NCBI GenBank assembly: GCA_020725525.1
Contig: DYEX01000155.1
Location: 4,328-68,327 of the forward strand
Length of the DNA stretch: 64,000 nt
Source: Desulfovirgula sp.
GTDB taxonomy: Bacteria > Bacillota > Desulfotomaculia > Desulfotomaculales > Desulfovirgulaceae
Direction of reading: 5' to 3'
The translations under genes were made by a program, and so were the position numbers. Under the pieces are notes generated by a model. It was given only the letters and a program-made list of their open reading frames with translations. It did no database searches and was not told the origin of the DNA. Of the stretch, positions 1-64,000 are shown one piece after another; within the stretch, counting starts at the first letter, position 1, and each line of letters opens with the position of its first letter.

Positions 1-668
1 ATCTTCCAGAACCCCTGGCGGGTGAGCCGGTGGCCCTGCTGATTAACAAAAAGAGCGGGAGTATTTTTACCTCTGGTTAGTTTAACCCGGGCCCTGGTGA
101 GGTATTCGGCCACATAAGAGGCCGCTACAGAACCCAGGGGGATAATCCGTTCTTTGGATCCTTTCCCAAAGCAACGCACGAAACCGTGTTCCAGATTGAC
201 ATCGGCCAGGTCCAGGGAAACCAGCTCACTCACCCGCAGGCCGGTAGCATAAAGAAGCTCCAGCATGGCCTTATCCCGTAGACCGGCCGGTGAGGACATA
301 CGGGGCTGAGCCAAAAGCCTGTCTACTTCTTCAGTGGTCAACACCCTGGGCAGGCGCTGGGCCAGGCGGGGCGATTCCAGATTAGCGGTGGGATCGGTAG
401 AAATAACTCCTTCATGAACCAGAAAACGGTAAAAAGACTTTAATGCCGCCAGGTGCCGGGAAACCGTAGCCGGAGCCCGTCCGTCTTTTTTTAATTTAAG
501 CAAATAGGCCATCACGGCACCGCGTCCTTCCCCCAGGGGATCCATCCGCTGGGACTGGCAAAAGAGCCGGTACTGGTTCAAATCAAGCTGGTAGGATGTC
601 AGGGTGTTCCGGGCCAGCCCCTTCTCCACGGCCAGATAATGGATAAAGCTCCCGATTAAACCCTGCAA
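1..668 (-). CDS. xerD: Site-specific tyrosine recombinase XerD (5' part; runs off window start)
   Basis: Hand translation from TTG at 668: MQGLIGSFIHYLAVEKGLARNTLTSYQLDL...RDKAMLELLYATGLRVSELV...GKGSKERIIP...RLTRQGFWK, the XerD signature; GGAG RBS upstream; not in ORF track because truncated. Confidence 0.93.
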   Translation of the reverse strand, partial: MQGLIGSFIHYLAVEKGLARNTLTSYQLDLNQYRLFCQSQRMDPLGEGRGAVMAYLLKLKKDGRAPATVSRHLAALKSFYRFLVHEGVISTDPTANLESPRLAQRLPRVLTTEEVDRLLAQPRMSSPAGLRDKAMLELLYATGLRVSELVSLDLADVNLEHGFVRCFGKGSKERIIPLGSVAASYVAEYLTRARVKLTRGKNTPALFVNQQGHRLTRQGFWK

Positions 669-703
669 GGCACATCGCTCCCGTGAACATTGTTACTCCT
701 TCT

Positions 704-728
704 ATTCCACGGGAAACTCACTAATCCT
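704..728 (-). promoter_or_regulatory. sigmaH-like promoter upstream of xerD
   Basis: Minus strand gcAGGAtta-...-gtgGAAT with 17 nt between AGGA and GAAT. Confidence 0.55.
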
Positions 729-787
729 GCTGATTGCCATGTTTTTCCTCACCGGTGTAGCTCAATCATCTATCGATACTGTATGAG

Positions 788-1894
788 TTAAATTTTTATC
801 AGTTCGTATTGCCGGGTGCCCAGGCCGATTTCTTCACCATAGGTCAGCTGGCGCTCCCATGCGGTCTTGGGCCACAGGGCACGGAACTTGTCCTGCACTT
901 CCCGGCCCTCCAGGCGGGAGCCGGGTAAAACTTTCTCCCCGTTGACCAGGTCGGCACAGGCCTGATCCAGGGCCACCGGGTCTAAGGAAGCCAGGATCCC
1001 AATGTCCCGCACCACGGGAGCGTCCGTCCAGCCGACACAGTCACATTCCGGAGAAACATTGGTCACAAAGTTGATGAACCCGGCCTTCCCTTTCTTACCC
1101 TGGAGCACGCCGGCGGCATATTCCACAATCTTCTCCTGGATTGCTTCCGGTTTTGTTTTCCAGTTAATAGCTATTGCCTGGACAGGACAGGTGACCGTAC
1201 ACTCACCGCAACCAATACATTTTTGCTGATCCACCGCTGCCTTTTTTGTTTCCCGGGACACGGTAATGGCTTCCGCCGGGCACCAGCGGGTGCAGCGGGC
1301 GCAACCCTCACATTTCTCGGGGTTTACCCTGGGCAGTACATCGGAGTGCATCATTTGCTTGCCGCTACGGCAGCCCGATCCCATGCCGGTGTTCTTCAGT
1401 GCACCGCCAAAACCCGTGAGTTCATGGCCTTTGAAATGACTCACCACCAGCAGGGCATCGGCATGAATCAGGGCACTACCAATCTTTACTTCTTTAAAGT
1501 GCTTAAGGTTAACCGCTACATTAATATAATCCTTACCTGTAAGTCCATCGGCAATGATCAGGGGGGCGTCCACCACGGCATAGGCAAAACCGTTCTCAAT
1601 GGCAGTTTGCAGGTGATCCACCGCGTTGGAACGGCTGCCTGCATAAAGGGTGTTCGCATCGGTGAGAAAGGGTTTCCCTCCCAGCGCTTTGACCTTGTTC
1701 ACCAGGCGGCGAATAAACTGGGGTTGCACGTAGCCGGTATTGCCCCGCTCCCCAAAGTGAATTTTAAAGGCTACCAGGTCCCTGGGCGCAATGAGATCCC
1801 TCATCCCGGCCCGCTCAAAGAGTTTTTCTACTTTATCCAGCAGATTTTCTTTACGACTGGCCCGCATATCGGCAAAAAAAACTTTAGCTGCCAG
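788..1894 (-). CDS. DUF362 domain / 2x[4Fe-4S] iron-sulfur protein
   Basis: KIHFGERGN, PFLTDANTLY, SHFKGH DUF362 motifs and two CxxCxxCxxxCP motifs; ORF track starts at 1867 but frame extends to CTG at 1894 (AAKVFFAD) behind a GGAGG RBS. Confidence 0.85.
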   Translation of the reverse strand: MAAKVFFADMRASRKENLLDKVEKLFERAGMRDLIAPRDLVAFKIHFGERGNTGYVQPQFIRRLVNKVKALGGKPFLTDANTLYAGSRSNAVDHLQTAIENGFAYAVVDAPLIIADGLTGKDYINVAVNLKHFKEVKIGSALIHADALLVVSHFKGHELTGFGGALKNTGMGSGCRSGKQMMHSDVLPRVNPEKCEGCARCTRWCPAEAITVSRETKKAAVDQQKCIGCGECTVTCPVQAIAINWKTKPEAIQEKIVEYAAGVLQGKKGKAGFINFVTNVSPECDCVGWTDAPVVRDIGILASLDPVALDQACADLVNGEKVLPGSRLEGREVQDKFRALWPKTAWERQLTYGEEIGLGTRQYELIKI

Positions 1895-2028
1895 ATATCA
1901 TCCCTCCACCAGTACGGTAACATAAAATACATGGGTATGGTTGCTCCTCAACACTTATATTCTCTTTTGGAGGGCCATTTCCTTTTCCATTGGCGTCAAG
2001 CCGAAATTTAACAAAAGAAAGCCAGAAA

Positions 2029-2301
2029 TCAATCTGACTTCCCATGGCGACCACGGTAATATTCGCGCAGGAGCTGGAACAGGCTGTCCATAAACGTACC
2101 CCGGCCCACATCATAGGGGCCAATGGCGGGATTATAAACGGAGCTGTCAGGGGAAGAAGGGCGGTGCTGGTTCAAGGGGCCACCCGTCTTGATAAGACCA
2201 TAAATATGCCCGCAGAGAAAAGCCAGGATGGCCAGCACCACCAGCATGCGCAGGCAAAACATTACTGTCCGTCTTAGCCGGGTAACAAAAATCACCAGCA
2301 T
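2029..2301 (-). CDS. Small hypothetical membrane protein
   Basis: One hydrophobic segment (MLVVLAILAFLCGHIYGLI); co-oriented after spoIIM; start uncertain (2295-2352). Confidence 0.6.
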   Translation of the reverse strand: MLVIFVTRLRRTVMFCLRMLVVLAILAFLCGHIYGLIKTGGPLNQHRPSSPDSSVYNPAIGPYDVGRGTFMDSLFQLLREYYRGRHGKSD

Positions 2302-2366
2302 GGTCTCACCGGGTTTGCGCCAACCCGGTTTTCCCTCCTTCCCATCTTTCAAATTTCTTCAGCACT

Positions 2367-2993
2367 TTACAGGGTTCCCTTCAAAATACCGATCACCATT
2401 CTGGTCAACCAGGGCGTGAAAAATGCCTCCACCAGCCCTGCCCCCACAGCTACGGCCAAAGCAACCAGCATCACCCCGGTATAGCGGGCAAAAGACATCC
2501 ATATTTCGCCCCAGGTACTGGAAGAATGGGGGAAAAACACGAGGGCAAAAGACAGGGCTGCCACCGTCCCCACAAACAGTGCCGGCAGATAAAGCAAATG
2601 CTGGGGGATAATGCAGGCCAGGGCCAGGAGCAGCCCGGACCAGGCCAGGTCATGGTTTAGAAAAGCCACCGTAAAACCAAGCACAAACCCTTTCAGGAAA
2701 ACCAGACCGAGAATAACGGGGATACCAATAAACGTTAGTCCCAGGAGGTAAAGGGTGGCCATGATGATCATCTTGTTGTACATGGCCTCCCAGGCCACCC
2801 GACCCGTATTCAAATCCAGGTCCCGGGCCTGCTTTATGAAAGCATTTATATAGTCGTGGAGTTCCTGGATCTTGACCGGGGGAAGGAAGGTAAGGTTGAG
2901 GGCCCCACATATTAAGCCGAGGGTAAAGATAATCAATACCAAAAGGCAAAGGGGCCAGCTGCTTCTCAGGGAATTCCGGAAAACGTCCAGCAA
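2367..2993 (-). CDS. spoIIM: Stage II sporulation protein M
   Basis: Multi-TM protein with GLTFIGIPVILGLVFLKGFVLGFTV and IPQHLLYLPA ... GLVEAFFTP motifs; position near xerD. Confidence 0.9.
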   Translation of the reverse strand: MLDVFRNSLRSSWPLCLLVLIIFTLGLICGALNLTFLPPVKIQELHDYINAFIKQARDLDLNTGRVAWEAMYNKMIIMATLYLLGLTFIGIPVILGLVFLKGFVLGFTVAFLNHDLAWSGLLLALACIIPQHLLYLPALFVGTVAALSFALVFFPHSSSTWGEIWMSFARYTGVMLVALAVAVGAGLVEAFFTPWLTRMVIGILKGTL

Positions 2994-3026
2994 TGCTCTT
3001 CCCCCCTTCCAACCTGTCCATGCTCA

Positions 3027-3055
3027 TATATATGGTCGAAGAAGGGGGTGTATGA
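3027..3055 (-). promoter_or_regulatory. sigmaE-like promoter for spoIIM
   Basis: Minus strand tcATA-N16-CATATATA; spoIIM is sigmaE-dependent in Bacillus. Confidence 0.6.
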
Positions 3056-3067
3056 ATGGAGGGGGGA

Positions 3068-3727
3068 TTAAAAATGTTCAAGGATCAGGCGGTAAATATA
3101 TTCGGCAGCCAGCAAGTCTTCCAGGGAATTACTGCTGGCGGCTACCACGGCAATGCCCCGGTGTATTTTCTCTGCCGCCTCCACCGTCCGGATGGCAGCA
3201 GCCATGGCCGGGTCTTTTCCTTTTTTGTGGCGTGTACGGGCCACCGTTCCAGTAAGGACCACCGGGGCACCGGCAGTAAGGGCGGCATCAAAGGCCACCC
3301 CCCCGGAGCCCGTGGCCGCCACTACCACCCTTTCTTTAAAGTCTGCCAGTTCAGCAACGGAAGCGCCCAAATTGGGAACTACGGCCTCAAGCTTTGCCCC
3401 GGCAGCGGCAATGCCCCCGAGCATCTTTTGTATGCCGGCCTTGCGCTGCTCCCCGGTACCGGTGCGGGGTTCGGCAATCACCACCACACCGGTGCCCAGT
3501 TTCCGGGCCCTTTCCCCGGCCAGCCGGCCCACCCCTCCCGGATCTACGGCAACCGGAGGGCTGGCTGCATCGGGACTGGCACCGAACACCGCCGCCGCTC
3601 CTTCATCCAGGGCGGCTTCCAGGCTGGTGGACATATCAACCACATCTACCACCACAACCACCAGGCCCTGCCGGGCGGCCCAGGCGGCTCCGCTGGCGTT
3701 GGCGGTAAGGATCACCACGGGTAACAA
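3068..3727 (-). CDS. ComB (2-phosphosulfolactate phosphatase)-like hypothetical protein
   Basis: N-terminal VVVVDVVDMSTSLEAAL resembles the ComB VVxDVL motif; C-terminal SLEDLLAA. Confidence 0.5.
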   Translation of the reverse strand: MLPVVILTANASGAAWAARQGLVVVVVDVVDMSTSLEAALDEGAAAVFGASPDAASPPVAVDPGGVGRLAGERARKLGTGVVVIAEPRTGTGEQRKAGIQKMLGGIAAAGAKLEAVVPNLGASVAELADFKERVVVAATGSGGVAFDAALTAGAPVVLTGTVARTRHKKGKDPAMAAAIRTVEAAEKIHRGIAVVAASSNSLEDLLAAEYIYRLILEHF

Positions 3728-3782
3728 AATCTCACCCCATTACGTAATACCATTAAATACCAGGGCACATATTTAACTGAGG

Positions 3783-4889
3783 TCAGGGCTTCCCTTCACT
3801 GAGGGCATTTGTTTTTAAAAACAGCCCGGCGGCGTATACCCCGGCTGCGCCGGCGGCAAGGAAAAATTCCGGATCCTGATCTATGCCCCGACCCATGGTG
3901 GTGACGGAAAGGCCGTATTCCTTCAACACCTCCAGGGTGGGGTTATCTTTTACCACGACCACCCGGTGCCTGTCCAGGATGCCGCTGTCCTGCAACTGCC
4001 GCCAGACCAGGGCATGCTTTTCCTGCGCCAGGACCGGAATGGGGACTGTACAGGAGGCGAGGGCTACCCGGCCCAGGGCAGTTCTGGTATGATGGCTCAA
4101 GCCCCGGTGGCGTTCCCGGGCATCGGCAAAGCCGATGCGTGGTACCGCCACCGGCTGTCCCTCCAGGACATGTACTGCATTGACCAGTTCTCCCTGTTCT
4201 ACGCCGGTAAAACCAAAGATTGAACCGGTACCGACAATGCCCGGTCCCATGGCCGCAATGATGATATCTGCCCCGGCTACACCCCGGGCGGCCAGAAGGC
4301 CGCTGTAGACGGTGACGGCTTCGTAGTCCCCGCCAAAGGCATGGCCGCAGGTGATGGTGGATGACAGAAGCCCTTTTTCTTTGAGTTCATATACCAGCCG
4401 GCTTAAAGGAAGGGGCAGGGCCCCACCATCGGTCATCAAATAGACCACCCGGGCCTTCCCCCCGGTCAGCTTGTGAATTACCGCTGCAGCCGGAGCAATC
4501 ATGCTGTGCAGGGAGGCTATGATTACCGGAATACCGTTAAGGGAATCCACCTTTCGGAAGGACTGGTTGCCGGGATGTTCCTCCTCCTCTACTGCCAGCA
4601 CCTTCACCTGGGCGGGGGTATAGCGGGCTTTCATAATATGCCCGGCACAGGAAACATCCAGCACTGGATTGGCCAGGTTGGCCATAATAAAATGGGTACC
4701 TCCGGTACCCAGCTTCTTGTATACGGCGGTAGTGTTCAGAACCACCGTATCACCCGGTTTAACCGGACCGGTGAGCTGATCATAGTTAACAGCCTGCTCT
4801 TCCCGCCCCTCCACCCCGACCAGGACCTCGGTCAGTCCCGGGCGTCTGGCCAGGACGGCTACAACTTTTCCCGTACGGATGCGGATCAT
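3783..4889 (-). CDS. DUF3866 family protein
   Basis: VLNTTAV...LGTGGTHF, GHIMKARYTPAQ, LHSMIAP, YLMTDGGALP, ITCGHAFGGDYEAV motifs recalled for DUF3866. Confidence 0.8.
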   Translation of the reverse strand: MIRIRTGKVVAVLARRPGLTEVLVGVEGREEQAVNYDQLTGPVKPGDTVVLNTTAVYKKLGTGGTHFIMANLANPVLDVSCAGHIMKARYTPAQVKVLAVEEEEHPGNQSFRKVDSLNGIPVIIASLHSMIAPAAAVIHKLTGGKARVVYLMTDGGALPLPLSRLVYELKEKGLLSSTITCGHAFGGDYEAVTVYSGLLAARGVAGADIIIAAMGPGIVGTGSIFGFTGVEQGELVNAVHVLEGQPVAVPRIGFADARERHRGLSHHTRTALGRVALASCTVPIPVLAQEKHALVWRQLQDSGILDRHRVVVVKDNPTLEVLKEYGLSVTTMGRGIDQDPEFFLAAGAAGVYAAGLFLKTNALSEGKP

Positions 4890-4903
4890 TCCATGGCCTC
4901 CAA

Positions 4904-6028
4904 CTACTGGTTGCTGATATTAGCCACCCGGATAATCTCCAGGAGGTACCGGGCATTGGTCACCAGATCCTCCACCTTGATAAACTCGTCGGTAGTATGG
5001 ACCTTTTGCATGGCAATGCCCAGGTTGACACAGGTAATGCCCCGGGAGTTGAAGATATTGGCGTCGCTGCCCCCACCTGTTTTAACCAGCCGGGGAACCA
5101 GTCCCATATTTTCAGCCGCCCTTTTGGCCAGCAAAACGGCCGGATGGGACTGGTCCAGCTTAAATTCGGGGTAGAGGGTCTGGGTTACCACTTCCACCGT
5201 AGCCCCAAATTCGGCCGCAGTTGTTTTAAGCGTCTCTACCATTGCCGCCGTTTGGGCCCGGCATTTCGCCCCGTCAAGACTCCTGGTTTCCCCCTGCAGG
5301 CGGCAGGAATCGGGCACAATGTTAATGGCCATACCACCGGAGATGACCCCGATGTTGGCCGTGGTTTCTTCATCAATGCGACCCAGGGCCATCCGCGTGA
5401 TGGCATGGGAAGCGACGGCAATGGCATTGATGCCTTCTTCAGGATTGATCCCCGCATGGGCCGCCCGGCCCCGGATGACCGCCTCGATCTTATCCTGGGT
5501 GGGCGCCTGCACCACAATTGTCCCGGTAGGCCCGTCACAGTCCAGTACATAACCGATGGAAGAGCGCAACCGGGTATGGTCCAGGTGTTTGGCCCCCAGA
5601 AGGCCAATTTCCTCCCCAATGGTGAAGACCACTTCCAGCCCGCCGTGCTCCAGCTGTTGCTCCGTGATGACCCGGAGCACCTCCAGGATGGCTGCTATCC
5701 CGGCCTTATCATCGCCCCCCAGAACGGTATCGCCGGCCGAACGGACAATGCCGTTCTCCACTACGGGCCGCACTCCCTGGCCCGGCTCCACCGTATCCAT
5801 GTGGGCCACCAGCAAAAGAGGGCGATCCTGGCCCCGGGCCGGGAGGGTGGCCATTAAATTGCCGGCTTCCCCGCCGGTTTCGGCCCCCGCCCGGTCCTCG
5901 TAAACATCCAATCCCAGGCCTCTCAAACGGGCCGCAAGCAGGTCCGCCAGTGCCCGTTCCCGTTTGCTGACGCTATCTACCTGTACCAGCTCGAGAAATT
6001 CGGCCAGGATTCTATCCTGATTGATCAT
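4904..6028 (-). CDS. M20 family peptidase T-like metallohydrolase (YqjE-like)
   Basis: AHMDTVEPG, LGGDDKAG, GEEIGL, GGGSDAN, HTTDE metal-binding motifs; start set at MINQDRILAEF. Confidence 0.9.
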   Translation of the reverse strand: MINQDRILAEFLELVQVDSVSKRERALADLLAARLRGLGLDVYEDRAGAETGGEAGNLMATLPARGQDRPLLLVAHMDTVEPGQGVRPVVENGIVRSAGDTVLGGDDKAGIAAILEVLRVITEQQLEHGGLEVVFTIGEEIGLLGAKHLDHTRLRSSIGYVLDCDGPTGTIVVQAPTQDKIEAVIRGRAAHAGINPEEGINAIAVASHAITRMALGRIDEETTANIGVISGGMAINIVPDSCRLQGETRSLDGAKCRAQTAAMVETLKTTAAEFGATVEVVTQTLYPEFKLDQSHPAVLLAKRAAENMGLVPRLVKTGGGSDANIFNSRGITCVNLGIAMQKVHTTDEFIKVEDLVTNARYLLEIIRVANISNQ

Positions 6029-6065
6029 CGGTACCCCTCCAGCAGGTAAACTGTCCGGTGCACCA

Positions 6066-6626
6066 TCATCCCGCCCGGGCCGCGGCAGAGCGGTGCACCA
6101 GAGCGGCACCGGCTTCTAAGGCCCGGCGGTTCAGGGGAATCATGTCATGGCGATGGGGAGGCAACACCTCGCGCAGGGATTTTTCCACCGCGTCCGGGGT
6201 AACCACGCCCGTTAATTCCAGCAATGCCCCCAGGATCACGTTATTGGCCACCTTGCTGCTGCCAAGCTCCTCGGCCAGTTCATTGGCCGGAATATAATAC
6301 ACCCGGACATCTTTACGGGTAGCTTTGATATCAATAAGGGAACTATTGACCAGGATCAGCCCCCCGGGGACTACGCTCCCTTCAAACTTTTCCAGGGAGG
6401 GGCGATTCATTACAATCAGGGAAGTGGGTTCGGTAACCACCGGGGAACTGATGGGATAATCGGAAATGGTTACCCCGCAATTGGCCGTACCGCCCCGCAT
6501 TTCCGGACCGTAGGAGGGAATCCAGGATACGTGCTTCCCTTCCAGCATACCGGCGTAGGCCAGTAGCTGCCCGGTGGAAAGGACACCCTGCCCCCCAAAA
6601 CCGGCGATGAGTATTGCCTGATACAT
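6066..6626 (-). CDS. 2-oxoacid:ferredoxin oxidoreductase gamma subunit
   Basis: AGFGGQGVLSTG, PSYGPEMRGGTANC. Confidence 0.92.
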   Translation of the reverse strand: MYQAILIAGFGGQGVLSTGQLLAYAGMLEGKHVSWIPSYGPEMRGGTANCGVTISDYPISSPVVTEPTSLIVMNRPSLEKFEGSVVPGGLILVNSSLIDIKATRKDVRVYYIPANELAEELGSSKVANNVILGALLELTGVVTPDAVEKSLREVLPPHRHDMIPLNRRALEAGAALVHRSAAARAG

Positions 6627-6627
6627 T

Positions 6628-7374
6628 TTAACCGACCTCCGCAGGTTTTTTGTACTCCCCCAGGGGATAGTAGGGAATCATGTTTTCGGCCAACCATTTT
6701 AACGCTTCAACCGGGGGCAAACCCCAGTTGGTCGGACAGGCCGACAGCACCTCGACGAGGGAAAAGCCCAAACCGGCCAGCTGTACTTCAAAGGCGCGCT
6801 TGATGGCCTTTTTGGCCTTCACCACGCTGGCCGGATCGTGCACGGAAACCCGGGCCACATAGGCCGTACCGTCCAGTACACTGAGCATTTCCGCTATTTT
6901 GACCGGGTAACCGTTAACCTCCTTATCCCGGCCGTAAGGGGTGGTGGTGGTCTTCTGCCCCAGCAGGGTGGTGGGAGCCATCTGACCGCCGGTCATGGCA
7001 TAAATGGCGTTATTGATAAAAATCACCGTAAATTTCTCTCCCCGGGCTGCGGCGTGGACTATTTCTCCCGTACCAATGGCTGCCAGGTCGCCATCCCCCT
7101 GGTAGGTAAAAACCACCCGGTCGGGAAGCACCCGCTTAATCCCGGTGGCCACAGCCGGAGCACGGCCGTGGGAAGCCTGAAACATATCGCAATCAAAGTA
7201 ATTGTAGGCAAAAACCGAGCACCCTACCGGTGCTACACCGATGGTGCGATCAAAGATGTCCAGTTCGTCAATTACCTCGGCCACCAGACGGTGAACAATG
7301 CCGTGGGTACAACCGGGACAGTAATGGGTAGGAATATCCTTTAACGACCTGGGTCTGGTGAAAACCTTTTGCAT
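6628..7374 (-). CDS. 2-oxoacid:ferredoxin oxidoreductase beta (TPP-binding) subunit
   Basis: [25 protein letters not shown]...[18 protein letters not shown]; start overlaps alpha stop. Confidence 0.92.
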
Positions 7375-8435
7375 CACTGTCCTTCCCCCCCGTACAGTTT
7401 TTTCACTTCCCGCACCACATCGGCAGCCACGGGAAGCATACCGCCGCAACGGCCGTAAAAATAAACGGGACGGCGGCCGTTCACCGTCAGGCGGACATCC
7501 TCCACCATCTGTCCCAGGCTCATTTCCACCACCAGAAAACCCTCGGCTTCATTAATAACCGGCGCAAAGGCTTTTTGCGGGAAGGGCCAGAGGGTGATGG
7601 GCCGGATCAGGCCCACCGCCAGGCCTTCTTCCCGGCAGCGGTCTACCACCGCCTTGCAGATGCGGGCAGCGGTACCAAAGGCTACCAGCACCAGCTTCGC
7701 ACCGGCCAGCTGGTATTCCTCCCAGCGTTGCTCCTGTTCGATGATCAGGGTATATTTTTGAGCCAGTTTAAGATTATGCTGCTCCAGTTCTTCGGGAACA
7801 ATGTACAGGGAGCTGATCAACTTTTTATCCCCGCCCATGCGCCCCGTTGCGGCCCAGGGCCGGGGGGGAATCTCTATTTCCTTTTCTTCTCCCAGTTCCA
7901 CCGGCTCCATCATCTGCCCCAGGATGCCATCCCCCGCCACCATCACGGGGTTACGGTAGCGATCGGCCAGGTCAAAGGCCACCTGCATCAAATCAATGAT
8001 CTCCTGTACCGAGGCGGGGGCCAGGACAATCACCCGGTAATCCCCGTGTCCGCCCCCTCTGGTAGCCTGAAAGTAGTCCGACTGGGCCGGGGCAATGTTG
8101 CCCAATCCGGGGCCGCCCCGGATCATATTCACAATCACACAGGGCAACTCAGCCCCCGCCAGATATGAAATGCCTTCCTGCATCAGGCTGATACCCGGAC
8201 CGGAAGAGGAAGTCATCACCCGGGCACCGGCCCCGGCGGCGCCGTAAACCATATTAATGGCCGCCGTTTCACTTTCCGATTGCAGGTAAAGCCCTCCTAC
8301 TTCCGGAAGGCGTTTGGCCAGGTAGTGGGGCAGTTCACTCTGGGGTGTAATGGGATAGCCGAAAAAATAGCGGCACCCCGCCCTTACTGCACCTTCCCCG
8401 ATGGCCTCGTTTCCTTTCATTAAGATTTTAGCCAA
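7374..8435 (-). CDS. vorB: 2-oxoacid:ferredoxin oxidoreductase alpha subunit (branched-chain VorB-type)
   Basis: [16 protein letters not shown]...[34 protein letters not shown]. Confidence 0.88.
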
Positions 8436-8658
8436 CCCGGACCACCTCCCTTTCTACCTCGATGACCAGATCCGGACACATGCGGGCGCAGGTGGCACAG
8501 CCGGTACATCTGCTTTGGTCCTCAATGGTTGCCGGGTGAAAACCCATGCTGTTGATATGTTTGGCCATGGTAATTATGCCCCTGGGGCAAAAGTTAACAC
8601 AAAGTTCGCAACCCTTGCAACGTTCTTCTCTGAAGGTAACTCGCGCTACAACCAACAA
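8428..8658 (-). CDS. Ferredoxin-type delta subunit, 2x[4Fe-4S]
   Basis: CKGCELCVNFCP and CTGCATCARMCPD. Confidence 0.9.
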   Translation of the reverse strand: MLVVARVTFREERCKGCELCVNFCPRGIITMAKHINSMGFHPATIEDQSRCTGCATCARMCPDLVIEVEREVVRVG

Positions 8659-8673
8659 TCTCCCTCCCCATAA

Positions 8674-9363
8674 CTAAGAAAAAACCTGCCACGGGGCCTG
8701 CATAAAGAGGTTTAAGGGTAACACGGGCAGTTCCCGGGGAAGGTGGGGACGCAGCTGTTCCACCAGTTCCCGGCGCGCTGCCACCATTACCACCGGCAGG
8801 TTCAAGGCACTGGCCGCTTCCTGCACCACCCGGTGGCCGGTCAGGATGGTTTCCTCATCCGTAACCGCCCCGAGATTGGTATTGCTTACCAGGCCCGTTA
8901 CCTGCAGGCGGCAGGCTTTCTCTATGCCCTCCAGCATACTGATGATGCCCTCTTTATCCCGGGTGAAGGGACGGCAGGCATTGACCACCAGCCAGAGGTG
9001 GTAGTCCCCGGCAGGCAGCAGGGGTTTGAACCGTCCCAGCACCGTCGCGCCCACCTCATCGCCACCCACATCAAAAACCCCATACCGGCCGGGATCTTCC
9101 AGCACCCCGCGGATGGCCGGGGGCAGGGCCGGTATATCGGCCCTCATCCATTCGCCCCGGGGGCAAATCACCGTCAGCCCCAGCTGTTCAAGCTTTTCCC
9201 TGACCAGACGGGTGCGAAAATAGGGGTTCACCACATCCACGTCGATTACGGACGTGGGCAAACCCCGTTCCTTTAAGGAAAGGGCAAAATTAATGGCCAG
9301 TTCGGTTTTTCCGCTACCCAGATGGCCGGTGAAAATGGTTATTCTCTTTAGACTTAAGCTCAC
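8674..9363 (-). CDS. P-loop ATP-binding protein (MinD/ParA-like) heading the oxidoreductase operon
   Basis: Walker A GHLGSGKT, DVDVVNPYFR, DVGGD. Confidence 0.75.
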   Translation of the reverse strand: MSLSLKRITIFTGHLGSGKTELAINFALSLKERGLPTSVIDVDVVNPYFRTRLVREKLEQLGLTVICPRGEWMRADIPALPPAIRGVLEDPGRYGVFDVGGDEVGATVLGRFKPLLPAGDYHLWLVVNACRPFTRDKEGIISMLEGIEKACRLQVTGLVSNTNLGAVTDEETILTGHRVVQEAASALNLPVVMVAARRELVEQLRPHLPRELPVLPLNLFMQAPWQVFS

Positions 9364-9387
9364 CCGGGATCACCCCACGGTCAAAAC

Positions 9388-9412
9388 ATTCGACAAAGAC
9401 CCCCAAATTCCT
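9388..9412 (-). promoter_or_regulatory. sigmaH-like promoter with overlapping consensus Spo0A box
   Basis: atAGGAatt-N-gtcGAAT, 17 nt spacer; TGTCGAA at 9389-9395. Confidence 0.65.
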
Positions 9413-9433
9413 ATCCCGCCGGAGAAAAACTGT

Positions 9434-10294
9434 TTACTGCCGGTCGCTGCCCCACCGGTCCAGGCGATCCAGCAGCGGGTGGCGGGCAATAAGGCTGGTG
9501 AGGGAATATTTCTCGGCCAGGATATGCAGGGACAAGAGCAGCCCCAGGTAAGCCAGCTTAATCCCTTCCGGGAGAACCCATACTGCTGTGAGTCCCAGGG
9601 CAGCTCCCAGGGCGTTTGCTCCGGTGTCGCCCATCATGGCCCTGGCCTTCAAATCCACGGCCAGGTAGGCAACTACACTACCCGTTAACACGGCCAGGAA
9701 GATTAAGGGCCACTGCCCCCAACCAGCAATTAGCAAAAGCAAAGCGCCCAGAAGAAAGCCCTTCCCGGCCCGACCGGGACGCAGGTCTAAAAGGTTGATG
9801 GCGTTTACCGAAAGGGCCAGGGTCAGGGCATTGACCGGCACCCAGGCCAGTGGGCCGGCAACTGCCGCCAGAAAAAGACTCAAAACCCCCCCGGCCAGGG
9901 CCTTCAGAGCACCGGTGGTGAGCTTCCCCTGTAAGAGGTTGCTCAAGTGCCCCTTTAAACCGCTGGTTGAACGGGAACCCCAGACGTCATCCACCAGTCC
10001 CAGGCAGGTAAAGGCCGCCAGAGCGAGGGAAAAAGCCAGGGCAAAAAACTGCAGCTGGCGCGGTAAAAAAGGGTAAAGAAGGACTATACACCCCACCGCG
10101 GCCAGGGAAAACACCAGCCCTACCCCCAGGGGAATAACCTCGCCGCGAAAATTAGGACGCACAAAGCCGGCTTCTACAATCATCCCCATCAATCCGGGCA
10201 GGAAAAGGCGGGTGAGCAAAGCCCCTAACAGACCGGTTAAGACCAGGGCTACCGGAAAGGAAAAGGCGGTAATTAAAATGGGCACTATAAACAC
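9434..10294 (-). CDS. MraY/WecA-like glycosyltransferase family 4 membrane protein
   Basis: GLVDD, NAINLLDLRPG, MMGDTGANALG motifs; many TM segments. Confidence 0.82.
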   Translation of the reverse strand: MFIVPILITAFSFPVALVLTGLLGALLTRLFLPGLMGMIVEAGFVRPNFRGEVIPLGVGLVFSLAAVGCIVLLYPFLPRQLQFFALAFSLALAAFTCLGLVDDVWGSRSTSGLKGHLSNLLQGKLTTGALKALAGGVLSLFLAAVAGPLAWVPVNALTLALSVNAINLLDLRPGRAGKGFLLGALLLLIAGWGQWPLIFLAVLTGSVVAYLAVDLKARAMMGDTGANALGAALGLTAVWVLPEGIKLAYLGLLLSLHILAEKYSLTSLIARHPLLDRLDRWGSDRQ

Positions 10295-10351
10295 CTCCCT
10301 GGCGGGTGGAGTGGGGAAAACTATCCGGGCAGCGGTCTCCCTGCTTCCAAA

Positions 10352-11032
10352 TTATAGCGGACTTCTGGCCTGCCATAGAACCCGTACCACGTGCCAGAAC
10401 TGCTTTCCCCGGTGCAAAAAACCTTTCAAATCCCGGCCGGTTTCCCTGTGGGTCATGAGCACAGGCACTTCCTGCACCCGGAAGCCCAGGCGAGCAGCTT
10501 TAATGGTCATGCCTACCTCGACGCCAAAGCCGGAGGCAAAAGGCACCAGGCGCTGCAGCACTTCCCGGGTCATGGCCCGCTGTCCCGACAAGGGAGATTC
10601 CATCACCAGACCGGTGTACCACCGGATTCCGGCCCTGGCCAGCCCCTTTACCAGGCCAAATCCCCCTTTGCGCCCGGCCCGGGGGAAGCGGGCCACCGTC
10701 ATATCAGCTTCTCCGGCCAGGATGGGAAAAAGCAGGTTTCTGGCCTCAACGGCACTGGCCCCTAAATCGGCATCAATAAGTAGCACAACGTCATGCATGC
10801 AACAGGTTGCTCCCCGGTTCAGGGCCTCCCCCTTGCCCAGGTTGCGGGAAAGACGAATTACCCGGGCGCCACTGGCCCGGGCTACATCAGCCGTAGCATC
10901 GGTGGAACCATCATCAACTACCAGTACCTCTACAACCTCGGGGATAGATAAAACAGCCTGCACGGTATCCTTTATGCGGGTTGCCTCGTTATACGCGGGT
11001 ACGAGTACCGACACTGCCTGTTTTTTTCCCAT
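10352..11032 (-). CDS. Glycosyltransferase family 2
   Basis: VPAYNEA, VVDDGSTD, NLGKGEAL, IDAD, SGQRA, FGVEVGM. Confidence 0.9.
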   Translation of the reverse strand: MGKKQAVSVLVPAYNEATRIKDTVQAVLSIPEVVEVLVVDDGSTDATADVARASGARVIRLSRNLGKGEALNRGATCCMHDVVLLIDADLGASAVEARNLLFPILAGEADMTVARFPRAGRKGGFGLVKGLARAGIRWYTGLVMESPLSGQRAMTREVLQRLVPFASGFGVEVGMTIKAARLGFRVQEVPVLMTHRETGRDLKGFLHRGKQFWHVVRVLWQARSPL

Positions 11033-11915
11033 CTACGGGTTTTCCCCCTTCATCCAGTTCGGGAAGCAACTTCTGCGCCGTAGTCTTTACCCCGTAATGC
11101 CCCGGTTTTCCGGTGAGAGCGACTACTAAAGCCACCTGACCGGGAATGGTGTCAATATTGTCAACGGTAGTGATGCGTTTCTTCTGGTAATCCGGCATGT
11201 AGGAATAAAGCACATTGGTTTCCTCCACGCCGTATACGGGAATTTTAAACTGTAACAGAGTATCGATCAGGGGCAAATCCAGGGTTTGGACCCGCACCAT
11301 ATCCCGGTCCTGACTGCCACCGATGATAATCACTCCGTCCAGGGGCACCCCGTAATCGCCGGTTATTTTAATCAGATTCTCATCCACCAGGATATCCAAA
11401 ACTTTGCTATTGTCACCAACCAGTCCCCGCGCAATTTCCCCGGCCAGGCGGGTGGTTAATTGTTCGTTACTCAGGTTACTCCATCCCAGCCGTCTTTCCA
11501 GTGTTTCCTTCTGCCCGTTAATATAAAAACCATTGAGTATGGTGGTAATGGATGTTACTTCTGCCCCGGCCAGGCGCAAGGTGGAAATTAAATCGTCGGG
11601 AAAGCCGTAACTGTTTGTTTCAATAATAGCCAGCCTGTACCCGGACAACCGATCCCGTACCAAAAGCGGCAGCACCTGCTTTTCAAACTGTTTTTGCTTC
11701 TGGTTATCCATCTCCAGAGCGTTGGCCCGGGCCTCTATCGCTTCATTTTTCTGCCGGAGTTGCTCCATCTGAACCATGAGCTTATCGGCAAGCTGCTTTT
11801 GCTGTTTCGTCAGGGCATCGTTACCGAGCATGGTACTGCCCACCAGTATGCCAAGCCCCAGGGCAAGAAAAACCGCCACCAGGGAAGCAATGTGATACCG
11901 TAAGTTAATAATCAT
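10989..11915 (-). CDS. steB: SteB/MctB-like (DUF3186, annotated copper transporter) membrane-anchored protein
   Basis: MIINLRYHIASLVAVFLALGLGILVG N-terminus, coiled coil, C-terminal TVDNIDTIPGQVALV...GHYGVK. Confidence 0.78.
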   Translation of the reverse strand: MIINLRYHIASLVAVFLALGLGILVGSTMLGNDALTKQQKQLADKLMVQMEQLRQKNEAIEARANALEMDNQKQKQFEKQVLPLLVRDRLSGYRLAIIETNSYGFPDDLISTLRLAGAEVTSITTILNGFYINGQKETLERRLGWSNLSNEQLTTRLAGEIARGLVGDNSKVLDILVDENLIKITGDYGVPLDGVIIIGGSQDRDMVRVQTLDLPLIDTLLQFKIPVYGVEETNVLYSYMPDYQKKRITTVDNIDTIPGQVALVVALTGKPGHYGVKTTAQKLLPELDEGGKPVDGKKTGSVGTRTRV

Positions 11916-11929
11916 AACTGACCACCAGC

Positions 11930-13051
11930 CTAGATCCCCAGCAGCAACCGGAAATGTATGTATAGCAGGCGTAACAATTCCCTGGTGGCAGGGGAGACAA
12001 CCACAACCACGCCCGCAGGTAAGAGGGCAGCAAGCACAATCTGGGCAAGGTATCTGGCTTTAATGCGATTACGGTAAAGCTTGCTGACCCCCTTGGCATC
12101 AACTAAAATGGAGCCAACCTTCAAGCGCACCAGAAAGGTGCTCCCCATGCCCTGCCGCCCCTTCTCTAAAAAATCCTCCACACAAAAATGGGTGCCCACG
12201 GCCACAATTAACTCTGCTCCTCCATCATAAGCTAAAAGCATGGCTATATCTTCACTGGTGCCGGGGGCAGCAAAAACTGCCGCCTTTAACCCCAGTTGTT
12301 GAATCCGCTGCAGCCCGGGAGCCCTCCCATCGGAGTAGGCATGGACGACCACTTCCGCCCCCGACCGTAAAGTTTCATCCGAAACGCTGTCCATATCCCC
12401 GACGATGACATCCGGCTTGTAACCAAATTCTATGAGGGCATCGGCACCGCCGTCCACACCTACCAGTACGGGACGCATCTCGTCGATATAGGATTTAATG
12501 GCGCTTAAGTCCTCTTTGTAGTTCTGCCCCCGCACCACAATGAGAACGTGTCTACCTTTAAAAGAGGTGCGTAAGAGCGGCCGCCGGTATTCACCCTTAA
12601 CCAGGCTCATTTCATGCCGGGCGTGTTCCAGGGTATTTTCCACAAAACGGGAAATAACGGCTCCCATGTTTTGTTGGGCCAGGGCCATCTTTTGTCTTAT
12701 TTCTTCGGCAGTGAGTATATGACCGGCGGCAACCTGGCGCCCCTGACAAAAAATTAAACCGTCCCGAATTTCCACTTCCTGTCCTTCCGTCACCAGATCC
12801 ATAATTACTTCCCCGGCATTGTCCACCAGGATCACCCCGGCCTGAACCAGGGTAAGCGGACCGGGATTGGGATACCGGTCGCTTAAGGAGGAAGCGGCAT
12901 TAATCACCGCCTTTACTCTGGCCTCCACCAGTGACCGGGCGGCCACATCGTCCAGTTCGGGGTGGTTAATAATGGCAATTTCATGTGGCGCCAGACGCTT
13001 TACCAGGTGCTTGGTTCGCCTGTCCACCCGGGCAATACCCTTAACGTGCAT
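11930..13051 (-). CDS. steA: SteA-like cytokinetic ring protein with thiamine-pyrophosphokinase-like domain
   Basis: DRRTKHLVKRL, SDRYPNPGP, VGVDGGADAL, GDMDSVSD, GTSEDIAMLLA, FLEKGRQGMGSTFLVRLKVG, DAKGVS. Confidence 0.85.
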   Translation of the reverse strand: MHVKGIARVDRRTKHLVKRLAPHEIAIINHPELDDVAARSLVEARVKAVINAASSLSDRYPNPGPLTLVQAGVILVDNAGEVIMDLVTEGQEVEIRDGLIFCQGRQVAAGHILTAEEIRQKMALAQQNMGAVISRFVENTLEHARHEMSLVKGEYRRPLLRTSFKGRHVLIVVRGQNYKEDLSAIKSYIDEMRPVLVGVDGGADALIEFGYKPDVIVGDMDSVSDETLRSGAEVVVHAYSDGRAPGLQRIQQLGLKAAVFAAPGTSEDIAMLLAYDGGAELIVAVGTHFCVEDFLEKGRQGMGSTFLVRLKVGSILVDAKGVSKLYRNRIKARYLAQIVLAALLPAGVVVVVSPATRELLRLLYIHFRLLLGI

Positions 13052-13082
13052 GCCACTCTCACCGCCTTAACACTTATCTAAC

Positions 13083-13111
13083 ATTTTACAGTTTTTGTAC
13101 CGGCCAGTCAA
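13083..13111 (-). promoter_or_regulatory. sigmaA-like promoter for steA operon
   Basis: TTGACT-N17-TAAAAT, with TG directly upstream of the -10. Confidence 0.6.
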
Positions 13112-13134
13112 GAAATGGCCCTGTTTCGTAAGAA

Positions 13135-13155
13135 AACCTGACCGCCGGTCAGGTT
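13135..13155 (-). terminator. Intrinsic terminator after spo0A
   Basis: Stem AACCTGACC/GGTCAGGTT, followed by T-rich tail on minus strand. Confidence 0.65.
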
Positions 13156-13169
13156 ATGAGAAGTTTGTT

Positions 13170-13934
13170 TTAACTCACCTTGGCCTCCAATCTCAGCTTA
13201 TCCGCCACCATGGCTATAAATTCGGAATTGGTTGGTTTGCCCCTCTGCAGGTTTATAGTATAACCAAAAAATTTCGTCATCATTTCCACATTACCTCTAT
13301 CCCACGCCAGTTCAATGGCATGTCTGATGGCCCTTTCTACCCGGCTGGGCGTGGTTTGATATTTTTGCGCAATCATAGGGTAAAGTTCCTTGGTCACTGC
13401 CCCCAAAAGATTGACTTCGTTAATTACCGCCAGAATGGCATCCCGCAAATAGTGATAGCCTTTAATATGGGCCGGCACTCCCATTTCGTGAATGATATTG
13501 GTTACCGCCACGTCCAGGTTTTTTGTTTTAGCCGGTGAAATGTACTGGGAGACATTCACCCCATCGGCCAGCTGGCGAATGCGCGTGGCCAGCACACCGA
13601 AATCAAATGGCTTTAATATGTAGTAATCAGCCCCCAGTTCCACCGCCCGCTGGGTCACACTTTCCTGTCCAAAAGCGGTTAGCATAATGACTTTGGGACG
13701 GGAAGCTGAATTACCCAATTTCTCTAATACGCCAATACCATCTAAATGAGGCATGATGATATCCAGAACCACCACATCGGGTTTTTGCTGTTGAATCTGC
13801 TCCAGGGCCTCTAAACCATTATATGCAATACCTGCTAATTGAAAATCCTCTTGCTGGTTGATAAATTCCTTCAGTAATTCGCAAAACTCCCGGTTATCAT
13901 CCGCAATTAACACCTTGACGGTCTTTTTCACCAT
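13170..13934 (-). CDS. spo0A: Sporulation master regulator Spo0A
   Basis: Receiver domain ([15 protein letters not shown]) plus GVPAHIKGY...VTKELYP...[15 protein letters not shown]...[17 protein letters not shown]. Confidence 0.98.
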
Positions 13935-14000
13935 TAAATCCCGCCTCCTGAGAATTTTTATTATATTTTCTCTCTAATGGTATTTATAGCCAATTTTTCA

Positions 14001-14025
14001 ATTCGACGCATAAAAAAAAACTCCT
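14001..14025 (-). promoter_or_regulatory. sigmaH promoter of spo0A (Ps-like) with overlapping near-0A box
   Basis: gcAGGAg-N-gtcGAAT, 17 nt spacer; CGTCGAA overlaps -10. Confidence 0.7.
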
Positions 14026-14127
14026 GCCGCAGGGAGTAAATAATTTTATTTACTATTTTTGTTAATATATGACACTAAATGAGCTACTTATGCATAAAAT
14101 CCAGGTCTTAGTCGAAAATGCTTATAT

Positions 14128-15420
14128 TTACGCAATTTTTTTCTCTTTGGGAGTGGGCATTAAATTTGCTTCCCAGAGCATCCATTCTGCCAGCACGCCA
14201 TAACCCCGGGTAGGATCGTTAACAAACACATGGGTCACGGCACCGACAAATTTTCCCTCCTGTATAATCGGGCTGCCGCTCATTCCCTGAATGATACCCC
14301 CGGTTTGTCGTAAAAGCTCGGGATCGTTAATTTTAATCACCATGCCCTTTCCTTCCCATTTGTTCTGGGGCATCACCTGTAATATTTCCACGGAAAAACA
14401 TCCAATGCGGTTTCCTTTCAAAACGGTGAGCATCTCGGCCGGACCTTTTTTCACCTGGTAGACCAGGGCCACGGGCACGGGCTGGCGATAAAAAGGATTG
14501 GTCAGGGGTTGATGCAGGTGACCAAAAATACCGTATAATGTATTTTTCTCAATATTTCCGGACAGACCGCTGCCGTTGAAAAGACCGATTTTCTCCCCCG
14601 GTTGACCCCGGCGGCCCGGACGGATCCCCTGCACCATTGCTTCTACAATTTGACCGTCACCAAGTTCGATTTTACGATTGGTTTCAATATCCGTGATCAC
14701 ATGTCCAAGAGCCCCATATTTCTTACTTCCCGGTTCATAAAAGGTGAGGGTACCCACACCGGCGGCGCTATCCCGCACGTAAAGCCCAATACGGTAACGC
14801 CTTGTTTCCGCACAAAAGATTGGTTTGACCTGAGTAGTAAAGATGCGTTGCCCCCTTTTGATTTCCAGGGTCACCGGCCGGTCCGTTTCCCCGCACCGGC
14901 TTATTTCGTTGCGTACCTGCTGCTCACTCTGTACCCGGCACCCGTTTACCTTTAAAATAATGTCGCCGTTTAAAATGCCTGCCTGAAGGGCGGGGTTGTG
15001 CCGTTGTCCCCGGCGGTCCGTCACCACCGCGTGGCCAACCACCATTACTCCCTGGGCATGAAGGAGGACGCCTATGGAGTGCCCCCCCGGGACGACCCTC
15101 ACGACAGGCACCACGTTAACCACCATACGGTTTAGCGGAATAAGACCCAGGAGCTTTATTTGCATATCTACCCGGCCGGGGACGGTGGCTACCGGAACGG
15201 CACCCCGACCGGTGGCCCATCCGGCCTGCGGGTAAGCGGAGAGAACATCTACTTTAAAAAGCCGGCCGGGTAACCTGCGGGGTAAAAGAGGATCTCCTAA
15301 GGCTACGTTTTGTTCCATTGACATAAAAAGGGTTTTTAAGGTTATGTCTGTTAACAGGAAACCCAGGGTCAGGGTGAATATTGCTGCAATGGAAAGAAAT
15401 CTTTTTTTGCTCAGACTCAA
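14128..15420 (-). CDS. spoIVB: SpoIVB peptidase (S55, PDZ)
   Basis: PGGHSIGV, PDZ, VRDSAAGVGTLTF, ALGHVITD, GGIIQGMSGSPIIQ, VTHVFVNDPTRGYG; start uncertain. Confidence 0.96.
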   Translation of the reverse strand: MSLSKKRFLSIAAIFTLTLGFLLTDITLKTLFMSMEQNVALGDPLLPRRLPGRLFKVDVLSAYPQAGWATGRGAVPVATVPGRVDMQIKLLGLIPLNRMVVNVVPVVRVVPGGHSIGVLLHAQGVMVVGHAVVTDRRGQRHNPALQAGILNGDIILKVNGCRVQSEQQVRNEISRCGETDRPVTLEIKRGQRIFTTQVKPIFCAETRRYRIGLYVRDSAAGVGTLTFYEPGSKKYGALGHVITDIETNRKIELGDGQIVEAMVQGIRPGRRGQPGEKIGLFNGSGLSGNIEKNTLYGIFGHLHQPLTNPFYRQPVPVALVYQVKKGPAEMLTVLKGNRIGCFSVEILQVMPQNKWEGKGMVIKINDPELLRQTGGIIQGMSGSPIIQEGKFVGAVTHVFVNDPTRGYGVLAEWMLWEANLMPTPKEKKIA

Positions 15421-15510
15421 TCGCCTCCCCCGTTGATTCTTTATCCCACCTCCATCTGAAAGCCGGCAACCAGGTAAGTCAACAAAAATTAAAATGAGAG
15501 TGTGCATTTT

Positions 15511-15540
15511 TAAGATAGCCCGAGGTAATATTAATTATTC
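15511..15540 (-). promoter_or_regulatory. sigmaF/sigmaG-like promoter for spoIVB
   Basis: GAATA-N15-GGCTATCTTA. Confidence 0.55.
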
Positions 15541-15585
15541 TGACTAAATGTGCCGTTATTGGCTTGTTTGCGTTTAAAAAATAAA

Positions 15586-15605
15586 AAAGCCCATTATTGG
15601 GCTTT
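15586..15605. terminator. Bidirectional-type terminator after recN
   Basis: AAAGCCCA-ttat-TGGGCTTT in an A/T-rich context. Confidence 0.6.
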
Positions 15606-15711
15606 AAAAATTAAATAGACATGCGATTTTTTCACATTTTAAACCAAAATCCAAGATTTTTTGGATTTTATTTTTTCAAGACTGTAAATGTTTAGTCCGA
15701 CGCTTTTATAT

Positions 15712-17409
15712 TTACTCAAGACTATTCCTGGCCTGTTCCAGCAGGTGACGGGCATGATCCCTGGCCAGACCGTCCACTTCCCGTCCGCCCAGCATGCGGG
15801 CCAGCTCGAGAAGACGGCCTTCCTCATCCAGCCTTCTCACCCGGGTGGTGGTTTGACCGGCCTGGACCTCTTTGGAAATGCTGAAGTGGGTCCGGGCATA
15901 GCTGGCTATCTGAGCGGCATGAGTAACGCAAATCACCTGACGGTGGCCGGCAATATCGGCCAGCTTTTCGGCCACGGCTACCAGGGTCCTGCCCCCGATG
16001 CCCGCCTCGACTTCGTCAAAGACCAGGGTGGGCAGCTCGTCTACTGCGGCCAGAATAGAACGCATGGCCAGCATCACCCGGGAGAGTTCGCCCCCGGAAG
16101 CAATTTTGGCCAGCGGACGTAAGGGTTCCCCCGGGTTGGGGGAAATAAGAAACTCCACGCGCTCCCGGCCTCCAGGAGCAGGCTGGGGTAAATCCTCAAA
16201 AAGAACCTGGAATTCCACCCTTCCCATTTCCAGATCCAGCAGTTCCCGGGCCACTGCCTCTTCCAGCTGCCGGGCATGCTGGCGACGGGCCCGGGATAAG
16301 GCCATTGCCTTTTCCTGCCACCGCTCTTCCCAGCGATTTATCTCATCCTCCAGAGCCGCCGCATTTTCCTCACTGGAAGCCAGTAACTCCAGCTCGGCTG
16401 CCGCCTCTTCACGGTAACGCAGGATTTCCTCCACACTATCACCGTACTTGCGCTTTAATTCCCGGATACGGGAAAGCCTTTCTTCCACCTGCTGCAGCCG
16501 CCCGGGGTTAAATTCTACCCCGTCCCGGTAACGGGCCAGTTCCCGTGCCACATCTTCCACATGGAATAAAACGCCGTCCAGGGTCGTGGCCAGGGACGAA
16601 AGCTCGGGATCAATGCGCGACAGTTCCTGCAGATCCCGACAGGCCTGGCCCAGAAGATCCATCACCGCAGGCAAACCTTCCTCTCCCCCGTACAGGACCT
16701 GATAACACCGGCCGGCCAGGGCGGCAATTTTTTCGGCGTTGGCCAGCCGGTTGCGCTCCTGGGTCAATGCTTCATCTTCTCCGGGGGAGAGGCGGGCACG
16801 ATCAATCTCCTCCACCTGGTAGGTAAGCATGTCCCGCCGGTGCAGCCTGTCCCTGGTTCCCCGGCGCAGTTCTTCCAGCTGGGACGTAAGATCCCGCCAC
16901 TTCTGGTAGATCTCTGCCACTTCTTGCCGCAGGGACCATAAACCGCCAAAACGATCCAGGAGATCCCTGTGTCGATCGGGGTTAAAAAGGGACTGGTTTT
17001 CATGCTGGCCGTGAATATCCACCAGGTACTGGGCCGCTTCCCGGTAAACGCTTAAAGCAACCACCTGGCCGTTTATACGGCAAATGTTGCGCCCGTTCCG
17101 GGCCAGTTCCCTGGCCATGATCAACACGCCGTCTTCTTCCAGCGGAATCCCCCAGCCCTGGAGCTTTTCCTTCAACATGTTTAAGGGCTGAATATCAAAA
17201 ACTGCCGTCACCCTGGCCCGTTCCTTACCGGTACGGATAAATTCCGCCCACGCCCGACCGCCCAGGGCCACCTGCAGGGCCTCCACAACTATGGATTTGC
17301 CGGCACCCGTTTCCCCGGTGAGCACATTTAATCCAGAAGTAAAGTCGATGGTCTGCCGGTCAATCAGACCAAAATCCTGTATATCCAGGGAAACCAGCAC
17401 TTCCATCAC
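15712..17409 (-). CDS. recN: DNA repair protein RecN
   Basis: TGETGAGKS Walker [35 protein letters not shown]. Confidence 0.97.
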
Positions 17410-17861
17410 CCCCTGGCCAGCTCATTCAAACGTTGCAAAACTGCAGGCACCAGTTTTTTGCGCTTAACAACAATTAAAATGGTGTCATCCCCCGCTACTG
17501 TACCAATGATTTCCGGCCACGCTACCTGGTCAATGGCTGATGCTACCCCCTGGGCCTCACCTGGCAGTGTCTTTACCACCACCAGGTTTTCGCTGTAATC
17601 GATAAGCTGCACAGAACTGCGCAAAAGCCTTTTCAACCGTTCATCCCGTCGTAAAGGAGGGGTTTCACCGGGAGGAGCGTAACGAAAGGTATTGTTATCT
17701 CCGGGCACCTTGACCAATCCCAGCTCCCGGATATCCCTGGATACGGTAGCCTGGGTCACGGGAAACCCGGCTGCCCGCAGGGCCTCCGCCAGTTCTTCCT
17801 GGGTTTCAATAACCTGCCGGCGGATAATCTCCAGGATCTGCCTTTGCCGCCGGGCTTTCAC
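17406..17861 (-). CDS. argR: Arginine repressor
   Basis: [25 protein letters not shown]. Confidence 0.96.
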
Positions 17862-18436
17862 GTCCGGGCACCTGCCTTTTCCAAAAGGATTACCACCGGG
17901 GCTTTTGCAGAACGATTCCAGAAGGATAGCCTTACCACCGTATATTCCCGGGGAGAAAGGGCTTGCGTGAACTCTTCCACCGCCTTTTGTTCCTCTGTGG
18001 CACCCGGATGTCCCGTATAAACCACCAGGGAAACGCGACCTCCCGCCGCAAGCAGGGACAGGGCCGCTTTGAGGGCTTCGATGGTGGATTCCGGTTGGGT
18101 GATTATCCGGTGGTCACCACCGGGCAGATATCCCAGGTTAAACATAACTGCATTGACAGTGCCGGGTACATGAGCGGCCATTTCCCGGTGGTCCGTAGCC
18201 AGCAGGACAACCCTCTCTAAAAGACCGGCCCCGGCCAGCTGCTCTCTGGTTCTTTCCAGGGCTTCCGGCTGTATATCAAAAGCAAATACCCTCCCCTGCG
18301 GCCCCACACCCCGGGCTAAGAACAGGGTGTCCCGGCCGTTGCCGGCGGTGGCATCCACCGCCAGGCAACCGGGTACCAGTACCGGAGCGATAAAACTCTG
18401 CGCCCACTGCACCGCACTGGTACTTCTAGTAACCAT
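17858..18436 (-). CDS. mnmM: Class I SAM methyltransferase, YtqB/MnmM-like
   Basis: [36 protein letters not shown]. Confidence 0.72.
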
Positions 18437-19295
18437 TTTGGCGCTCACCTTCACTTAGCTTCTGGCGCAGGAGGTAGAAAAAGCTACGGTTTTTCAGACG
18501 GATCAACCGGGTGCGGTGGGTCGATTGCTGGATCAGCACTGTATCATTAAATTGTAATTTGCAACCTTGCTGGCCATCAACGGTTAACATAATTTCCCCC
18601 TGTTTTGAACGAATAATCACCCGCACCCGGCTGGCAGCGTTAATGACCAGTGGCCGTGCCCAGAGGGAATGGGGACAAATGGGGGTAACCACCATCAGGT
18701 CCAGCTCCGGGGTAACCAGGGGACCGCCGGCGGAAAGGGAATAGGCCGTGGAACCGGTAGGGGTGGCTACAATCAGGCCATCGGCGGGATAGGTACTGAC
18801 AAAATCATCATTCACATAAGTCTCCAGGAAAATGAGCCGGGCAAAGGCACCCTTGGTAATAACCGCGTCATTTAAACCAATTACTCGCTCCACTGTAGAC
18901 CCTTGCCGGATTACCCGGGCCTCAAGCATCATCCGTTCCTCAATGGTATACTGGCCGGATAACAGTTTCTCTAAACCGGGTAACAGTTCCGGAACATCGA
19001 TTTCCGTTAGGAAACCGAGATGACCAAGATTTATTCCCAGAAGGGGTATACCCCGGGGAGCCGAGTCCCGGGCACTGCGTAAAAGGGTACCGTCACCGCC
19101 CAGCACCAGCAGGATTTCAGCCTCTTCGACCAGCCGTTCCCGGGGGATCCCCAGGGCGGGTCGACCCAGGGCCGCAGCCGCATTAAGGGTCATTACCACC
19201 CGGCAACCTCTGGCAGTCAGCCAGTCAACAATTTGTTCCACCAGGTGGGCCACCCTTTGCTTATCCAGGTTCACCACCAGGCCGATGGTTTTCAT
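18426..19295 (-). CDS. nadK: NAD(+) kinase
   Basis: [44 protein letters not shown]. Confidence 0.96.
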
Positions 19296-19333
19296 CCGGT
19301 CACCCCTTTTTGGTGAAAACCGCCGGCAGCAGG

Positions 19334-20161
19334 TTAGATCCCGTTACCGGCGTCGAGTTCAGCGTGCGCCCGGGCCACCACCGCCGGGATGGTGCTAAGC
19401 AGTTCCACCTGGTCGGGGGCGCCCCGATCAAAACAAACCAGAAATTCTATATTGCCCTGGGGTCCCTTAATGGGCGAAAAATCAAGACCACGCACACCCC
19501 ACCCCAGCCCCTTGATGACCCGGCACACGGCGGCAATAACTTCCCGGTGTACTGCCGGGTCGCGTACCACTCCCTTTTTACCCACCTTTTCCCGGCCGGC
19601 TTCAAACTGGGGCTTAACAAGTGCTACGCCCAGGGCATCGCCGGTGGTTAGCTCCTGTAACCGGGGTAGTACCTTTTCCAGGGAAATAAAGGAAACATCC
19701 ACCACCGCCATATCGGCCAGACAGGGCAGGTCTTGCGCCTGCAGGTAGCGAATGTTGGTACGCTCCAGAAGTACCACCCGCGGGTCGCAGCGCAATTTCC
19801 AGGCCATCTGACCGTATCCCACATCCACGGCAATAACCAGCCGCGCACCATGCTGCAGGGCACAGTCGGTAAACCCGCCGTGTGATGCGCCTACATCCAG
19901 AACCACCCGGCCCTGAAAGTCCAGATTAAAGCTTTTAATTGCTTTCTCCAGTTTTAATCCACCGCGGCTGACGTAGGGCATGTGGCCGGTAACTTCAATC
20001 CGGCACCGGGAGTCCACCAGCCGGCCGGGCTTATCGACCGGTTTTCCGTCGACCCGTACCTGGCCGGCCATCACTGCAGCCCTGGCCTTTTCCCGGCTGG
20101 CAAACAGGCCCCGTTCCACCAGCAATAAATCCAGGCGTTGCCTGGCCCCGGTCATGGCCAC
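19334..20161 (-). CDS. tlyA: TlyA family RNA methyltransferase (YqxC)
   Basis: S4 domain [39 protein letters not shown]. Confidence 0.95.
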
Positions 20162-22071
20162 TGCACTCCAATTTTCACCTTTGTTTTTGCTCTGCGCGCC
20201 CCCAGGGCGTTTAAAACGGCATTGACCAACCCATCCACGGTCAGGCCACAGCGAGCCAGCAACACAGCCCGGCTACCGTGCTGGATGAATTCATCGGGAA
20301 TGCCCAGACGGATCACCTGGACGTTGCGCAACCCCCTGTCCCCGAGCAATTCCAGTACGGCACTGCCGAATCCTCCCTGCAGGACGTGCTCTTCTACGGT
20401 AACCACCCGCCTGGTGCGCAGGGCGTGGCGGGTAATGCATTCCTCATCCAGCGGTTTGACAAACCGGGCGTTGATCACCGTGGCATAGATGCCCTGCTGT
20501 TCCAGAAGGGAAGCCGCTTCCCCGGCGAGGGAAACCATTGTACCCACGGCCAGAAGGGTGATATCATCCCCTTCCCGGAGCACCCGGGCCTTTCCCACCG
20601 GCAGGGAGAGGATTTCTTCATCCAGAGGGCACCCCGTACCGGCACTGCGGGGATAACGTAAAACCGCCGGTCCCGGATAATCCAGGGCCGTTTTTAACAT
20701 CTGTCGCAGTTCATTTTCGTCCCCAGGGGCCATGATTATGAGGTTGGGGATGGATCTTAAATAAGCAAAATCAAACACGCCGTGATGGGTGGCTCCATCC
20801 TCCCCAACCAGACCTGCCCGGTCAAGGGCAAAGGTTACCGGCAGGTTCTGCAGGCAGACATCGTGGAGCACCTGGTCGTAGGCCCTTTGCAAAAAGGTGG
20901 AATAAATGGCTACTACGGGTTTTAATCCCCCCGCCGCCAGGCCCGCGCCCAGGGTAACGGCGTGCTGTTCGGCAATACCAACATCATAGAACCGCTCAGG
21001 AAAGGCGTCGGCAAAATGATCCAAACCGGTACCGGAAGGCATGGCCGCAGTAATGGCCACGATGCGCTTGTCCCGGCGGCCGAGTTCCACCAGGGTGCGC
21101 CCAAAAACCTCCGTATAAGAGGGTGGCTGCCCCGGTTTTTTGATTATCTCACCGGTTTCAATTTCAAAGGGACCAACGCCGTGAAATTTATCGGCATTTT
21201 TCTCTGCCGGCGGATAACCCCGTCCCTTGCGTGTAAGCACATGTATCAGTACGGGCCCCCTGGTGGCTTTGGCCTGCTGGAAGACATTGATCATGGCCTG
21301 TATATTGTGCCCGTCAATGGGTCCCAGGTAGATAAATCCCAGTTCCTCAAAGAACATCCCGGGTACCACCAGGTATTTCAGGGAATCCTTTACCCGCTCC
21401 ACCACCTTAACTACCCGGGGACCAATGGCTGGAATGCGCTTTAAAAGCTGTTCCAGCTCCTCCTTGCCTTTCGAATACATGGGATCGGTACGGAGACGGC
21501 CAAGGTATTTGGCCAGTCCTCCCACATTAGGGGCAATGGACATCTCGTTGTCATTTAAGACCACTATTAAACTGGTCTTATGGTGGCCGGCATGGTTTAA
21601 AGCCTCAAAGGCCATCCCGCCGGTCATCGCCCCGTCCCCAATTACGGCCACCACGGAGTGATTTTCGCCCCTTAAGTCCCGGGCCAGGGCCAAACCTAAA
21701 GCGGCGGAAATGGAAGTGCTGCTATGACCGGTGCCGAAGGCATCGTGCTCGCTTTCCTGGGGTCTGGGAAAACCGCTGATGCCGCCAAACTGCCGCAGGG
21801 TGTGAAAATACGGCCGGCGACCGGTAATTAACTTGTGTACATAGCACTGATGGCCTACATCCCAGATAATTTTATCCCGGGGAGTTTGAAAAACCCGGTG
21901 TAAAGCCAGGGTAAGTTCTACCACCCCCAGATTGGGGGCGAGATGGCCACCGTTTTTAGACACCGTTTCGATAATCTCCTGCCGGATTTCGGCAGCCAGC
22001 TGCTTTAAGGCGGCCATATCCAGTGAGCGGAGATCCGCCGGAGAATTAATTGTCGAAAGCAAGTCTCCCAT
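20152..22071 (-). CDS. dxs: 1-deoxy-D-xylulose-5-phosphate synthase
   Basis: [52 protein letters not shown]. Confidence 0.98.
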
Positions 22072-22100
22072 CTTTTCTCCTTCCCGTACTTAACCTGGTG

Positions 22101-22703
22101 TTATTTCCCTGCCGGACGGTGCTTTTTCCCAGTTAAACTGATCCCCGTCAGCTGTTCAAAGGCAGCCATTACTTTCCCCACCAGAAAAATTACGTCATTA
22201 GCCCGGGAAATGGCTATGCGCTTGCCGGCTGCCTTACCACCTACCGTAAAGGCAGCAATGAGAGCAGTTACCATCATATTCAACAAGACCTGGCTGATAC
22301 CCTTCCAATAAAGTAAGATTTGCAGAACCAGGGCAATTCCCAGAGCACCGCTTACGGTTCCGGCAATGTCACCGATAACATCGTTACAGATATTGGCCAC
22401 CCGGTCGGCATTCCGGATGAGGAATACCCCTTGCTTTGCTCCACGCACCCGTTTGGCCGCTCTGGCATGGAAGGGGGACTCTTGAGCAGCCGCCACTGCG
22501 GTACCTACGATATCGGCCAGAATACCGGTCAGTATAATTATAATTAAAAAGAGAAAAGATAAAAAAAGACTTTTGACCTTGCTGGCAAGCAATTCAGAAA
22601 ACCAAAAAAATATTACGGCCAGTAGAAAAGAGGCCGTACCCACCCCAAAGACGTACCGGGGGGAAACTGTGGACTTATTGTTACCCAAATACAGCCACCT
22701 CAT
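22101..22703 (-). CDS. oapA: OLE RNA-associated membrane protein OapA (DUF21/CNNM-like)
   Basis: About 200 aa, 4 TM, DIVGTAV...ESPFHARAAKRVRGA and NICNDVIGDIAGTVSGA motifs; directly downstream of OLE RNA and upstream of dxs. Confidence 0.85.
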   Translation of the reverse strand: MRWLYLGNNKSTVSPRYVFGVGTASFLLAVIFFWFSELLASKVKSLFLSFLFLIIIILTGILADIVGTAVAAAQESPFHARAAKRVRGAKQGVFLIRNADRVANICNDVIGDIAGTVSGALGIALVLQILLYWKGISQVLLNMMVTALIAAFTVGGKAAGKRIAISRANDVIFLVGKVMAAFEQLTGISLTGKKHRPAGK

Positions 22704-22734
22704 TCGGGAAGGAAAAATAGTTTATGTAATTAAA

Positions 22735-23333
22735 GGGATAAGTGACAGCAGCGCGGGTAAATATTGTGGCTTAAGGTCCAGCAGGTTTTCCCAAGCAGTC
22801 ACCGGCTGTCGCCAGACCGGCGGTTTCCCCTTCGGACTGCTTCCGGGACGTTGCCGGTCCCGGGGCTGGATTACCACTTAGTCCACACTGCAATCCCCGC
22901 GCTGCCCCGGTTTTACCGGACAGCCTAGGAGTTTTCCCCGACAGGATAGCCTTTTTCTAGCCTCTTTTGCAGTAACGGTTTCAGCCCACCGGTTACCTTC
23001 CCCTGGGCCCATTGGGGATACTTTACCGGCCATAAACGGCATCCACCGCTACCACTCAAGGCAGGCTACACTGCACGCAGCTTTCACCACATGCAGGTTC
23101 ACACCCCAAGCCATAGTACGGCTTTTCGCTTTCCCACGCACTTGGGTCTCCGCGGAGTCAGGGTCCACGCCCGCATGCCTTTGCGGCTCGCCCTCACTCC
23201 TTAACTCCCAGTACCAGCCCCCGACTGGGCGTCAGCAGCCAGCACCAGGAACTTCATCGATGTGCCCGCGACGGATTTTTAGGCCCGCCTTCAAAAAAGG
23301 CATACCTGACTAGGATACTGCATCACTTATCCC
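22735..23333 (-). ncRNA. ole: OLE RNA (ornate large extremophilic RNA), about 600 nt
   Basis: Minus strand carries conserved OLE tracts recalled from B. halodurans OLE: UGCAGUAUCCUAGUCAG, GGGCACAUCGAUGAAGUUCCUGGUGCUGGC, GUGCAGUGUAGCCUGCCUUGAGUGGUA, UGCAAAAGAGGCUA, GGAAAACUCCUAGGCUG, GAUUGCAGUGUGGACUAAGUGGUAAUCCAG; closed by an 11-bp terminal stem (22735-22745 with 23323-23333); ispA-OLE-oapA-dxs synteny. Confidence 0.93.
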
Positions 23334-23359
23334 ACTTTCTATTCTATTTCCGGGAGTGT

Positions 23360-23389
23360 ATTATAGCATAAGTTCTAAAGTAAAAGCAA
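23360..23389 (-). promoter_or_regulatory. sigmaA promoter (extended -10) for OLE RNA-oapA
   Basis: TTGCTT-N18-TATAAT with TGc immediately upstream of -10. Confidence 0.7.
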
Positions 23390-23491
23390 ATGATGCTGCT
23401 GACCGCCAGGGTGACCGCCGGTTGGCAGAGGCTCACTGCTGGTACAATGATCGTTCAAGGTCATTGCCACGCGTTAAATCTCCCTCGCGCT

Positions 23492-24382
23492 CTAGAAATC
23501 CCGGGCGATGACAAACCGGGCCAGCTCCCGCAAAAAGTCGGCGCGCTCATCAAAAGGTTCCAGGGCGGCCAGGGCAGCCGCAACCGCTTCCCTGGCCTTC
23601 GCCCTGGCAGCATCCAGCCCGAAAAGAGCCGGATAAGTAGCCTTCTTGTTTCTTGCGTCGCTGCCCACGGGCTTGCCCAGCCTGGCCGGGTCACCCTCTA
23701 CATCCAGGATGTCGTCCTGAATTTGAAAGGCCAGCCCCAGGTTCTCGGCATAGGTAGTAAGGGGCTGGAGCTGACTTTCCGTTGCGCCGGCTAAAATGGC
23801 CCCCGCCCGTACCGCCACCCGGTACAGCGCCCCGGTTTTATGGCGGTGAATGTACTCCAAAGTGGCGGCATCCACCGGAGTGTCTGCAGCCACAGTGTCC
23901 ACCACCTGCCCGCCAATCAGACCCAGCGTACCGGCAGCCGCCGCTACCTCCTCAATGACCTGCACCACCCGTTCCGCCGGTGCCAGCTGGTTTTGGGCAT
24001 TTTTGGCCAGAAGAACAAAGGCATGGGTTAGCAGGGCGTCCCCCGCCAGGATGGCTACCGCTTCACCATAAACCCTGTGACAGGTCGGCTTTCCCCGCCG
24101 GAAATCATCGTTATCCATGGCCGGCAGGTCGTCATGGATCAGGGAGTAGGTATGGATCAGTTCCAGGGCACAGGCCGCCGGCAATACCCGGCCAGGGTCG
24201 CCGCCTACCGTTTCGGCCGCGGCCAGGGTAAGTACGGGCCGCAGCCGTTTCCCGCCGGCAAAAAGGCTGTACCGCATGGCCTGGTGAATCACGGGCGGAT
24301 AGGTATCTTCAGTCGGCAAAAGCTCATCCAGCGCCCGGTCCACCAGGGCCGCCCTGGCTTTCAGTTCAGTCAAAAAGTCCAA
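23492..24382 (-). CDS. ispA: Geranylgeranyl/farnesyl diphosphate synthase
   Basis: GGKRLRP, HTYSLIHDDLPAMDNDDFRRGKPT, GDALL, GQVVD, KTGAL, FQIQDDILD. Confidence 0.96.
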   Translation of the reverse strand: MDFLTELKARAALVDRALDELLPTEDTYPPVIHQAMRYSLFAGGKRLRPVLTLAAAETVGGDPGRVLPAACALELIHTYSLIHDDLPAMDNDDFRRGKPTCHRVYGEAVAILAGDALLTHAFVLLAKNAQNQLAPAERVVQVIEEVAAAAGTLGLIGGQVVDTVAADTPVDAATLEYIHRHKTGALYRVAVRAGAILAGATESQLQPLTTYAENLGLAFQIQDDILDVEGDPARLGKPVGSDARNKKATYPALFGLDAARAKAREAVAAALAALEPFDERADFLRELARFVIARDF

Positions 24383-24387
24383 TCTGA

Positions 24388-24645
24388 TTACTCCTTCCTC
24401 TCCGGATTGACCAGATCAGCCAGACAGGGATCGGAATCTTTTAATACCGGTTCCCCCTTTTCATTGGCGGTGAGGATGGAAATGCGCTCCTCGACCTTTT
24501 CCAGCTCCTGATGGCAGAAACGCGTAAGGGTAATCCCCTCCCCGAAAAGGGCCAGGGATTTTTCCAGAGGCAACTGTCCTTCTTCCAGTTCCCGTACCAC
24601 TGCTTCCAGCCTGGCCAGCGCTTCTTCAAAGGTTAGTTTTTTCAT
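24388..24645 (-). CDS. xseB: Exodeoxyribonuclease VII small subunit
   Basis: [33 protein letters not shown]. Confidence 0.95.
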
Positions 24646-24647
24646 GG

Positions 24648-25622
24648 CTATACCTCGCTTTTTAAAAATCTCTTCCGTAATGCCGGGCCGTTTAAATAGT
24701 CGCAGAGTCGCCCCTGGCAGGTGTTCAGTTCTTCCAGCCTGGTTTCAATCCTTTGCTTTACCTGCCACCAGCTTACTCCCCAGTTGGAAAACAGCACCTG
24801 GTCATAGGGACCGCGGCCGACCAGGCGCTGGATGACGATATCCGGATGCAGGTACTCCAGAAAAGTAACCACCCGGTCCACGTATTCCTCCATAGGGATG
24901 ATGGAAAACTCCCCGCGCTGGTACATATCACCCAGCACAGTATCCCGCACAACATAAAGGGAGTGAAGCTTAACATACTGTATATTCAAAACGGAAAGAA
25001 TTTTAGCATTTTCGATCACATCAACCATGTCGTCCCAGGGCAGGTTGAGGATCAGGTGCACGCAGATTTCCAGCTCCCGCTCTCTGATGCGCTGCACCGC
25101 ATCGATAAACTCGGCCAGGGTATGCCCGCGGTTTACCCGTAACAGGGAATGGTAATTGACTGTCTGCAGCCCCAGTTCGATGTCCATAACCAGATTTTTT
25201 TCCCGGCCCACCTGCGCCAGGAAATCCAGGTAACGGTCGTTGATGCAGTCCGGGCGCGTGGAGATAGAAATGCCCACCATATCTTCCCCGCCGGCAGCAG
25301 CCAGGACATATTCCTGAAAGCGGTCAAAAGGCAGGTAAGTATTGGTAAAAGCCTGGAAATAGGCAATGAATTTATCCGCCTTGTAGCGCTTGCGGAAAAA
25401 CTGCCGGTTGGCTGCCAGCTGTTCCTCCACTGAAAGGCTGCTGGGCAGACACTCGAAACCCGCTCCCTGTTCGTCACAAAAAATACAACCGCCCGTACCT
25501 GCGGTGCCGTCCCGGTTGGGGCAGGTTCCGGGAAGGTTGATGGGCAGCTTGTATACTTTGCCTCCAAATTTTTCTTTGAGGTATTCCGAATATACCCGGT
25601 AGCGGGTTTTTTGCACGGACAT
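24648..25622 (-). CDS. mnmL: TIGR01212 family radical SAM protein (YtqA/MnmL, YhcC-like)
   Basis: TCPNRDG...[42 protein letters not shown]. Confidence 0.75.
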
Positions 25623-25735
25623 AGCGGGTCCCCCCTGGCCCTATCTTACCACAAATGGCCGGTGACGCAAATACCTGGACGCGATAGAGCCCAGCACATG
25701 AAAATCTGCCGGTGCGCTGGTCCAGTGGGAAAGAT

Positions 25736-25764
25736 TTGACAAGGAGGGCACCTTTGCTTATCGT
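25736..25764 (+). promoter_or_regulatory. sigmaA-like promoter for the small plus-strand ORF
   Basis: TTGACA-N17-TATCGT. Confidence 0.5.
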
Positions 25765-25787
25765 ATGTAAACAGGGGGGTGGAAAAC

Positions 25788-25922
25788 ATGTCCCGGGTGG
25801 AGCAACTGGTACGGGAGATAGAAGAACTCTCCCTGGAGGAACAAAAAGAGCTGTTCGATCAGCTGGCAGATCTGCTGGACCTGCTGGGCTGGATCAAGCT
25901 AAACGAGGTGACTTTTTATTAA
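25788..25922 (+). CDS. 44-aa acidic antitoxin-like protein, possibly truncated
   Basis: Hand translation MSRVEQLVREIEELSLEEQKELFDQLADLLDLLGWIKLNEVTFY*; GGGGGGT RBS; below the ORF-track size cut-off. Confidence 0.6.
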   Translation: MSRVEQLVREIEELSLEEQKELFDQLADLLDLLGWIKLNEVTFY

Positions 25923-25935
25923 GTTAAAGAAAAGC

Positions 25936-25968
25936 GGGCGGGCCCACCTGTTGATAGTGGACCCGCCT
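25936..25968 (-). terminator. Terminator after fchA
   Basis: GC stem GGCGGGcCCAC/GTGGaCCCGCC, followed by TTTTCTTT on minus strand. Confidence 0.6.
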
Positions 25969-25992
25969 GTCCAGATCCAACCGGAAAAGTTT

Positions 25993-26625
25993 TTACTTCA
26001 TCCTTTCCTCCACCACGGCAACCGCTGCTTCCTTTAAGCGCCTGGCCTCGGAGACGATTTTTTCTTTTTCGGCCAAAATGTTATTGACATAGTCCTGGTC
26101 TTTGATCATGGGGATGTTGATGTCGGCACTCAGAAGTACGGCGTTGATGGCCGCTTCGCATACGTAGGCGGCCACTCCCGCATCGCTGATGGCCATTTTG
26201 TTGCCAATCTTAGCCAGCCTTTCGGTTATCTCCAGGGCCTCCAGGAGAGTGCGGGCTACCTCCATGGGAGTGTCAGTGGCCGTTTTCAGGGCCTTTTGCA
26301 TCAGTTCTTCCCGCCTGGCCTTTTCTTCCTCGGTGTTTTTGGGCATCCGGTAGACTTCCATGAACTTGCCGAAGGCTGCGATATCGGCCGCCACCAGCTT
26401 TTCCAGTTTGTTAATGATAAAATAAGCCGCGCCGGTAATTTCCTTGACCTGGGGCTCCACATCGGCAAACTTGGGCTTACCCACCGTAAGGTTGCCGACC
26501 ATGGCCGTCATGGCCACCCCCAGGGCACCCACCATGGCGGAAACGCTGCCCCCACCGGGAGTTGGAGCATCGGAAGCAGCTACCGCCAGTATCTTGCGAA
26601 AGGGAAAGTCAAAAATCTCACTCAT
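25993..26625 (-). CDS. fchA: Formyl/methenyl-THF cyclohydrolase (cyclodeaminase/cyclohydrolase family)
   Basis: APTPGGGSVSA, DIAAF, NKMAISDAGVA, INIPMIKD. Confidence 0.85.
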   Translation of the reverse strand: MSEIFDFPFRKILAVAASDAPTPGGGSVSAMVGALGVAMTAMVGNLTVGKPKFADVEPQVKEITGAAYFIINKLEKLVAADIAAFGKFMEVYRMPKNTEEEKARREELMQKALKTATDTPMEVARTLLEALEITERLAKIGNKMAISDAGVAAYVCEAAINAVLLSADINIPMIKDQDYVNNILAEKEKIVSEARRLKEAAVAVVEERMK

Positions 26626-26638
26626 CAAGGGCACCTCC

Positions 26639-27490
26639 TTAAATCTTCCCCTGCAGCTTGATGGCTTTGAGCACGTTCTTTTGAATCAGCACGGTGGTCA
26701 GGCTGCCCACACCGCCGGGCACAGGGGTAATGGCCCCGGCTATCTCCCTGGCGTTTTCAAAGTCCACATCACCGCAAATGCCGTCCTCCACCTGGTTGAT
26801 ACCGGCATCCACCACCACTGCTCCGGGTTTGATCATATCGGCCTTGATCATTTTGGGTTTGCCGACGGCGGCAATAAGGATATCGGCCTGGCGGGTATGG
26901 TAGGCCAGATCGACGGTCCTGGTATGGCACACGGTAACGGTGGCATTCTGGTTGAGCATCATGAAGATGAGGGGTTTGCCGACCGTCTCGCCCCGGCCTA
27001 CAATGACGGCATTTTTACCCTTGATTTCAATGCCGGTACGGAGCATGATTTCAATGCAGCTCTGGGGCGTAGCCGGGAACAGACCGTCCCCGCCGCTTAA
27101 AATGTAACCCCGGTTGATGGGGTGGACGCCATCCACGTCCTTTTTCGGCGACACGGCTTCCAAAACCCGCTGCTTGTTCATGTGTTTGGGCAGGGGCAAC
27201 TCAATCATAATCCCGTGTACACTGTCGTCCTTGTTCAAGCGGTCGATGAGCGCCAGCACTTCTTCCTCGGGCGCGTTGCCGGGCAAGGTGAAAAGCTCAA
27301 ACTCGATGCCCACATTGGCACAGGACTTCTCCTTGGACCGGGCATAAACCACGGAGGCCGGATCGTCACCGGCCAGGACCACGGCCAGCTTGGGGATAAT
27401 GCCCCGTTCCCTCAACTGGGCCACTTCGGCCTTAACCTCTTCCCGGATCTCCGCCGCCACCTTTTTCCCATCAATAAGTGTCGCTGCCAT
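26639..27490 (-). CDS. folD: Bifunctional methylene-THF dehydrogenase/cyclohydrolase
   Basis: IDGKKVA, DPASVVY, KDVDGVHP, PATP, ITPVPGGVG. Confidence 0.95.
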   Translation of the reverse strand: MAATLIDGKKVAAEIREEVKAEVAQLRERGIIPKLAVVLAGDDPASVVYARSKEKSCANVGIEFELFTLPGNAPEEEVLALIDRLNKDDSVHGIMIELPLPKHMNKQRVLEAVSPKKDVDGVHPINRGYILSGGDGLFPATPQSCIEIMLRTGIEIKGKNAVIVGRGETVGKPLIFMMLNQNATVTVCHTRTVDLAYHTRQADILIAAVGKPKMIKADMIKPGAVVVDAGINQVEDGICGDVDFENAREIAGAITPVPGGVGSLTTVLIQKNVLKAIKLQGKI

Positions 27491-27511
27491 ATTCAGCCTC
27501 CCCCTTTATAT

Positions 27512-28720
27512 TTACTCTTCTATGGATCCCTCTACCTGACAGAAAAGACGGCCGCGATATAGCTCTACCTGTACCTTCTCCCCCGGTGCAACCTCCCCGG
27601 CCCGCCGCACCACCTCACCGGTGTCCGGACGGGTACAAATGCTGTACCCCCGGGCAAGGGTGGCCAATGGACTCAAAGCCTGTAGCCGTCCGGACAGCAG
27701 GGCCAGGCGGCTTTGCTGGTGCAGGCGGTATTGCTCCATGGCCCGGCTCAAGCGGCGGTACAGATCGTCCACCATTTGTCCCCGGAAACCACAGAGAACA
27801 TCCACCGGGTAGCGGAATACCCTGCTCTGACGGCAGGCATCCAGCCTTGCCCGGCAGGTTTGCAGTTTTTCCCGTATGGCCCGCAACAGGCGCCCTTCCA
27901 AAAGCCCCAGGTACCGGGCCATTTCCTCCCGAACCGGGACCACCATTTCCGCCGCCGCCGAAGGGGTGGGAGCCCGCACATCCGCAACCCAGTCGGCAAT
28001 GGTAAAATCGGTTTCATGGCCGACGGCCGAAATTACCGGGATATCGGAAGCAAAAATGCTCCGGGCCACCACTTCGGTGTTAAAGGCCCACAATTCCTCC
28101 AGGGACCCACCACCGCGGCCGACAATGATCACATCGCAGGCCCTCAGGCGGTTCAGCCAGTACAGTGCCCGGGCCACCTCCCGGGGGGCACTTTCCCCCT
28201 GCACCGGCACGGGCACAAAAACAATCTGCAGGCCCGGCCAGCGCCGGCGGATTATTTTAACCATATCCCGCAGTACCGCTCCAGTGGGCGAAGTAACGAT
28301 GCCGATGCGGCGGGGTAAAAGGGGCAGCTTTTTTTTATGTTGCGGTGCAAACAGGCCCTCTTTTTCCAGTTTTTGCTTCAACTGTTCAAAGGCCAGATAA
28401 AGGGCACCCGTGCCCTCGGGTTCCATCTCTTCCACATATAGCTGGTATGTACCGTCCCGGGGGTAAACCGATACGTAGCCCCGCACACGCACGGCCATCC
28501 CGTCTTCCGGTTGAAAAAGGAGACGGCGCCCCCGGGAACGAAACATTATTGCCTTAATGGAACAGAACTCATCCTTCAGGGTAAAGTAAAGGTGACCGCT
28601 GGCCGCCTGTTTACAGTTGGAAATCTCTCCTTTTACCCAGAGGTTCAGCAAAAGCGGGTCGTTATCCAGAAGGTTTTTGATGTGGCCGGTAAGTTCGCTT
28701 ACGGTAAGCAACTTGAGCAT
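27512..28720 (-). CDS. xseA: Exodeoxyribonuclease VII large subunit
   Basis: WVKGEISN, SGHLYFTLKD, GIVTSPTGA, GRGGGSLEELWAFN, SAVGHETD, RAPTPSAAAE. Confidence 0.96.
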   Translation of the reverse strand: MLKLLTVSELTGHIKNLLDNDPLLLNLWVKGEISNCKQAASGHLYFTLKDEFCSIKAIMFRSRGRRLLFQPEDGMAVRVRGYVSVYPRDGTYQLYVEEMEPEGTGALYLAFEQLKQKLEKEGLFAPQHKKKLPLLPRRIGIVTSPTGAVLRDMVKIIRRRWPGLQIVFVPVPVQGESAPREVARALYWLNRLRACDVIIVGRGGGSLEELWAFNTEVVARSIFASDIPVISAVGHETDFTIADWVADVRAPTPSAAAEMVVPVREEMARYLGLLEGRLLRAIREKLQTCRARLDACRQSRVFRYPVDVLCGFRGQMVDDLYRRLSRAMEQYRLHQQSRLALLSGRLQALSPLATLARGYSICTRPDTGEVVRRAGEVAPGEKVQVELYRGRLFCQVEGSIEE

Positions 28721-28796
28721 CTAACTACAAGCTCCATATAATTCTCACTTTTTGTCTCATTAATTATTGTTAGACAATTACCCTTATTATTAAAAA

Positions 28797-28843
28797 CCCT
28801 CCGGGCGGCGGCCGTCCCCCGCGGCAATAGTGTAGCCGGAGGG
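28797..28843 (-). terminator. Large-loop hairpin after nfnB, probable terminator
   Basis: CCCTCCGG/CCGGAGGG stem, followed by TTTT on minus strand. Confidence 0.45.
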
Positions 28844-28875
28844 AAAGACCGCCGTCCGTTCATCTTTGCTAAAAT

Positions 28876-30285
28876 CTAAGCCTTCTTCTTCATTAAATAA
28901 TCGTGGATGGACCGGGCTGCGATTCGTCCGGCCCCCATGGCCAGGATAACCGTAGCGGCGCCGGTAACCACGTCGCCGCCGGCAAAGACACCGGGCTTGG
29001 AAGTGGCCCCGGTTTGCGGGTCGGCCACAATATTGCCTTTTTTGCCCAGCTCCAGGCCCCTGGTGGTCCTGGGTACCAGCGGGTTGGGAGCCTGGCCGAT
29101 GGCCACTACCACCGTGTCCACATCCATGACAAACTCGGAACCGGGGATGGGCACCGGCCGCCGGCGACCGGATTCATCGGGCTCGCCCAGCTCATAGCGC
29201 AGACACTCCATACCCTTCACCCAGCCGTTTTCGTCCGCCAGAATGCGTACGGGATTGGTTAAAAAGGCAAACTTGATTCCTTCTTCTTTGGCATGTTCCA
29301 CTTCCTCGTGGCGGGCGGGCAGTTCCTTTTCGGAACGCCGGTAAACAATCCAGGACTCTTCCGCCCCCAGCCGCAGGGCAGTACGGGCTGCGTCCATGGC
29401 CACATTGCCGCCGCCAATTACGGCTACTTTCCTGCCCACCTTGATGGGGGTATCCCACTCGGGGAAGAGGTAGGCCTTCATCAAGTTGGTCCGGGTGAGG
29501 AATTCGTTGGCGGAATAAACGCCGCAGGAATTCTCCCCGGGAATGTTCATGAAATACGGCAGGCCGGCACCGGTGCCGATAAATACGGCGTCAAAGCCCT
29601 CTTCCTCCATCAACTCATCCACGGTGGCAAACTTGCCAACCACCGCATTGGTGACGATTTCTACCCCCAGCTTTTTCAGGTTTTCTATCTCTGCCTGCAC
29701 CACCCGTTTAGGCAGGCGGAACTCGGGAATGCCGTACATGAGCACACCGCCGGCTACATGCAGGGCTTCAAAAACGGTCACCCTGTGACCCAGCTTGGCC
29801 AGGTCAGCAGCACAGGTAAGACCCGCCGGGCCGGAACCCACCACCGCCACTTTGAAACCGGTGGGCGGGGCCACCTCCTGGGGCAGCACACCCCGGGCCA
29901 GCTCCCAGTCGGCACAGAAACGTTCCAGACGCCCGATACCCACGGGCTCGTGCTTTTTGCCCAGCGTGCAGTATTTCTCACACTGGTTTTCCTGCGGGCA
30001 AACCCGGCCACACACGGCAGGGAGGGCATTCTTTTCCTTAATCTTTTTGATGGCGCCAGCAAAGTCCCGCTCGGCCACCAGCTTAATAAACGCCGGAATA
30101 TCTACCTCCACCGGACAACCCTGCCGGCAGGGTTCCTTTTTACACTGCAGGCAGCGCTTCGCTTCCGCCACCGCAGTTTCTTCGTCATAACCCAGGGCCA
30201 CTTCGTTGAAATTCCTGATCCGCTCAATGGGATCCTGGGCAGGCATCGGGTGTTTTTTGGGGATTATTTCCTTCTTCTCGGCCAT
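28876..30285 (-). CDS. nfnB: NfnB / homotetrameric GltA-like flavoprotein (large subunit of electron-bifurcating transhydrogenase)
   Basis: RCLQCKKEPCRQGCP, CGRVCPQENQCE, VGSGPAGL, IGGGNVAMD, AGGDVVTGAATVI; start overlaps nfnA stop (TAATG). Confidence 0.88.
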   Translation of the reverse strand: MAEKKEIIPKKHPMPAQDPIERIRNFNEVALGYDEETAVAEAKRCLQCKKEPCRQGCPVEVDIPAFIKLVAERDFAGAIKKIKEKNALPAVCGRVCPQENQCEKYCTLGKKHEPVGIGRLERFCADWELARGVLPQEVAPPTGFKVAVVGSGPAGLTCAADLAKLGHRVTVFEALHVAGGVLMYGIPEFRLPKRVVQAEIENLKKLGVEIVTNAVVGKFATVDELMEEEGFDAVFIGTGAGLPYFMNIPGENSCGVYSANEFLTRTNLMKAYLFPEWDTPIKVGRKVAVIGGGNVAMDAARTALRLGAEESWIVYRRSEKELPARHEEVEHAKEEGIKFAFLTNPVRILADENGWVKGMECLRYELGEPDESGRRRPVPIPGSEFVMDVDTVVVAIGQAPNPLVPRTTRGLELGKKGNIVADPQTGATSKPGVFAGGDVVTGAATVILAMGAGRIAARSIHDYLMKKKA

Positions 30286-31136
30286 TATTTGCCACCTCCA
30301 CATCCGCACTGGCATGTGTAACGCTCTAATGCCCGCTGTTCTTCCGGCCGGAAGGTGGCTGAACGACGGGCCAGTTCAGCAAAGTCCACCTGGTGGCCGT
30401 CAAACTCCGGACCATCCACACAAACAAACCTGGTCTGGCCGCCCACGGTCACCCGGCAGCAACCGCACATCCCCGTACCGTCCACCATCAGCGAGTTCAG
30501 GCTCACAATGGTTTTGATGCCGTACTCCCTGGTGACGTTGCAACAGGCCCGCATCATGGGCTGGGGACCGATGGCCAGCACCAGGTTGATGTTGTCCTTG
30601 CCCCGTTCGTCAATAATTTCTTTCAAGACATCGGTAACAAAACCCTTGCGCACATAGGAACCATCATCGGTGGTCACAAAAAGCTCGGTGGAAACTTCCC
30701 GCATCCGGTCTTCCCAGAACAGCAGTTCCCTGGTGCGGGCACCGATGATGCTGATCACGTGATTACCGGCCTCTTTCAACGCCCGGGCAATGGGGAACAC
30801 CGGAGCTATCCCTACACCGCCACCGACGCATATGACCGTGCCGAAGTTTTCAATGTGGGAAGGGGTCCCCAGAGGTCCGACAAAGTCTTTGATGTAATCT
30901 CCCGCTTCCAATGATCCCAGTTGTTTGGTGGTTTTGCCGACCTCCTGAAAGACGATGGTAATGGTACCCTTCTCCCGGTCAAAGTCCGCAATGGTCAGTG
31001 GAATACGCTCACCTTCTTCGTGAATGCGCAAAATAACAAACTGGCCTGGCTGACATTTCCTGGCTACCCTGGGTGCTTCAATAACCATTTGCTTGATAAT
31101 GGGTGAGAATACCTGCTTGTCTAAAATTTTGAACAT
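30285..31136 (-). CDS. nfnA: NfnA (sulfide/dihydroorotate dehydrogenase-like FAD/NAD-binding, 2Fe-2S)
   Basis: PGQFVILR, ERIPLTIAD, GGGVGIAP, MVDGTGMCGCCRV, CVDGPEFDGH. Confidence 0.9.
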   Translation of the reverse strand: MFKILDKQVFSPIIKQMVIEAPRVARKCQPGQFVILRIHEEGERIPLTIADFDREKGTITIVFQEVGKTTKQLGSLEAGDYIKDFVGPLGTPSHIENFGTVICVGGGVGIAPVFPIARALKEAGNHVISIIGARTRELLFWEDRMREVSTELFVTTDDGSYVRKGFVTDVLKEIIDERGKDNINLVLAIGPQPMMRACCNVTREYGIKTIVSLNSLMVDGTGMCGCCRVTVGGQTRFVCVDGPEFDGHQVDFAELARRSATFRPEEQRALERYTCQCGCGGGK

Positions 31137-31198
31137 GAATTCCCTTCCCCCTCCCTTAAACATAAATATGGAACTTTATTTAATGTAATTATCTTATT

Positions 31199-31223
31199 AT
31201 TCTCGCTATGATGGCAAATTCCT
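31199..31223 (-). promoter_or_regulatory. sigmaH-like promoter upstream of nfnAB
   Basis: gcAGGAATT-N-cgaGAAT, 17 nt spacer. Confidence 0.6.
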
Positions 31224-31272
31224 GCCGCCCCACATAACTTATGAACGGAACTTACAAAAAGAAAAGGGAGAC

Positions 31273-31767
31273 TTACCCCATCTCCCCTTCCGGTGGATAA
31301 TAGGATGCCGGATCCTTTACCACCCGGCCGAGAATGCCGTTAATGAAACGGCTGGAGTCCTGTCCTCCAAAGGTTTTGGCCAGTTCCACCGCCTCATTTA
31401 CCGCCACGCTGTTGGGAATGTCCTCCCGGTGGAAAATTTCAAAAAGAGCCAGGCGCATTATGTTCCGGTCCACCGCCGCCAGGCGGTATAACGGCCAGTC
31501 CCGGCTTAAACGGGCAATAACCTGATCAAAGGCTTTCACATGGGCCAGGGTACCGGTGACCAGTTCACGGGCAAAAAGCAAGTCCCTGGGGCTTAGGGGA
31601 GCCATTTCCGCATCTTCTTCGTTTTCCTGATCGCTTTCATCAAAGTCCCCGGGGTTTTGGGAAGCTATTTCCCACAAGTGATTGAGGGCTTCTTCGGGAT
31701 CAACCTGTCCTACATCCACCTGGTAGAGAACCTGCAGTGCCGCTTCCCTGGCCTGCCTCCTGCCCAT
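31273..31767 (-). CDS. nusB: Transcription antitermination factor NusB
   Basis: RRQAREAALQVLY, RLAAVDRNIMR, VNEAVELAK, FINGILG. Confidence 0.96.
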   Translation of the reverse strand: MGRRQAREAALQVLYQVDVGQVDPEEALNHLWEIASQNPGDFDESDQENEEDAEMAPLSPRDLLFARELVTGTLAHVKAFDQVIARLSRDWPLYRLAAVDRNIMRLALFEIFHREDIPNSVAVNEAVELAKTFGGQDSSRFINGILGRVVKDPASYYPPEGEMG

Positions 31768-31798
31768 ACACAGACCCCCCTGTTTTTAACAAAATGCT

Positions 31799-32017
31799 TC
31801 ATCTCTCCTGGAACAGCCGGAAAAACAGCTCCCGGAAATCCACCCGCTCATCCAGGCGTTTCCCTACATAGTAACCGGCAATAACACATGCGGCCACAAA
31901 AATGGCCTTAAGAATCCCGTAGATAATGGCAAACCAGCCGAAGGCCAGACCTAAAATGACACCGGTAATCTTACCCCGGTGCCGCTTCCATAATTCCGCA
32001 AAGGTATATGCATCCAT
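31799..32017 (-). CDS. DUF2273 small membrane protein
   Basis: HRGKITGVILGLAFGWFAIIYGILKAIFV...GYYVGKRLD; position after amaP. Confidence 0.82.
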   Translation of the reverse strand: MDAYTFAELWKRHRGKITGVILGLAFGWFAIIYGILKAIFVAACVIAGYYVGKRLDERVDFRELFFRLFQER

Positions 32018-32035
32018 CGGTTGAATACACCCCAT

Positions 32036-32566
32036 TTACTCCACCCGGGGTTTACGGGCGGAAATACTTTTGACCGTAATGGCGACATCCTGCACCGTCA
32101 CCCCGGTAACCTCCAGCACCCGGTTTTTCACCTGTTCCTGCACCATGGCGGCAGTGGCGGGAATGTTTATGTCCGGGGTTACTGCCACCCGTATACCAAT
32201 GCGGATGCCCTCTTTGCCCGGGTAGACCCGGGCACCGGCTTCCCGCACCCCATTTTGCACCAGAGCCACCTTTTCCACCAGGTCCTGGATGGCAGTGAGG
32301 GCAATACGCACCTGTCCCAGGGCCGCCTCGTGAACCACCGCCTGCCGGCGGCGCGGGCGTACCCCCACCCAAAACAGGCGGGCGCCGCCTAAAATAAACA
32401 GGCCCAGGAGGGCAATGACGGTCTGCGGTTGCCCAATGACCATGTTCAGCCCGCCCCACACCCGGTAGGGTGGAATAAAACCGGCCACGGCAGCGGCAGC
32501 CCAGACCAAGGCAACTGTAACAATAAAAGTATAAATCACCAGGAGGCCGCGGTCAAAGGGCCCCAT
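32036..32566 (-). CDS. amaP: Alkaline shock response membrane anchor AmaP
   Basis: MGPFDRGLL, 2 TM, GQVRIALTAI; asp23-amaP-DUF2273-nusB synteny. Confidence 0.85.
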   Translation of the reverse strand: MGPFDRGLLVIYTFIVTVALVWAAAAVAGFIPPYRVWGGLNMVIGQPQTVIALLGLFILGGARLFWVGVRPRRRQAVVHEAALGQVRIALTAIQDLVEKVALVQNGVREAGARVYPGKEGIRIGIRVAVTPDINIPATAAMVQEQVKNRVLEVTGVTVQDVAITVKSISARKPRVE

Positions 32567-32618
32567 AAAAATGTAACCCCCTAATATTATATTTCCCTGT
32601 TTTCGCTGGATCCGTAAA

Positions 32619-32660
32619 TGTTCAGTAATCCCGCTACGGTGGTAGCGGTTTTACTGAACA
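32619..32660. repeat. Intergenic hairpin repeat, TGTTCAG-type family
   Basis: TGTTCAGTAA...TTACTGAACA inverted repeat with inner CCGCTA/TAGCGG. Confidence 0.65.
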
Positions 32661-32673
32661 ATTACCCGGATCC

Positions 32674-33078
32674 CTAACGGACCCGGTGCTCTTCCTCTTT
32701 ACCCTCCTGGCTGAAGGCTACTCCCTGGATATTGACATTAACTTCGACCACCGAAAGGCCGGTCATGGACTCAATGGCCTTTTTGACATTTTCCTGGATT
32801 TGAAGTGCCACATCGGGAATGCGAATGCCGTATTCCACGATGACAAATAAGTCTACCGCCGCTTCTTTCTCTCCTACCTCCACTTTCACACCTTTGGACA
32901 AATTCTTGCGGCCCAGCATTTCGGCTATGCCGCCTACCACCCCACCGCTCATTCCGGCTACTCCCGGAACTTCAGTGGCCGCCAGGCCGGCAATGACCCG
33001 CACCACTTCATCGGCAATCCGGATGGAACCCAAACTGGTTTGCTCTTCCCGTACCACCACTTCCTTATTTTCCATCAT
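32674..33078 (-). CDS. Asp23/Gls24 family protein
   Basis: GSIRIADEVV, ATEVPGV, GVKVEVG, IVEYGIRIPDVA, VKKAIESMTGL. Confidence 0.93.
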   Translation of the reverse strand: MMENKEVVVREEQTSLGSIRIADEVVRVIAGLAATEVPGVAGMSGGVVGGIAEMLGRKNLSKGVKVEVGEKEAAVDLFVIVEYGIRIPDVALQIQENVKKAIESMTGLSVVEVNVNIQGVAFSQEGKEEEHRVR

Positions 33079-33157
33079 TAAATAAACCTCCCCGTGCTTG
33101 TCATATTTTGCCTCCATGCCCTCCATTATATCAGAACCCCGGGACGTGTGCAACCAA

Positions 33158-34504
33158 TCAGTCCATCAGGATGCGGCGCTGAATGAAGTTGGTGTAAATC
33201 TCGCCCCGGCGGAAAAAGGCGTTGTGCAGCACCCGCTGATGGAAAGGAATGGTGGTCTTGATACCCTCAATGACAAACTCCCCCAGTGCCCGCTGCATCC
33301 GGGCAATGGCTTCATCCCGGTCCTGGCCCCAGGCAATCAGCTTGGCGATCATGGAATCGTAATGGGGCGGAACCTTCCAGCCGGGGTAGGCCGCACTGTC
33401 CAGACGGATCCCCGGACCGCCGGGAGGCAGGTAAGCAGTAATCAGTCCCGGGGAGGGAGCGAAGTTACGGGCGGGATCCTCGGCATTAATCCGGCATTCA
33501 ATGGCCCAGCCCCGGATCTGGATGTCTTCCTGGGTATAACCCAGGGGTTCTCCTGCCGCCAGGCGTATTTGTTCTTTGATCAAATCAATGCCGGTAACCA
33601 TTTCGGTAACCGGGTGCTCCACCTGAATGCGGGTGTTCATTTCAATGAAATAAAAGTTTTGATGCTTGTCCAGCAGGAATTCCACCGTCCCGGCGTTATA
33701 ATAACCCACGGCCCGGGCGGCCCTTACCGCCATTTCACCCATTTTCCGGCGCAGCTCGGGGGTGAGGGCGGTGGAAGGGGATTCCTCGATCATCTTCTGA
33801 TTGCGCCTCTGAATGGAGCAGTCCCGTTCCCCCAGATGGACGATATTGCCGTGCTTGTCGCCCAGGATCTGAAACTCAATATGACGGGGTTCGTCCACAT
33901 ATTTCTCCACATAAACCTGGGCGTTGCCAAAGGCCGCCTGGGCTTCCGCCTGGGCCGTCTGCACCGCCCGGCTCAGGTCCTCGGGGCCCTGAGCCACCCG
34001 CATGCCCCGGCCGCCACCGCCGGCAGAAGCTTTAACCAGCACGGGGTAGCCAATTTCTTCCGCCACCTCCAGGGCCTCCTGCACGTCCCGGAGCACACCG
34101 GGGGAACCGGGTACCACCGGTACCCCGGCTTTTAGCACCGTTTCCCGGGCCACGGCCTTGGCACCCATTTTTTCCATGGCGGAGGCCGGGGGGCCGATAA
34201 AGGTCAGGCCGCAGCTTTCGCAGATTTCCGCAAACCCGGCATTTTCAGCCAGAAAACCATAACCGGGGTGGATGGCGTCCGCCCCGGAAACCATGGCCGT
34301 ACTGATAATGTTGGTGATATTGAGGTAACTTCTGGCTGCCGGGGCCGGACCAATGCAGTAAGCCTCATCGGCCATACGCACCGGCAGGCTGTCCCGGTCG
34401 GCTTCGGAATATACCAGAACAGTTTTAATGCCCATCTCCCGGCAGGCACGAATGATCCTTAAGGCAATTTCTCCCCGGTTCGCAATCAGTATTTTTTTAA
34501 ACAT
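33158..34504 (-). CDS. accC: Biotin carboxylase (AccC / pyruvate carboxylase subunit A)
   Basis: [56 protein letters not shown]. Confidence 0.96.
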
Positions 34505-34522
34505 GTCCTGCTCCCTGCCCAT

Positions 34523-36394
34523 CTATTTTTCCCGAATTAAGAACAGTTCCTGCCCGTATTCCACGGGTTGCCCGTTTTCCACCAGGATGTCTACAATCTC
34601 ACCGGCTACGTCGGACTCAATTTCGTTCATTAGCTTCATGGCCTCAATAATGCACAGCGTCTGACCTTTTTGCACCACGTCTCCTACCTGGACAAAGGGT
34701 GGCGCATCGGGAGCCGGGGCACGGTAAAAGGTGCCCACCATGGGAGATCTGATAACGGTAAGACCGGTGGTATCAAGGTTTTTTTCCGCAGCCGGTGCCG
34801 GCGGGGCGGCCGTTTCCCGGGCCGGCGGCGGCACCGGGGAATCCTCACCCGCAGGTGCAGGCATTGTTCCTTGCGCGCCGGCTTTCCTTATGGCCACTTT
34901 CACCCCCGCACTCTCCAGGGATAATTCGGCAATGGCCGTCTGGTCAATTAGTTTAATCAACTCCTTGATTTCCTGTAAGTTCATGCTCCCTTCCTCCTTA
35001 CGACCGGCCTTTTGCTCCCGGGTTCCGGGCCGCAAGGGTGCGGCAGAATCCACGGGCTGGTGACCCGGCCGGTTGCGGTTTTCAAAGAATCGCTTCGCCA
35101 CCTGGGGAAACAGGGCGTAGGAAATGAAATCTTCTTCCGACTTTGCCAGGTGCCTGATCTCTTCTCTTATTTTATCCATTTTGGGCTCCAGTAAATCGGC
35201 GGGGCGACAGGTAATGGGCTCCTTGTCTCCCAGGATCTTTCGGGCCACATCCGGATCTATGGGGGCCGGAGGCCTGCCGTAAAGTCCTTCTACATAGGCC
35301 CGCACCTCGCCGGGAATGAGTTTGTATCGTTCTCCGGTGAGAACGTTCAACACGGCCTGGGTGCCCACGATCTGGCTGGTGGGAGTAACCAGGGGCGGGT
35401 AACCCAGCTCCGCCCTTACCCGGGGAATTTCCGCCAGAACCTCGGTCAGGCGATGCAGGGCCTTTTGTTCTTCCAGCTGGGTAACCAGGTTGGAAATCAT
35501 CCCTCCGGGTACCTGGTGTTCAAAGACCCGCATGTCGTTAATGCGGGTTACCCCCCGCTCGTAACCCAGGGACTTACGCAAATCTTCAAAGTAAGCGGCA
35601 ATCTCAAAGAGCAGGTGGAGATCCAGGCCGGTATCGTAGGGCGTACCCTGCAGGGCACGGACCACGGTTTCCACCGGGGGCTGTGAAGAACCGAAGGCCA
35701 GGGGCACGGAGGCGGTATCCACCACATCCACTCCCGCCTCGGCCGCCTTGAGATAGGCCCCCAGGGCCAGACCGCCAATGTAGTGACTGTGCAACTGTAC
35801 CGGCAGGCCAACCCGCTCCTTAATCAGTTTTACCAGTTCATAAGCCCTGTAAGGAGTAAGCAGGCCGGCCATATCCTTAATACATATGGAATGGGCCCCC
35901 ATCTGGGCCAGACTGACCGCCGTTTCCACATAGTGCTCGGTGGTGTGTACCGGGCTGATGGTGTATACCACCGCCGCCTGGATGTGTGCCCCCGTTTTCT
36001 GCGCCACCCGCATGGGTGCTTCGAAGTTGCGCAGGTCGTTCAACGCATCAAAGATGCGGATAATATCTATGCCGTTTTCCACCATCTTATAAATAAAGGC
36101 CTCTACCACATCGTCTGGATAATGCTGGTAACCCACCAGGGACTGACCCCGTAAAAGCATCTGCAAAGGCGTGCGTTTAATATGCTTTTTTAACACCCGC
36201 AGGCGTTCCCAGGGATCTTCGTTCAAATAACGCATACAGACATCAAAAGTGGCCCCGCCCCACACTTCCAGGGAATGATAGCCAACCGCATCCAGTTTTT
36301 CCAGGATGGGCAGCATATCTTCGGTGCGCATGCGGGTGGCCCAGAGACTCTGGTGACCATCGCGCAGGGTGGTGTCGGTAATCTTTAAACCCAT
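34523..36394 (-). CDS. pycB: Pyruvate carboxylase subunit B / OadA-type carboxyltransferase fused to full biotin carboxyl carrier protein
   Basis: [43 protein letters not shown]; C-terminal [14 protein letters not shown]...SPMVGTFY...EAMKLMNEI. Confidence 0.88.
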
Positions 36395-36572
36395 GGAAAT
36401 CCTCCCCCAAAACACGGCAAAACAAAAAATACTCAGGTTGCAATAAATTACAACCTGAACCGTTAGCCTGTTTATTATTTAACCTGATGTTATTATATTA
36501 AAATCTGCAGGCCCCGGAAATAGGGTAGACGCAAGTATACAATATTTCTGTTTAGTAATCCTCTTTACAGGC

Positions 36573-36597
36573 AAAACCTCCCCGTGAAAGGGGAGGC
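36573..36597 (-). terminator. Terminator after the Apr-like operon
   Basis: CCTCCCC-tttcac-GGGGAGG-TTTT on minus strand. Confidence 0.6.
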
Positions 36598-36683
36598 ACA
36601 AATTTAAAAATTATACAGGAAGGGTCGCCCCGATACTGCGGGCTGATGGATGCCCTGCGCTTTGTCAGGGTTTTATGACTTAT

Positions 36684-37055
36684 CTAGCTACATAGCAATC
36701 GCAATAAATGTTCAGGAAAGGTGGCCCGGGGATGTCTTGCTGCCAGGCGCCGCAGGCGCACCACTGCCGTGGCCACATCCAGTTCCTGGGGGCAACACCG
36801 GCTACACCGCCGGCAGCCGATACACGCCCAGAGAAAACGGGAAGTTAGCACTTCATCCAGCCGGCCGAGTTGCAATAGACGCAGCACGCGGGCAGGCGAC
36901 AGGTCCCGGATACGGGCAAGGCAGGCTCCACCACACCGTCCGCAGTTGGCGCAACTGCGGGCAGTACGAATAGTAACCGGATCAAGTCGTTCCAGATCCT
37001 GGAGAGTTATTTCCCTGAAGGGACGATCCTCATGCATGGGGATAACCTCCGGCAT
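36684..37055 (-). CDS. HdrC-like 4Fe-4S dicluster protein
   Basis: CANCGRCGGAC and LWACIGCRRCSRCCPQELDV; SPARVLRLLQLG typical of HdrC. Confidence 0.75.
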   Translation of the reverse strand: MPEVIPMHEDRPFREITLQDLERLDPVTIRTARSCANCGRCGGACLARIRDLSPARVLRLLQLGRLDEVLTSRFLWACIGCRRCSRCCPQELDVATAVVRLRRLAARHPRATFPEHLLRLLCS

Positions 37056-37059
37056 AAAT

Positions 37060-39387
37060 TCATTCTTTAAAAGGATTGGGACCTAATTCTTGAAGCTGCT
37101 TTACAAATCTTTTTATTGCTGCCACCAGGCTCTGTCCGTCCTCAATACCGGCAGTAAGCACCTGCACCCGCTCGGGTTCCACCAGCATGCGCTGCAAGGT
37201 TTCCCGCAAGTTGTTGACCCGGGATTCGGCCAGGGATGTACCCCGCCCGTAATGGCACTCCGTAGTACGGCAACCTACCACCAGTACACCGTCTATCCCG
37301 CTGAGCAGCGCATCATTGATCCAGCCTGCATTCACCGCTCCGGCACAGGGAACCCTGACCGCCAGTATATTAGCCCCATAGCTGGTCCCCCGGGTGCCGG
37401 CCAGATCCAGCGCCGGGTAAGCATCGTTGGCACATAAGAAAGCCAGTACGCAAGGTTGCTCATCCATGCTGCCCGTATCCACCGCTTCTATAAGTCCGGC
37501 CATCTCCCGGGAACTGAATCCCGGCAGGTAAATACATCTCAGGGGACATCCCCCCTGACAGATACCACATCCACGGCAGGCCAGTGGATTTACCGCCGGA
37601 TAACCGCCTGTATCAAAGCTGCAGGCACCGTAGGGACATTCCTCTACACAGCGCCCGCACCGGTCGCACTTGTGCCGCTCCACTACCGGTGGAACTACCA
37701 CAGACTGGTTCTGGATGGTAGCCAGACATTCCGCTGCTGCAGCCAGAGCGCTTTTGACGCTTGTACTCACATCCATCGGTTCCTGAGCACAACCGGCCAC
37801 ATAAATACCCGCACGCCGCACCTCCATGGGCGAACAGGGCAGGTGACCGGTAATGAAGCCGGTTGTGTCCTTTTCCAGGCGCTCAAAAGCCGGGACGGCA
37901 CAGGGTACCATACCGGTGGCCAGTACCACCAGTTCGGCCCGTACCGCTACCCGTGAGCCACTTAAGGTATCATCAGCCGTGACGACCAGTTCTTCTGCCC
38001 CAGGGTCCCATTCCACTGCATAGGGGTTACCCCGGATAAAAACTGCACCGTGTTCTTCCCGTGTCCGGCGGTACAGTTCTTCCAGGTTGCCCGGAGTACG
38101 GATGTCCATGTAAAAGACAAAAATGCCGGCCTCCGGCGCCACCGCCCGTACGTAATCAATTTGCTTTAATGTGGCCGCACAGCATACACTGGAACAATAA
38201 GCCAGGTGCTGTTTATCACGGCTGCCGGCACACTGGATAAAGGCCACCCGCCTTACGGGCTTTTTATCGTGAGGCCGGATTAACTGGCCACCGGTTGGTC
38301 CGTCCGGACGGGCCAGAACCTCCAAGTCCATGCTGGTAATTACTCCAGGCAAACGCCCGTAGCCGTAATTGTTAATCCGTCCGGCATCGTAAGGTTCCCA
38401 ACCCGCAGCCAGAATGATCGCGTCCACACCAATGCTCAGCCTGTCTTCCTCCTGGTCCAGGTCAATGGCCCCGGCCGGACAGACTTCCACACACCGGCTG
38501 CAGGATTTACCACGACAAAACACACGGTTGACGGCATAGTTAAGAGGATAGGGAAATAACCCCGGGCCTTCAATGGCCCGCTGCCTGCCCGGTGGCAATG
38601 CTGCGGAGGGTGCTACCTCCACCGGGCAAACCTCAAGGCAAGCACCGCACCCGGTGCAGGCATCCTTGACGTAACGGGGTTGTTTTAAAAGTTCCACCAT
38701 AAAGTTACCGGCGGTACCACGCACACCGGTTACCTCGGTCAAGGTGTGCACCGTTACCCTTCCCGTAGCCAGCAAACGCGCCATCAGTACCTCCAACCCA
38801 CACCGGGGTGAGCAAAAGCGCGGGTAATAGCGGTGCAACCGGGCCACCTTACCTCCCAGGAAAGGGGATTTTTCTACCAGCGTTACGTTAACCCCGGCCC
38901 GGGCCAGATTCTCTGCTGCGGTTAGTCCGGCAATACCTCCCCCGACTACCAGTACAGACCGGGAAGTTGAAGAACTAACCGGTTCAAAGGATTCTGCCGG
39001 GCTCAACCGCCCCACGGCCATTTTGAGTAGATTCCGGGCCTTTGCCATCGCCAGCGCCGGCTGGTCCCGGTGGGCCCTGGTGCACTGTTCCCTGAGGTTA
39101 CAGCGTTCCAGGAAGTGTTCGTTCAAGCCTGCCTGCCGTGCAAGACGAAGAAAGGTATCCCGGTGTACGGCTGGTGAGCATGCTCCAACCACTACCCGGT
39201 CTACACGCCCCTGGCGCACATCCTCAGCAATTATTTCCAGGCCGTCAGCGCTACATAACGCAGGATAATGGATGCTGGCAGCAACCCCGCGCCATTTGCC
39301 TGCCTGCTGGGATAATTTCTCCAGGTCAAGAATTTTACCAATTTCACCGTAACAATGACACAGGTAGACACCGATTTTTGGCGGCAC
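37060..39387 (-). CDS. HdrA/Qmo-like flavoprotein with ferredoxin and MvhD domains
   Basis: KIGVYLCHC, VGACSP, NLREQC; VGGGIAG FAD site; IQCAGSRD...YCSSVCC; C-terminal 2x CxxCxxC and MvhD (FLCANDAY, RVPCAG, GCRTTECHY). Confidence 0.88.
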   Translation of the reverse strand: MPPKIGVYLCHCYGEIGKILDLEKLSQQAGKWRGVAASIHYPALCSADGLEIIAEDVRQGRVDRVVVGACSPAVHRDTFLRLARQAGLNEHFLERCNLREQCTRAHRDQPALAMAKARNLLKMAVGRLSPAESFEPVSSSTSRSVLVVGGGIAGLTAAENLARAGVNVTLVEKSPFLGGKVARLHRYYPRFCSPRCGLEVLMARLLATGRVTVHTLTEVTGVRGTAGNFMVELLKQPRYVKDACTGCGACLEVCPVEVAPSAALPPGRQRAIEGPGLFPYPLNYAVNRVFCRGKSCSRCVEVCPAGAIDLDQEEDRLSIGVDAIILAAGWEPYDAGRINNYGYGRLPGVITSMDLEVLARPDGPTGGQLIRPHDKKPVRRVAFIQCAGSRDKQHLAYCSSVCCAATLKQIDYVRAVAPEAGIFVFYMDIRTPGNLEELYRRTREEHGAVFIRGNPYAVEWDPGAEELVVTADDTLSGSRVAVRAELVVLATGMVPCAVPAFERLEKDTTGFITGHLPCSPMEVRRAGIYVAGCAQEPMDVSTSVKSALAAAAECLATIQNQSVVVPPVVERHKCDRCGRCVEECPYGACSFDTGGYPAVNPLACRGCGICQGGCPLRCIYLPGFSSREMAGLIEAVDTGSMDEQPCVLAFLCANDAYPALDLAGTRGTSYGANILAVRVPCAGAVNAGWINDALLSGIDGVLVVGCRTTECHYGRGTSLAESRVNNLRETLQRMLVEPERVQVLTAGIEDGQSLVAAIKRFVKQLQELGPNPFKE

Positions 39388-39446
39388 TGTGTTCCCCCCC
39401 CCTGAAAACACCGGGGGCCGGCAACGGGCCGCCGGCCCCTAAATTC

Positions 39447-39770
39447 TTAGTCATTCCTGTTTTTAAAGGTGAAGCGTTCTACCTTACCGTGAATATCCAC
39501 AACAGTCCAGCTGATTTTATTGCTTCCAACCAGCGGAATAAGCTTGGCCGGGTAATAACCCAACTGGTAAGGTAGACGGGTTTCAATGGCTCCGTTGGGG
39601 CAGGCTTTCACGCAGGACATACAATCCCAGCAGTCCCGTGCCGAACGGCAATATGCCTTTCCATTATTTTCATCCAGAGCCATCAAATCCCCAGGGCATA
39701 TTTGTACACAAAGGGCTTCGCTTTCAGCACGGCAACCGTCACATTTTTGGAGATTAACCTTTGGCGGCAC
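39447..39770 (-). CDS. aprB: Adenylylsulfate reductase beta-like ferredoxin subunit (short form)
   Basis: KCDGC...CVQICPGDLM, DCWDCMSCVKACP...IETRLPY; adjacent to aprA-like gene. Confidence 0.85.
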   Translation of the reverse strand: MPPKVNLQKCDGCRAESEALCVQICPGDLMALDENNGKAYCRSARDCWDCMSCVKACPNGAIETRLPYQLGYYPAKLIPLVGSNKISWTVVDIHGKVERFTFKNRND

Positions 39771-39793
39771 CAGTAATCAACCTCCTGTCAGAA

Positions 39794-41551
39794 TTATGGC
39801 CGGTAACGATCTCCAGGGATTATCTGTTCGTATGGCCTGGTAAATACTTCTATCTCGCCGGTTTGCGGGTTACGCCGGGAGTTGACGAAGCAATCGAAAC
39901 GGGTATCATCCCGCTCGGGGAAGTCCACCCTGTTCTGCCAGCCCGGCCAGCGGGTTTCCTCACGGAACAACAGGTGATGTACCAGCACTTCCGCTACATC
40001 CAGCCGGTCAATTATTTCATGAGCTTCCATTAGCTCGTGTAAATCGTGGGCTACAAGATACCTGGTTTGATCCTTCAAAATAGCCAGGTGTTTCAGGGCA
40101 TATTCCAGTCTTTCCCGGTTCATCCGGTAAAACTGGTGCACACCACCTGCATATTCGTCCATAAGCCGCTGGAGGCGTTCCTCCATTTCCCGCGGGATAA
40201 CACCATCCCCTTCCCGAACCTGCCTGATGGCCGGCGCATAAACCCGCGCCTTTTCCGCTGCCACAAGAGACTCATCCACCTGACCCCTGTCTGCCAGGGA
40301 TCCCAGGTATTCGATAGCCCCCCGGGCCGCCAGCATTCCTTCGGCAGCACAACCGCCGACAAACTTGTTCGGTACCCCACCGGCCACATCGCCGCAGGCA
40401 AAAAGACCGGGCAGGGTGGTAGCACGCTTAACATCAATCCAGTACCCGCTGGCCGTATGGCCTCCCACGATGTAGGGGTCGCTACCGTAGACCTCAATGG
40501 GCTCCCTGGTAATGTCCTGACCGCGGGCAGCCAGGAAGAGTACAAAGCTGGGACGCTCATTCAAATAATCTATTTTCAGGGTCTTGACCTGTTCCGGAGT
40601 CATATGACGGGTATCCACATAACAGGGACCCCTGCCGGCCAGCCATTCTTCCATCGGTGCGTTGGCCCGCACGAAACGAGGAGAAGCGTCACCGCCCATG
40701 TGAGCATACCGTTTGGCTAAAATTTTCTCCCCTTTGGCGTTAATCATAGGCGCTTTATAACCTACCGAAATGGTGTCAATGGGCCCGTTAAAATCCTTAG
40801 TACGCACAGCGCACCAGCGCATCTCGAAGGTGGTCATTTCCGCACCGGCCCGAATACCCATGGCATAACCGGTACCCACGTTAAAGGGGCAATACCAGAT
40901 CTGGTGGTGGCTATCAACGCCATCGTTGGTATAGGGTTTATATAGCCCGGCTGCTCCTCCGGTGGCCACAATGGTCGCTCCGGCTTTAATAATATAGAAC
41001 TTGCCGTCCCGGACACCAAACCCCATGGCGCCGATAACGCGGTCACCATCGAGGAGATAATTGGTGGCCACCACCCGGTTTAAAACTTCGCAGCCGTATT
41101 CCCGCACCTTCTCGGCCAGGATCACCTTCATCTCTGAACCCTGGATGGCAATATCCCAGCGCCCCCGGGCCAGGTATTCCCCGTTTTCGTCCTTTTTAAT
41201 GGGCAGGCCCCACTCTTCCCATTCTTCAATGGCCTGATTTAAAAGTTCGGCCATGGTAATGGTCAGGTCTTCCCGCAGGAGACCTCCTGCCTGGGCGCGG
41301 CTCCAGCGAACCAGGTTTTCCACGGTTTCGTTTTTCTTAATGTAAGTATTGATGGCATCCATGCCTGAGGCCAGGCAGCCGCTGCGATCGATGTGGGCTT
41401 TTTCCATCAGGGTGACCCGCAGATCGGGACGACGGCGCTTGGCCTCAATGGCAGCATAGCAGCCGGCGTTACCGGCACCGATAATCAAAATGTCAGTCTC
41501 AAGCCTTACCTCTCCCACCTCTTCAAGTTTCGCAGGCAGTTTTGCAGCCAT
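39794..41551 (-). CDS. aprA: Adenylylsulfate reductase alpha-like flavoprotein (divergent lineage)
   Basis: IIGAGNAG, RSGCLASGMDAIN, IWYCPFN, VRTKDFNGP, VGGH, LFACGD, REETRWPG. Confidence 0.85.
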   Translation of the reverse strand: MAAKLPAKLEEVGEVRLETDILIIGAGNAGCYAAIEAKRRRPDLRVTLMEKAHIDRSGCLASGMDAINTYIKKNETVENLVRWSRAQAGGLLREDLTITMAELLNQAIEEWEEWGLPIKKDENGEYLARGRWDIAIQGSEMKVILAEKVREYGCEVLNRVVATNYLLDGDRVIGAMGFGVRDGKFYIIKAGATIVATGGAAGLYKPYTNDGVDSHHQIWYCPFNVGTGYAMGIRAGAEMTTFEMRWCAVRTKDFNGPIDTISVGYKAPMINAKGEKILAKRYAHMGGDASPRFVRANAPMEEWLAGRGPCYVDTRHMTPEQVKTLKIDYLNERPSFVLFLAARGQDITREPIEVYGSDPYIVGGHTASGYWIDVKRATTLPGLFACGDVAGGVPNKFVGGCAAEGMLAARGAIEYLGSLADRGQVDESLVAAEKARVYAPAIRQVREGDGVIPREMEERLQRLMDEYAGGVHQFYRMNRERLEYALKHLAILKDQTRYLVAHDLHELMEAHEIIDRLDVAEVLVHHLLFREETRWPGWQNRVDFPERDDTRFDCFVNSRRNPQTGEIEVFTRPYEQIIPGDRYRP

Positions 41552-41624
41552 ATTCTAAAACCTCCCCAAATCAATCTTTATTTGATAACTCCTTACAACT
41601 AACTGAACTTAAACCCGGGTTTCA

Positions 41625-43133
41625 TCACCTCCATGTGACATACCCGCCCCAAACGGGTAAGCCGTTAACAGCATACCAGGGCATCATAACCAGCACAAAG
41701 TAAAGGAGAGTTGCCACCATGATCGGTATTCCTACTCTGGCGTAGGTCTTCGTGTCAAAAGTTCCCGTCCCGTAAGCAATCACACAGGCGGTTACCTGAG
41801 TGGGAACAAGGAAGGAGAAGGTGTCAAAATTCGCCACCAGCAAAGTAAAGGCTACCGGGTTTAAGTTAAGTACCCTGGACAGGGATATCAGTATCGGCGC
41901 CAGCATGGATACCGCAGCCACGTTGCTGAGCATAAATATCCTGACAAATGCGGTGAGCACGATGAAACCGACCACGATAACCAGGAAATGCTGTCCTTTA
42001 AAGTACATTCCGGCATACCCGGCAATCCACTCCGAAAGACCCGTAGCACTGATTGCGCTGGCCAAAGATAGTGCTCCGGCCAACAAAAGCCACGTTCCCC
42101 AAATGGTTTTGTTCTGTAACGTTTTCCATGGAGTGGGCAGCAACCCGGGTATAAAGAAAATTCCCAGGGCAATTAAGGTGGCCAGGCCTGTCTTTATCTT
42201 GTGCTGTGGTTCTGTGATCCAGAGCAGAACCGCAACAGCAAAGATTGCCAGTACAAGCCATTCTATAAAGCTCATTTTACCCATGTTTTTCTTCTCACAC
42301 TGAATGAAATCAGTTCCGCCGGGCACTGAGATTCCGCCCACATTCAACTGCTTCCTTATGATCAGAAACATAACAGGGAGCAGGCCTATAATCGGCCAGT
42401 GCAACCAGAACCACCTGGCATAATTTAACTGATACCCCAGCTCTTTTTCGAATAGACCGGCCATTATCACGTTGGGCATGTGGGCAGTGAGAAGCAGAAT
42501 TCCACCAACCATGGGGAAATAACACAGACCCGTTATAGCCAGTGCTCCCCTGGCCCTCCTGCCTTCAGGGGTTTCTTCAAACAATTCCATGATGCCCTTG
42601 ACAATGGGCAGGAGCACAGCCGACCTGGAAACCGCCGCCGGGATGATCAAGCTTAAAGCAATATTTACAGCCATTAACCCTTTGATCACCTGGTCAACGC
42701 GCGGCTTAACCCTGCTCAGTACGGCCAGGGCAATCCTTCTATCGAGACCGGTGCTCTGCATGATGGCGGCAAAAATGAAGGAACCCAGAACCAAAAAGGA
42801 TACGTCCTGACTAAAACCCCCAAAGGCCTGGGGAATTTTTTTCTGAGCACCAGTTAACACCAAAAGGAGCGGAATGAGCAGTCCCGTCACTCCAACCGGC
42901 ATTGCTTCGGTAATCCACATAATGACGGCCCAGACGGCTACCGCAGCCGCTGCCAATCCCGCAGGCTTTAACCCCGGCGGAACGGGTAAGGAAAGAATGA
43001 TGAAAAAGGCGATCCACGCTGCCACAAAACCAGGAAAAGCCGTGTTTGGATCCAGTCCTGCCTTTCTGGCATTCTCGACCATAAATCCGGGTACGAACCG
43101 TATGTACCACTTCAGATCGCCATTACCCCGCAT
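41625..43133 (-). CDS. DASS/SLC13 family anion permease
   Basis: MWITEAMPVGVT, TGLDRRIA, IIPAAVSRSA, TAHMPN, MLSNVAA, VPTQVTA, many TM segments. Confidence 0.88.
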   Translation of the reverse strand: MRGNGDLKWYIRFVPGFMVENARKAGLDPNTAFPGFVAAWIAFFIILSLPVPPGLKPAGLAAAAVAVWAVIMWITEAMPVGVTGLLIPLLLVLTGAQKKIPQAFGGFSQDVSFLVLGSFIFAAIMQSTGLDRRIALAVLSRVKPRVDQVIKGLMAVNIALSLIIPAAVSRSAVLLPIVKGIMELFEETPEGRRARGALAITGLCYFPMVGGILLLTAHMPNVIMAGLFEKELGYQLNYARWFWLHWPIIGLLPVMFLIIRKQLNVGGISVPGGTDFIQCEKKNMGKMSFIEWLVLAIFAVAVLLWITEPQHKIKTGLATLIALGIFFIPGLLPTPWKTLQNKTIWGTWLLLAGALSLASAISATGLSEWIAGYAGMYFKGQHFLVIVVGFIVLTAFVRIFMLSNVAAVSMLAPILISLSRVLNLNPVAFTLLVANFDTFSFLVPTQVTACVIAYGTGTFDTKTYARVGIPIMVATLLYFVLVMMPWYAVNGLPVWGGYVTWR

Positions 43134-43348
43134 AAAGTCCCCTCCACTTTTCCAGGTGAAAATTCTTCCTTAATAGCAGTTTGCTCACCATTTAAACCTT
43201 TTCTTTTGTCGCAGTACTTTATTTACTTTCTTTTAGTTCATAAAAAGCTTTCACCCCCTTTTTTTTTGCACAGCTTTATTCAGCAAATACTTATGGCCAA
43301 TATAACAGAAACTTTTAAAACCTGCAGTTTCCTAACATACTGAAGATT

Positions 43349-43364
43349 TGTTATCTTGCTTACA
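43349..43364. promoter_or_regulatory. Putative Crp/Fnr-type operator upstream of the DASS-apr operon
   Basis: TGTTA-N6-TTACA, about 45 bp upstream of an extended -10 (TGtTATATT, 43299-43307, minus strand). Confidence 0.5.
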
Positions 43365-43374
43365 AAAAAAATAA

Positions 43375-43394
43375 AACCCAGTCGAAACTGGGTT
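43375..43394 (-). terminator. Terminator after the Crp/Fnr gene
   Basis: AACCCAGT-ttcg-ACTGGGTT, followed by TTATTTTTTTT on minus strand. Confidence 0.7.
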
Positions 43395-43420
43395 ACTCTT
43401 TAATCTATTTAATAATCTAT

Positions 43421-44083
43421 TTAATCTATCCACTTAAGTAATTTTGCAGGTCGAATTTTTTTGATTTCACGCCCTTCCACGGTAATGGCCCCTTCTTGTT
43501 TAAATGTGTTTAAAAGGGTGGTAACAGTGGGACGAGAAGTGCCAATCATGCATGCAATTTCCTCATGGGTGAGGCGCAGGTTGATTTCTACCAGTTCCAT
43601 TTTTCCTGTTGTGTCTGTGCGTTCGGCCAGTTTAAGGAGCAGAAGAGCCAGCCGTCCTGCAACGGGCCAGGAAACAATTTCGTATATGGTGTTTTGGGCT
43701 TCCCGGATTCTCTTCCCCAGTATTTGCGCTATTTTTACCGCCAGGGCAGGTTTTGAGGTGAGGAGTTTAAGAAAGTCATCTCGTTTGAACACCAAAATAT
43801 TTACATCTTCCACGGCCTCGGCAAAACAGATACGCTCCATGCCGCACAAAGCCTCGGCCAGGCCAACAAATTCTCCGGGATGACGTAAAGCCACAGTAAC
43901 CCGGCGGCCGTCTCCGGCCAGGTAGTAAATTTTAATTAGCCCCTTCTGAACGAAATAAACCCTGTCTGCAACTTCCCCAGAGGAAAAAATTAATTGACCC
44001 CGGGGATAATCAATAGCCGTACCGTGACCCTTTAACTGCTCTTTTAACTGCTCATCCTCCAATCCTGCTTTTTTAACCTTCAT
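43421..44083 (-). CDS. Crp/Fnr family transcriptional regulator
   Basis: cNMP-binding fold (GQLIFSSGE, GEFVGL) and HTH LTHEEIACMIGTSRPTVTTLL. Confidence 0.93.
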   Translation of the reverse strand: MKVKKAGLEDEQLKEQLKGHGTAIDYPRGQLIFSSGEVADRVYFVQKGLIKIYYLAGDGRRVTVALRHPGEFVGLAEALCGMERICFAEAVEDVNILVFKRDDFLKLLTSKPALAVKIAQILGKRIREAQNTIYEIVSWPVAGRLALLLLKLAERTDTTGKMELVEINLRLTHEEIACMIGTSRPTVTTLLNTFKQEGAITVEGREIKKIRPAKLLKWID

Positions 44084-44108
44084 TACCTCTCCTCCACCAG
44101 ATAAATAA

Positions 44109-44124
44109 TGTCAGGTAATTGACA
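44109..44124. promoter_or_regulatory. Perfect Crp/Fnr-type palindrome upstream of the regulator gene
   Basis: TGTCA-ggtaat-TGACA. Confidence 0.55.
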
Positions 44125-44166
44125 ATTCACCTGCCACCTACCGGACAGCATAAACACCCTTATTTA

Positions 44167-44182
44167 TGTCATAATGTTTACT
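44167..44182. promoter_or_regulatory. Second, imperfect Crp/Fnr-type site
   Basis: TGTCA-taatgt-TTACT. Confidence 0.4.
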
Positions 44183-44329
44183 GTCCTGATGAAGCTTTTC
44201 CCGGTGAAAGGTAGTAGTTTGCTTATTACTTATTATTATTGTATCATTTTTTTCGTGTTTTGCTACCGGTAACTGTTGCTGTTTCCCAAGTTGGGCACGG
44301 GCTGCCACGTAGCTCCCTGGAAATGGTTT

Positions 44330-44725
44330 CTATCGCCTTGACCAGGCCCTTGTGATTGGAGGCAGAGGCCGTGCCCCAGAGGATTCCCAACACGTAGGCC
44401 CCGCCGCCCTTTGAAATACAGCGGCGGTCTTTTTGCACCTGGGGAGAAAATGACCGCACGCCTGTGCGTTCGGGTTGCCGCGGGAAAGCACTTTAAGGAG
44501 TCCCTCCTTCCCAGCCGATTTCATAACTTCCACAGCGTACAGGGTTTCCGGAACGGACTTTTCAAGGGTGCCATACCCGGGCAAGCCGACCACGCAACCC
44601 CACCGCACTTCTTCTCTCCCTTGGATTTTGATCAGGAATCGGCAGTCAGCACACCGCCTTATGGCCCTCTCCCGCATTTCCGGCAGGATGATGCGTTGGC
44701 CCTCCCACAGCCGGTTATCCCGCAT
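44330..44725 (-). CDS. YolD-like N-terminus fused to a Cys-rich region; DinB accessory candidate
   Basis: MRDNRLWEGQRIILPEMRE, then CADCRF...C...CGHF; start overlaps dinB stop. Confidence 0.55.
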   Translation of the reverse strand: MRDNRLWEGQRIILPEMRERAIRRCADCRFLIKIQGREEVRWGCVVGLPGYGTLEKSVPETLYAVEVMKSAGKEGLLKVLSRGNPNAQACGHFLPRCKKTAAVFQRAAGPTCWESSGARPLPPITRAWSRR

Positions 44726-45902
44726 ACCGCACACCCGCCTCAGTAAGGGAGGACGCCCTGAAAATTGCTCTCTCCCCGAACCTGTTCCGGATATAGTCGC
44801 AGGCTCGCTCGGCCCTGCCCCACTTTTCTCTTTCCCCGAAGAGGGTGAGCTGTTCCGCAGGCTTCAGGATCAGCCCGGCAAGGGTCACCCCCACCATGCG
44901 CACGGGCCAGCCCTCCGGCCAGTGCCGCGCCAGAAGGTCCACCGCCGCCCGGTAGATATCCGCGGCCAGGTCGGTGTGCGCGCGAAGGGTTTTCATGCGC
45001 GATAAATACGCAAAGCTGGCGTCCTTCAGGGAGAGCACCACAGTTTTGCCCGCGTACCCCCCGCTCCTTACCCTTTCGGCCACCTTCTCGACCAGCTCCA
45101 GGATGACCACCTTTATCTCCGCAAACCGGCGGTAGTCCCTGGGCAGGGTTATCTGCTGGCCGACGCTCTTGACCCTGTCCAGCGAATGGGGGTCGACGGG
45201 GCTTTCATCAATGCCGTTGGCGCACCGCCATAGAACCTCGCCGTAGACCCCGAACCGCATCTTTAGAATTTTCACCGGGAAGTTGGCAAGATCACCAATG
45301 GTATGGATGTTGAGCAACCTTAAGTGCCGCTCGTACCTGGGACCGACACCGAAAAGTTCCCTCACCGGCAGGGGCCACAGGCGGGCGGACACGTCTTCGT
45401 AGCCCAGGACCGTCAGGCCGTCCGGTTTCTGGAGTTCCGCTGCCATCTTGGCCAGGAGCTTGTTCGGCCCTATACCGATGCTGCACGTCACACCCACTTC
45501 ATCCCGTATGCGTTTTTTGAGGGCCAGGGCAATTTCCACCGGTGAACCGAAGAGCTTATGGCAGCCGGTGACGTCCAAAAAGGCTTCATCAATGGAAAAC
45601 GGCTCCACCAGAGGCGTGAAGTCCCGCATGATGCCCAGGATGCGGGTGGAAAAATTCACGTAGAGGTTGTGCTGGGGCTTCAAAAAGACGCCCTCGGGGC
45701 ACAGCTTCCGCGCTTCGTACACGGTTATGCCCGTCTTCACGCCCCTGGCCTTGGCCTCGTAGCTGGCCGCCAGCACCACCCCGTGGCGCTTTGCCGGGTC
45801 GCCGCCAACAATGACCGGTCTGCCTTTCAAAGCGGGGTCCAGCGCCTGGTGGACGCTGGCAAAAAAGGAGTTCATGTCGGCAAGGAGGATGGCCCTCTCC
45901 AA
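44715..45902 (-). CDS. dinB: Y-family DNA polymerase IV (DinB/UvrX-like)
   Basis: LADMNSFFASV, VLAASYEAK, FSIDEAFLD, SIGIGPNKLLAKMA, VGQQITL; TTG start at 45902. Confidence 0.93.
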   Translation of the reverse strand: MERAILLADMNSFFASVHQALDPALKGRPVIVGGDPAKRHGVVLAASYEAKARGVKTGITVYEARKLCPEGVFLKPQHNLYVNFSTRILGIMRDFTPLVEPFSIDEAFLDVTGCHKLFGSPVEIALALKKRIRDEVGVTCSIGIGPNKLLAKMAAELQKPDGLTVLGYEDVSARLWPLPVRELFGVGPRYERHLRLLNIHTIGDLANFPVKILKMRFGVYGEVLWRCANGIDESPVDPHSLDRVKSVGQQITLPRDYRRFAEIKVVILELVEKVAERVRSGGYAGKTVVLSLKDASFAYLSRMKTLRAHTDLAADIYRAAVDLLARHWPEGWPVRMVGVTLAGLILKPAEQLTLFGEREKWGRAERACDYIRNRFGERAIFRASSLTEAGVRYAG

Positions 45903-45922
45903 AACGAAAACCCCCCTGGACA

Positions 45923-45969
45923 AAACGGGTGTTTGGTATCATCTTAACCAAACACGCGTTCTTTGTCAA
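45923..45969 (-). promoter_or_regulatory. sigmaA promoter with two LexA (Cheo-type) SOS boxes
   Basis: TTGACA-N17-TAAGAT; GAAC-gcgt-GTTT (45950-45961) and AAAC-N4-GTTT (45923-45934). Confidence 0.72.
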
Positions 45970-46069
45970 GGGGGATTTCTAATACCTGCGGAGGAGCGAC
46001 ACGACTTTGCCCGAAATTTCCACGACCTCCCGGGGCTGTGTCAGCCCAGGGGCGGAGGTAAACAGTGCT

Positions 46070-46639
46070 CTACGGCCTGGGAATAATCACCACATCCTGT
46101 TCCGCCACCCCCGTTCCCCGGGACACCAGTTCGGCAATGCGGGTGGCCTCCTCGGGGGAGATGCGGGCCGCCTGGACTACCACGGTGGCACCCCGGTCAT
46201 CCAGACAGACGGCTGCATCCTTGAAGCCCTTGGCCCGGAGCAGATTTTCCACTTCAACTTCCCGGGCCATGCTCTGGCTGATGGCCAGCAGCCGCTCCTG
46301 GGCGGTCCTGCGGGTTTCGGCCGCCGCCTGGGGGTTGTTGATAATTTCCCGGAGCAGTTCCAGTTGCTGGCCCCGGGTACGTTCCCGGTCCAGGCGATAC
46401 TCCACGAAAAAGGCCGCTCCATCCCGGGACACATCCTGAACCTGCCGGGGCGACTCCGGCACAGTTCCCGCTGCTGTCCCCCGGGCGGCAGGCATATTAT
46501 TTGCGGACACCGGTGCACCGTCATCCTGCCGTTCCATCTGTCCGGGAGCACCCTGCCAGCCCAGAACAAGCAATGTTAGTCCCAGCAAACCCAGCAAGAA
46601 GGCCAGAAGGATTCGTTTCTGGATCAGGATGGTATGCAT
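46070..46639 (-). CDS. spoIIIAH: Stage III sporulation protein AH
   Basis: FFVEYRLDRERTRGQ, EVENLLRAKGF; last gene of the spoIIIA operon. Confidence 0.93.
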   Translation of the reverse strand: MHTILIQKRILLAFLLGLLGLTLLVLGWQGAPGQMERQDDGAPVSANNMPAARGTAAGTVPESPRQVQDVSRDGAAFFVEYRLDRERTRGQQLELLREIINNPQAAAETRRTAQERLLAISQSMAREVEVENLLRAKGFKDAAVCLDDRGATVVVQAARISPEEATRIAELVSRGTGVAEQDVVIIPRP

Positions 46640-47284
46640 TTAAATCTCTCCCCTTTCCCGCGGTAATACCAGGATTTTTTGCGGTTCAATGCCCAGGGCC
46701 ACCTGCACGGCCTGGAAAAGCCGGGCCTTCACCAGGGGATCCCGGGCTCCATCGGCCACCACCAGCACTCCCGCCACCCGGGCGGAAATTTCCTGTTCCA
46801 CCACCGGTATTTCCCCCTGGCCGGAACGGATTAAAACCAGCTGGTCGCTACCGGTATCTTCACTGGTTACCCTGGTCCCCCCCGCCTGGTCCTTTTCCTG
46901 GGTGGTTTTGCGCCCGGTGGTGGTGTTCACGGCATATTCCTCCCGGCTGGAACTGGCCAGGCGCACCGTTACCTTCACCTTACCGGCCCCCTCTACTTGT
47001 CCAAGCATTTCCCGCAGCTTTTCCTCCAGGGCTGCTTCCTGGCGGGCCATATTCGAGTCGCCCGGTTGCTTGGCCAGGCTCTCCTGGGGGGGATGGTTCC
47101 CTTCATTCACCGGCGGTTTTCCTTTTGCCGGAAAGCTTACACTCCCCAAAAGGAGCAGGACTACCCCCAGGGCAACCAGGCCGCCCAGTACCCCGAGCTG
47201 GCGCCGCGTCATTTTCGGAGGGAGATCCCCTTCCTCCCGGTTTCCAAGAAATTTCTTCCATGCATCCCAGATAGACACCTTCAC
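46640..47284 (-). CDS. spoIIIAG: Stage III sporulation protein AG
   Basis: LGQVEGAGKVKVTV, GVLVVADGA. Confidence 0.92.
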   Translation of the reverse strand: MKVSIWDAWKKFLGNREEGDLPPKMTRRQLGVLGGLVALGVVLLLLGSVSFPAKGKPPVNEGNHPPQESLAKQPGDSNMARQEAALEEKLREMLGQVEGAGKVKVTVRLASSSREEYAVNTTTGRKTTQEKDQAGGTRVTSEDTGSDQLVLIRSGQGEIPVVEQEISARVAGVLVVADGARDPLVKARLFQAVQVALGIEPQKILVLPRERGEI

Positions 47285-47298
47285 CGACCTCCCTGAGA

Positions 47299-47955
47299 TT
47301 AACTCACCCAGTGCACCTTAACCTGTTCAGGCGAAAGGTTATAGAAATTGGCTACCGTTTTGGCCAGCTGTCCCGCCGCCCTTTCCGCCTCCGGCCCTGG
47401 TTTCAAACCCGTAACATCATTCCCTGATAGACCCCGGCCGCCCACATCAATGGTTACCGGGTCCACTAAAGGGTCATCCCGCCCGGCCCCCTTTTCCCGG
47501 GTACCAGGGGAGGCCGCGGCCAGTAAAAGTAGAACCTCCCGGATTTGTCCAAAACGCCTGTCCTGGGGATCACTATAAACTTCCACCTGTGCTTTTACCA
47601 GCTGTACCTCCTTGTTTAAACCTGCCAGGGCGGCGATCTGGCGGGAGAGGCCCTGCCGGTACTCTTCCAGGGCTTTCTGCTGGTGCCCGTCTTTTAAACG
47701 CTGCCCGGCCGCCATAATATCCGTCAAATCCGGGACTCCTGAAGGAGTACCGGTTAAAGCCGGTTCCGGCAGGTCGTGCTGCCATTCCCCCCGCACCACC
47801 CCCCCTATAGCCTGCAAAACCACCACGATAATTAACAGTCCCATAACCATTTTCACATAGCGCCGCATGTCGCCGGCCGGCAGCAGCATTTCCAGAAAAA
47901 CCGCCAGGACTACGATAATAATCAGGTTCTGGACCAGGTTACGGACGAGCTCCAC
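47299..47955 (-). CDS. spoIIIAF: Stage III sporulation protein AF
   Basis: FLEMLLPAGDMRRYVKMVMGL. Confidence 0.92.
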   Translation of the reverse strand: MELVRNLVQNLIIIVVLAVFLEMLLPAGDMRRYVKMVMGLLIIVVVLQAIGGVVRGEWQHDLPEPALTGTPSGVPDLTDIMAAGQRLKDGHQQKALEEYRQGLSRQIAALAGLNKEVQLVKAQVEVYSDPQDRRFGQIREVLLLLAAASPGTREKGAGRDDPLVDPVTIDVGGRGLSGNDVTGLKPGPEAERAAGQLAKTVANFYNLSPEQVKVHWVS

Positions 47956-47969
47956 ATCATCCCTCCCCC

Positions 47970-49151
47970 CTAACGCAGCATGACGGTAAGGTTGCCCACC
48001 CCTACCAGGATGGCAATGGCAAAGAAAAAGAGCAAGCCCACCGTGGCCACTGTGGCGAAGATAATGATTATGCTGTTGCCCAGGTCGGAAAGACAGGCCA
48101 CCACCTGGGAATCGTCCACCGGTTGAATCAACGCCCCGGCCAGTTTATAAATAAAAGCCAGGGAAATGAGCTTGACCAGCGGCAGGGCCATGATCATCAC
48201 CACTGCCACCACACCGGCAATACCCAGGGCATTTTTAATCAGCAGGGAAGAACTGATCACTGCCTCCAGGGCATCGGAAAACATTCCACCCACTACCGGG
48301 ATAAAGGCGTCCAGGGAAAACTTGGCCGTGCGCAAGACCACTCCATCCCCTACAGCCCCGGCCACCCCCTGGATGGCTAAAAGGCCCAGGAAAACCGTCC
48401 CCATTATCCCTAAAAGCCCCACCGCTGCGCCCCGCAACAGGCCGGCCAGGCCGGAAACCTTAAAGCGGGGGGAAAGGTGACTGGCCAGTCCCAGCACGGC
48501 GGAAAAGAAAACCAGGGGCAGAACCACGTTCTTGATCAGGGTTCCCAAAAAGGTGATGCTGACCAGAATTACGGGGTGAAAGATGGCCGCCGAAGCCACC
48601 CCGCCCAGGGCCACCAGCAGGGTGAGCAATACGGGCATCAAGGCTTGCATAAAGGTGACCATCCTGTCCACCACTTCCCTGCCGGTCTGCACCGCCAGAG
48701 CAAAGGAAGCAATGGCAATAGTTACCAGCACCAGGTAGGTGACGGTATGGGTAAGCTGGCCGGTGGTCCCCCGGTCAAAGGCGGCGGTAAAATTTTGCAG
48801 TACCACGCATATTATGGCCAGGACGACCAGCTTACCCAGGAGGGCGGAATTGGCCACCACCTCGCGAAACAAATAGGAAAGGAGGCTTTTGAAGAGTTCC
48901 CCGGCACTCAAATCAATTTCTCCACGGATTAATTTCATGACCATTTCTTTAAAGTTAAACCCGGGAATGGCATCTTTAATTTCCGCGTCCAGGGTATTTA
49001 TGTAATCCTCCACCCCGCTGATATCCAGTGCCTTCTGCACCGGCTCCAGGGAAGAAGTAGATTCCGGTAAATCCCCCGGTAAAGCCAGGGCGGCAGCGGG
49101 AAAGAATAACAATACCGCACAGAACACGCAAAACCAGAAGGGCCGGAGCAT
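47970..49151 (-). CDS. spoIIIAE: Stage III sporulation protein AE
   Basis: FMQALMPVL, RTAKF...IPVVGGMFSDA, LIKNALG, IQPV. Confidence 0.94.
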   Translation of the reverse strand: MLRPFWFCVFCAVLLFFPAAALALPGDLPESTSSLEPVQKALDISGVEDYINTLDAEIKDAIPGFNFKEMVMKLIRGEIDLSAGELFKSLLSYLFREVVANSALLGKLVVLAIICVVLQNFTAAFDRGTTGQLTHTVTYLVLVTIAIASFALAVQTGREVVDRMVTFMQALMPVLLTLLVALGGVASAAIFHPVILVSITFLGTLIKNVVLPLVFFSAVLGLASHLSPRFKVSGLAGLLRGAAVGLLGIMGTVFLGLLAIQGVAGAVGDGVVLRTAKFSLDAFIPVVGGMFSDALEAVISSSLLIKNALGIAGVVAVVMIMALPLVKLISLAFIYKLAGALIQPVDDSQVVACLSDLGNSIIIIFATVATVGLLFFFAIAILVGVGNLTVMLR

Positions 49152-49162
49152 CCCCTATCACC

Positions 49163-49558
49163 TCAGGGTACCAGTTTTAACAGGGACTGGAGCACGGCGA
49201 TCATTATGGGCACTGCCAGGACAAGGATGAGAACCTTGGCCGCAAATTCAATTTTGGAGGCCACTGCCCCCTCACCGGCATCCCGGCAGATCTGGGCGCC
49301 AAAATCGGCAATATAGGCTATGGCCACAATTTTGAGGATTGTCCCCAGGTAAACCATATTTAAATTGGCCCGGGTGGAAAGCTCCCTGAGCACGTCAATT
49401 ACCGCGCCAATCTTGCCCAGGACCATCATGAAGAGGATAATCCCTGCAGCAATGCTTAAAAGCATGGCCATTTCCGGCTTGTTGTGCCGGATGGTTACCG
49501 CCAGCACCGCCGCCACTATCCCCAGGCCGACAATCTGCATGATCTCCACCGGTGCCAC
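49163..49558 (-). CDS. spoIIIAD: Stage III sporulation protein AD
   Basis: QIVGLGIVA, ILKIVAIAYIADFGAQICRDAGE. Confidence 0.95.
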   Translation of the reverse strand: MAPVEIMQIVGLGIVAAVLAVTIRHNKPEMAMLLSIAAGIILFMMVLGKIGAVIDVLRELSTRANLNMVYLGTILKIVAIAYIADFGAQICRDAGEGAVASKIEFAAKVLILVLAVPIMIAVLQSLLKLVP

Positions 49559-49562
49559 CCCT

Positions 49563-49766
49563 CTAAAACAACTTGAACACCGACCTTACCTGGTCAAAGA
49601 AACCGCCCAGAAGCTGCACCACCCAGATGAGCACAATGCCCAGACCGCCCAGGGTAGCAATAACGGCATAATCCTCCTTTCCGGAATTTTTCAGGACGTA
49701 ATGGGCAACTCCGACAAGAATTCCAATGCCGATAATCTTAAAAATTAAACTGATATCGTAGCCCAT
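49563..49766 (-). CDS. spoIIIAC: Stage III sporulation protein AC
   Basis: DISLIFKIIGIGILV...SGKED...FDQVRSVFKL. Confidence 0.93.
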   Translation of the reverse strand: MGYDISLIFKIIGIGILVGVAHYVLKNSGKEDYAVIATLGGLGIVLIWVVQLLGGFFDQVRSVFKLF

Positions 49767-49783
49767 ATGGCTCCCCCCCTTCT

Positions 49784-50305
49784 TTAATACAACATCAGAA
49801 CCAGGGCCAGCCCGCCGAGAAAGCCCAGGTAGTTCCAGAGCCTGACATAGCGGGAGGCTTCCTCTTCAGCCCGCGCCATTTCCACGCCCAGCTGCTCCAT
49901 GGCCAGGTGCAGATGTTTGCTCTGGTCCTGTACGCTGGAAATACCCAGGGCCGGACCCAGTTGACGGAGAACGGCCAGATCGGAAGGCACCAGGGCGCTG
50001 GTGGGATAAAAGGCTTTCAGGGCACTCTCCCAGGCCTCCCGCGCCGTACGGCCCGATGGGGACAGGAGCTCTTCTCTGGCACGGTTAAACAGGGGGGCCA
50101 GCCGCGGCCCTGCCCGCTCCGCCACCCGGCCCAGGGCCTCGGGCAGGGGAGTGGCGGTATAGGTGATCTCCGTTTCCAGCATCTTTAAAGCCGCCTGTAA
50201 ACTGCGCAGGTCCCGCGGCCGCCGGGCATAATGCCCGGCCATGGTCATGCCTGCCCCACCGCCGGCCAGGAGGATCAGGGCACATCCAAGGATCTTCAGC
50301 ATCAC
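49784..50305 (-). CDS. spoIIIAB: Stage III sporulation protein AB
   Basis: LKILG, RPRDLRSL...LETEITY. Confidence 0.93.
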   Translation of the reverse strand: MMLKILGCALILLAGGGAGMTMAGHYARRPRDLRSLQAALKMLETEITYTATPLPEALGRVAERAGPRLAPLFNRAREELLSPSGRTAREAWESALKAFYPTSALVPSDLAVLRQLGPALGISSVQDQSKHLHLAMEQLGVEMARAEEEASRYVRLWNYLGFLGGLALVLMLY

Positions 50306-51312
50306 CTCACCCCCAGGGAACGCATGGTCTGACCATCCAGGATATCTTCTACGGTACCCACACCGCGGGAACGGCCCAAAAGGACAAAGCGCTGGATTAC
50401 TTTAAGCTTGAAGAGATGTCGCAGGGCCGGCCGGGCGGCCAGTTCGGCCAGGGAAGCACCGTGGACGGTAACCAGAACGCGCACTCCGGCATGGAACACC
50501 TCTTCCAGGGCGGCGATGTCCTCGTCTCTCCCGATCTCGTCGGTGGCAATCACCTGGGGAGCCATGGAACGCAGCAGCATGATCATGCCGTCGGCCTTGG
50601 GGCAACCGTCCAGAACATCAGTACGCACCCCCACGTCCCGCTGCGGTACTCCCCGGCAGCAGCCGGCCAGCTCGGAACGCTCGTCAACCACCCCTACGGT
50701 CAAGCCGGGCAGGTCCAGCTCCGGCGCACCGTTGCTGAGCTGGCGGATGATATCCCGCAGCAGGGTGGTCTTCCCGCAGCGGGGTGGGGAAAAGATCAGC
50801 GTGTGATAAATGCTTTTTAACCGGCGGTCAATGAGGTGCGGCAGGAGGGGGGTGGCCAGCCCCGGCACTTCCCGGGAAATACGGATGTTCAGGGAACTGA
50901 TGTACTTTAAGGTTTTCACCCGACCCCCTTCCATGACCGCCCGCCCGGTCAGGCCGACCCGGTGCCCGCCGGGAAGGGTGATGTACCCGTTGCGCAATTC
51001 CTCTTCCAGGGCATAAAGGGATGAACCGGTAACGAGCTGGAGGGTACGTTCCAGGTCGCCGGCGCTGACCCGGTAGGCCTGTTCCGGGCTGCTCACCAGG
51101 TTTCCCTCCGGGCTGAGGAAGGCATCCTTATGGACCAGTCCCAGGGCCAGGGGCCGCTCCTGGCGCAGGCGAATTTCCTCCAGCCGTTCCAGGACTTCCA
51201 GGGGCAGCCCGGCAATCAAATTGCGCAGTTGAACCGGTAGCACCGGCAACACTTCTTCCACGGGATGGCTTTTGGTGGACTTGACCGGTCGAAGCAAAGG
51301 CGCAGTGACCAT
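50302..51312 (-). CDS. spoIIIAA: Stage III sporulation protein AA (ATPase)
   Basis: LEEIRLR, GYITLPGGHRVG, SPPRCGKTTLLRD, VDERSELA, TDEIG. Confidence 0.96.
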   Translation of the reverse strand: MVTAPLLRPVKSTKSHPVEEVLPVLPVQLRNLIAGLPLEVLERLEEIRLRQERPLALGLVHKDAFLSPEGNLVSSPEQAYRVSAGDLERTLQLVTGSSLYALEEELRNGYITLPGGHRVGLTGRAVMEGGRVKTLKYISSLNIRISREVPGLATPLLPHLIDRRLKSIYHTLIFSPPRCGKTTLLRDIIRQLSNGAPELDLPGLTVGVVDERSELAGCCRGVPQRDVGVRTDVLDGCPKADGMIMLLRSMAPQVIATDEIGRDEDIAALEEVFHAGVRVLVTVHGASLAELAARPALRHLFKLKVIQRFVLLGRSRGVGTVEDILDGQTMRSLGVR

Positions 51313-51337
51313 GGTTTGTCCCTCCTTCTTTAGTCCA

Positions 51338-51366
51338 TAGATATTTGAAAGGACAAGTTTTTATAC
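51338..51366 (-). promoter_or_regulatory. sigmaE-like promoter for the spoIIIA operon
   Basis: gtATA followed after about 16 nt by an AATATCT -10-like element (imperfect CATA); expected position. Confidence 0.4.
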
Positions 51367-51390
51367 CCCAAAAAATTGTCAAAAAAAAGA

Positions 51391-51413
51391 ACCCTCCACA
51401 ACACGTGAAGGGT
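51391..51413 (-). terminator. Terminator after CoA-disulfide reductase-rhodanese
   Basis: ACCCTTCAC/GTGGAGGGT stem plus T-tract on minus strand. Confidence 0.6.
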
Positions 51414-51429
51414 CCAAAAAATCCAGGTT

Positions 51430-53109
51430 TTATTCCAGCTCGTAGGGCCAGCCCTGCAGGCCGCCCTCCAGGAATTTTACGTCTTTGAAGCCGGCTCCGG
51501 TTAAAGTGCGCATGGCTTCATAGGCCCGCACGCCCAGGGCGCAAAGGGTAACGATTTCCCTGTCCCGGGGAATTTCGTCAATGCGGCGGCGCAGGTCGCC
51601 CAGGGTCACCAGCATCACCCGGTCGTCTTCAATGTGCCGGTAGTTGAACTGTTCCGGGGTGCGCACATCCAGCAGGATAAAATCGTCGCCCCGGTCCAGC
51701 TTTTCCTTGAGCTCCCGGGCGGTGATGGTCCGGGCCAGGCCGTCCACCTTATTGCGCACAATGTTGGCCCCGTGCTGAATCGCATCGATGGGAGTGCTGA
51801 AGGGCGGGGCATAACCCAGATCCACATCAAACAGGTCGTCCACCGTAGCCCCGAAGTGCAAGGCCGTAGCCACCACGTCAATGCGTTTAATGGCGTCACC
51901 GCCGCCAATGGCCTGGGCGCCCAATAGTTTGCGGCTCTTTTTATCCACTACCAGTTTAATGAGCAGGTTGTCGTGACCGGGGTAGTAGTGGGTGCGGTCA
52001 TGGGTGGCGTTGATGGCAGTAATTACATCGTAACCCAGATCCCGGGCCTGCTGCTCGCCCAGCCCGGTACGGCCTACGTTCCAGCCCAGAACTTTCAGCA
52101 CTGCCGTACCCAGCACCCCCTTGAATTTGCTCTTCCGGCCGGCCACGTTGTCCCCCGCCACCCGGCCCTGGCGGTTGGCCGTGGAAGCCAGGGGAATATA
52201 CACCTTGCGCCCGGAAACCAGGTGCAGGTTTTCCACGCAGTCTCCCACGGCATAGATGTCCGGGTCGCTGGTCTGCAGGTATTCGTTTACCGCAATAGCT
52301 CCCGTCTCGCCAATGGTGAGGCCGGCGGCCCGGGCCAGCTCCACATTGGGCCTTACTCCCACGGCCACAATAACCATCTGGGCATCCAGTGTACCGCCGT
52401 CGGTCACCACTCCGGTGACATGGCCCTCTTCATCACCCTCCAGGCGCAAGACCTTCTTGCCCAGGTGGAATTCCACGCCTTCCTCTTCCAGGCGGAAGGC
52501 CAGCACCGCCGCCAGGTCGGGATCGAGCACCCCGGGCAAAATCTGCTCCTTGAGTTCCACCACCGAAACAAAGATCTTCCGCTTGAGCAGTGCCTCCATT
52601 GCCTCCATACCAATCAGGCCCGCCCCCACAATTACCGCCTCACTGACCCCTTCCAGCTGCTCCACAATCTGCCGGGCGTCATCGGGGTGATTGAGCCGGT
52701 GAACGCCCTTTAAATCCAGGCCGGGTATGGGGGGAACTACCGGGCTGGACCCCGTGGCCAGCACCAGCCTGTCATAGGGGATGGTGCTGGTTTCCCCGGT
52801 ATCCAGGTTGGTTACCGTCACTTCCTTCTTCTGCCGGTCAATAGCCCTGGCCTCGGTACGGGTGAGCACTTTTACCCCTTTTTCGTTCATAAAATAGTGC
52901 TCGTCCCTGATTACTCCATAAGATGTACTGAATAACTGGTCAAAGTCCTTAATTTGACCGCCGACATAAAAGGGCATACCGCATCCGGCATAGGAAATAA
53001 GGCGGCCCCGTTCAATAATGGTGATCTCGGCATCCGGCATGAGCCGCCGGGCCCGGGCCGCCACCTTGGGGCCTGCCGCCACACCACCGATAATGACAAT
53101 TTTGCTCAT
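51430..53109 (-). CDS. CoA-disulfide/persulfide reductase with C-terminal rhodanese domain (CoADR-RHD/Npsr-like)
   Basis: GGVAAG FAD site, SYAGCGMP redox Cys, GAGLIG, TSDPDIYAVGD, YAPPFS, rhodanese LDVRT...LCALGVRAY. Confidence 0.9.
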   Translation of the reverse strand: MSKIVIIGGVAAGPKVAARARRLMPDAEITIIERGRLISYAGCGMPFYVGGQIKDFDQLFSTSYGVIRDEHYFMNEKGVKVLTRTEARAIDRQKKEVTVTNLDTGETSTIPYDRLVLATGSSPVVPPIPGLDLKGVHRLNHPDDARQIVEQLEGVSEAVIVGAGLIGMEAMEALLKRKIFVSVVELKEQILPGVLDPDLAAVLAFRLEEEGVEFHLGKKVLRLEGDEEGHVTGVVTDGGTLDAQMVIVAVGVRPNVELARAAGLTIGETGAIAVNEYLQTSDPDIYAVGDCVENLHLVSGRKVYIPLASTANRQGRVAGDNVAGRKSKFKGVLGTAVLKVLGWNVGRTGLGEQQARDLGYDVITAINATHDRTHYYPGHDNLLIKLVVDKKSRKLLGAQAIGGGDAIKRIDVVATALHFGATVDDLFDVDLGYAPPFSTPIDAIQHGANIVRNKVDGLARTITARELKEKLDRGDDFILLDVRTPEQFNYRHIEDDRVMLVTLGDLRRRIDEIPRDREIVTLCALGVRAYEAMRTLTGAGFKDVKFLEGGLQGWPYELE

Positions 53110-53142
53110 GGTGTCATCCGCCTCCCTTGAAATCTCTGGCCT

Positions 53143-53172
53143 ATTGTAAACCCGCTTTTAGCCGGAAGTCAA
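53143..53172 (-). promoter_or_regulatory. sigmaA-like promoter for CoADR-RHD
   Basis: TTGACT-N18-TACAAT. Confidence 0.5.
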
Positions 53173-53190
53173 GGGGTATGTCGTTTGAGT

Positions 53191-53438
53191 TATCCCCACT
53201 TTCCCACTACCCTGTTTTGGCTCCCGCTCGCTCCGGTGAGCCTCGCGGGCCAAACTAGTGCTCGGCTCAAAGCTCCGGCAGGCTTCCCGGCAAATTCGGC
53301 ATCCTGCCTCAGTTGCCGGCCTCGGGCATCCATGCCCTCGGGCCTGCCTTCGCTTTTCGCCTCGCTAAGTTTGGCTGGCCGCTCGGCTCGAGTCGCTCGC
53401 TACCGAGCCAAAACAGGGGCTTTAAAAAACTGGGGATA
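53191..53438. repeat. About 250-bp nested palindromic MITE/REP-like element
   Basis: 14-bp perfect IR CCCTGTTTTGGCTC (53210-53223) / GAGCCAAAACAGGG (53405-53418), outer TATCCCCA/TGGGGATA, inner CCAAACT/AGTTTGG and GGCATCC repeats. Confidence 0.65.
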
Positions 53439-53498
53439 CTTCAGGCATGTCGTTCTCAGCTACCCTTAAATAGAAAAGGTTCCGGCATTGCCGGAACC

Positions 53499-53945
53499 CT
53501 AAAGGTCATCGTCGCGCTCCACCTGCGTGCGCCCTTCCAGCAACTCGGGCTCATCGGCAGAAGCATAGGTGTCGTCATTTACGAAGACTACCTCATCGCA
53601 ATTGGGACAGGTTACCTCAATTACATCCTCGTCATCAACAATGTCCCGGTCAAAGCAAACGATTTCACCGCAGCGCGGGCATTCCACTTCCATGTAATCG
53701 TCATCATCCATGCCCGGGCGGCCGTCGTAAATCTCGTCTTCCAGGGAGTAAAGGTCCTCGTCGATGCTTTCCAGGTAGTCCTCCAGCTGTTCCTGGGCCT
53801 CCTGCAGTTCGTTAAAGGAGTCGGCAAAGTCACCGAGAACGTCGATGATGCTTGAAAGCAACCGGCCTTCCTTACTTTTCTTTTCAAGGTCCATACCCGC
53901 TGAAAGGCCCTGCAGGTAAGCCACCCTGGATTTCAGGTCTTCCAT
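53499..53945 (-). CDS. CD1247 N-terminal domain protein (acidic, Zn-ribbon)
   Basis: LKSRVAYLQGL, CPRCG...CPNC; position between efp and spoIIIAA. Confidence 0.85.
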   Translation of the reverse strand: MEDLKSRVAYLQGLSAGMDLEKKSKEGRLLSSIIDVLGDFADSFNELQEAQEQLEDYLESIDEDLYSLEDEIYDGRPGMDDDDYMEVECPRCGEIVCFDRDIVDDEDVIEVTCPNCDEVVFVNDDTYASADEPELLEGRTQVERDDDL

Positions 53946-53990
53946 TACAAAACCCCCTTTTGGTGTGATGAATAGCCAGCTGGACTGTTA

Positions 53991-54020
53991 TAGTATTGCT
54001 CTTTTCCGGGGGTTTTAAAC
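53991..54020 (-). promoter_or_regulatory. sigmaG/sigmaF-like promoter for the CD1247-like gene
   Basis: GTTTA-N18-AATACTA. Confidence 0.45.
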
Positions 54021-54036
54021 ATATATTTCCTGGGGA

Positions 54037-54054
54037 ACGGTTTTGCTGAACATT
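54037..54054. repeat. TGTTCAG-family half repeat after the efp stop
   Basis: ACGGTTTTGCTGAACATT. Confidence 0.55.
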
Positions 54055-54611
54055 CACGCCCGCTTGATATATTGACCGGTACGGGTGTCGATCTGCAAAA
54101 CATCCCCTACTTCGATAAAGAAGGGAACCTGGACGACATATCCGGTTTCCAGGGTGGCCGGCTTGGAGCCTCCCGAGGCGGTGTCGCCTTTAATGCCGGG
54201 AGGTGTATCTATTACCTTGAGCTCCACAAAGTTGGGCAAATCCACACCAATTGACTTACCCTGGAACATGAGGAGGTTGATGGTCATATTTTCTTTCAAG
54301 AAGTTGATTGCCTCGCCCAGCTGTTCCCTGGTCAGGGAAAACTGGTCAAAGGTTTCCATATCCATAAAGTTGTAGCTGGTTCCGTCATTGTAAAGGTACT
54401 GGACTTCCCGCCGCTCCACGTGGGCCCGGGGTATTTTTTCGCCGGCGTTAAAGGTCTTTTCAATTACCGCCCCGGTGCGCAGGTTTTTGAGCTTTGACCG
54501 GACGAATGCCGCCCCTTTCCCCGGTTTGACGTGCTGGAAGTCAATCACCTGGTACACTTCCCCGTCCAGGTCAATGGTTAATCCGGTTCGGAAGTCGTTG
54601 GTGGAAATCAC
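54054..54611 (-). CDS. efp: Elongation factor P
   Basis: [47 protein letters not shown]; GTG start. Confidence 0.98.
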
Positions 54612-54648
54612 CTCTAGCCAAACCTCCTTTAAAATATTAAACGGAAAC

Positions 54649-54666
54649 ACGGTTTTGCTGAATATT
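54649..54666. repeat. TGTTCAG-family half repeat after the pepQ stop
   Basis: ACGGTTTTGCTGAATATT (17/18 identical to the copy at 54037). Confidence 0.55.
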
Positions 54667-55742
54667 TACACGGGAACAACGGGCAGGGGGTCCTTTGGGG
54701 CGCGGGTGAGGATACGGCACCCCTGTTCCTCCACCACCACCATGTCCTCAATCCGTACGCCGCCCCATCCCGGAAGGTAAATGCCCGGTTCCACGGTGAT
54801 GACCATGCCCGTCTGCAGCACAGTTTCATTCTTTTTAGAAACGGAAGGATCTTCGTGTACCGCCAGGCCCACGCCGTGGCCGGTGCTGTGGCCGAAGTTT
54901 TCCCCGTAACCGGCGGAGGCAATCACTTCCCGGGCCGCCCGGTCCACATCGCAGGCCTTCACTCCGGCCCGCACTGCCGCCAGAGCGGCCCGCTGGGCGG
55001 CCAGCACCAGGTCGTAAATTTCTTTCTGGCGGGGATGGGGCGAACCCACCACCACCGTGCGGGTGAGATCGGAATTGTAGCCCTCGTACAGGCAACCGAA
55101 GTCCATGGTGACCAGATCCCCCTCGCAAATGACCCGGTGGGAAGCCACACCGTGGGGCAGAGCTCCCCGGGGACCCGAGGCCACAATGGTCTCAAAGGCA
55201 CTTTTACGGGCACCCAGGCGGCGCATAAAACATTCCAGTTCCACGGCCACATCCCATTCGGTAACCCCGGGTTTCAGGTAGTCAAGGATATGCTCAAAAG
55301 CCCGGTCGGCCAGAGCCACCGCCCGGGACATAAGTTCAATTTCCCCCGGGTCCTTGACCTGCCTTAATTCCTCGATCAGACCGTAGAGGGGGGTAAGCGG
55401 GATTTTTTCCAGCTTCTCCTGGAGGGTGACTACCTGCTTATAAGTAAGGAAATCTCCTTCACAGCCCAGCCGGTTGACCCCCCACCGGGGCAGTTTTTCA
55501 GCCAGTGCATCATAAAGGGATTCCTTAAACCCTACCACCTGACAAAGGGAGCATTGTTCCCGCGCCTGCTCAAAATAACGGAAATCGGCCAGAAAATAAA
55601 CCTGCCGGGCAGTAACCACCAGGGCACCGGCGGAACCGGTAAAGCCGCTCAAGTAAAACCGGTTTTCCGGACGCATCACCAAAAAGGCGTCCACATTCTC
55701 TTGAGCAAGCCTGGCCAGCAGACGTTCAATCCTACCCTGCAC
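54666..55742 (-). CDS. pepQ: Xaa-Pro aminopeptidase (M24, YqhT/PapA)
   Basis: [16 protein letters not shown]...[33 protein letters not shown]. Confidence 0.92.
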
Positions 55743-56196
55743 GTCCAGGCCCCCTGCTTTGTGCCAGCTCCACCGCGGCCCTGAGGGCCAGCCGGTAACC
55801 GAGCACACCCAGGCCGCTGATTTGACCGGCGGCTACCGGAGCAATTACTGAATGATGGCGGAATTCTTCCCGGGCATAGATATTGGAAAGATGCACTTCG
55901 ATTACCGGCAAGCCAGTGGCGGCCACCGCATCCCTTAAGGCGATACTGTAATGGGTATAGGCACCGGGGTTAAAAACCACCGCATCCTCTTTACCCACTG
56001 CCCGGTGGAGCCTGTCCACCAGTTCACCTTCGTGATTGGACTGGTAAAAGGTTACCTCCACCCCCAGTTCCCCGGCCAGCTTTTCGAGGGAGGCATTGAT
56101 CTCGTCCAGGGTAAGGGCGCCGTAAACCTGGGGTTCCCGGCGCCCTAGTAAATTTAGATTGGGACCATTGAGAACCAGTATTTTCACCTGCAGCAC
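55732..56196 (-). CDS. aroQ: Type II 3-dehydroquinate dehydratase
   Basis: [42 protein letters not shown]. Confidence 0.96.
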
Positions 56197-56262
56197 CGTC
56201 CTGCCAGAAGAGGATCGCAAAAAAAATTTTACCATAACCCAGAATAATTGCAAAGCCCGTTG

Positions 56263-57603
56263 TTAGTGGCCGCTGATGGACATTCCGGCCACCCTGATGG
56301 CCGGTGCCCCCCGCCCCCCAAAAAAGGTCAGATTATTGGCTACTCCATCCACCTGCTTGAGTAAAGTAAGAAGGTTGCCGGCTATGGCTACGCCCCGCAC
56401 AGGACGGGTAAGCTGCCCGTTTTCAATTAAAATCCCCGCCGCGCCTACGGAAAAATCGCCGGAAATGGGGTTGGCCGTGTGCATCCCCAATACTTCCGTT
56501 ACATACAGTCCCTGTTGCGTGTCGCGGATGAGGTCCTCCGGAGAAATGGTTCCCGGCTGGATGAAAAAGTTGGTCGTCCCCACTTCCGGGGGGCTTTTAA
56601 AGGAGCCGCGCACCCCGTTGCCGGTGGATTTGACGCCGTCCCTGGCGGCAGTGTAAGTATTATGCAGAAAGCCGCGCAAAATTCCGCCTTCAATCAAGAC
56701 CGTACGGCCTGTGGGCACGCCTTCGCCGTCAAAAGGAGCGGAAGCAATACCCCCGGCCAGGGCGCCGTCGTCAATGATGTTCACCAGCGGGGAGGCTACC
56801 TCCTGCCCCACCTTACCGGCAAAGGGCGACCGGTTCTTCTGCACCGCTTCGGCAGTAAGCCCGGGACCCAGAAGGCCCAAAAAGCCCGTCACCACGTAGG
56901 GCTCCAGGATTACCGCCGCCCGCCGGGTGCTCACCGGTTTGGCCCCGAGCATGCGTACGGCCCGCTCTGCGGCTTCCCGCCCTACTTTGACGGGATTCAA
57001 CTGATCATACTGCAGGCGGTAATCCATGGCAAAGCCCGTCTGGCTGTCGTTGTTTTCTTCAGCCACCAGCGACATATAAAGGCCGCAGTAAGCGCTCCGG
57101 TAAGTGGCCTCAATACCCCGGCTGTTGACCAGGGTAACCTCTATTTCAGCGTCATGGTAGGCGGCACTTTCAGTAATTTTAACCCGGGGATCAAAATCCC
57201 GGGCCGCCCTTTCCATGGCCCGGGCCAGCTCGATTTTTTCTTCCACGGTGGCCCTGCGGATGGCCGGGTCATAAAGGTTCAGTTCCGGATAGGCGGAAGC
57301 GGGTTCAGGCAGCACCCGGTAAGGATCGGGGGCCGCGCTGGCGGCATTGCTCACGGCCTGGCGCACAATATCCTCCACGGCCGTTCTGGTAAGGTCGGTC
57401 GTAAAGGCAAATCCGGCACTGTTGCCGACCATTACCCGCAGGCCCAGACCACGGTCCTGCGCCAGTTTCATGGTTTCTACCTGCCCGTCCCGTACTTCAA
57501 CGACCAGTTCCTTGCCGGCATTCAGGTAGGCTTCAACCTGGCCGGCCCCCAGGCTGGCGGCCCGCTGCAGGGCATACCGGGCAATTTCCAGAAAGTCGGC
57601 CAA
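56263..57603 (-). CDS. pmbA: PmbA/TldE metalloprotease partner
   Basis: FDGEGVP, STGNG, NPISGDFSVGA; lacks HExxH. Confidence 0.88.
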   Translation of the reverse strand: MADFLEIARYALQRAASLGAGQVEAYLNAGKELVVEVRDGQVETMKLAQDRGLGLRVMVGNSAGFAFTTDLTRTAVEDIVRQAVSNAASAAPDPYRVLPEPASAYPELNLYDPAIRRATVEEKIELARAMERAARDFDPRVKITESAAYHDAEIEVTLVNSRGIEATYRSAYCGLYMSLVAEENNDSQTGFAMDYRLQYDQLNPVKVGREAAERAVRMLGAKPVSTRRAAVILEPYVVTGFLGLLGPGLTAEAVQKNRSPFAGKVGQEVASPLVNIIDDGALAGGIASAPFDGEGVPTGRTVLIEGGILRGFLHNTYTAARDGVKSTGNGVRGSFKSPPEVGTTNFFIQPGTISPEDLIRDTQQGLYVTEVLGMHTANPISGDFSVGAAGILIENGQLTRPVRGVAIAGNLLTLLKQVDGVANNLTFFGGRGAPAIRVAGMSISGH

Positions 57604-57698
57604 CGCAAATCCCACTCCTTTCCACGTCAACATAAGTATTATTCAATAACCGCCAGCCTATTCCTTTAGAGCCCAACAAAAAAACTGCCTGCCGGCAG

Positions 57699-57911
57699 CT
57701 AGTGTACATAAAGACTGGTGGTAAGGGCAAATATACCTTTTAAGGATACCGGGGCCAGTTCCTGTACTGAAGCTTCCACTATGGTGGCAGGGTCCAGCAT
57801 AGCCAGAATGGCCACCCGTTCCCCGGTACTCTGTCTGGTGTAAAAACCAAGAATACAAAACTGCATATCTTCCCCACATACCTTGCGGGTCACAATATCA
57901 CCAATTTTCAT
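57699..57911 (-). CDS. Small protein resembling the N-terminal domain of sporulation peptidase YabG
   Basis: MKIGDIVTRKVCGEDMQFCI resembles YabG N-terminus (IGD.V.RKSY..D..F.I); no protease domain. Confidence 0.55.
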   Translation of the reverse strand: MKIGDIVTRKVCGEDMQFCILGFYTRQSTGERVAILAMLDPATIVEASVQELAPVSLKGIFALTTSLYVH

Positions 57912-57931
57912 GCAGCCTACCCCCTGGATGA

Positions 57932-58042
57932 GGCCTAAAGTAAGTGTTCAGTCAACCCGCTTAAGGAACGGCGTTGTCCCGCTCACTCATTTGCTCCGCG
58001 CCGACAGCACCGCTTTACTGAACTTTTACGGCCTAAAGTAAG
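57932..58042. repeat. Hairpin element flanked by 13-bp direct repeats
   Basis: GGCCTAAAGTAAG at 57932-57944 and 58030-58042; inner ends GTTCAGT...ACTGAAC. Confidence 0.65.
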
Positions 58043-58062
58043 CATACTCTCTATTCTTTTGT

Positions 58063-58091
58063 TACCATATGCCGCTGTTTACAGAGGTGTG
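58063..58091 (-). promoter_or_regulatory. sigmaK-like promoter for the YabG-like gene
   Basis: CACA-N16-CATATGGTA. Confidence 0.6.
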
Positions 58092-58104
58092 TATTCCTTT
58101 TCTT

Positions 58105-58134
58105 GAATAAAACGGTGGAAAGAGGAACAAAATA
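58105..58134 (+). promoter_or_regulatory. sigmaG-like promoter for the DUF3243 gene
   Basis: GAATA-N18-CAAAATA. Confidence 0.45.
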
Positions 58135-58174
58135 GAAATAAGCCCTGCCAGTAATCAGGAAAGGAGTGTTAAAA

Positions 58175-58453
58175 TTGGATATTCGCCAGGTAAGCACGGA
58201 CTGGGATAACTGGAAACGTTTTCTCGGCCAGGCGGTGGAATTTGCCGAGGAGCTGGGCATTTCACGGGAGCGCATAGTAAATCTGGCCCAGCAGGCCGGT
58301 CAGGTGCTGGCCGATCACGTACCCCCGGCCAACCCGGAGCAAAAAGTGCTGAAAGAGTTATGGCAGGTGGCCGACCAGCAGGAAAGACAGGTTATCGCCA
58401 ACCTGATGACCAGGCTGGTTTCGGAGCGGCCGGGCGGTTACGGGGCATTTTAA
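58175..58453 (+). CDS. DUF3243 (YmfJ-like) protein
   Basis: DWDNWKRFLGQAV...P.NPEQKVLKELWQVAD..E...IA.L; AAGGAG RBS, TTG start. Confidence 0.85.
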   Translation: MDIRQVSTDWDNWKRFLGQAVEFAEELGISRERIVNLAQQAGQVLADHVPPANPEQKVLKELWQVADQQERQVIANLMTRLVSERPGGYGAF

Positions 58454-58474
58454 AAATAAGACGGTAAGCCTTCA

Positions 58475-58506
58475 AAGGGCGGGACCCTGCGTAGAGCCCC
58501 GCCCTT
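58475..58506. terminator. Convergent terminator hairpin between DUF3243 and Uma2
   Basis: AAGGGCGGG/CCCGCCCTT stem. Confidence 0.55.
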
Positions 58507-58519
58507 CCGGTCTTTTTAC

Positions 58520-59161
58520 TTAGACCAACCCCATCTTTTTTAGACAGTCAATGACCGGGGGAAGGGGTTCCTGCCACAGCCAGTCCACCTGCAGCCAGAA
58601 GCCGGGGAGGATCTCCGAACGATAAATGCCACTGGCGTCGGGGGATATGTTCCGGTAGCGTCCCTTTTCCCCCAGCCGGTAAAACTCCGCCTGCTGGCGG
58701 TCGGGATCGATGAGCCAGTATTCCTTAACGCCTGCGGCCTCGTATTCCACGTACTTTTCCCCCCGGTCACGGGCCAGGCTTTCCGGAGAGGTTATTTCAA
58801 CTATCAGATCGGGAGACCCGTCCATGTACGTTTCCTTTAAAAAGGGCAGCTTTTCGTTGCTCACATAGAGGATATCCGGCTCCCGGCCCCGGCGCAGCAT
58901 TTCGGGCAGGCGCACCAAAAAGGGGGCAGACAATACTTCACCGAGGCTATGCTTACTGACAAATACCTCCAGCAAGAACAAGAGAAATTTATATATCCTC
59001 TGGTGTTTTAAGGCTGCCGGCGTCAATATAACGACCTCCCCATCCACCCACTCCGCCCGGGTATCCTCGTCGCACCAGGCCAAAAACTCCTCAAAGGTGA
59101 TCTTGCCTTCCGGCAGCGGCCTGGTTTCGTAAACCGCTGCCGTTTCCTTGAGCCGGCTCAT
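58520..59161 (-). CDS. Uma2 (PD-(D/E)XK) family endonuclease
   Basis: EWVDGEV, HQRI, REPDILYV, PDLIVEITSPES...DRGEK...YEAAGVKEYWLIDP. Confidence 0.92.
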   Translation of the reverse strand: MSRLKETAAVYETRPLPEGKITFEEFLAWCDEDTRAEWVDGEVVILTPAALKHQRIYKFLLFLLEVFVSKHSLGEVLSAPFLVRLPEMLRRGREPDILYVSNEKLPFLKETYMDGSPDLIVEITSPESLARDRGEKYVEYEAAGVKEYWLIDPDRQQAEFYRLGEKGRYRNISPDASGIYRSEILPGFWLQVDWLWQEPLPPVIDCLKKMGLV

Positions 59162-59228
59162 TATTGTCCCCCCTTTTTACATTACTTAACAAGAACAGCA
59201 CTTCCGGTGAGTGCCGGGTTACCCGCGC

Positions 59229-59299
59229 TTCACAAAATCGTTCGCTCCAGGCAACGCCGTGCCTTTGCCTGGAACTAACAGGACGGTTTTCTGAACATT
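59229..59299. repeat. TGTTCAG-family hairpin element between tldD and Uma2
   Basis: TTCACAAAATCGT ... ACGGTTTTCTGAACATT imperfect terminal IR; inner TCCAGGCA/TGCCTGGA. Confidence 0.55.
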
Positions 59300-59320
59300 T
59301 AGTGCCTGTAACCGCAGGCA

Positions 59321-60739
59321 CTACAGGCGCCGGATCTTGCCGTCGGCCCGGCTGTGGCTTGTGCCGCCCACGATGAGTTCCTTAATGGCCATGGTGGGCT
59401 GGGCATCGCTTACCGGCACCCCCTGCCCGTCCTTGCCGCAGGTGCCGATGGTAAAGCCCAGGTCCCTGCCGATCATCTCCACGATGCGCAGGACTTCGGG
59501 GCCATTGCCCGTTAAAGTAGCACCACGCACCATGGGGCCTATTTCCCCGTCCTGAATCAGGTACCCCTCGGCCACGTCAAAAACAAAATCCCCGGTGGTG
59601 GTATTCACCTGGCCGCCGCCCATTTTCTTCACCAGAAGACCGTTTTTTGTCTCCCTGATGATCTTTTCCGGGTCCATCCTGCCCGGGGCTATGTAGGTAT
59701 TGCCCATGCGGGGGATGGGTTTGTGCTGGTAGGACTCCCGGCGGCCGTGGCCGTTGGATGCTTTCCCTTCCCGCGAAGCGGTGAGCCGGTCGTACATGTA
59801 GTCCGTAAGCTCGCCTTTTTCAATCAGGGTTACTTTCCGGGCCGGCACTCCCTCGTCGTCAAAGCGGTAGGAACCATAATGGCCGGCCATGCCGGCGTCA
59901 TCAATAACGGTAACAATGCCGGCCGCCACCTTTTGCCCCTTTTTGCCGGCATAAACCGAAAGCTTCTTCTGTACCAGATCCGCTTCCAGGCCGTGGCCGC
60001 AGGCTTCGTGAACCATGGTCCCCCCGGCCTCCCCGGCCATCACCACGGGCATTTTACCGGTGGGGGCTGGCTGCGCCTTCAGCATCTCCACGGCCCGCCG
60101 GGCCGCAATTTCCGCCACCGCCTCGGGGCGGTAACGCTCCAGCAGCTCAAAGCCGGTCAGGCCGCCCACGGCCTCGTAACCCGTTTGAATGGTCGGCCCA
60201 TCGGCGGCCACCACCTGCACCATCAGGCGGGTGCGGATGCGCTCGTCTTCCACATATTCACCGGCGCTGTTGGCAATGATCACCTTCTGGACCACGTCCC
60301 CGTAGCCCACCATTACCTGCTTGATTTTCTCCACATCCACGGCCCGGGCGGCCCGGTCGGCGGCCTGGACCGCCTCCACCTTGCGTTCCGGCTTGACCGC
60401 ATCGGGACGCTCTACCACGGGAAAATCCACCAGCGGCCGCACCCGGCGCAGGTCCAGGTGGTAGTCCTTTTTCTCCCCCCGGGAAGCATGACTGACAATG
60501 CGGGCAGCCTCGAGGAGGCCTTCCCTGCTCAGGTCGTTGGTATAGGCATAGGCCGTGGAATCACCGTTAATCACGCGGATGCCGGCACCCATATCTATAC
60601 CCGAATGGACCCGCTCGATCCTGCCGCCTTCAAGGCCGACACCCGTAGCCCGCTTGTGCTCGACAAAAATATCGGCAAAATCTCCCCCGCTGGCCAGGGC
60701 GAGATCCAGAACTTCCTTTAACAACTGTTCATCGACCAA
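59321..60739 (-). CDS. tldD: TldD metalloprotease
   Basis: GTMVHEACGHGLEAD HExxxH, FDDEGVP, PRMGNTYI, GTCGKDGQGVPV. Confidence 0.94.
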   Translation of the reverse strand: MVDEQLLKEVLDLALASGGDFADIFVEHKRATGVGLEGGRIERVHSGIDMGAGIRVINGDSTAYAYTNDLSREGLLEAARIVSHASRGEKKDYHLDLRRVRPLVDFPVVERPDAVKPERKVEAVQAADRAARAVDVEKIKQVMVGYGDVVQKVIIANSAGEYVEDERIRTRLMVQVVAADGPTIQTGYEAVGGLTGFELLERYRPEAVAEIAARRAVEMLKAQPAPTGKMPVVMAGEAGGTMVHEACGHGLEADLVQKKLSVYAGKKGQKVAAGIVTVIDDAGMAGHYGSYRFDDEGVPARKVTLIEKGELTDYMYDRLTASREGKASNGHGRRESYQHKPIPRMGNTYIAPGRMDPEKIIRETKNGLLVKKMGGGQVNTTTGDFVFDVAEGYLIQDGEIGPMVRGATLTGNGPEVLRIVEMIGRDLGFTIGTCGKDGQGVPVSDAQPTMAIKELIVGGTSHSRADGKIRRL

Positions 60740-60784
60740 AAAGAATCACCTCTTGGAGGGATTAATCAATCCATATTAAGTCAT

Positions 60785-60807
60785 ATTGTTAATAAAAATT
60801 TAACAAT
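60785..60807. promoter_or_regulatory. Perfect palindrome upstream of tldD, possible operator
   Basis: ATTGTTAA-N7-TTAACAAT. Confidence 0.35.
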
Positions 60808-60954
60808 CTATACCTGTTTCCTGCTGCCTAAATTAAGCCCATTTCTTTAAGGCAGGCAATGGCGGATGCGGTGCAACCGGGGTTTTAAACCGGGTTTTGC
60901 ATGATTATACCGGTAAGGTTGCCGGCAGGCAAAGGACGTAATTTCTTCCTTCAA

Positions 60955-61686
60955 TTACAGCTCCGGTGCAGGCGCCGGAACAGGCTCCCGGCCGGCCGTC
61001 TCCGCCGCCTGTTCCGGCAATGCAGGAGAAACAGGCGGACGGCCCGAAAAGAAGGGGTTGGGACGGCCCAGGGCCCAGCGTCTGACCTCCTCCAGCTGCA
61101 GGCGCCCGGAGGGAGTCGGCCGGGAGTAGAGCAGCAGCGTCGTACTTGCCGTCACCGTACCATCGGGCAGTGCCGGGGACTGTCCACCCGCATTTTCAGG
61201 CTCGTAACGGGTAATTTGAATATTGCGCAGCTCACTTAAGTTGGGAAGATTTTCCAGATAGTCAATCACCAGCGTCACCTGGGGATACAAACCTCTCAGC
61301 TCTATTTCCACAGGCAAAACCAGCACATATCCCCTGTCCACGATGGCCAGCGGTTTGAATTTCAACACCAGCACCCGGTTTTTTTCCGTCACACGGCTGA
61401 ACTGAACGAGAAACTGGCCGTCCTGCATATCGGTATCGAACCTTTTGTTCAGCTCCAGAAAACGCTTTCTGGCCTTTTCCAGGACCTTTTTTTCCTCTTC
61501 CAGGGAACCGGCCCGGGCGGACAACCGGGAGATGAGGGCCCTGGCTTCGTTCAAATCGGTTTTTGTCTTCTGGTAAGCCTGGATTTGGGGCATGAATACG
61601 AAACGGTAACCGGCATAAATAAAGGCCAGCAACAGTAAAAGAATGAGTATGGTTCTGGTCTTCTTACCCAGGCTGCGTGCCATCAA
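60955..61686 (-). CDS. pilO: Type IV pilus assembly protein PilO
   Basis: N-terminal TM, coiled coil, LPVEIELRGLY...YLENLP; follows pilN. Confidence 0.8.
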   Translation of the reverse strand: MMARSLGKKTRTILILLLLLAFIYAGYRFVFMPQIQAYQKTKTDLNEARALISRLSARAGSLEEEKKVLEKARKRFLELNKRFDTDMQDGQFLVQFSRVTEKNRVLVLKFKPLAIVDRGYVLVLPVEIELRGLYPQVTLVIDYLENLPNLSELRNIQITRYEPENAGGQSPALPDGTVTASTTLLLYSRPTPSGRLQLEEVRRWALGRPNPFFSGRPPVSPALPEQAAETAGREPVPAPAPEL

Positions 61687-62483
61687 CCCCCACCGACCCC
61701 TTTTAGGCGGGCGGAAATACTAAAAGTGGTGACGCCCTTTGTCTCATCGTATTTAATTTCGTTCAGGTCAACCCGGGAGAAATAGGGTAGTTCACACAGG
61801 TGATAAATGAACACCCCCACGGCGGCCAGGGAGGTAGTGTTGCCTTCCAGGGTCAAAGTATCGGGCAGCTGGGGAATGGCATTCCCGTCCTCGCGCCGGA
61901 CCTGGCTGCCTGCCTGCCCCGGCTGCCCGGTTTCCCCGCCCTGGCTTGCCGGCACGGTTGCCGGTGCCCCGGGCTGAGCGGATACCTGCTGGAGTGCATT
62001 ACCTGCTGCCCGACCGGCCTGCTCCATGCTGCTCTGCAGCAGGGAGGGAACGGAACCCGGTTTTTGAGCGGTGGCGGGTCCGGTCACATTCTGGCCTGCT
62101 CCTGAAACATTTCCAGCCGCCTGTAATCGCAGGGCAGTCAGCCAGATTTCCCGGGGGACCACTTTATTGAGGTCCAGCAACATTTTGGACCAGGTGTGCC
62201 TTTGCTGGATCAGGCGTTCCAGTTCACCGGACGCCGCCTCCAGCTCCTGGCGCTGTTTTTTGAGCTCCTCCAGCCGGGCAACCGTTTCCTGGAGTTTGGG
62301 CACCTGCCGCTTGACGGCAGCCAGCTCAATACGCATGTGGTGAAAATTTATACCCCAAAAGACACAGGCAGTAACAAGCCCACCTGCTGTGAGGGTAGCC
62401 AGGGAAATTAACAGCAGGCGTTTCGGTTCCAGGACGGGTCCGGGTTGCAGTTCCGCAGGCAGGAGGTTAACCCGGTAATTCAC
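61683..62483 (-). CDS. pilN: Type IV pilus assembly protein PilN
   Basis: VNLLP, TM, coiled coil, IWLTAL, LPYFSRV. Confidence 0.8.
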   Translation of the reverse strand: MNYRVNLLPAELQPGPVLEPKRLLLISLATLTAGGLVTACVFWGINFHHMRIELAAVKRQVPKLQETVARLEELKKQRQELEAASGELERLIQQRHTWSKMLLDLNKVVPREIWLTALRLQAAGNVSGAGQNVTGPATAQKPGSVPSLLQSSMEQAGRAAGNALQQVSAQPGAPATVPASQGGETGQPGQAGSQVRREDGNAIPQLPDTLTLEGNTTSLAAVGVFIYHLCELPYFSRVDLNEIKYDETKGVTTFSISARLKGVGGG

Positions 62484-63544
62484 TGCAGCACCTCCCGCAA
62501 AGCCAGGCCCACTGCCACGGAAAAGGCCGGGTCCAGCACCCGGGGAGGATTCTTAACATCCCGGAAGGGCAGCCGGGGAAAACCGGCTGCCACCCTTATT
62601 CCCAGCTGGCCGGCCAGATAAGCGGGTAACCCCTTGATTTTGCTGAAGCCGCCGGTAACCACCAGGGTTTCCACCGGGTTGTCCCGCTCCTGCAACTGGT
62701 AAAAGTCCAGGGAGCGGCGGATCTCCCGTACCAGCTCCCCCAAATGTTCGAACTGTGCTTCATCATAACCGGCATATTCACCGGACAGTTCTTCCACGGC
62801 GGCAGCGGCTTCCCCGCCCGGTATTTCCTCACCCCCGGGGGGTGGTGCAGGTTCTGCCGGTGCCGGCTCAAAAACACCCGCGGACAGCAACCTTCCCAAT
62901 TCGACCGGCAAAGAACGCACATAAACCAGTTCCTGTCCTTTTAAAACGATAAACTGACCGGAAGAAAAACCCAGATCCAGCACTGCCCGTACCCCACCAT
63001 CATGAACCGGGTATCCAAAAGAGCCGTGAAAGACCCGCCACAGGGCCAGGTGCTGCAGGTCAATGGCCGTAATCTGCAGGCCGGCCCGGTCGAAGGCCTC
63101 GTAATAACGGTAGACGAGTTCTTTTCTCACGGCCACCAGGAGGACATGAAACAGCCCGCTATCTCCGTTCTGACTTTCCCCAAGCACCACGGGCCGGATT
63201 ACCAGCTCATCGACGGGCAGCGGCACCAGTTTCTCCGCCTCCCATACGACCGCCTGTTCCAGTTCTTTCAGGGGCATTGCCGGCAGGCGCAGCTGCCGGG
63301 TAATCACTCTTTGCCCCCCGATGGCGGTAATTACCTTTCTTCCTGCTCCGGGCGCAGATTTAAAGGCCGCCTTGAGAGCTGCGGCCAGTTCATCAGTCCT
63401 GTCCTCTTCCAGGTGCTCCATGCCGGGGCTCAAGTAACGATGCAGCAGATTGCAGATCACCCTCCGGCGGCGGCAGGAAAGAACCGCAATTTTAATTTCG
63501 CCCACTCCGATGTCAACAGCAGTAAAAGTTTTGCTTCTGAACAT
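62480..63544 (-). CDS. pilM: Type IV pilus assembly protein PilM
   Basis: AVDIG, WEAEKLVP, VLDLG, EIRRSLDFY, VTGGFSKIKGL, AVGLALR. Confidence 0.88.
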   Translation of the reverse strand: MFRSKTFTAVDIGVGEIKIAVLSCRRRRVICNLLHRYLSPGMEHLEEDRTDELAAALKAAFKSAPGAGRKVITAIGGQRVITRQLRLPAMPLKELEQAVVWEAEKLVPLPVDELVIRPVVLGESQNGDSGLFHVLLVAVRKELVYRYYEAFDRAGLQITAIDLQHLALWRVFHGSFGYPVHDGGVRAVLDLGFSSGQFIVLKGQELVYVRSLPVELGRLLSAGVFEPAPAEPAPPPGGEEIPGGEAAAAVEELSGEYAGYDEAQFEHLGELVREIRRSLDFYQLQERDNPVETLVVTGGFSKIKGLPAYLAGQLGIRVAAGFPRLPFRDVKNPPRVLDPAFSVAVGLALREVLQ

Positions 63545-63574
63545 TGGTGACCTTCCATTATTAAATAATCTGGA

Positions 63575-64000
63575 TTAACCTGCCGGAGGCAGAGGAGAAA
63601 CACGCACCCTTCCGGTAACAGGGGCGACAATGACGTAATAACATCTTCGGGTCAACTTTTCACGCAAGGTAACCGTCCCGCCACCGGAAATGGGGATCCC
63701 CCGCAGGTTAAATTTAAGCTCATGGGACGGAAAATTTGTCGAGACCAGATCAAGGTAAACAGGGAGACACTGCTTTTGTCTGGATACATTATTAATCATT
63801 AAATGATAGGCGTCGTTGAAAGGATCAAACTGTATGCTGTAAGTAGCCATGGTATCCCCTGCGGAAAGGGCCTGCTGCTGCCAGCCGCGAATATCCGTGG
63901 CCATCTGGCGGGCGCCGGTGTACAGGGCGTGCTTGCTTAAACCGTTAAGTACGGCGGGCACCGCAATTAAAAGCAGGATGGCACTGATGGCCGTGGAGAC
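63575..64000 (-). CDS. Prepilin/pseudopilin (FimT/ComG-like), 5' end outside window
   Basis: Frame continues to the window edge with hydrophobic VSTAISAILLLIAVP; C-terminal GTVTL...VIVAPVTGRVR typical of minor pilins. Confidence 0.7.
   Translation of the reverse strand, partial: VSTAISAILLLIAVPAVLNGLSKHALYTGARQMATDIRGWQQQALSAGDTMATYSIQFDPFNDAYHLMINNVSRQKQCLPVYLDLVSTNFPSHELKFNLRGIPISGGGTVTLREKLTRRCYYVIVAPVTGRVRVSPLPPAG

Follow-up and report, generated by a model that had tools for sequence, protein, structure and literature searches.

What is encoded in an interval of DNA, positions 22735 to 23333, in which no protein gene is recognized, and does the product have ends and a promoter of its own? 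The original prediction, made for this interval of the 64,000-nucleotide stretch that was analysed (the window), was of a hidden OLE RNA, a member of a class of large, structured non-coding RNAs known from anaerobic Firmicutes. As far as identity and gene architecture are concerned, it was concluded with high confidence that the interval is occupied by a full-length ole gene of a Desulfofundulus-like spore-forming anaerobe, located on the minus strand within the canonical ispA–ole–oapA–dxs cluster. All elements of the prediction, for which no strand had been stated, were present, every one of them on the minus strand.

Identity and extent of the ole gene

The whole 64 kb was scanned against Rfam. 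The OLE model RF01071 was matched at 23342..22726 on the minus strand with 523.1 bits (gathering score 50) and was the sole gathering-level match in the window. The alignment is not truncated, and this end-to-end match bears out both the proposed OLE identity and the conserved OLE tracts that had been noticed in the sequence. All helices of the model were aligned and large deletions were absent, which identifies the full-length form (P7, P8, P9) and not variant 1 or 2 (PMC11332333). Open reading frames wholly within 22735–23333 reach at most 54 amino acids, in agreement with the claim that the interval lacks a credible ORF; a 102-residue plus-strand ORF (22573–22881) overlaps the 3′ end of OLE and is antisense to oapA and OLE. 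The extent of the gene and its RNA, the G+C content of which is 58%, is as follows.

22726..23342, minus strand: full-length RF01071 match, model positions 1–616 of 616 (E = 1.5e-150)
22735..23333, minus strand: predicted mature OLE RNA of 599 nt, bounded by the two outermost bases of P1 (Rfam alignment; RNA-seq contigs of a relative)

The interval originally proposed is exactly this P1-to-P1 RNA.

The closest relatives of the OapA protein encoded next to ole are from Desulfofundulus species (83–89% identity); those of Desulfotomaculum copahuensis and Desulfovirgula come next. The genes spo0A, spoIVB and spoIIIA are present in the window, and the host fits the range of OLE (anaerobic or extremophilic Bacillota); its lineage is probably thermophilic.

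For comparison, 120 genomic loci (L001–L120) were fetched by means of a 16-mer conserved in OLE, GGGCACATCGATGAAG. An OLE gene was detected with nhmmer in 88 of them, from Bacilli, Clostridia, Syntrophomonadaceae, Symbiobacterium and others. The remaining 32, mostly non-Bacillota (Proteobacteria, Acidobacteriota, Bacteroidota and others), were chance matches without OLE, so the 16-mer alone is not diagnostic. On one 2,334-nt contig (L117) of a metagenome-assembled genome labelled Fibrobacter sp., nhmmer reported an OLE match at 1902–2334 (187 bits); this is probably a binning artefact of a non-Bacillota assembly, the explanation suggested by Fernando and Breaker for their own 24 non-Bacillota OLE hits.

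The ends of the RNA had been predicted to be joined by an 11-bp stem. Positions 22735–22745 and 23323–23333 form a perfect 11/11 inverted repeat (plus-strand arms GGGATAAGTGA and TCACTTATCCC), which gives two arms in the sense of the RNA.

23323..23333, minus strand: P1 5′ arm, GGGAUAAGUGA (inverted repeat; covariation)
22735..22745, minus strand: P1 3′ arm, UCACUUAUCCC (inverted repeat; covariation)

A lone 11-mer repeat within 900 nt is just mildly unlikely; what places the stem beyond chance is its location at both ends of the model together with covariation across other species. In 73 full-length OLE copies the bases before the conserved GCAGUAU pair with bases about 11 nt past the conserved UUUAC, the mean energy of the end duplex being −17.7 kcal/mol for cognate ends and −10.9 kcal/mol for ends combined across species (Mann–Whitney p = 4e-26). 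Covariation was scored in an alignment without gaps, made from 59 of the 69 copies having long flanks; the ten omitted were near-duplicates, copies with 1 nt more in the spacer and two in which the stem is weak or fits poorly. In these 59 OLE genes the 12 proposed pairs of P1 were paired at a rate of 78.5% (62.3% in shuffles) and 11 of the 12 changed on both sides. The covariation score was 0.515, compared with 0.224 for shuffled alignments, and was reached by none of 500 shuffles; six slid registers all scored between 0.13 and 0.22. Within the genus, pairing is maintained via G–U changes. By this comparative evidence the predicted terminal stem stands; it is more than a chance repeat and is the helix already described as P1. 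Wallace et al. (2012) use this name, and the 5′ RACE ends of OLE from H. halodurans map to the start of the helix (PMC3413148).

oapA and the gene neighbourhood

The gene immediately downstream had been named oapA in the original prediction. It and the neighbours most closely concerned are listed in the order in which they are discussed.

22101..22688, minus strand: oapA, 195 amino acids, TTG start, CNNM-like membrane protein with a DxxxD motif, D103–D107 (synteny, homology, motif, fold model)
22689..22734, minus strand: P1–oapA spacer, 46 nt, terminator-free, with the Shine–Dalgarno sequence GAGGUG 7 nt before the TTG (terminator scan, sequence)
23492..24382, minus strand: ispA (farnesyl diphosphate synthase), upstream neighbour of ole (Pfam, NCBIfam)
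20152..22071, minus strand: dxs, beginning 29 nt past the oapA stop codon (Pfam, NCBIfam)
27512–28720, minus strand: xseA (Pfam, NCBIfam)

At 67 of 70 diverse OLE loci the next gene after OLE, in the same orientation, encodes a homologue of OapA (35–57% identity); none of the 32 OLE-free loci that had been fetched has one. At the three exceptions (L012, L037 and L093) at least 700 nt of downstream sequence contain no OapA homologue directly after OLE; L093 has one further off. The DxxxD motif, which distinguishes OapA (PMC11332333), is D103-V-I-G-D107 in the window protein, and both aspartates are invariant in 22 homologues. No match to OapA was obtained in Pfam, NCBIfam or the PDB sequences, even at an E value of 10 or with a profile of 22 sequences, nor did the Pfam CNNM family match OapA at an E value of 10; OapA was identified through synteny, motif and fold alone.

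An AlphaFold2 model of OapA (pLDDT 70.8) is all-helical, with long helices at residues 10–37, 41–67, 94–127 and 133–161. In a Foldseek search the six best PDB matches were MtCorB, an archaeal CNNM protein (PDB entries 7M1T and 7M1U), and the membrane domain of CorC (7CFG and 7CFF), with probabilities of 0.72–1.0, TM scores of 0.40–0.55 and weak E values of 0.02–1.2. The predicted model thus resembles the membrane domains of CNNM/CorB proteins, with four long helices and without the cytosolic domains. The likeness to MpfA, CorB and CorC, CNNM-family Mg2+ transporters, consists in these six matches to the MtCorB/CorC membrane domain; OapA differs from them in its length of 195 residues, in lacking CBS-pair and CorC domains and in carrying DxxxD. 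The fold matches of the window protein reproduce the relation between OapA and MpfA that has been published for OapA of H. halodurans (PMC11332333). The earlier assignment of the downstream gene as oapA is supported by its conserved position and homology as well as by the aspartate motif and the CNNM-like fold of the model.

The start codon of oapA is most likely, from comparison of the sequences, the TTG at 22688, which gives 195 residues as in all homologues. A 200-residue reading from an ATG (22101..22703) was considered and rejected: the window has ATG AGG TGG where the relatives have ATG AGG TGA, a stop codon. Gene prediction that favours ATG starts would make oapA five codons too long (22689–22703).

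Together with dxs, oapA is probably part of one operon. The order of genes on the minus strand is xseA, folD, fchA, mnmL/ytqA, xseB, ispA, ole, oapA, dxs, tlyA, nadK, mnmM, argR, recN, spoIVB, spo0A; nusB, a DUF2273 gene and two Asp23 genes lie further upstream. In other genomes ole typically clusters with ispA, dxs, xseA/B, tlyA, nadK, argR, recN, folD, nusB and yqhY (Asp23) (PMC12265935), and the gene order around ole in the window is this canonical one. Neither a KOW domain (OapB/YbzG, about 100 residues) nor an L7Ae domain (OapC/YbxF, about 80 residues) was present among the 18 small ORFs scanned in the 64-kb window, which also contains no tRNA genes. The genes oapB and oapC are normally located elsewhere in the genome; from the literature a genome of this kind would be expected to encode both and to lack mpfA.

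Apart from these genes, a redox cluster was observed at 36684–43133 on the minus strand. It comprises a 783-residue HdrA-like flavoprotein whose C-terminal domain is of the MvhD/FlpD type, a pair of small 4Fe–4S proteins, a 585-residue flavoprotein resembling fumarate reductase and AprA, and a symporter of the Na+/sulfate type; a regulator of the Crp family comes next. The cluster fits a sulfate-reducing host.

Promoter, transcripts and alternative readings

A TGnTATAAT promoter upstream of the RNA had also been predicted. The spacer between ispA and ole contains the following elements.

23360..23368, minus strand: extended −10 element TGCTATAAT, hexamer 23365..23360 (kept in relatives; same type in other OLE loci)
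23384..23389, minus strand: −35-like hexamer TTGCTT, 18-nt spacer to the −10 (read from the sequence; TTTG(C) invariant in relatives)
23334..23359, minus strand: −10-to-P1 gap, 26 nt, indel-variable in length in relatives (start site inferred)
23396..23428, minus strand: conserved hairpin CUGCCAACC-N15-GGUCAGCAG, between the ispA stop codon and the −35 (compensatory changes; folding z-score −1.7)

The spacer of the window was compared with those of six Desulfofundulus-type loci fetched via their OapA proteins. CTTATGyTATAAT and the TTTG(C) of the −35 are invariant in the six relatives' loci, within a spacer that as a whole is 65% identical. A box of the TGnTATAAT type, counted if at least five of the six hexamer positions agreed and its end lay 0–45 nt upstream of P1, was found in 53 of 69 diverse OLE loci; with shuffled upstream sequences the count averaged 3.5 and peaked at 9, and none of the 69 loci has such a box within the 54 nt that follow P1. 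Judged by this conservation the predicted promoter holds, and ole genes in general carry a putative dedicated promoter of the extended −10 type. In agreement with this, the proximal promoter of H. halodurans has a more than 100-fold effect on OLE expression (PMC3413148).

It might be argued instead that a dedicated promoter is absent, that OLE is obtained only by processing of an xseB–ispA–ole–oapA–dxs transcript and that TGCTATAAT is incidental. The H. halodurans cluster has been reported to be polycistronic (PMC12265935), the −35 is weak (TTGCTT matches TTGACA at only three of six positions), exact TGNTATAAT sites number two in the 64 kb against 0.92 expected, a count that by itself is not above chance, and a terminator scan of the minus strand called nothing canonical in the ispA–ole spacer. 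We nevertheless consider this reading improbable, given the invariance of the box and the −35 in an otherwise divergent spacer, the excess of such boxes near P1 over shuffles, the H. halodurans promoter effect and the depth of OLE relative to ispA in a relative (described below). A dedicated promoter remains the preferred explanation, to which read-through from ispA may add a contribution because no strong terminator lies between ispA and ole.

Taken over the different lineages, the median gap from the box to P1 is about 11 nt, and the 26 nt of the window lie at the long end of the distribution. With a gap of this length the primary 5′ end cannot equal the mature end; transcription would start at about 23350–23354 and produce a leader of about 17–21 nt that needs trimming. 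A second −10-like box, TAGAAT (23346..23341), 7 nt before P1, was rejected as a conserved promoter, as it is absent in the relatives and the segment is indel-variable. Had it held, it would have explained a 5′ end at G23333 without processing.

The stem of the upstream hairpin is kept by compensatory changes in the relatives (UUGUUAACC/GGUUAGCAG in L122 and CUGCCAAC/GUUGGCAG in L126). It was not called as a terminator in the scan and folds marginally better than shuffles; from its sequence it could be a weak terminator or the site of a regulator. Pairing of this hairpin (23428–23396) with internal OLE segments, suggested by two inverted repeats (I1 and I2) and large duplex energies, was rejected: shuffled upstream sequence equals these energies, so the complementarity is attributed to chance in a G+C-rich RNA.

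The other exact TGNTATAAT site of the window lies at 33125–33133 on the minus strand, just past accC and 20 nt inside the 5′ end of a 159-residue Asp23 ORF (32674–33153). The Asp23 domain of this ORF begins at residue 41, so its true start is probably further downstream, and the site may, on its sequence, be the promoter of the asp23–DUF2273–nusB group.

Public RNA-seq runs were searched for the sequence of the window organism itself; none contained it, the best share of sampled words being 0.43. The transcript data are assembled contigs, not reads, from relatives about 92–95% identical, and contig depth is only a rough guide to expression. In run X18 (organism I, about 92% identical over OLE) a 611-nt contig with a depth of 87.8 covers exactly the equivalent of 22735..23334, and the contigs of ispA and oapA have a depth of about 5, that of OLE being about 16 times higher. 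In this contig the Illumina adapter GATCGGAAG is fused exactly at the first P1 base (window 23334); many cDNA fragments must therefore end there, which marks a discrete 5′ end. The 5′ end at the start of P1 is the same as that mapped by 5′ RACE in H. halodurans (PMC3413148), here in a relative of the window organism. Runs X19 and X20 yielded OLE contigs with depths of 29 and 34; the former stops at the equivalent of window position 23338, and the alignment of the latter reaches only 23316. Both extend 65–70 nt beyond the 3′ arm of P1 into the spacer before the relative's oapA, with a loose end that matches L122. As these contigs continue past P1 and no terminator follows OLE, the 3′ end is not sharply defined. 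A second organism (run X9) gave a 538-nt OLE contig. In the relatives, OLE is expressed far above the flanking genes, its 5′ end is at P1 and some transcripts run into oapA.

Contigs that reach the start of oapA, and a 46-nt spacer without a terminator, would also be expected if OLE worked chiefly in cis, controlling oapA–dxs as a structured 5′ leader of very large size, and were not a free stable RNA. This is very unlikely, since the depth of OLE exceeds that of oapA about 16-fold in the same run, one contig ends exactly at P1, P1 encloses the RNA as expected for a stand-alone molecule, and OLE of H. halodurans is an exceptionally stable, single-band RNA that works with OapA as a ribonucleoprotein (RNP) (PMC3413148). 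That the gene is a decaying or non-functional relic can be dismissed almost entirely: nothing specific speaks for it beyond a few non-canonical pairs marked in the P7–P9 region of the Rfam alignment, and against it stand the very high bit score across the full model, the intact P1, promoter and oapA, the P1 pairing that the relatives retain through G–U changes and the expression of the orthologues. A functional, separately accumulating OLE RNA is thus retained as the preferred reading.

Relation to known OLE systems and proposed mechanism

The window locus is a textbook copy of an OLE gene and contains nothing beyond the published description of the class. It shares with Halalkalibacterium (Bacillus) halodurans C-125 the RNA family RF01071, the closure by P1, the proximal extended −10 promoter, the oapA gene directly downstream and the ispA/dxs/xse/argR/recN neighbourhood; it differs in belonging to a thermophilic-type sulfate-reducer lineage, in its higher G+C content and in the greater distance of the promoter from P1, and in nothing else. 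The own promoter, the P1-bounded ends and the adjacency of oapA had already been published for H. halodurans (PMC3413148, PMC12265935), and publications likewise cover the genes around ole and the resemblance of OapA to CNNM proteins. The full-length architecture is also that of OLE from Clostridium acetobutylicum and C. botulinum, for which dimers have been determined by cryo-EM (PMC12286853; PDB entry 9LCR, cited in PMC12265935). Two internal features can be related to these systems.

23005..23010, minus strand: GGGCCC palindrome in a hairpin loop for which the Rfam consensus reads uGGCCa (Rfam alignment)
22843..22863, minus strand: hairpin CCGGGACCG-GCAA-CGUCCCGG, capped by a GNRA tetraloop and containing a single bulged C (sequence reading)

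The cryo-EM dimer contains a GGCC palindrome in its L9.3 kissing loop (PMC12286853). The GGGCCC loop of the window (23010..23005) would occupy the kissing-loop position and correspond to L9.3, an equivalence given by the Rfam alignment only. The hairpin at 22863–22843 is a candidate for the OapB site, which has been described as a GNRA hairpin in P13 (PMC7936274).

The following course of events is proposed. Transcription would start at the extended −10 promoter, about 17–21 nt before P1, perhaps supplemented by read-through from ispA, and would continue through ole into oapA and dxs. Nucleases would then trim the transcript to P1, with P1 protecting the ends, to leave a stable RNA of about 599 nt. 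In some other stable RNAs the 5′ and 3′ ends are joined in a terminal helix and the mature ends lie at the base of that helix; OLE differs in that its P1 is only 11–13 bp long, and the analogy is a lead only.

By analogy with the literature on H. halodurans and on the Clostridium cryo-EM structures, which covers OapA, OapB and OapC, the OLE dimer and the membrane model (PMC12265935, PMC12286853, PMC7936274, PMC9723947), the RNA would dimerize, the GGGCCC loop being compatible with the L9.3 kissing contact. Dimers of OapA, two proteins to each RNA, would anchor it in the membrane; OapB (YbzG) would bind the RNA at the GNRA hairpin of P13, and OapC (YbxF) would bind it at a kink-turn. OapA would represent a bare CNNM/MpfA-type divalent-cation transport module without the cytosolic CBS and CorC regulatory domains, and the OLE RNA would supply the regulatory or sensing part that OapA lacks. 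As judged from the literature, the RNP would adjust the responses to Mg2+ and to membrane stress and help the cell to tolerate excess Mg2+, cold, alcohol or poor carbon sources. The role of OLE RNA as the regulatory domain of a CNNM-like transporter, as put forward by the Breaker laboratory, is regarded as the most likely mechanism, as a hypothesis held with much lower confidence than the identity of the gene.

A further possibility, which we put forward tentatively and think rather less likely than its opposite, concerns maturation. In the Desulfofundulus-type lineage the distance from the predicted promoter to P1 exceeds that of most other lineages by about 15 nt, yet the RNA of a relative starts at P1; removal of the leader at the foot of P1 might then be obligatory and precise, with P1 acting as a determinant of processing and stability, and the hairpin at 23428..23396 could set the balance between autonomous and read-through transcription of ole–oapA.

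A GTDB census has recorded 2,822 OLE genes in Bacillota (PMC11332333). The window copy adds little to these, being one more among the catalogued OLE genes and detectable by any Rfam scan. Its recognition corrects the annotation, in which an 800-nt 'empty' gap from ispA to a 'hypothetical protein' becomes ole plus oapA. The cross-species counts (the covariation of P1, the −10 box in 53 of 69 loci and the adjacency of oapA in 67 of 70) quantify features that had earlier been shown experimentally in one species. An orthologue from a probable thermophile lineage could suit structural work on the OLE–OapA complex and, if they are real, removal of a leader at P1 or control by the upstream hairpin would provide a handle on the little-studied maturation and regulation of OLE.

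Follow-up and report, generated by a model that had tools for sequence, protein, structure and literature searches.

The window analysed here, a 64,000-nt stretch of Desulfovirgula sp. DNA (GCA_020725525.1 DYEX01000155.1:4328-68327), carries a cluster of six open reading frames, every one on the minus strand, which encode a Crp/Fnr-family regulator, an anion permease, an AprAB-type reductase (AprA'B'), and two Hdr-type proteins (Table 1). The intergenic gaps are 73 nt between DASS and aprA', 23 nt between aprA' and aprB', 35 nt between aprB' and hdrA, and 4 nt between hdrA and hdrC, and from this spacing we infer that the genes from DASS to hdrC are co-transcribed. RNA evidence is limited to a single metatranscriptome contig of 215 nt, which maps to aprA'. 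The hairpin that directly follows crp is predicted to separate the regulator transcript from the operon, and the hairpin between aprB' and hdrA is a possible partial terminator or processing site. Neither a Sat motif nor a second AprA homologue was found in the 64-kb window, and hdrB is absent within and beside the cluster. The sequence-only reading of this DNA had described a self-contained module with its own regulator and no sulfate adenylyltransferase, closed by a terminator. The co-oriented, hairpin-bracketed frames, the terminator-like hairpins 3' of hdrC, and the absence of a Sat motif from the window all agree with that description.

Table 1. Genes and predicted signals of the AprA'B' cluster (positions counted from the first letter of the window)
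Feature	Position	Strand	Evidence or remark
Crp/Fnr-family transcription regulator, 220 aa	43421..44083	-	cNMP_binding + HTH_Crp_2
DASS/SLC13-family anion permease (502 aa), opening the operon	41625..43133	-	PF00939, TIGR00785
AprA', 585 aa; FAD subunit, AprAB-type reductase, group A	39794..41551	-	NF005331, 8A8O_A, tree
AprB', 107 aa; two-[4Fe-4S] subunit without the canonical AprB C-terminal tail	39447..39770	-	TIGR02060, 1JNR_B
HdrA-MvhD fusion, 783 aa	37060..39411	-	HdrA matches 8RVU, 5ODC; MvhD chains
Short HdrC-like two-cluster ferredoxin, 123 aa	36684..37055	-	TIGR03290
Palindrome TGTCAGGTAATTGACA, candidate autoregulatory Crp-type operator	44109..44124	.	~25 nt upstream of crp start
Terminator-like hairpin + T-run, directly after crp	43375..43394	-	
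Candidate operator TGTAAGCAAGATAACA (minus-strand reading)	43349..43364	.	216-231 nt upstream of DASS start codon
GC-rich hairpin, 11 pairs, between aprB' and hdrA	39414..39439	-	
Two terminator-like hairpins at operon end	36577-36591 and 36431-36460	-	after hdrC

AprA' scored 663 bits against the 'adenylyl-sulfate reductase alpha' model NF005331 (cut-off 557) and 413 bits against the canonical aprA model TIGR02061, under its cut-off of 642. The best structural-sequence match was 8A8O_A (562 bits), and 1JNR_A reached 355 bits. A domain search assigned the protein to the fumarate reductase/succinate dehydrogenase flavoprotein family, and Sdh/Frd flavoproteins scored at most 63 bits. Three groups, canonical dissimilatory AprA, the AprA' type (group A), and the PAPS type (group B), were compared in an NJ tree with Kimura distances and 40 bootstraps; of the Bilophila and Taurinivorans genes discussed below, the tree covered only locus L073 of Bilophila wadsworthia ATCC 49260, which belongs to group A. 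Group A stood apart from all other sequences in 40/40 bootstraps, and group B joined the Methanothermococcus (Mt) enzyme in 39/40. The distances were 1.09 between A and B, 1.09 between A and canonical, and 1.25 between B and canonical; AprA' is 48% identical to Mt and 40% to A. fulgidus (Af) AprA, with medians of 67% to group A and 42% to group B. On this basis, we assign AprA' to a third AprAB subfamily, separate from both the canonical enzymes and the PAPS-type clade. A position inside the canonical clade, which the sequence-only reading had named, for a sole aprA in the genome, as counting against it, was not what the tree gave. Membership of the clostridial/Methanothermococcus PAPS reductase clade was likewise rejected, given the 40/40 split, the different gene context, and the different pocket residues.

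The active-site motifs AIN, IWY, VRTK, and GGH, earlier thought to be retained, show a gap-free alignment with A. fulgidus N74, W234, R265, and H398, which are N68, W219, R250, and H365 in AprA' of the window. In a residue table of 77 canonical, 59 group-A, and 78 group-B sequences (Af numbering), these four residues and R317 are invariant in all three groups, and the group-B basic residues R144, K147, K232, and K360 are missing from group A. Positions 144, 145, and 147 correspond to Mt 121, 122, and 124, in or beside loop 104-123, which Jespersen et al. credited with 3'-phosphate binding as a loop, individual residues not being named. Three of the five phosphate/ribose contacts of APS reductase listed by Meyer and Kuever (Y95, G274, and H446) are replaced in group A by invariant W, D, and N, and D71, D145, and R314 are invariant and group-A-specific. 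The ribose/phosphate site is rebuilt with three invariant Asp residues plus an added Arg. At W144, V/I273, L/V278, D361, and F448, group A matches canonical AprA and not the PAPS-type clade, and the pocket keeps the Arg317/hydrophobic-278 clamp of APS reductase. Such a pocket would fit an APS-like nucleotide imported from outside, or an ammonium/hydroxyl compound with a distal carboxylate; examples might be S-sulfocysteine or an amino acid or hydroxy acid bearing a sulfate or sulfonate group.

AprB' matched TIGR02060 with 98 bits, under the cut-off of 136, over profile positions 1-104/132; since the match ends there, the C-terminal tail is missing, as expected of the short AprB noticed before. 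The subunit scored 94 bits against 1JNR_B (residues 1-105/150) and 60 bits against 8A8O_C, and it retains the Trp equivalent to Af Trp-B48 (DCWDC). With MtPAPSR (PDB 8A8O; Jespersen et al. 2023) and the clostridial 'AprAB-like' assimilatory enzymes, AprA'B' shares a compact AprA of ~570-585 aa, a tail-less AprB of ~105 aa, FAD and two [4Fe-4S] clusters, and the catalytic N, W, R, and H, plus R317 and R at 141. It differs from MtPAPSR by D71, W95, D145, W261, D274, R314, and N446, in addition to the four missing basic residues, and cysDN, cysC, and sbp never adjoin group-A genes, whose neighbours are a Crp regulator of their own, a TTT or secondary transporter, and modules of Hdr type. With canonical AprBA (A. 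fulgidus 1JNR/2FJA; D. gigas 3GYX), it has in common the fold family, the cofactor-binding and catalytic residues, the channel residues W144, V273, L278(V), and F448, D361, the R317 clamp, and the AprB electron-transfer Trp. However, AprA' is ~60 residues shorter, both subunits fall under the canonical cut-offs, AprB' has no tail, and group A carries Y95W, E141R, Q145D, G274D, F277S, and H446N.

The 783-aa protein had been read as a single HdrA/Qmo-MvhD protein, of which the HdrA-MvhD part stands: residues 10-643 are a full-length HdrA (427 bits against the methanogen HdrA of 8RVU and 5ODC) and residues 650-783 are MvhD (58-73 bits against MvhD chains). The Qmo part was dropped, as no Qmo model was among the best 25 NCBIfam matches and the best structural-sequence matches were methanogen HdrA. 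The lone HdrC seen earlier spans the two-cluster core (HdrC residues 28-114/184), with 49 bits against TIGR03290, under the cut-off, and 21 bits against qmoC. As in canonical AprBA-QmoABC, an HdrA-related partner is encoded alongside the reductase; in place of QmoA/QmoB and the membrane protein QmoC, it is a true HdrA-MvhD with a soluble short HdrC, and sat is not nearby. Full-length HdrA, MvhD (here fused), and the HdrC two-cluster core are shared with methanogen HdrABC-MvhAGD (5ODC, 8RVU), but HdrB is missing, HdrC is short, and there are no adjacent hydrogenase genes. Without HdrB the heterodisulfide site is missing, and AprA'B' is likely the terminal reductase of the Hdr unit. The HdrA architecture makes flavin bifurcation by HdrA-MvhD plausible.

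The permease matched PF00939 with 241 bits and TIGR00785 with 234 bits (cut-off 199). Its best structural-sequence match is VcINDY, with the first SNT motif replaced (..AAVSRS..) and the second present as SNV. The regulator lacks an N-terminal Cys cluster and therefore is not an FNR-type oxygen sensor. R67, R84 (R82 of E. coli CRP), R125, and R127 are invariant in 64/64 orthologues, in which the cAMP contacts E72 and S83 have become L and I; the four Arg lie in the effector pocket, which is predicted to be strongly basic. TGTCAGGTAATTGACA is a perfect palindrome and the sole match in the window; because ~1 match per window is expected by chance, it is weak operator evidence when taken alone. 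Upstream of the operon, the TGTCAG-N4-CTGACA type occurs in related Peptococcaceae and Clostridia (L004, L008, L018, and L021), and perfect TGTAAG-N4-ATTACA palindromes lie at the place equivalent to TGTAAGCAAGATAACA in L004, L007, L008, L010, and L011. At least 14 Desulfobacterota loci have TATCG-N6-CGATA instead. All of these motifs are candidate operators.

Gene neighbourhoods were surveyed within 8 kb of 80 group-A loci, each from another species, and compared with 80 group-B loci. An orthologue of the Crp-type regulator is present in 64/80 group-A loci and 0/80 group-B loci. The window-type DASS cluster adjoins AprA' in 47 of the 80; TTT (tctCBA) occupies the same operon position in 10-11, including Bilophila L073, and a TauE/TSUP permease is found in at least four (L020, L061, L064, and L070). 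HdrA-MvhD follows AprB' in 33/80 loci, and HdrC occurs in 18/80, followed in five by HdrB. Elsewhere AprB' is followed by MvhD and by NAD(P)H modules resembling AsrA/AsrB, and some lineages pair an HdrA without FAD domain with an NAD(P)H-type module. Genes for sat, cysD, cysN, and cysC were found in 0/80 group-A loci within 8 kb, and Sat motifs were likewise absent there, whereas the control, canonical apr loci, had Sat motifs in 22/80. The PAPS-type genes sit in cysDN-cysC-sbp operons (CysD in 71/80, CysN in 65/80, and CysC in 26/80 loci). The arrangement of regulator, transporter, and AprA'B', syntenic in 80 loci, is not a matter of chance, and relatives keep these genes side by side. Most hosts are sulfate reducers, and some hosts are sulfur disproportionators such as Desulfocapsaceae and Dissulfurispiraceae. 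The Bilophila locus L073, 62% identical, has the order TTT-AprA'B'-Crp, with TTT where the window has DASS and without Hdr genes; Sayavedra et al. 2024 (Bilophila, 'putative AprAB') and Ye et al. 2023 (T. muris) treated AprAB as ordinary APS reductases in hosts that, by their account, lack Sat and Qmo.

The explanation that we tentatively prefer, at a little under an even chance, is an inducible import-and-reduce module that converts an imported activated sulfo-compound to sulfite without ATP-dependent sulfate activation. The Crp-family regulator would switch on the operon from a palindromic operator, and the first gene product (DASS here, TTT or TauE/TSUP in other lineages) would take in the anion. 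Judging from gene context, the cargo would be an already activated sulfo-compound, X-SO3-, not sulfate awaiting adenylation. Because N74, W234, R265, and H398 are retained, N5 of the reduced AprA' FAD may attack the sulfur of the sulfonate, as APS reductase does; X would depart, the FAD-sulfite adduct would break down to sulfite, and the host sulfite reductase would then respire or assimilate it. Electrons would pass from an external donor through the MvhD domain, HdrA FAD, short HdrC, and the AprB' clusters to AprA' FAD, which puts AprA'B' in the place of HdrB in HdrABC, and ferredoxin may be co-reduced by bifurcation, as the domain architecture suggests. The full HdrA, the core-only HdrC, and the NAD(P)H modules with MvhD in other lineages point to the reductive direction. 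Of the earlier suggestion that a specific anion is imported (sulfate, or possibly a sulfonate or other sulfur oxyanion), the anion permease stands (TIGR00785), but sulfate itself is doubtful, since TTT or TauE/TSUP replaces DASS elsewhere and the module persists in Bilophila, which is reported to lack Sat. TTT transporters of Bilophila and relatives take up sulfonates (PMC10413351, PMC10507020). B. wadsworthia keeps and expresses two AprAB-like clusters and grows with added APS (PMC11610557), although growth on 10 mM APS is a weak experiment, as AMP or adenosine might have sustained the cells. In Taurinivorans muris, AprAB occurs while Sat and Qmo are missing (PMC10507020).

Several features speak against an imported X and for a soluble second APS reductase that depends on Sat, an alternative that we regard as unlikely yet deserving serious weight. 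Here, DASS would import sulfate, a housekeeping ATP sulfurylase would make APS, and AprA'B' would reduce it to sulfite with electrons from soluble HdrA-MvhD/HdrC instead of membrane-bound Qmo, as an alternative route of sulfate respiration, perhaps with bifurcation, or in APS-based assimilation. The APS/sulfite couple lies at ~-60 mV, which suits the high-potential acceptor of HdrA-type bifurcation. The catalytic residues and adenine clamp are kept, residues of the 3'-phosphate type are missing, and AprB' is closer to canonical AprB than to Mt beta; the canonical-like R317, V278 clamp, W144, D361, and F448 make endogenous APS a reasonable substrate. Proposed sulfate importers exist in both the DASS and TSUP families in sulfate reducers (PMC5840216), and most hosts are sulfate reducers with Sat elsewhere. 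Against an imported X, though not for this alternative, stands the closest characterised relative (48% identity), which acts on PAPS. Against the Sat-dependent alternative, none of the 80 loci has sat, cysDN, or cysC, with which canonical and PAPS-type apr are frequently associated, the binding proteins of the TTT systems that replace DASS recognise carboxylates or sulfo-carboxylates, and the three altered phosphate/ribose contacts are invariant, one of them being Asp. Moreover, the module is kept in Bilophila, reported to be Sat-less, and an AprAB of some type is kept in Taurinivorans, also Sat-less.

The preferred import-and-reduce reading must also be weighed against other chemistries. Reduction of an inorganic S-sulfonate (thiosulfate or trithionate, entering as a dianion via DASS or TauE) to sulfite and sulfide or thiosulfate is quite improbable: thiolate or thiosulfate may be a good leaving group for FAD N5 attack, the transporter families are of sulfate or sulfite type, and hosts respire sulfur oxyanions, but a large hydrophobic channel and clamp are needless for a small ion. 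The thiosulfate couple lies at ~-400 mV, which an NAD(P)H module with an FAD-less HdrA, as several lineages couple to AprA'B', could not drive. In T. muris, AprAB protein was undetected in thiosulfate-grown cells (PMC10507020). For an assimilatory PAPS reductase of the Methanothermococcus type speak the best match to 8A8O, the compact AprA, tail-less AprB, and R141, and the sulfur-assimilation role proposed for AprAB-like proteins generally (PMC8477390). This is very improbable in view of the separate clade, the four missing basic residues, the invariant Asp at 145 beside the 3' position, and the absence of cysC and cysDN from group-A loci; furthermore, Desulfosporosinus and Pelosinus have species with either type, and sulfate reducers live in sulfide, with little need for assimilatory reduction. 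We give scant probability to the oxidative direction, in which sulfite and an acceptor nucleotide would form APS for sulfite detoxification or oxidation and electrons would go to the Hdr unit. For electrons at ~-60 mV, HdrA/MvhD offers no evident route to a soluble acceptor, the NAD(P)H-type modules linked to AprA'B' suit electron input, and the Sat to complete the route is absent, even though TauE proteins are known as sulfite exporters and some hosts disproportionate sulfur. Canonical AprAB is reversible (Meyer and Kuever), but reverse activity was not found for the Mt enzyme (Jespersen et al.). Equally hard to credit is a fumarate reductase-like reduction of an imported di- or tricarboxylate, despite the flavoprotein family of AprA and the classical cargo of DASS and TTT, as none of the residues that grip the sulfo moiety in APS reductase varies in any of the three Apr groups, Sdh/Frd scores are far below the 355-562 bits of Apr proteins, and TauE versions of the module occur.

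For the third AprAB subfamily, biochemistry so far comes only from relatives, the nearest characterised of which reduces PAPS. At least 80 species carry the same kit, and Bilophila, a gut pathobiont, is one of their hosts.

The module matches the sequence-only reading on every point that can be checked inside the window. All six gene assignments are backed by both Pfam and NCBIfam. From the DASS gene to hdrC, the intergenic gaps are 73, 23, 35 and 4 nt. As a hairpin with a T-run lies 3' of crp, the regulator forms a separate transcription unit, and two terminator-like hairpins are located 3' of hdrC. The 35-nt gap between aprB' and hdrA contains a further, GC-rich hairpin, in which 9 of the 11 pairs are G-C, with a short run rich in T behind it; attenuated read-through at this site could leave AprA'B' in excess over the Hdr proteins. 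Neither a second AprA homologue nor an ATP-sulfurylase motif was found in the 64-kb window.

Features of the module and its surroundings (positions in the window)
Feature	Position	Strand	Remark
Biotin carboxylase and carboxyltransferase genes	33158-36415	minus	directly downstream
HdrC-like ferredoxin	36684-37055	minus	123 aa
HdrA-MvhD fusion	37060-39411	minus	783 aa
GC-rich hairpin, aprB'-hdrA gap	39414-39439	minus
AprB'	39447-39770	minus	107 aa
AprA'	39794-41551	minus	585 aa
Match of the RNA contig	41125-41336		215 nt, one mismatch
DASS permease	41625-43133	minus	502 aa
Stretch of low G+C	42001-44000
Candidate operator TGTAAGCAAGATAACA	43349-43364		one mismatch
Hairpin and T-run 3' of crp	43375-43394
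Crp/Fnr-family regulator	43421-44083	minus	220 aa
Candidate operator TGTCAGGTAATTGACA	44109-44124		perfect, in front of crp
DNA polymerase IV gene and apparent spoIIIA operon	44715-51312	minus	upstream

The genes flanking the module on both sides, which were identified by eye, are unrelated to it. Directly downstream are genes for a biotin carboxylase (454 aa) and a biotinyl-domain carboxyltransferase (630 aa), a pair that resembles the two subunits of a pyruvate carboxylase or oxaloacetate decarboxylase and is not conserved beside the module in other genomes. Upstream, translations revealed a DinB-like DNA polymerase IV gene and an apparent spoIIIA sporulation operon, the latter of which fits a spore-forming Peptococcaceae host. 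The G+C content falls to 0.47 over a stretch that runs from crp through the promoter region into the DASS gene, of which it takes in the 5' half, compared to 0.53-0.61 in most of the window; this may be AT-rich regulatory DNA or a sign of a foreign origin of the module. AprA' is 99% identical to its counterpart in Desulfofundulus thermosubterraneus DSM 16057 and 95% to the one in Desulfovirgula thermocuniculi; the host of the window is a Desulfofundulus. A contig from a sediment metatranscriptome (run X25, the sole RNA run with a match) indicates that a near-identical organism transcribes aprA' in nature. The DNA runs holding the sequence derive from isolates and from subsurface, coal or hot-spring metagenomes.

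AprA' passes the NCBIfam model NF005331 for "adenylyl-sulfate reductase subunit alpha" (663 bits, cut-off 557) and fails the canonical aprA equivalog TIGR02061 (413 bits, cut-off 642), while AprB' is below the TIGR02060 cut-off. The best structure match of AprA' is the alpha subunit of the PAPS reductase of Methanothermococcus thermolithotrophicus (MtPAPSR, PDB 8A8O; 562 bits), followed by the enzymes of A. fulgidus (355 bits) and D. gigas (269 bits); succinate dehydrogenases and fumarate reductases reach at most 63 bits. Canonical AprB carries a long C-terminal tail that wraps AprA, whereas AprB' ends where this tail starts, with a match that stops at residue 105 of the 150-aa A. fulgidus protein. 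A compact alpha subunit and a tail-less beta subunit are common to MtPAPSR and AprA'B': all 585 aa of AprA' align end to end with 8A8O_A, and the beta subunits are similar in size (107 aa versus 104 aa for 8A8O_C).

For phylogeny, three sets of 80 loci each were drawn from species-representative genomes: those nearest to AprA' (group A), to MtPAPSR (group B) and to A. fulgidus AprA. The loci from the A. fulgidus scan (Archaeoglobi, Thermoplasmata, Chlorobi and others), among which Desulfofundulus was absent, served as the canonical reference set. AprA' is 48% identical to the M. thermolithotrophicus protein and 40% to that of A. fulgidus; its median identity is higher with group A (67%) than with group B (42%). 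Neighbour-joining trees (555 well-occupied columns, 40 bootstraps) split group A from the rest in 40/40 bootstraps and group B with MtPAPSR, which is nested within it, in 39/40; with their single canonical outgroup sequence, they leave the deep branching order unresolved. One ambiguous group-A ORF (from L017) was dropped, since its inclusion gave non-monophyly and its removal clean splits. Mean Kimura distances are 1.09 between groups A and B, 1.09 between group A and A. fulgidus, and 1.25 between group B and A. fulgidus. With the first two distances equal and the split robust, group A is, by these sequence distances, a third subfamily about equally far from the PAPS-type clade and from canonical AprA. 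The sequence-only reading set AprA' beside a divergent clade with clostridial enzymes and the Methanothermococcus reductase; the trees place it apart from these, and also outside the canonical dissimilatory clade.

"AprAB-like" paralogues have already been recognised, and a role in sulfur assimilation was proposed for them from gene neighbourhoods that match group B (Neukirchen and Sousa 2021, PMC8477390). The regulator-and-transporter-linked subfamily was not found described as a separate entity in the literature, and searches on a second or orphan aprAB and on HdrA with AprA and Crp retrieved nothing specific. The AprAB-like family itself is known, and one relative has been characterised.

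All ORFs of the 160 group-A and group-B loci were clustered, and the clusters were named with NCBIfam and Pfam. Gene context parts the two groups completely.

Gene families at the loci of the two AprAB-like groups
Family	Group A	Group B
Orthologous Crp-type regulator	64/80	0/80
DASS	47/80	5/80
Tricarboxylate-type (TTT) transporter (tctC, tctB, tctA), in DASS position	10-11/80	0/80
HdrA-MvhD	33/80	0/80
Short HdrC	18/80	0/80
HdrB	5/80	0/80
HdrA without FAD domain, with MvhD	9/80	0/80
AsrA/AsrB-like (sulfhydrogenase beta/gamma-like) NAD(P)H modules	6-8/80	0/80
CysD	0/80	71/80
CysN	0/80	65/80
CysC	0/80	26/80
Sulfate ABC binding protein	0/80	28/80
ABC permease genes (probable CysT/W; cluster without annotation)	0/80	34/80
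AsrC-like sulfite reductase	0/80	31/80

Canonical AprBA is often linked in genomes to sat and to qmoAB(C) or hdrBC, whereas AprA'B' has no such link and is partnered by an HdrA-like protein. MtPAPSR-type enzymes are often encoded with ATP sulfurylase and APS kinase, in contrast to the group-A loci. A regular-expression search for two ATP-sulfurylase signature motifs retrieved 0/80 group-A, 2/80 group-B and 22/80 canonical loci. Beyond the regulator, transporter, Apr and electron modules, no metabolic enzyme that would name the substrate is common to five or more group-A neighbourhoods. Bilophila wadsworthia ATCC 49260 has the order tctCBA-aprA'B'-crp, and its neighbouring genes encode unrelated transport and signalling proteins or are spurious antisense ORFs. 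Within both Desulfosporosinus (three and two loci, respectively) and Pelosinus (one and three), some species carry group A and others group B. Group-B genes lie in sbp-cysTW-aprAB-cysDN(-cysC)-asrC-like operons of many Clostridia, including human-gut Blautia and Lachnospiraceae; examples are Blautia luti, Konateibacter and Leptotrichia rugosa. Judged from these operons, a flavoprotein PAPS/APS reductase, not CysH, seems to be a common assimilation route in such Clostridia.

The DASS permease passes TIGR00785 (234 bits, cut-off 199). Na+/dicarboxylate symporters of this family carry two SNT hairpin-tip motifs, both of which the window protein lacks: aligned to VcINDY, it has AAVSRS in place of the first and SNV at the second, a difference that does not identify the substrate. 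A TauE/TSUP permease occurs in at least four group-A loci, and in seven others a PhnD-like periplasmic binding protein (PF12974), which may be a sensor or an accessory binding protein, is encoded beside the DASS gene. TTT transporters of Bilophila and its relatives import sulfoacetate and probably sulfolactate (PMC10413351, PMC10507020). The TTT variants and the Sat-less hosts speak against sulfate, the anion favoured in the sequence-only reading; however, some members of the DASS and TSUP families have been proposed to import sulfate in sulfate reducers (PMC5840216), so the transporter evidence is still compatible with it.

The regulator consists of a cNMP-binding-like effector domain (PF00027) and a C-terminal HTH domain (PF13545); among solved structures, cAMP-binding Crp proteins are its nearest relatives. 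FNR-type oxygen sensing was ruled out, as the protein has no FNR-type N-terminal Cys motif. Among the cAMP contacts (E. coli CRP numbering), E72 is replaced by Leu and S83 by Ile, and R82 is kept. R67, R84, R125 and R127 of the window protein are invariant in 64/64 orthologous regulators, R84 being the equivalent of R82. Together, the replaced contacts and the four invariant arginines suggest an anionic effector other than cAMP. In related Peptococcaceae loci, perfect TGTAAG-N4-ATTACA palindromes, often accompanied by TGTCAG-N4-CTGACA, precede the first operon gene, and TATCG-N6-CGATA is found in at least 14 Desulfobacterota loci. These palindromes are predicted Crp-type sites of 5-N6-5 form. 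Their half-sites co-vary with lineage, a pattern expected of a dedicated regulator. The predicted operators are not statistically significant in the window alone and are backed by their recurrence across loci. Control by an HcpR-type response to nitrosative stress was down-weighted, as the motifs differ from the CRP-like HcpR site.

The substrate pocket was compared in 77 canonical, 59 group-A and 78 group-B sequences, with alignments that are gap-free around the tabulated positions and residue lists taken from the A. fulgidus enzyme (Meyer and Kuever 2008, PMC2211403) and the description of MtPAPSR (PMC10322725). In A. fulgidus numbering, the flavin and sulfo-group contacts N74, W234, R265 and H398 (59/59 in group A, including AprA') and the adenine clamp R317 are invariant in all three groups, and sulfo-transfer chemistry at FAD N5 is thus probably kept. 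Group A agrees with the canonical enzymes, not with group B, at W144, V/I273, L278 (Val in group A), D361 and F448. The basic residues R144, K147, K232 and K360 are confined to group B; group A has Trp, Ser/Thr/Ala, Gln and Thr/Val/Ile at these positions and an invariant Asp at 145. Loop 104-123 of MtPAPSR is held responsible for binding the 3'-phosphate of PAPS, with no individual residues named (Jespersen et al., PMC10322725). Positions 144, 145 and 147 correspond to residues 121, 122 and 124 of MtPAPSR, in or beside this loop, around which R141 is the sole basic residue common to groups A and B. Without these basic residues, and with an Asp beside the 3' position, group A appears unlikely to prefer PAPS.

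Ten residues form an invariant set of group A's own: M70, D71, W95, D145, Q232, W261, D274, S277, R314 and N446. Of the conserved channel and APS contacts of canonical AprBA (Y95, W144, F261, V273, G274, F277, L278, F448, H446 and R317; PMC2211403), W144, V/I273, V278, F448 and R317 are kept, whereas Y95W, F261W, G274D, F277S and H446N are invariant changes. They alter three of the five phosphate and ribose contacts of APS (R265, V273, G274, Y95 and H446; Meyer and Kuever 2008, PMC2211403), including the exchange of G274 for Asp. The mid-pocket would thus be rebuilt as an acidic, aromatic-lined site with an extra Arg near the clamp. Such a predicted site fits either a nucleotide in a different binding mode or an X-SO3- compound that is not a nucleotide and has, besides an ammonium or hydroxyl group, an anionic or planar group at its far end.

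Residues 10-643 of the HdrA-MvhD protein align to residues 11-651 of HdrA in 8RVU (427 bits), the full length of methanogen HdrA, and include the N-terminal cluster domain, the FAD domain and both the inserted and the C-terminal ferredoxin domain. MvhD is matched by residues 650-783, and the 123-aa protein is the two-cluster core of HdrC only. The earlier label "Qmo-like" does not hold: HdrA accounts for the NCBIfam matches listed and the best PDB sequence matches, and the HdrC-like protein lacks a membrane domain and reaches just 21 bits with the qmoC model, whose cut-off is 300. QmoABC comprises a QmoA and QmoB pair and the membrane protein QmoC (an HdrC-like and a cytochrome b domain), whereas the window encodes a single HdrA-type protein.

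HdrC of HdrABC connects the HdrA flavin with a high-potential acceptor site in HdrB, whose CCG domains with non-cubane clusters form the disulfide-reducing site. No hdrB was found in or beside the window cluster, and HdrB follows HdrC in just 5/80 group-A loci. As AprB'A' is the only candidate acceptor encoded, the architecture suggests a path from a donor through the MvhD domain, the HdrA FAD, HdrC' and AprB' to AprA', possibly with co-reduction of ferredoxin. The operon holds no gene for an electron donor. The electron genes 3' of AprB' differ by lineage, for instance in Acididesulfobacillus and Peptococcaceae CEB3 (loci L026 and L027) and across loci L017-L024, L032, L040 and L044-L048. They encode a full HdrA-MvhD with or without HdrC and HdrB, an FAD-less HdrA fused to MvhD, or a separate MvhD with AsrA/AsrB-like NAD(P)H modules, and in Desulfovibrionales and Desulfosporosinus nothing follows. 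In lineages with MvhD and AsrA/AsrB-like proteins, the gene content suggests that NAD(P)H reduces the substrate, by a chain that favours the reductive direction and argues against very low-potential acceptors such as thiosulfate.

Two Sat-less hosts of AprAB have been described. B. wadsworthia has no Sat and carries two AprAB-like clusters, which are widespread in the species and expressed, and its growth was improved with 10 mM APS (Sayavedra et al. 2024, PMC11610557). Taurinivorans muris has AprAB without Sat or Qmo; its aprAB is transcribed, and no AprAB protein was seen on taurine, sulfolactate or thiosulfate (Ye et al. 2023, PMC10507020).

We tentatively favour, at somewhat below an even chance, an inducible import-and-reduce module in which a third AprAB subfamily, fed by a soluble Hdr-type unit, releases sulfite from a pre-activated sulfo-compound. 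The general picture of a regulator- and transporter-linked AprAB module without sat survives from the sequence-only reading; the clade, the "Qmo-like" partner and the suggestion of sulfate do not carry over as they stood. A soluble APS reductase that depends on Sat is rather unlikely: the group-A transporters are compatible with sulfate, yet none of the 80 loci carries sat, cysDN or cysC. A PAPS reductase of the Methanothermococcus type would share the compact subunits and the closest solved structure, and is very improbable given the separate clade, the loss of the basic residues at 144, 147, 232 and 360, the Asp at 145 and the lack of cysC in all 80 loci.

An inorganic S-sulfonate reductase is improbable, and thiosulfate reductase was down-weighted, as NAD(P)H-type modules speak against very low-potential acceptors. 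Oxidative handling of sulfite would use the same chemistry in reverse and is highly improbable in view of the NAD(P)H-linked chain. Reduction of a non-sulfur carboxylate, which the DASS and TTT families might bring to mind, is no more credible, with the sulfo-group contacts invariant. It is possible, if doubtful, that group-A AprA'B' is a new ATP-independent class of sulfite-generating reductase for an imported sulfo-metabolite. This could be exogenous APS, an S-sulfonate (e.g., S-sulfocysteine), or an amino or hydroxy acid that carries a sulfate or sulfonate group. HdrA would be the partner of AprA'B' in Desulfofundulus and many Desulfobacterota, where the enzyme would stand in for HdrB as the high-potential arm of a flavin-based bifurcation.

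APS-reductase-like genes are routinely annotated as "adenylyl-sulfate reductase" and used as markers of sulfate reduction. Group A passes the NF005331 model, yet its gene context argues against the classical sat-apr route. The subfamily is both widespread and mis-annotated; it occurs in a gut bacterium of medical relevance and can be tested directly. As signatures for annotation pipelines, D71, W95, D145, D274, R314 and N446 could mark group A, and R144, K147, K232 and K360 the PAPS type. Coupling of HdrA/HdrC to AprA'B', if true, would be a natural case in which such a unit serves a terminal reductase that is not HdrB, with a bearing on energy conservation by soluble Hdr-type complexes in Gram-positive sulfate reducers. 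If sulfite is freed from an imported compound without ATP-dependent activation, sulfite respiration and H2S formation would have an entry that has gone unrecognised, shared by subsurface Peptococcaceae, many Desulfobacterota, syntrophs and human-gut Bilophila. Sulfate and sulfite reducers, including this human gut pathobiont, would then respire an imported sulfo-metabolite not recognised so far.

What the first reader, a model, noticed from the sequence alone, without database searches (positions are those of the whole stretch)
37060..39387. Single-chain QmoA/QmoB chimera
Seen: an HdrA-type N-terminal domain (KIGVYLCHC, VGACSP), a FAD core whose motifs look QmoA-like (LHRYYPRFCSPRCGLE; GWEPYDA...GPTGGQLIRP...IQCAGSRD...YCSSVCC), then a QmoB-like C-terminus (two ferredoxin clusters plus MvhD with ANDAYPALD). 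Established: QmoA and QmoB are normally separate HdrA paralogs. Inference: one polypeptide may replace the QmoAB pair as electron donor to AprA'B'.
Basis: partly seen in the sequence, partly recalled or inferred. Interest (0 to 1): 0.62.

Follow-up and report, generated by a model that had tools for sequence, protein, structure and literature searches.

The report
HdrA-MvhD fusion partnering an APS-reductase-like enzyme
The gene is not a QmoA/QmoB chimera but an ordinary full-length HdrA-MvhD fusion flavoprotein, and it is notable because it always sits beside a little-studied APS-reductase-like enzyme and so is probably that enzyme's unidentified electron supplier.

Summary
Among QmoA, QmoB and methanogen HdrA references, the FAD core does score best against QmoA, and the C-terminus resembles QmoB. 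The chimera reading fails. The protein matches the HdrA2 (HdrA-MvhD fusion) profile end to end, and its model superposes on solved HdrA. Every segment is at least as close to other full-length HdrA-MvhD fusions. In bootstrapped trees QmoA and QmoB are sister clades (92-97%), and the window protein falls outside both; it never paired with QmoA alone in the one run that scored this (0/100). QmoA and QmoB each keep a complementary subset of the cofactor sites that this protein has in full, so the mosaic reflects their losses, not a fusion. The functional guess fares better. All 12 homologue look-ups, and all 6 metagenomic loci with enough flank, place this type of protein next to tail-less AprA'/AprB' genes. 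AprA' is closest to the methanogen PAPS reductase. The window operon is DASS transporter, AprA', AprB', HdrA-MvhD, truncated HdrC, with no HdrB. Canonical QmoAB coexists in related genomes. The likely role is a dedicated, possibly electron-bifurcating, donor module.

The parts
43421..44083 (-). Crp/Fnr-family transcription regulator, upstream of the operon
   Evidence: Pfam cNMP_binding plus HTH_Crp_2. A Crp gene accompanies the cluster in L001, L003, L084, L085, L087, L088, L172 and L173. A hairpin at 43394-43375 separates it from the DASS gene.
41625..43133 (-). DASS-family (Na+:sulfate/dicarboxylate symporter type) anion transporter, first gene of the operon
   Evidence: Pfam Na_sulph_symp E 3e-71. 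NCBIfam TIGR00785 at 234 bits, above its cutoff of 198.6.
39794..41551 (-). AprA' : short APS-reductase-like FAD subunit (585 aa)
   Evidence: NCBIfam NF005331 at 663 bits, above its cutoff of 557. The best solved relative is the M. thermolithotrophicus PAPS reductase alpha subunit 8a8o_A (562 bits), ahead of A. fulgidus AprA (355 bits). Catalytic residues are kept and pocket residues are changed.
39447..39770 (-). AprB' : 2x[4Fe-4S] subunit (107 aa) lacking the C-terminal tail of canonical AprB
   Evidence: Aligns to residues 1-105 of the 150-aa A. fulgidus AprB (94 bits) and to the 104-aa MtPAPSR beta subunit. TIGR02060 scores 98 bits, below its cutoff of 135.65.
39414..39439 (-). GC-rich hairpin between aprB' and the HdrA-MvhD gene, followed by a weak U tract
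   Evidence: 11 pairs, 9 of them G-C, then CGGTGTTTTC. The folding energy is not exceptional for this composition (z -0.16). Its function is not shown.
38995..39387 (-). X: start codon and HdrA N-terminal domain (aa 9/10-139) with a [4Fe-4S] site
   Evidence: Cys18, 20, 53, 78 and 110 align with HdrA cysteines. The segment is closest to HdrA, at 104 bits.
38683..38994 (-). X: thioredoxin-reductase-like FAD domain, first part (aa 140-243)
   Evidence: GGGIAG Rossmann motif (Pfam NAD_binding_8 over aa 155-191). The FPRFCSPRCGLE motif is shared with QmoA and all related fusions.
38455..38682 (-). X: inserted ferredoxin domain, 2x[4Fe-4S] (aa 244-319)
   Evidence: Cys252/255/258/262 and Cys299/304/307/311. 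Pfam Fer4 hits.
37711..38454 (-). X: FAD domain, second part (aa 320-567), including the CxGSRD...CSxxCC cluster site
   Evidence: Cys394/406/410/411 are invariant in HdrA, QmoA and the fusions and mostly lost in QmoB. The model's best full-length superposition is on HdrA chain 7bkd_A (TM 0.89 normalised to target); 0.93 is reached on the shorter ~428-residue chains 8rwn_A/8rvu_a, which cover only part of HdrA.
37468..37710 (-). X: C-terminal ferredoxin domain, 2x[4Fe-4S] (aa 568-648)
   Evidence: Cys582/585/588/592 and Cys612/615/618/622 are invariant. Pfam Fer4_21 over aa 577-628.
37060..37467 (-). X: fused MvhD domain ([2Fe-2S]) (aa 649-783) and stop codon
   Evidence: Pfam FlpD over aa 655-777, E 3e-38. 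Matches solved MvhD chains at E 1e-15 to 1e-19. Cys660/689/714/719 are invariant.
36684..37055 (-). HdrC' : truncated HdrC (123 aa), 2x[4Fe-4S] core only; no HdrB gene follows
   Evidence: Aligns to residues 28-114 of 184-aa solved HdrC chains (E 1e-10). TIGR03290 covers positions 2-78 of 144. HdrC is 115-131 aa where HdrB is absent and 149-181 aa where HdrB follows.
36431..36460 (-). Terminator-like hairpin plus T run, probable operon end
   Evidence: 13-pair stem followed by ATTTTTTGTT. This is a consensus match only.

Best explanation
The gene encodes a complete, single-chain HdrA-MvhD fusion flavoprotein of the HdrA2 architectural type. Its parts are an N-terminal [4Fe-4S] domain, a thioredoxin-reductase-like FAD domain with its own [4Fe-4S] site, an inserted 2x[4Fe-4S] ferredoxin domain, a C-terminal 2x[4Fe-4S] ferredoxin domain and a fused [2Fe-2S] MvhD domain.

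It is not a fusion of QmoA and QmoB. It belongs to a widespread lineage of such fusions that, together with QmoA and QmoB, forms one clade of Apr-associated HdrA homologues. QmoA and QmoB are sister paralogues that each lost a complementary half of the cofactor sites this protein retains.

In the window it is co-transcribed (inferred) with a DASS anion transporter, a tail-less APS-reductase-like pair AprA'B' and a truncated HdrC, with no HdrB.

Proposed mechanism (inferred). Electrons enter HdrA through the MvhD domain and/or the ferredoxin domains and reach the HdrA FAD. They then pass through the two clusters of HdrC' to the two clusters of AprB' and on to the AprA' FAD. There they reduce an APS-like sulfonucleotide to sulfite. 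AprA'B' thus takes the place that HdrB holds in HdrABC as the high-potential acceptor, so the reaction may be coupled to ferredoxin reduction by flavin-based electron bifurcation.

Shown here: architecture, family placement, conserved gene linkage, cofactor-site conservation. Inferred: physical complex, electron path, substrate, bifurcation.
For: Architecture. End-to-end match to NF040770 HdrA2 (aa 12-779 against positions 1-774 of 777, 666 bits) and FlpD/MvhD. Solved HdrA 427 bits, MvhD chains E 1e-15 to 1e-19. AlphaFold model with mean pLDDT 92.3 and pTM 0.88, superposing on HdrA chains at TM up to 0.89 for full length. All HdrA and MvhD cysteine sites are present.

Not a chimera. Other full-length fusions equal or beat QmoA and QmoB in every segment. 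In the trees QmoA+QmoB are sisters at 96/92/97, X groups with the fusions at 88/84 (67 under the alternative distance), and X+QmoA appeared 0/100 times in the run that scored it. QmoA and QmoB themselves score best on the HdrA2 model.

Complementary loss. QmoA keeps Cys200/204, the inserted ferredoxin and the Cys394 cluster, but lacks the N-terminal domain, C-terminal ferredoxin and MvhD. QmoB shows the reverse pattern.

Linkage. AprA'-AprB' lies immediately upstream in D. salinus, D. audaxviator, Moorella naiadis, three Bacillota/Peptococcaceae MAGs, Desulfocucumis, a Nitrospirota genome, a Chloroflexota MAG and other contigs. The same holds in metagenome loci L093-L097 and L118. All Apr-linked HdrA homologues form one clade (bootstrap 100) that excludes HdrA from HdrABC contexts.

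Sulfur link. AprA' is closest to MtPAPSR and keeps N74, W234, R265, R317 and H398 in A. fulgidus numbering. The trio sits directly upstream of sat-aprBA, followed by qmoA and qmoB in L086 and by a qmoA-like gene cut by the locus end in L091. A NIR_SIR sulfite-reductase-like gene, a sulfotransferase and chromate-transporter genes lie nearby in L173 and L088.

Literature. The MtPAPSR authors state that an oxidase partner has not been identified (PMC10322725). HdrA-MvhD fusions are a recognised bifurcating Hdr subclass (PMC5296606).
Against: No experimental or transcript evidence was obtained; no RNA run holds the gene. The complex, electron path and bifurcation rest on gene order and analogy with HdrABC.

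No electron-input enzyme (hydrogenase, formate dehydrogenase) is encoded in the operon.

The AprA' pocket differs from both APS reductase and MtPAPSR: motif RG[RK]WD, plus Y95W, V273I, G274D and L278V. The substrate is therefore not established.

Some homologues lack the N-terminal and/or inserted ferredoxin domains, so not all clusters are essential. Moorella, Nitrospirota and Chloroflexota versions keep full HdrCB, so in those a disulfide may also be reduced.

The trees are neighbour-joining only, and taxa were sampled by similarity to the query. The HdrA2 match is below that model's curated cutoff (666 against 1100), so this is not an equivalog of Methanosarcina HdrA2.
Confidence: 0.65

Rival explanations
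1. One reading: a true chimera made by fusing or recombining a QmoA-type FAD core into a QmoB-type frame, so that one polypeptide equals QmoA plus QmoB.
For: Against QmoA, QmoB and methanogen HdrA only, the core scores best with QmoA (median 326 bits against 267 and 158), and the C-terminal half matches QmoB. The motifs FPxxCxPxCGLE and GWxPYDA are QmoA-like, and NDAYPALD and Cys526 are QmoB-like.
Against: The same motifs occur in all related full-length fusions, which equal or beat QmoA and QmoB in every segment. The core falls outside QmoA, which is monophyletic at 99-100 and sister to QmoB at 92-97. An exclusive X+QmoA clade appeared 0/100 times in the run that scored it (trees). The C-terminus falls outside the QmoB clade. 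The N-terminal domain and inserted ferredoxin are HdrA-like and complete.
Confidence: 0.03
2. Same complex, but a plain (non-bifurcating) electron wire. Reduced ferredoxin, or a donor docking on MvhD, feeds electrons through HdrA-MvhD and HdrC' to AprA'B' with no energetic coupling.
For: No second acceptor or donor enzyme is encoded in the operon. Family members that lack the N-terminal and inserted ferredoxin domains (559-634 aa) have fewer branches available. Reduction of an APS-type substrate by ferredoxin is strongly exergonic (couples quoted in PMC3333476).
Against: A complete HdrA with all cluster branches plus MvhD is elaborate for a simple wire. Characterised full HdrA modules, including the HdrA2 fusion, bifurcate (PMC5296606).
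Confidence: 0.27
3. The AprA'B'-HdrA module does not act on a sulfonucleotide. It reduces an organic anion (a dicarboxylate/tricarboxylate, or an organosulfonate or sulfate ester) imported by the adjacent DASS or Tct transporter.
For: DASS or TctABC carriers flank the module. AprA belongs to the fumarate-reductase flavoprotein superfamily. The pocket is remodelled relative to both APSR and MtPAPSR, with two new Asp residues. SsuA/NMT1-like binding-protein and sulfotransferase genes occur in L088.
Against: Residues that bind the sulfate group and catalyse in APS reductase are all kept. The nearest characterised relative reduces PAPS. The module abuts sat-aprBA in L086 and L091. DASS carriers near aprAB-like genes have been read as sulfate symporters (PMC8477390).
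Confidence: 0.15
4. The HdrA-MvhD gene belongs to an ordinary HdrABC-type disulfide reductase and merely lies next to AprA'B'.
For: Full HdrC and HdrB follow the gene in Moorella, Nitrospirota and Chloroflexota loci.
Against: HdrB is absent and HdrC is truncated in the window, D. salinus, D. audaxviator and several MAGs. Adjacency to AprA'B' held in every locus examined across phyla. HdrA from HdrABC-only contexts falls outside the Apr-linked clade (bootstrap 100).
Confidence: 0.05

Closest known systems
HdrA2 of Methanosarcina acetivorans HdrA2B2C2 (HdrA-MvhD fusion subclass; PMC5296606)
   Same: Same domain order from end to end: HdrA N-terminal domain, FAD domain, inserted and C-terminal ferredoxin domains, fused MvhD. 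Best NCBIfam hit, covering 774 of 777 profile positions.
   Different: The score of 666 bits is below the curated cutoff of 1100, so it is not an equivalog. Its partners are AprA'B' and a truncated HdrC instead of HdrB2C2. It is bacterial (Desulfofundulus-like). It carries the Cys200 and Cys526 signatures shared with Qmo proteins.
QmoA/QmoB of the QmoABC (or QmoAB-HdrCB) complex that donates electrons to dissimilatory AprAB (PMC3333476, PMC10504309)
   Same: HdrA-derived flavoproteins encoded next to an Apr-type reductase. They fall in the same Apr-linked clade (bootstrap 100) and share the motifs FPxxCxPxCGLE (QmoA) and Cys526 and NDAYPALD (QmoB).
   Different: One gene instead of two, with every cofactor site intact. 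It lies outside both the QmoA and QmoB clades. There is no QmoC or membrane anchor. It partners a tail-less AprB' and a short AprA'. It coexists with canonical QmoAB rather than replacing it.
HdrA plus MvhD of the methanogen MvhAGD-HdrABC complex (PDB 5odc, 8rvu, 7bkb)
   Same: Same fold (TM up to 0.89 over full-length HdrA) and the same cluster-binding cysteines. HdrC' matches the ferredoxin core of HdrC.
   Different: MvhD is fused. HdrB is absent. HdrC lacks its C-terminal ~70 residues. About 35-36% identity in the fold-search alignments.
AprAB-like complex (DiSCo paper, PMC8477390) and its characterised member MtPAPSR (PDB 8a8o; PMC10322725)
   Same: The neighbouring AprA'B' has the defining traits: a short alpha subunit, a beta subunit without the C-terminal tail, and sodium:sulfate symporter genes nearby.
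   Different: The PAPS-specifying residues of MtPAPSR (K120/R121/S122) are R/W/D here. The text passages I retrieved from both papers do not mention an HdrA-MvhD partner. The MtPAPSR authors call the enzyme stand-alone, with an unknown reductant.

Membership tests
QmoA | About 410-425 aa, HdrA FAD core only (no N-terminal domain, no C-terminal ferredoxin, no MvhD) | tested here: not met
   63 QmoA sequences from aprBA-qmoABC loci were selected within a 390-450 aa window (those checked individually are 412-425 aa) and align only to aa 143-569 of X. X has all three extra domains.
QmoA | Falls inside the monophyletic QmoA clade | tested here: not met
   QmoA is monophyletic at 99-100%. X lies outside it, and an exclusive X+QmoA clade appeared 0/100 times in the run that scored it.
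QmoA | Core motifs FPKLCPPxCGLE and CAGSRD..CSxxCC | tested here: met
   Cys200/204 and Cys394/406/410/411 are shared. They are equally shared by all related HdrA-MvhD fusions, so they are not diagnostic.
QmoB | N-terminal HdrA domain plus C-terminal ferredoxin plus fused MvhD | tested here: met
   QmoB aligns over aa 12-782 at about 32% identity.
QmoB | Degenerate core: no inserted ferredoxin, Cys200/204 absent, Cys394 cluster mostly lost | tested here: not met
   X keeps all of these sites. QmoB has Cys at 0% of the inserted-ferredoxin and Cys200/204 columns and at 30-40% of the Cys394-cluster columns.
QmoB | Inside the QmoB clade; gene follows qmoA and precedes qmoC or hdrCB downstream of aprBA | tested here: not met
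   QmoB is monophyletic at 100% and excludes X in the core and C-terminal trees. The window has no qmoA or qmoC, and the gene order is aprA'-aprB'-X-hdrC'.
HdrA-MvhD fusion (HdrA2 architectural class) | Complete HdrA followed by an MvhD domain in one polypeptide | tested here: met
   NF040770 positions 1-774 of 777. FlpD over aa 655-777. Structure model and fold search.
HdrA-MvhD fusion (HdrA2 architectural class) | Equivalog of Methanosarcina HdrA2 (score at or above the curated cutoff; HdrB2C2 partners) | tested here: not met
   666 bits against a cutoff of 1100. No HdrB is present and HdrC is truncated.
HdrA-MvhD fusion (HdrA2 architectural class) | FAD-dependent electron bifurcation | not testable with these tools
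   Only the FAD-binding motif and the cluster sites can be seen.
AprAB-like / MtPAPSR-type reductase (neighbouring genes) | Short AprA with catalytic N74, W234, R265, H398; AprB without the C-terminal tail | tested here: met
AprAB-like / MtPAPSR-type reductase (neighbouring genes) | PAPS-specifying loop residues K120/R121/S122 of MtPAPSR | tested here: not met
   The window has R/W/D at these positions, a pattern conserved as RG[RK]WD in close homologues.

The most novel reading that the evidence does not exclude
Single-chain HdrA-MvhD proteins of this type represent the unduplicated form from which QmoA and QmoB arose by duplication and complementary loss of cofactor sites. The AprA'B'-HdrA/MvhD-HdrC' operon encodes a soluble, flavin-based electron-bifurcating reductase in which an APS-reductase-like enzyme, instead of HdrB, is the high-potential acceptor. 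This would give bacteria a membrane-independent, ferredoxin-generating route for reducing APS or a related sulfonucleotide. It would also identify the long-sought type of redox partner for MtPAPSR-like enzymes.
Probability: 0.3. Interest if true: 0.75.

Novelty: new variant of a known kind. Interest (0 to 1): 0.5.

Why it matters
How electrons reach APS reductase, and whether that step conserves energy, is an old open question for sulfate reducers. Ramos et al. (PMC3333476) could not show quinol-driven APS reduction and invoked bifurcation or confurcation by QmoAB.

This operon offers a simpler, fully soluble system. It has one complete HdrA-MvhD, a two-cluster HdrC core and a tail-less AprB'A', and it is conserved across Bacillota, Nitrospirota, Chloroflexota and others. 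That makes it amenable to heterologous expression and cryo-EM.

It also names a candidate partner class for the AprAB-like/MtPAPSR enzymes, whose reductant is unknown. And it gives a concrete scenario for the origin of QmoA and QmoB, namely subfunctionalisation of one full-length ancestor.

If none of that holds, the gene is simply another HdrA-MvhD fusion.

Tried and rejected
1. Chimera hypothesis: rejected by segment comparisons and trees.

2. NCBIfam has no QmoA or QmoB models. Canonical QmoA and QmoB also hit HdrA2 best, so family HMMs could not discriminate. I built reference sets instead, from 80 aprBA loci found with solved AprA sequences.

3. The PDB holds no Qmo structure.

4. Transcript evidence: no RNA run holds the gene, and the DNA runs are genomes or metagenomes only.

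5. The metagenome scan with the family alignment mostly returned canonical qmoAB loci and HdrABC loci, because the conserved patterns are shared. Only 8 loci were of the X type, and 6 of those had usable upstream flank.

6. Literature searches found no description of an AprAB-like plus HdrA-MvhD module. The absence holds only for the library searched and the passages read.

7. The aprB'-X hairpin is not more stable than shuffled sequence (z -0.16), so no regulatory claim is made.

8. No ML tree software was available in the sandbox. Only NJ with two distance measures was run.

9. Multimer structure prediction was not possible with the tools.

10. I did not verify that this genome itself carries canonical qmoAB. 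Desulfofundulus was not among the top 120 QmoA hits. Coexistence is shown only for relatives.
Full report
**What is there.**
The finding corresponds to one ORF on the minus strand, 37060..39411 (783 aa, GTG) in the mechanical ORF list. A run of nine G (39402-39394) lies 6 nt upstream of it. The 39411 GTG lies in the U-rich tail of a GC hairpin at 39439-39414. Residues 1-7 of the long form are the only low-confidence stretch of the structure model. All quoted motifs are present at the stated places.

**Domain content.**
- Pfam finds a Rossmann FAD motif at aa 152-192, Fer4 motifs at aa 245-320 and 575-628, and FlpD/MvhD at aa 655-777 (E 3e-38).
- NCBIfam aligns aa 12-779 to positions 1-774 of the 777-position HdrA2 model NF040770. 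The score is 666 bits, below the curated cutoff of 1100. The HdrA models score 496 and 446 bits.
- Solved HdrA chains (5odc, 8rvu, 7bkb, 9sfi) match aa 10-645 at up to 428 bits. Solved MvhD chains match aa 650-783 at E 1e-15 to 1e-19.
- An AlphaFold2 model built on 54 homologues has mean pLDDT 92.3 and pTM 0.88. It superposes on full-length HdrA at a target-normalised TM of up to 0.89, 2.6 Angstrom over 665 columns.
- All cysteines of the HdrA N-terminal cluster, the core CxGSRD..CSxxCC cluster, both ferredoxin domains and the MvhD [2Fe-2S] site are present.

The protein is therefore a complete HdrA with a fused MvhD. This architecture is already described for Methanosarcina, Archaeoglobus and diverse bacteria (PMC5296606; PMC2702500).

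**Testing the chimera idea: references.**
Neither NCBIfam nor the PDB holds QmoA or QmoB references. I therefore rebuilt the D. gigas and A. fulgidus AprA sequences from the PDB alignments. With them I fetched 80 canonical apr loci from species genomes. From these I extracted 63 QmoA and 63 QmoB sequences lying downstream of aprBA.

**Testing the chimera idea: segment scores.**

| Segment | QmoA | Methanogen HdrA | QmoB |
|---|---|---|---|
| Core 140-560 | median 326 bits, 40% id | 267 bits | median 158 bits |
| N-terminal domain (aa 10-139) | - | 104 bits | median 52 bits |
| C-terminal part | - | - | median 169 bits |

But the 120 best database homologues of the whole protein are mostly 750-850-aa HdrA-MvhD fusions. 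Even the more distant ones (38-47% identity) equal or exceed QmoA, QmoB and HdrA in every segment.

**Testing the chimera idea: trees.**
I built neighbour-joining trees of the FAD core, excluding the inserted ferredoxin, with 100 bootstraps and methanogen HdrA as root.
- QmoA is monophyletic at 100 and QmoB at 100.
- QmoA and QmoB are sisters at 96.
- The window protein's family plus the other fusions group at 88.

A second distance measure on gap-filtered columns gave QmoA+QmoB at 92, the fusion group at 67, and an exclusive X+QmoA grouping in 0 of 100 replicates. The C-terminal tree places QmoB (100) apart from the window family.

**Why the mosaic appears.**
The cysteine map explains it.
- QmoA retains Cys200/204, the inserted ferredoxin (about 85%) and the Cys394/406/410/411 cluster (100%). 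It lacks the N-terminal domain, the C-terminal ferredoxin and MvhD.
- QmoB retains three N-terminal cysteines, Cys526, the C-terminal ferredoxin and MvhD. It has lost Cys200/204, the inserted ferredoxin and mostly the Cys394 cluster.

The window protein has everything. QmoA and QmoB look like complementary degenerate copies of a protein of this kind, not its parents.

**Context.**
The gene lies in an apparent operon on the minus strand:
1. a Crp/Fnr regulator (43421-44083), then a hairpin;
2. a DASS transporter (41625-43133);
3. AprA' (39794-41551);
4. AprB' (39447-39770);
5. the HdrA-MvhD gene;
6. a 123-aa HdrC-like protein (36684-37055);
7. a terminator-like site at 36460-36431.

The neighbouring proteins have these properties.
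- AprA' (585 aa) is closest to the alpha subunit of the M. thermolithotrophicus PAPS reductase (8a8o, 562 bits), ahead of A. fulgidus AprA (355 bits).
- AprB' (107 aa) matches residues 1-105 of canonical AprB and lacks its tail.
- HdrC' matches residues 28-114 of 184-aa HdrC, that is the two-cluster core only.
- No HdrB gene is present.

**Conservation of the linkage.**
The organism is a close relative of Desulfofundulus salinus, at 97% identity with identical gene order. All 12 homologues whose contigs I looked up lie immediately downstream of an AprA'/AprB'-type pair.

| Source |
|---|
| D. audaxviator |
| D. salinus |
| Moorella naiadis |
| Bacillota and Peptococcaceae MAGs |
| Nitrospirota genome |
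| An apparently archaeal contig |
| A contig with TctABC |
| Desulfocucumis palustris |
| An unassigned contig |
| Chloroflexota MAG |

The six X-type metagenome loci with enough flank show the same linkage.

The HdrC/HdrB pattern varies with the locus. HdrB follows only in some loci, and there HdrC is 149-181 aa. Where HdrB is absent, HdrC is 115-131 aa.

I then added eleven HdrA sequences from HdrABC-only contexts. All Apr-linked proteins (this family, QmoA and QmoB) still formed one clade with bootstrap 100 that excluded them.

Canonical Qmo proteins coexist with this protein.
- In L086 the AprA'-AprB'-HdrA/MvhD trio is directly upstream of sat-aprB-aprA-qmoA-qmoB. In L091 the same order runs as far as a qmoA-like gene that is cut by the end of the locus.
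- Canonical QmoA occurs in Desulfovirgula.
- Canonical QmoA also occurs on the same 574,718-bp contig as the L085 homologue.

**What AprA' may do.**
In A. fulgidus numbering, N74, W234, R265, R317 and H398 are kept. The pocket differs from both characterised types. The motif at positions 141-145 is RG[RK]WD, against EG[RQ]WQ in APS reductases and RGKRS in MtPAPSR. There are also the changes Y95W, V273I, G274D and L278V. My list of which positions matter comes partly from PMC10322725 and partly from my own memory of the A. fulgidus structures. An Asp at the position where MtPAPSR places Ser122 argues against PAPS. APS or a related compound is plausible but unproven.

The 'AprAB-like complex' has been reported in 63 organisms and was proposed to serve sulfur assimilation (PMC8477390). 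MtPAPSR is its only characterised member, and its authors state that a partner oxidase has not been identified. In the passages I retrieved, neither paper mentions the HdrA-MvhD neighbour.

**Mechanism proposed (inference).**
The model is by analogy with MvhAGD-HdrABC, where HdrC wires the HdrA flavin to HdrB. Here the truncated HdrC' would wire the HdrA FAD to AprB' and then to the AprA' FAD, so AprA'B' replaces HdrB as the exergonic acceptor. Reference couples: APS/sulfite has E0' of about -60 mV (quoted in PMC3333476), and I recall the heterodisulfide couple as less positive, but no tool result or paper read here gives that value. The MvhD domain and the ferredoxin domains would serve as the entry point and the low-potential exit. 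Bifurcation is plausible but untested. A plain ferredoxin-to-AprA'B' wire is the main rival.

**Verdict.**
- The chimera interpretation is refuted.
- The electron-donor inference is supported by conserved synteny, with the correction that the protein accompanies QmoAB rather than replacing it.
- The protein itself is a new member of a known architectural class.
- Its obligatory pairing with AprAB-like enzymes and a truncated HdrC, and its relation to the origin of QmoA and QmoB, make the module a new variant worth experimental follow-up.

Noticed in passing
window 39387-39439 (- strand): A GC hairpin (39439-39414) with a weak U tail lies between aprB' and the HdrA-MvhD gene, followed by a G9 run (39402-39394) 6 nt before GTG 39387. 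The ORF-list start at 39411 lies in the hairpin tail. The hairpin might attenuate read-through so that AprA'B' exceeds HdrA in amount. Its stability is not exceptional (z -0.16).
   Followed up: partly
window 39794-41551 (AprA'); also L001, L003, L084, L085, L087, L088, L090: The AprA' substrate pocket carries a conserved motif RG[RK]WD, plus Y95W, V273I, G274D and L278V (A. fulgidus numbering). This differs from both APS reductases (EG[RQ]WQ) and the methanogen PAPS reductase (RGKRS). The AprA' of L086 and L091 has an intermediate RGKWN.
   Followed up: partly
L089:3002-8463: An apparently archaeal contig (it carries RadA and MptE-like genes) has a canonical-type AprA (EGRWQ pocket, 623 aa) and a tailed AprB. 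Next to them are a 122-aa ferredoxin and a single 820-aa HdrA-MvhD (P0076), with no QmoA gene. P0076 and P0073 branch beside the Qmo clades (sister to QmoB in the C-terminal tree, bootstrap 100). This may be a single-chain 'Qmo' serving a genuine APS reductase.
   Followed up: partly
L086:4740-16376 and L091:3784-14394: In a Bacillota MAG (L086) the AprA'-AprB'-HdrA/MvhD trio lies immediately upstream of sat-aprB-aprA-qmoA-qmoB. In Desulfocucumis palustris (L091) the same order runs as far as a qmoA-like gene cut by the locus end. A CxxCxxCC-domain gene lies upstream in both loci.
   Followed up: partly
P0013, P0015-18 (626-634 aa); P0024, P0025, P0034, P0038, P0039, P0045, P0046, P0054 (559-570 aa); P0072 (700 aa): Close relatives of the window protein (49-55% identity) have lost the N-terminal domain, or both the N-terminal domain and the inserted ferredoxin. 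In the two cases checked (P0015 and P0072) they remain next to AprA'B'. Domain loss therefore also happens inside this family.
   Followed up: partly
L084, L088, L173 against window, L001, L003, L085, L087: HdrC is 149-181 aa where an HdrB (CCG-domain) gene follows, and 115-131 aa where HdrB is absent. This suggests the C-terminal HdrB-contacting part of HdrC was lost together with HdrB.
   Followed up: partly
L173:7993-12669 and L088:10007-12263: Downstream of the module in the Chloroflexota and Nitrospirota loci are chromate-transporter-family genes, a sulfotransferase (L088) and a NIR_SIR sulfite-reductase-like gene (L173). An NMT1/SsuA-like binding protein lies upstream in L088.
   Followed up: no
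window 28876-31163 (- strand): An NfnAB-like pair lies about 6 kb downstream of the operon: a GltD-like 479-aa protein and a 292-aa protein. I identified both by inspecting the translations; only the 283-aa D. salinus (L003) counterpart of the smaller protein has Pfam hits, NAD_binding_1 plus DHODB_Fe-S_bind. Between the pair and the operon are pyruvate carboxylase/biotin carboxylase, Asp23 and NusB genes. The order is conserved in D. salinus.
   Followed up: no
window 44330-45923 (- strand): A DinB-like DNA polymerase IV gene (identified by inspecting the translation; not scanned against Pfam or NCBIfam) and a 134-aa ORF lie between the Crp regulator and the SpoIIIA region. The D. salinus locus L003 has SpoIIIAH directly next to Crp, so this is a small local difference between the two genomes.
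   Followed up: no
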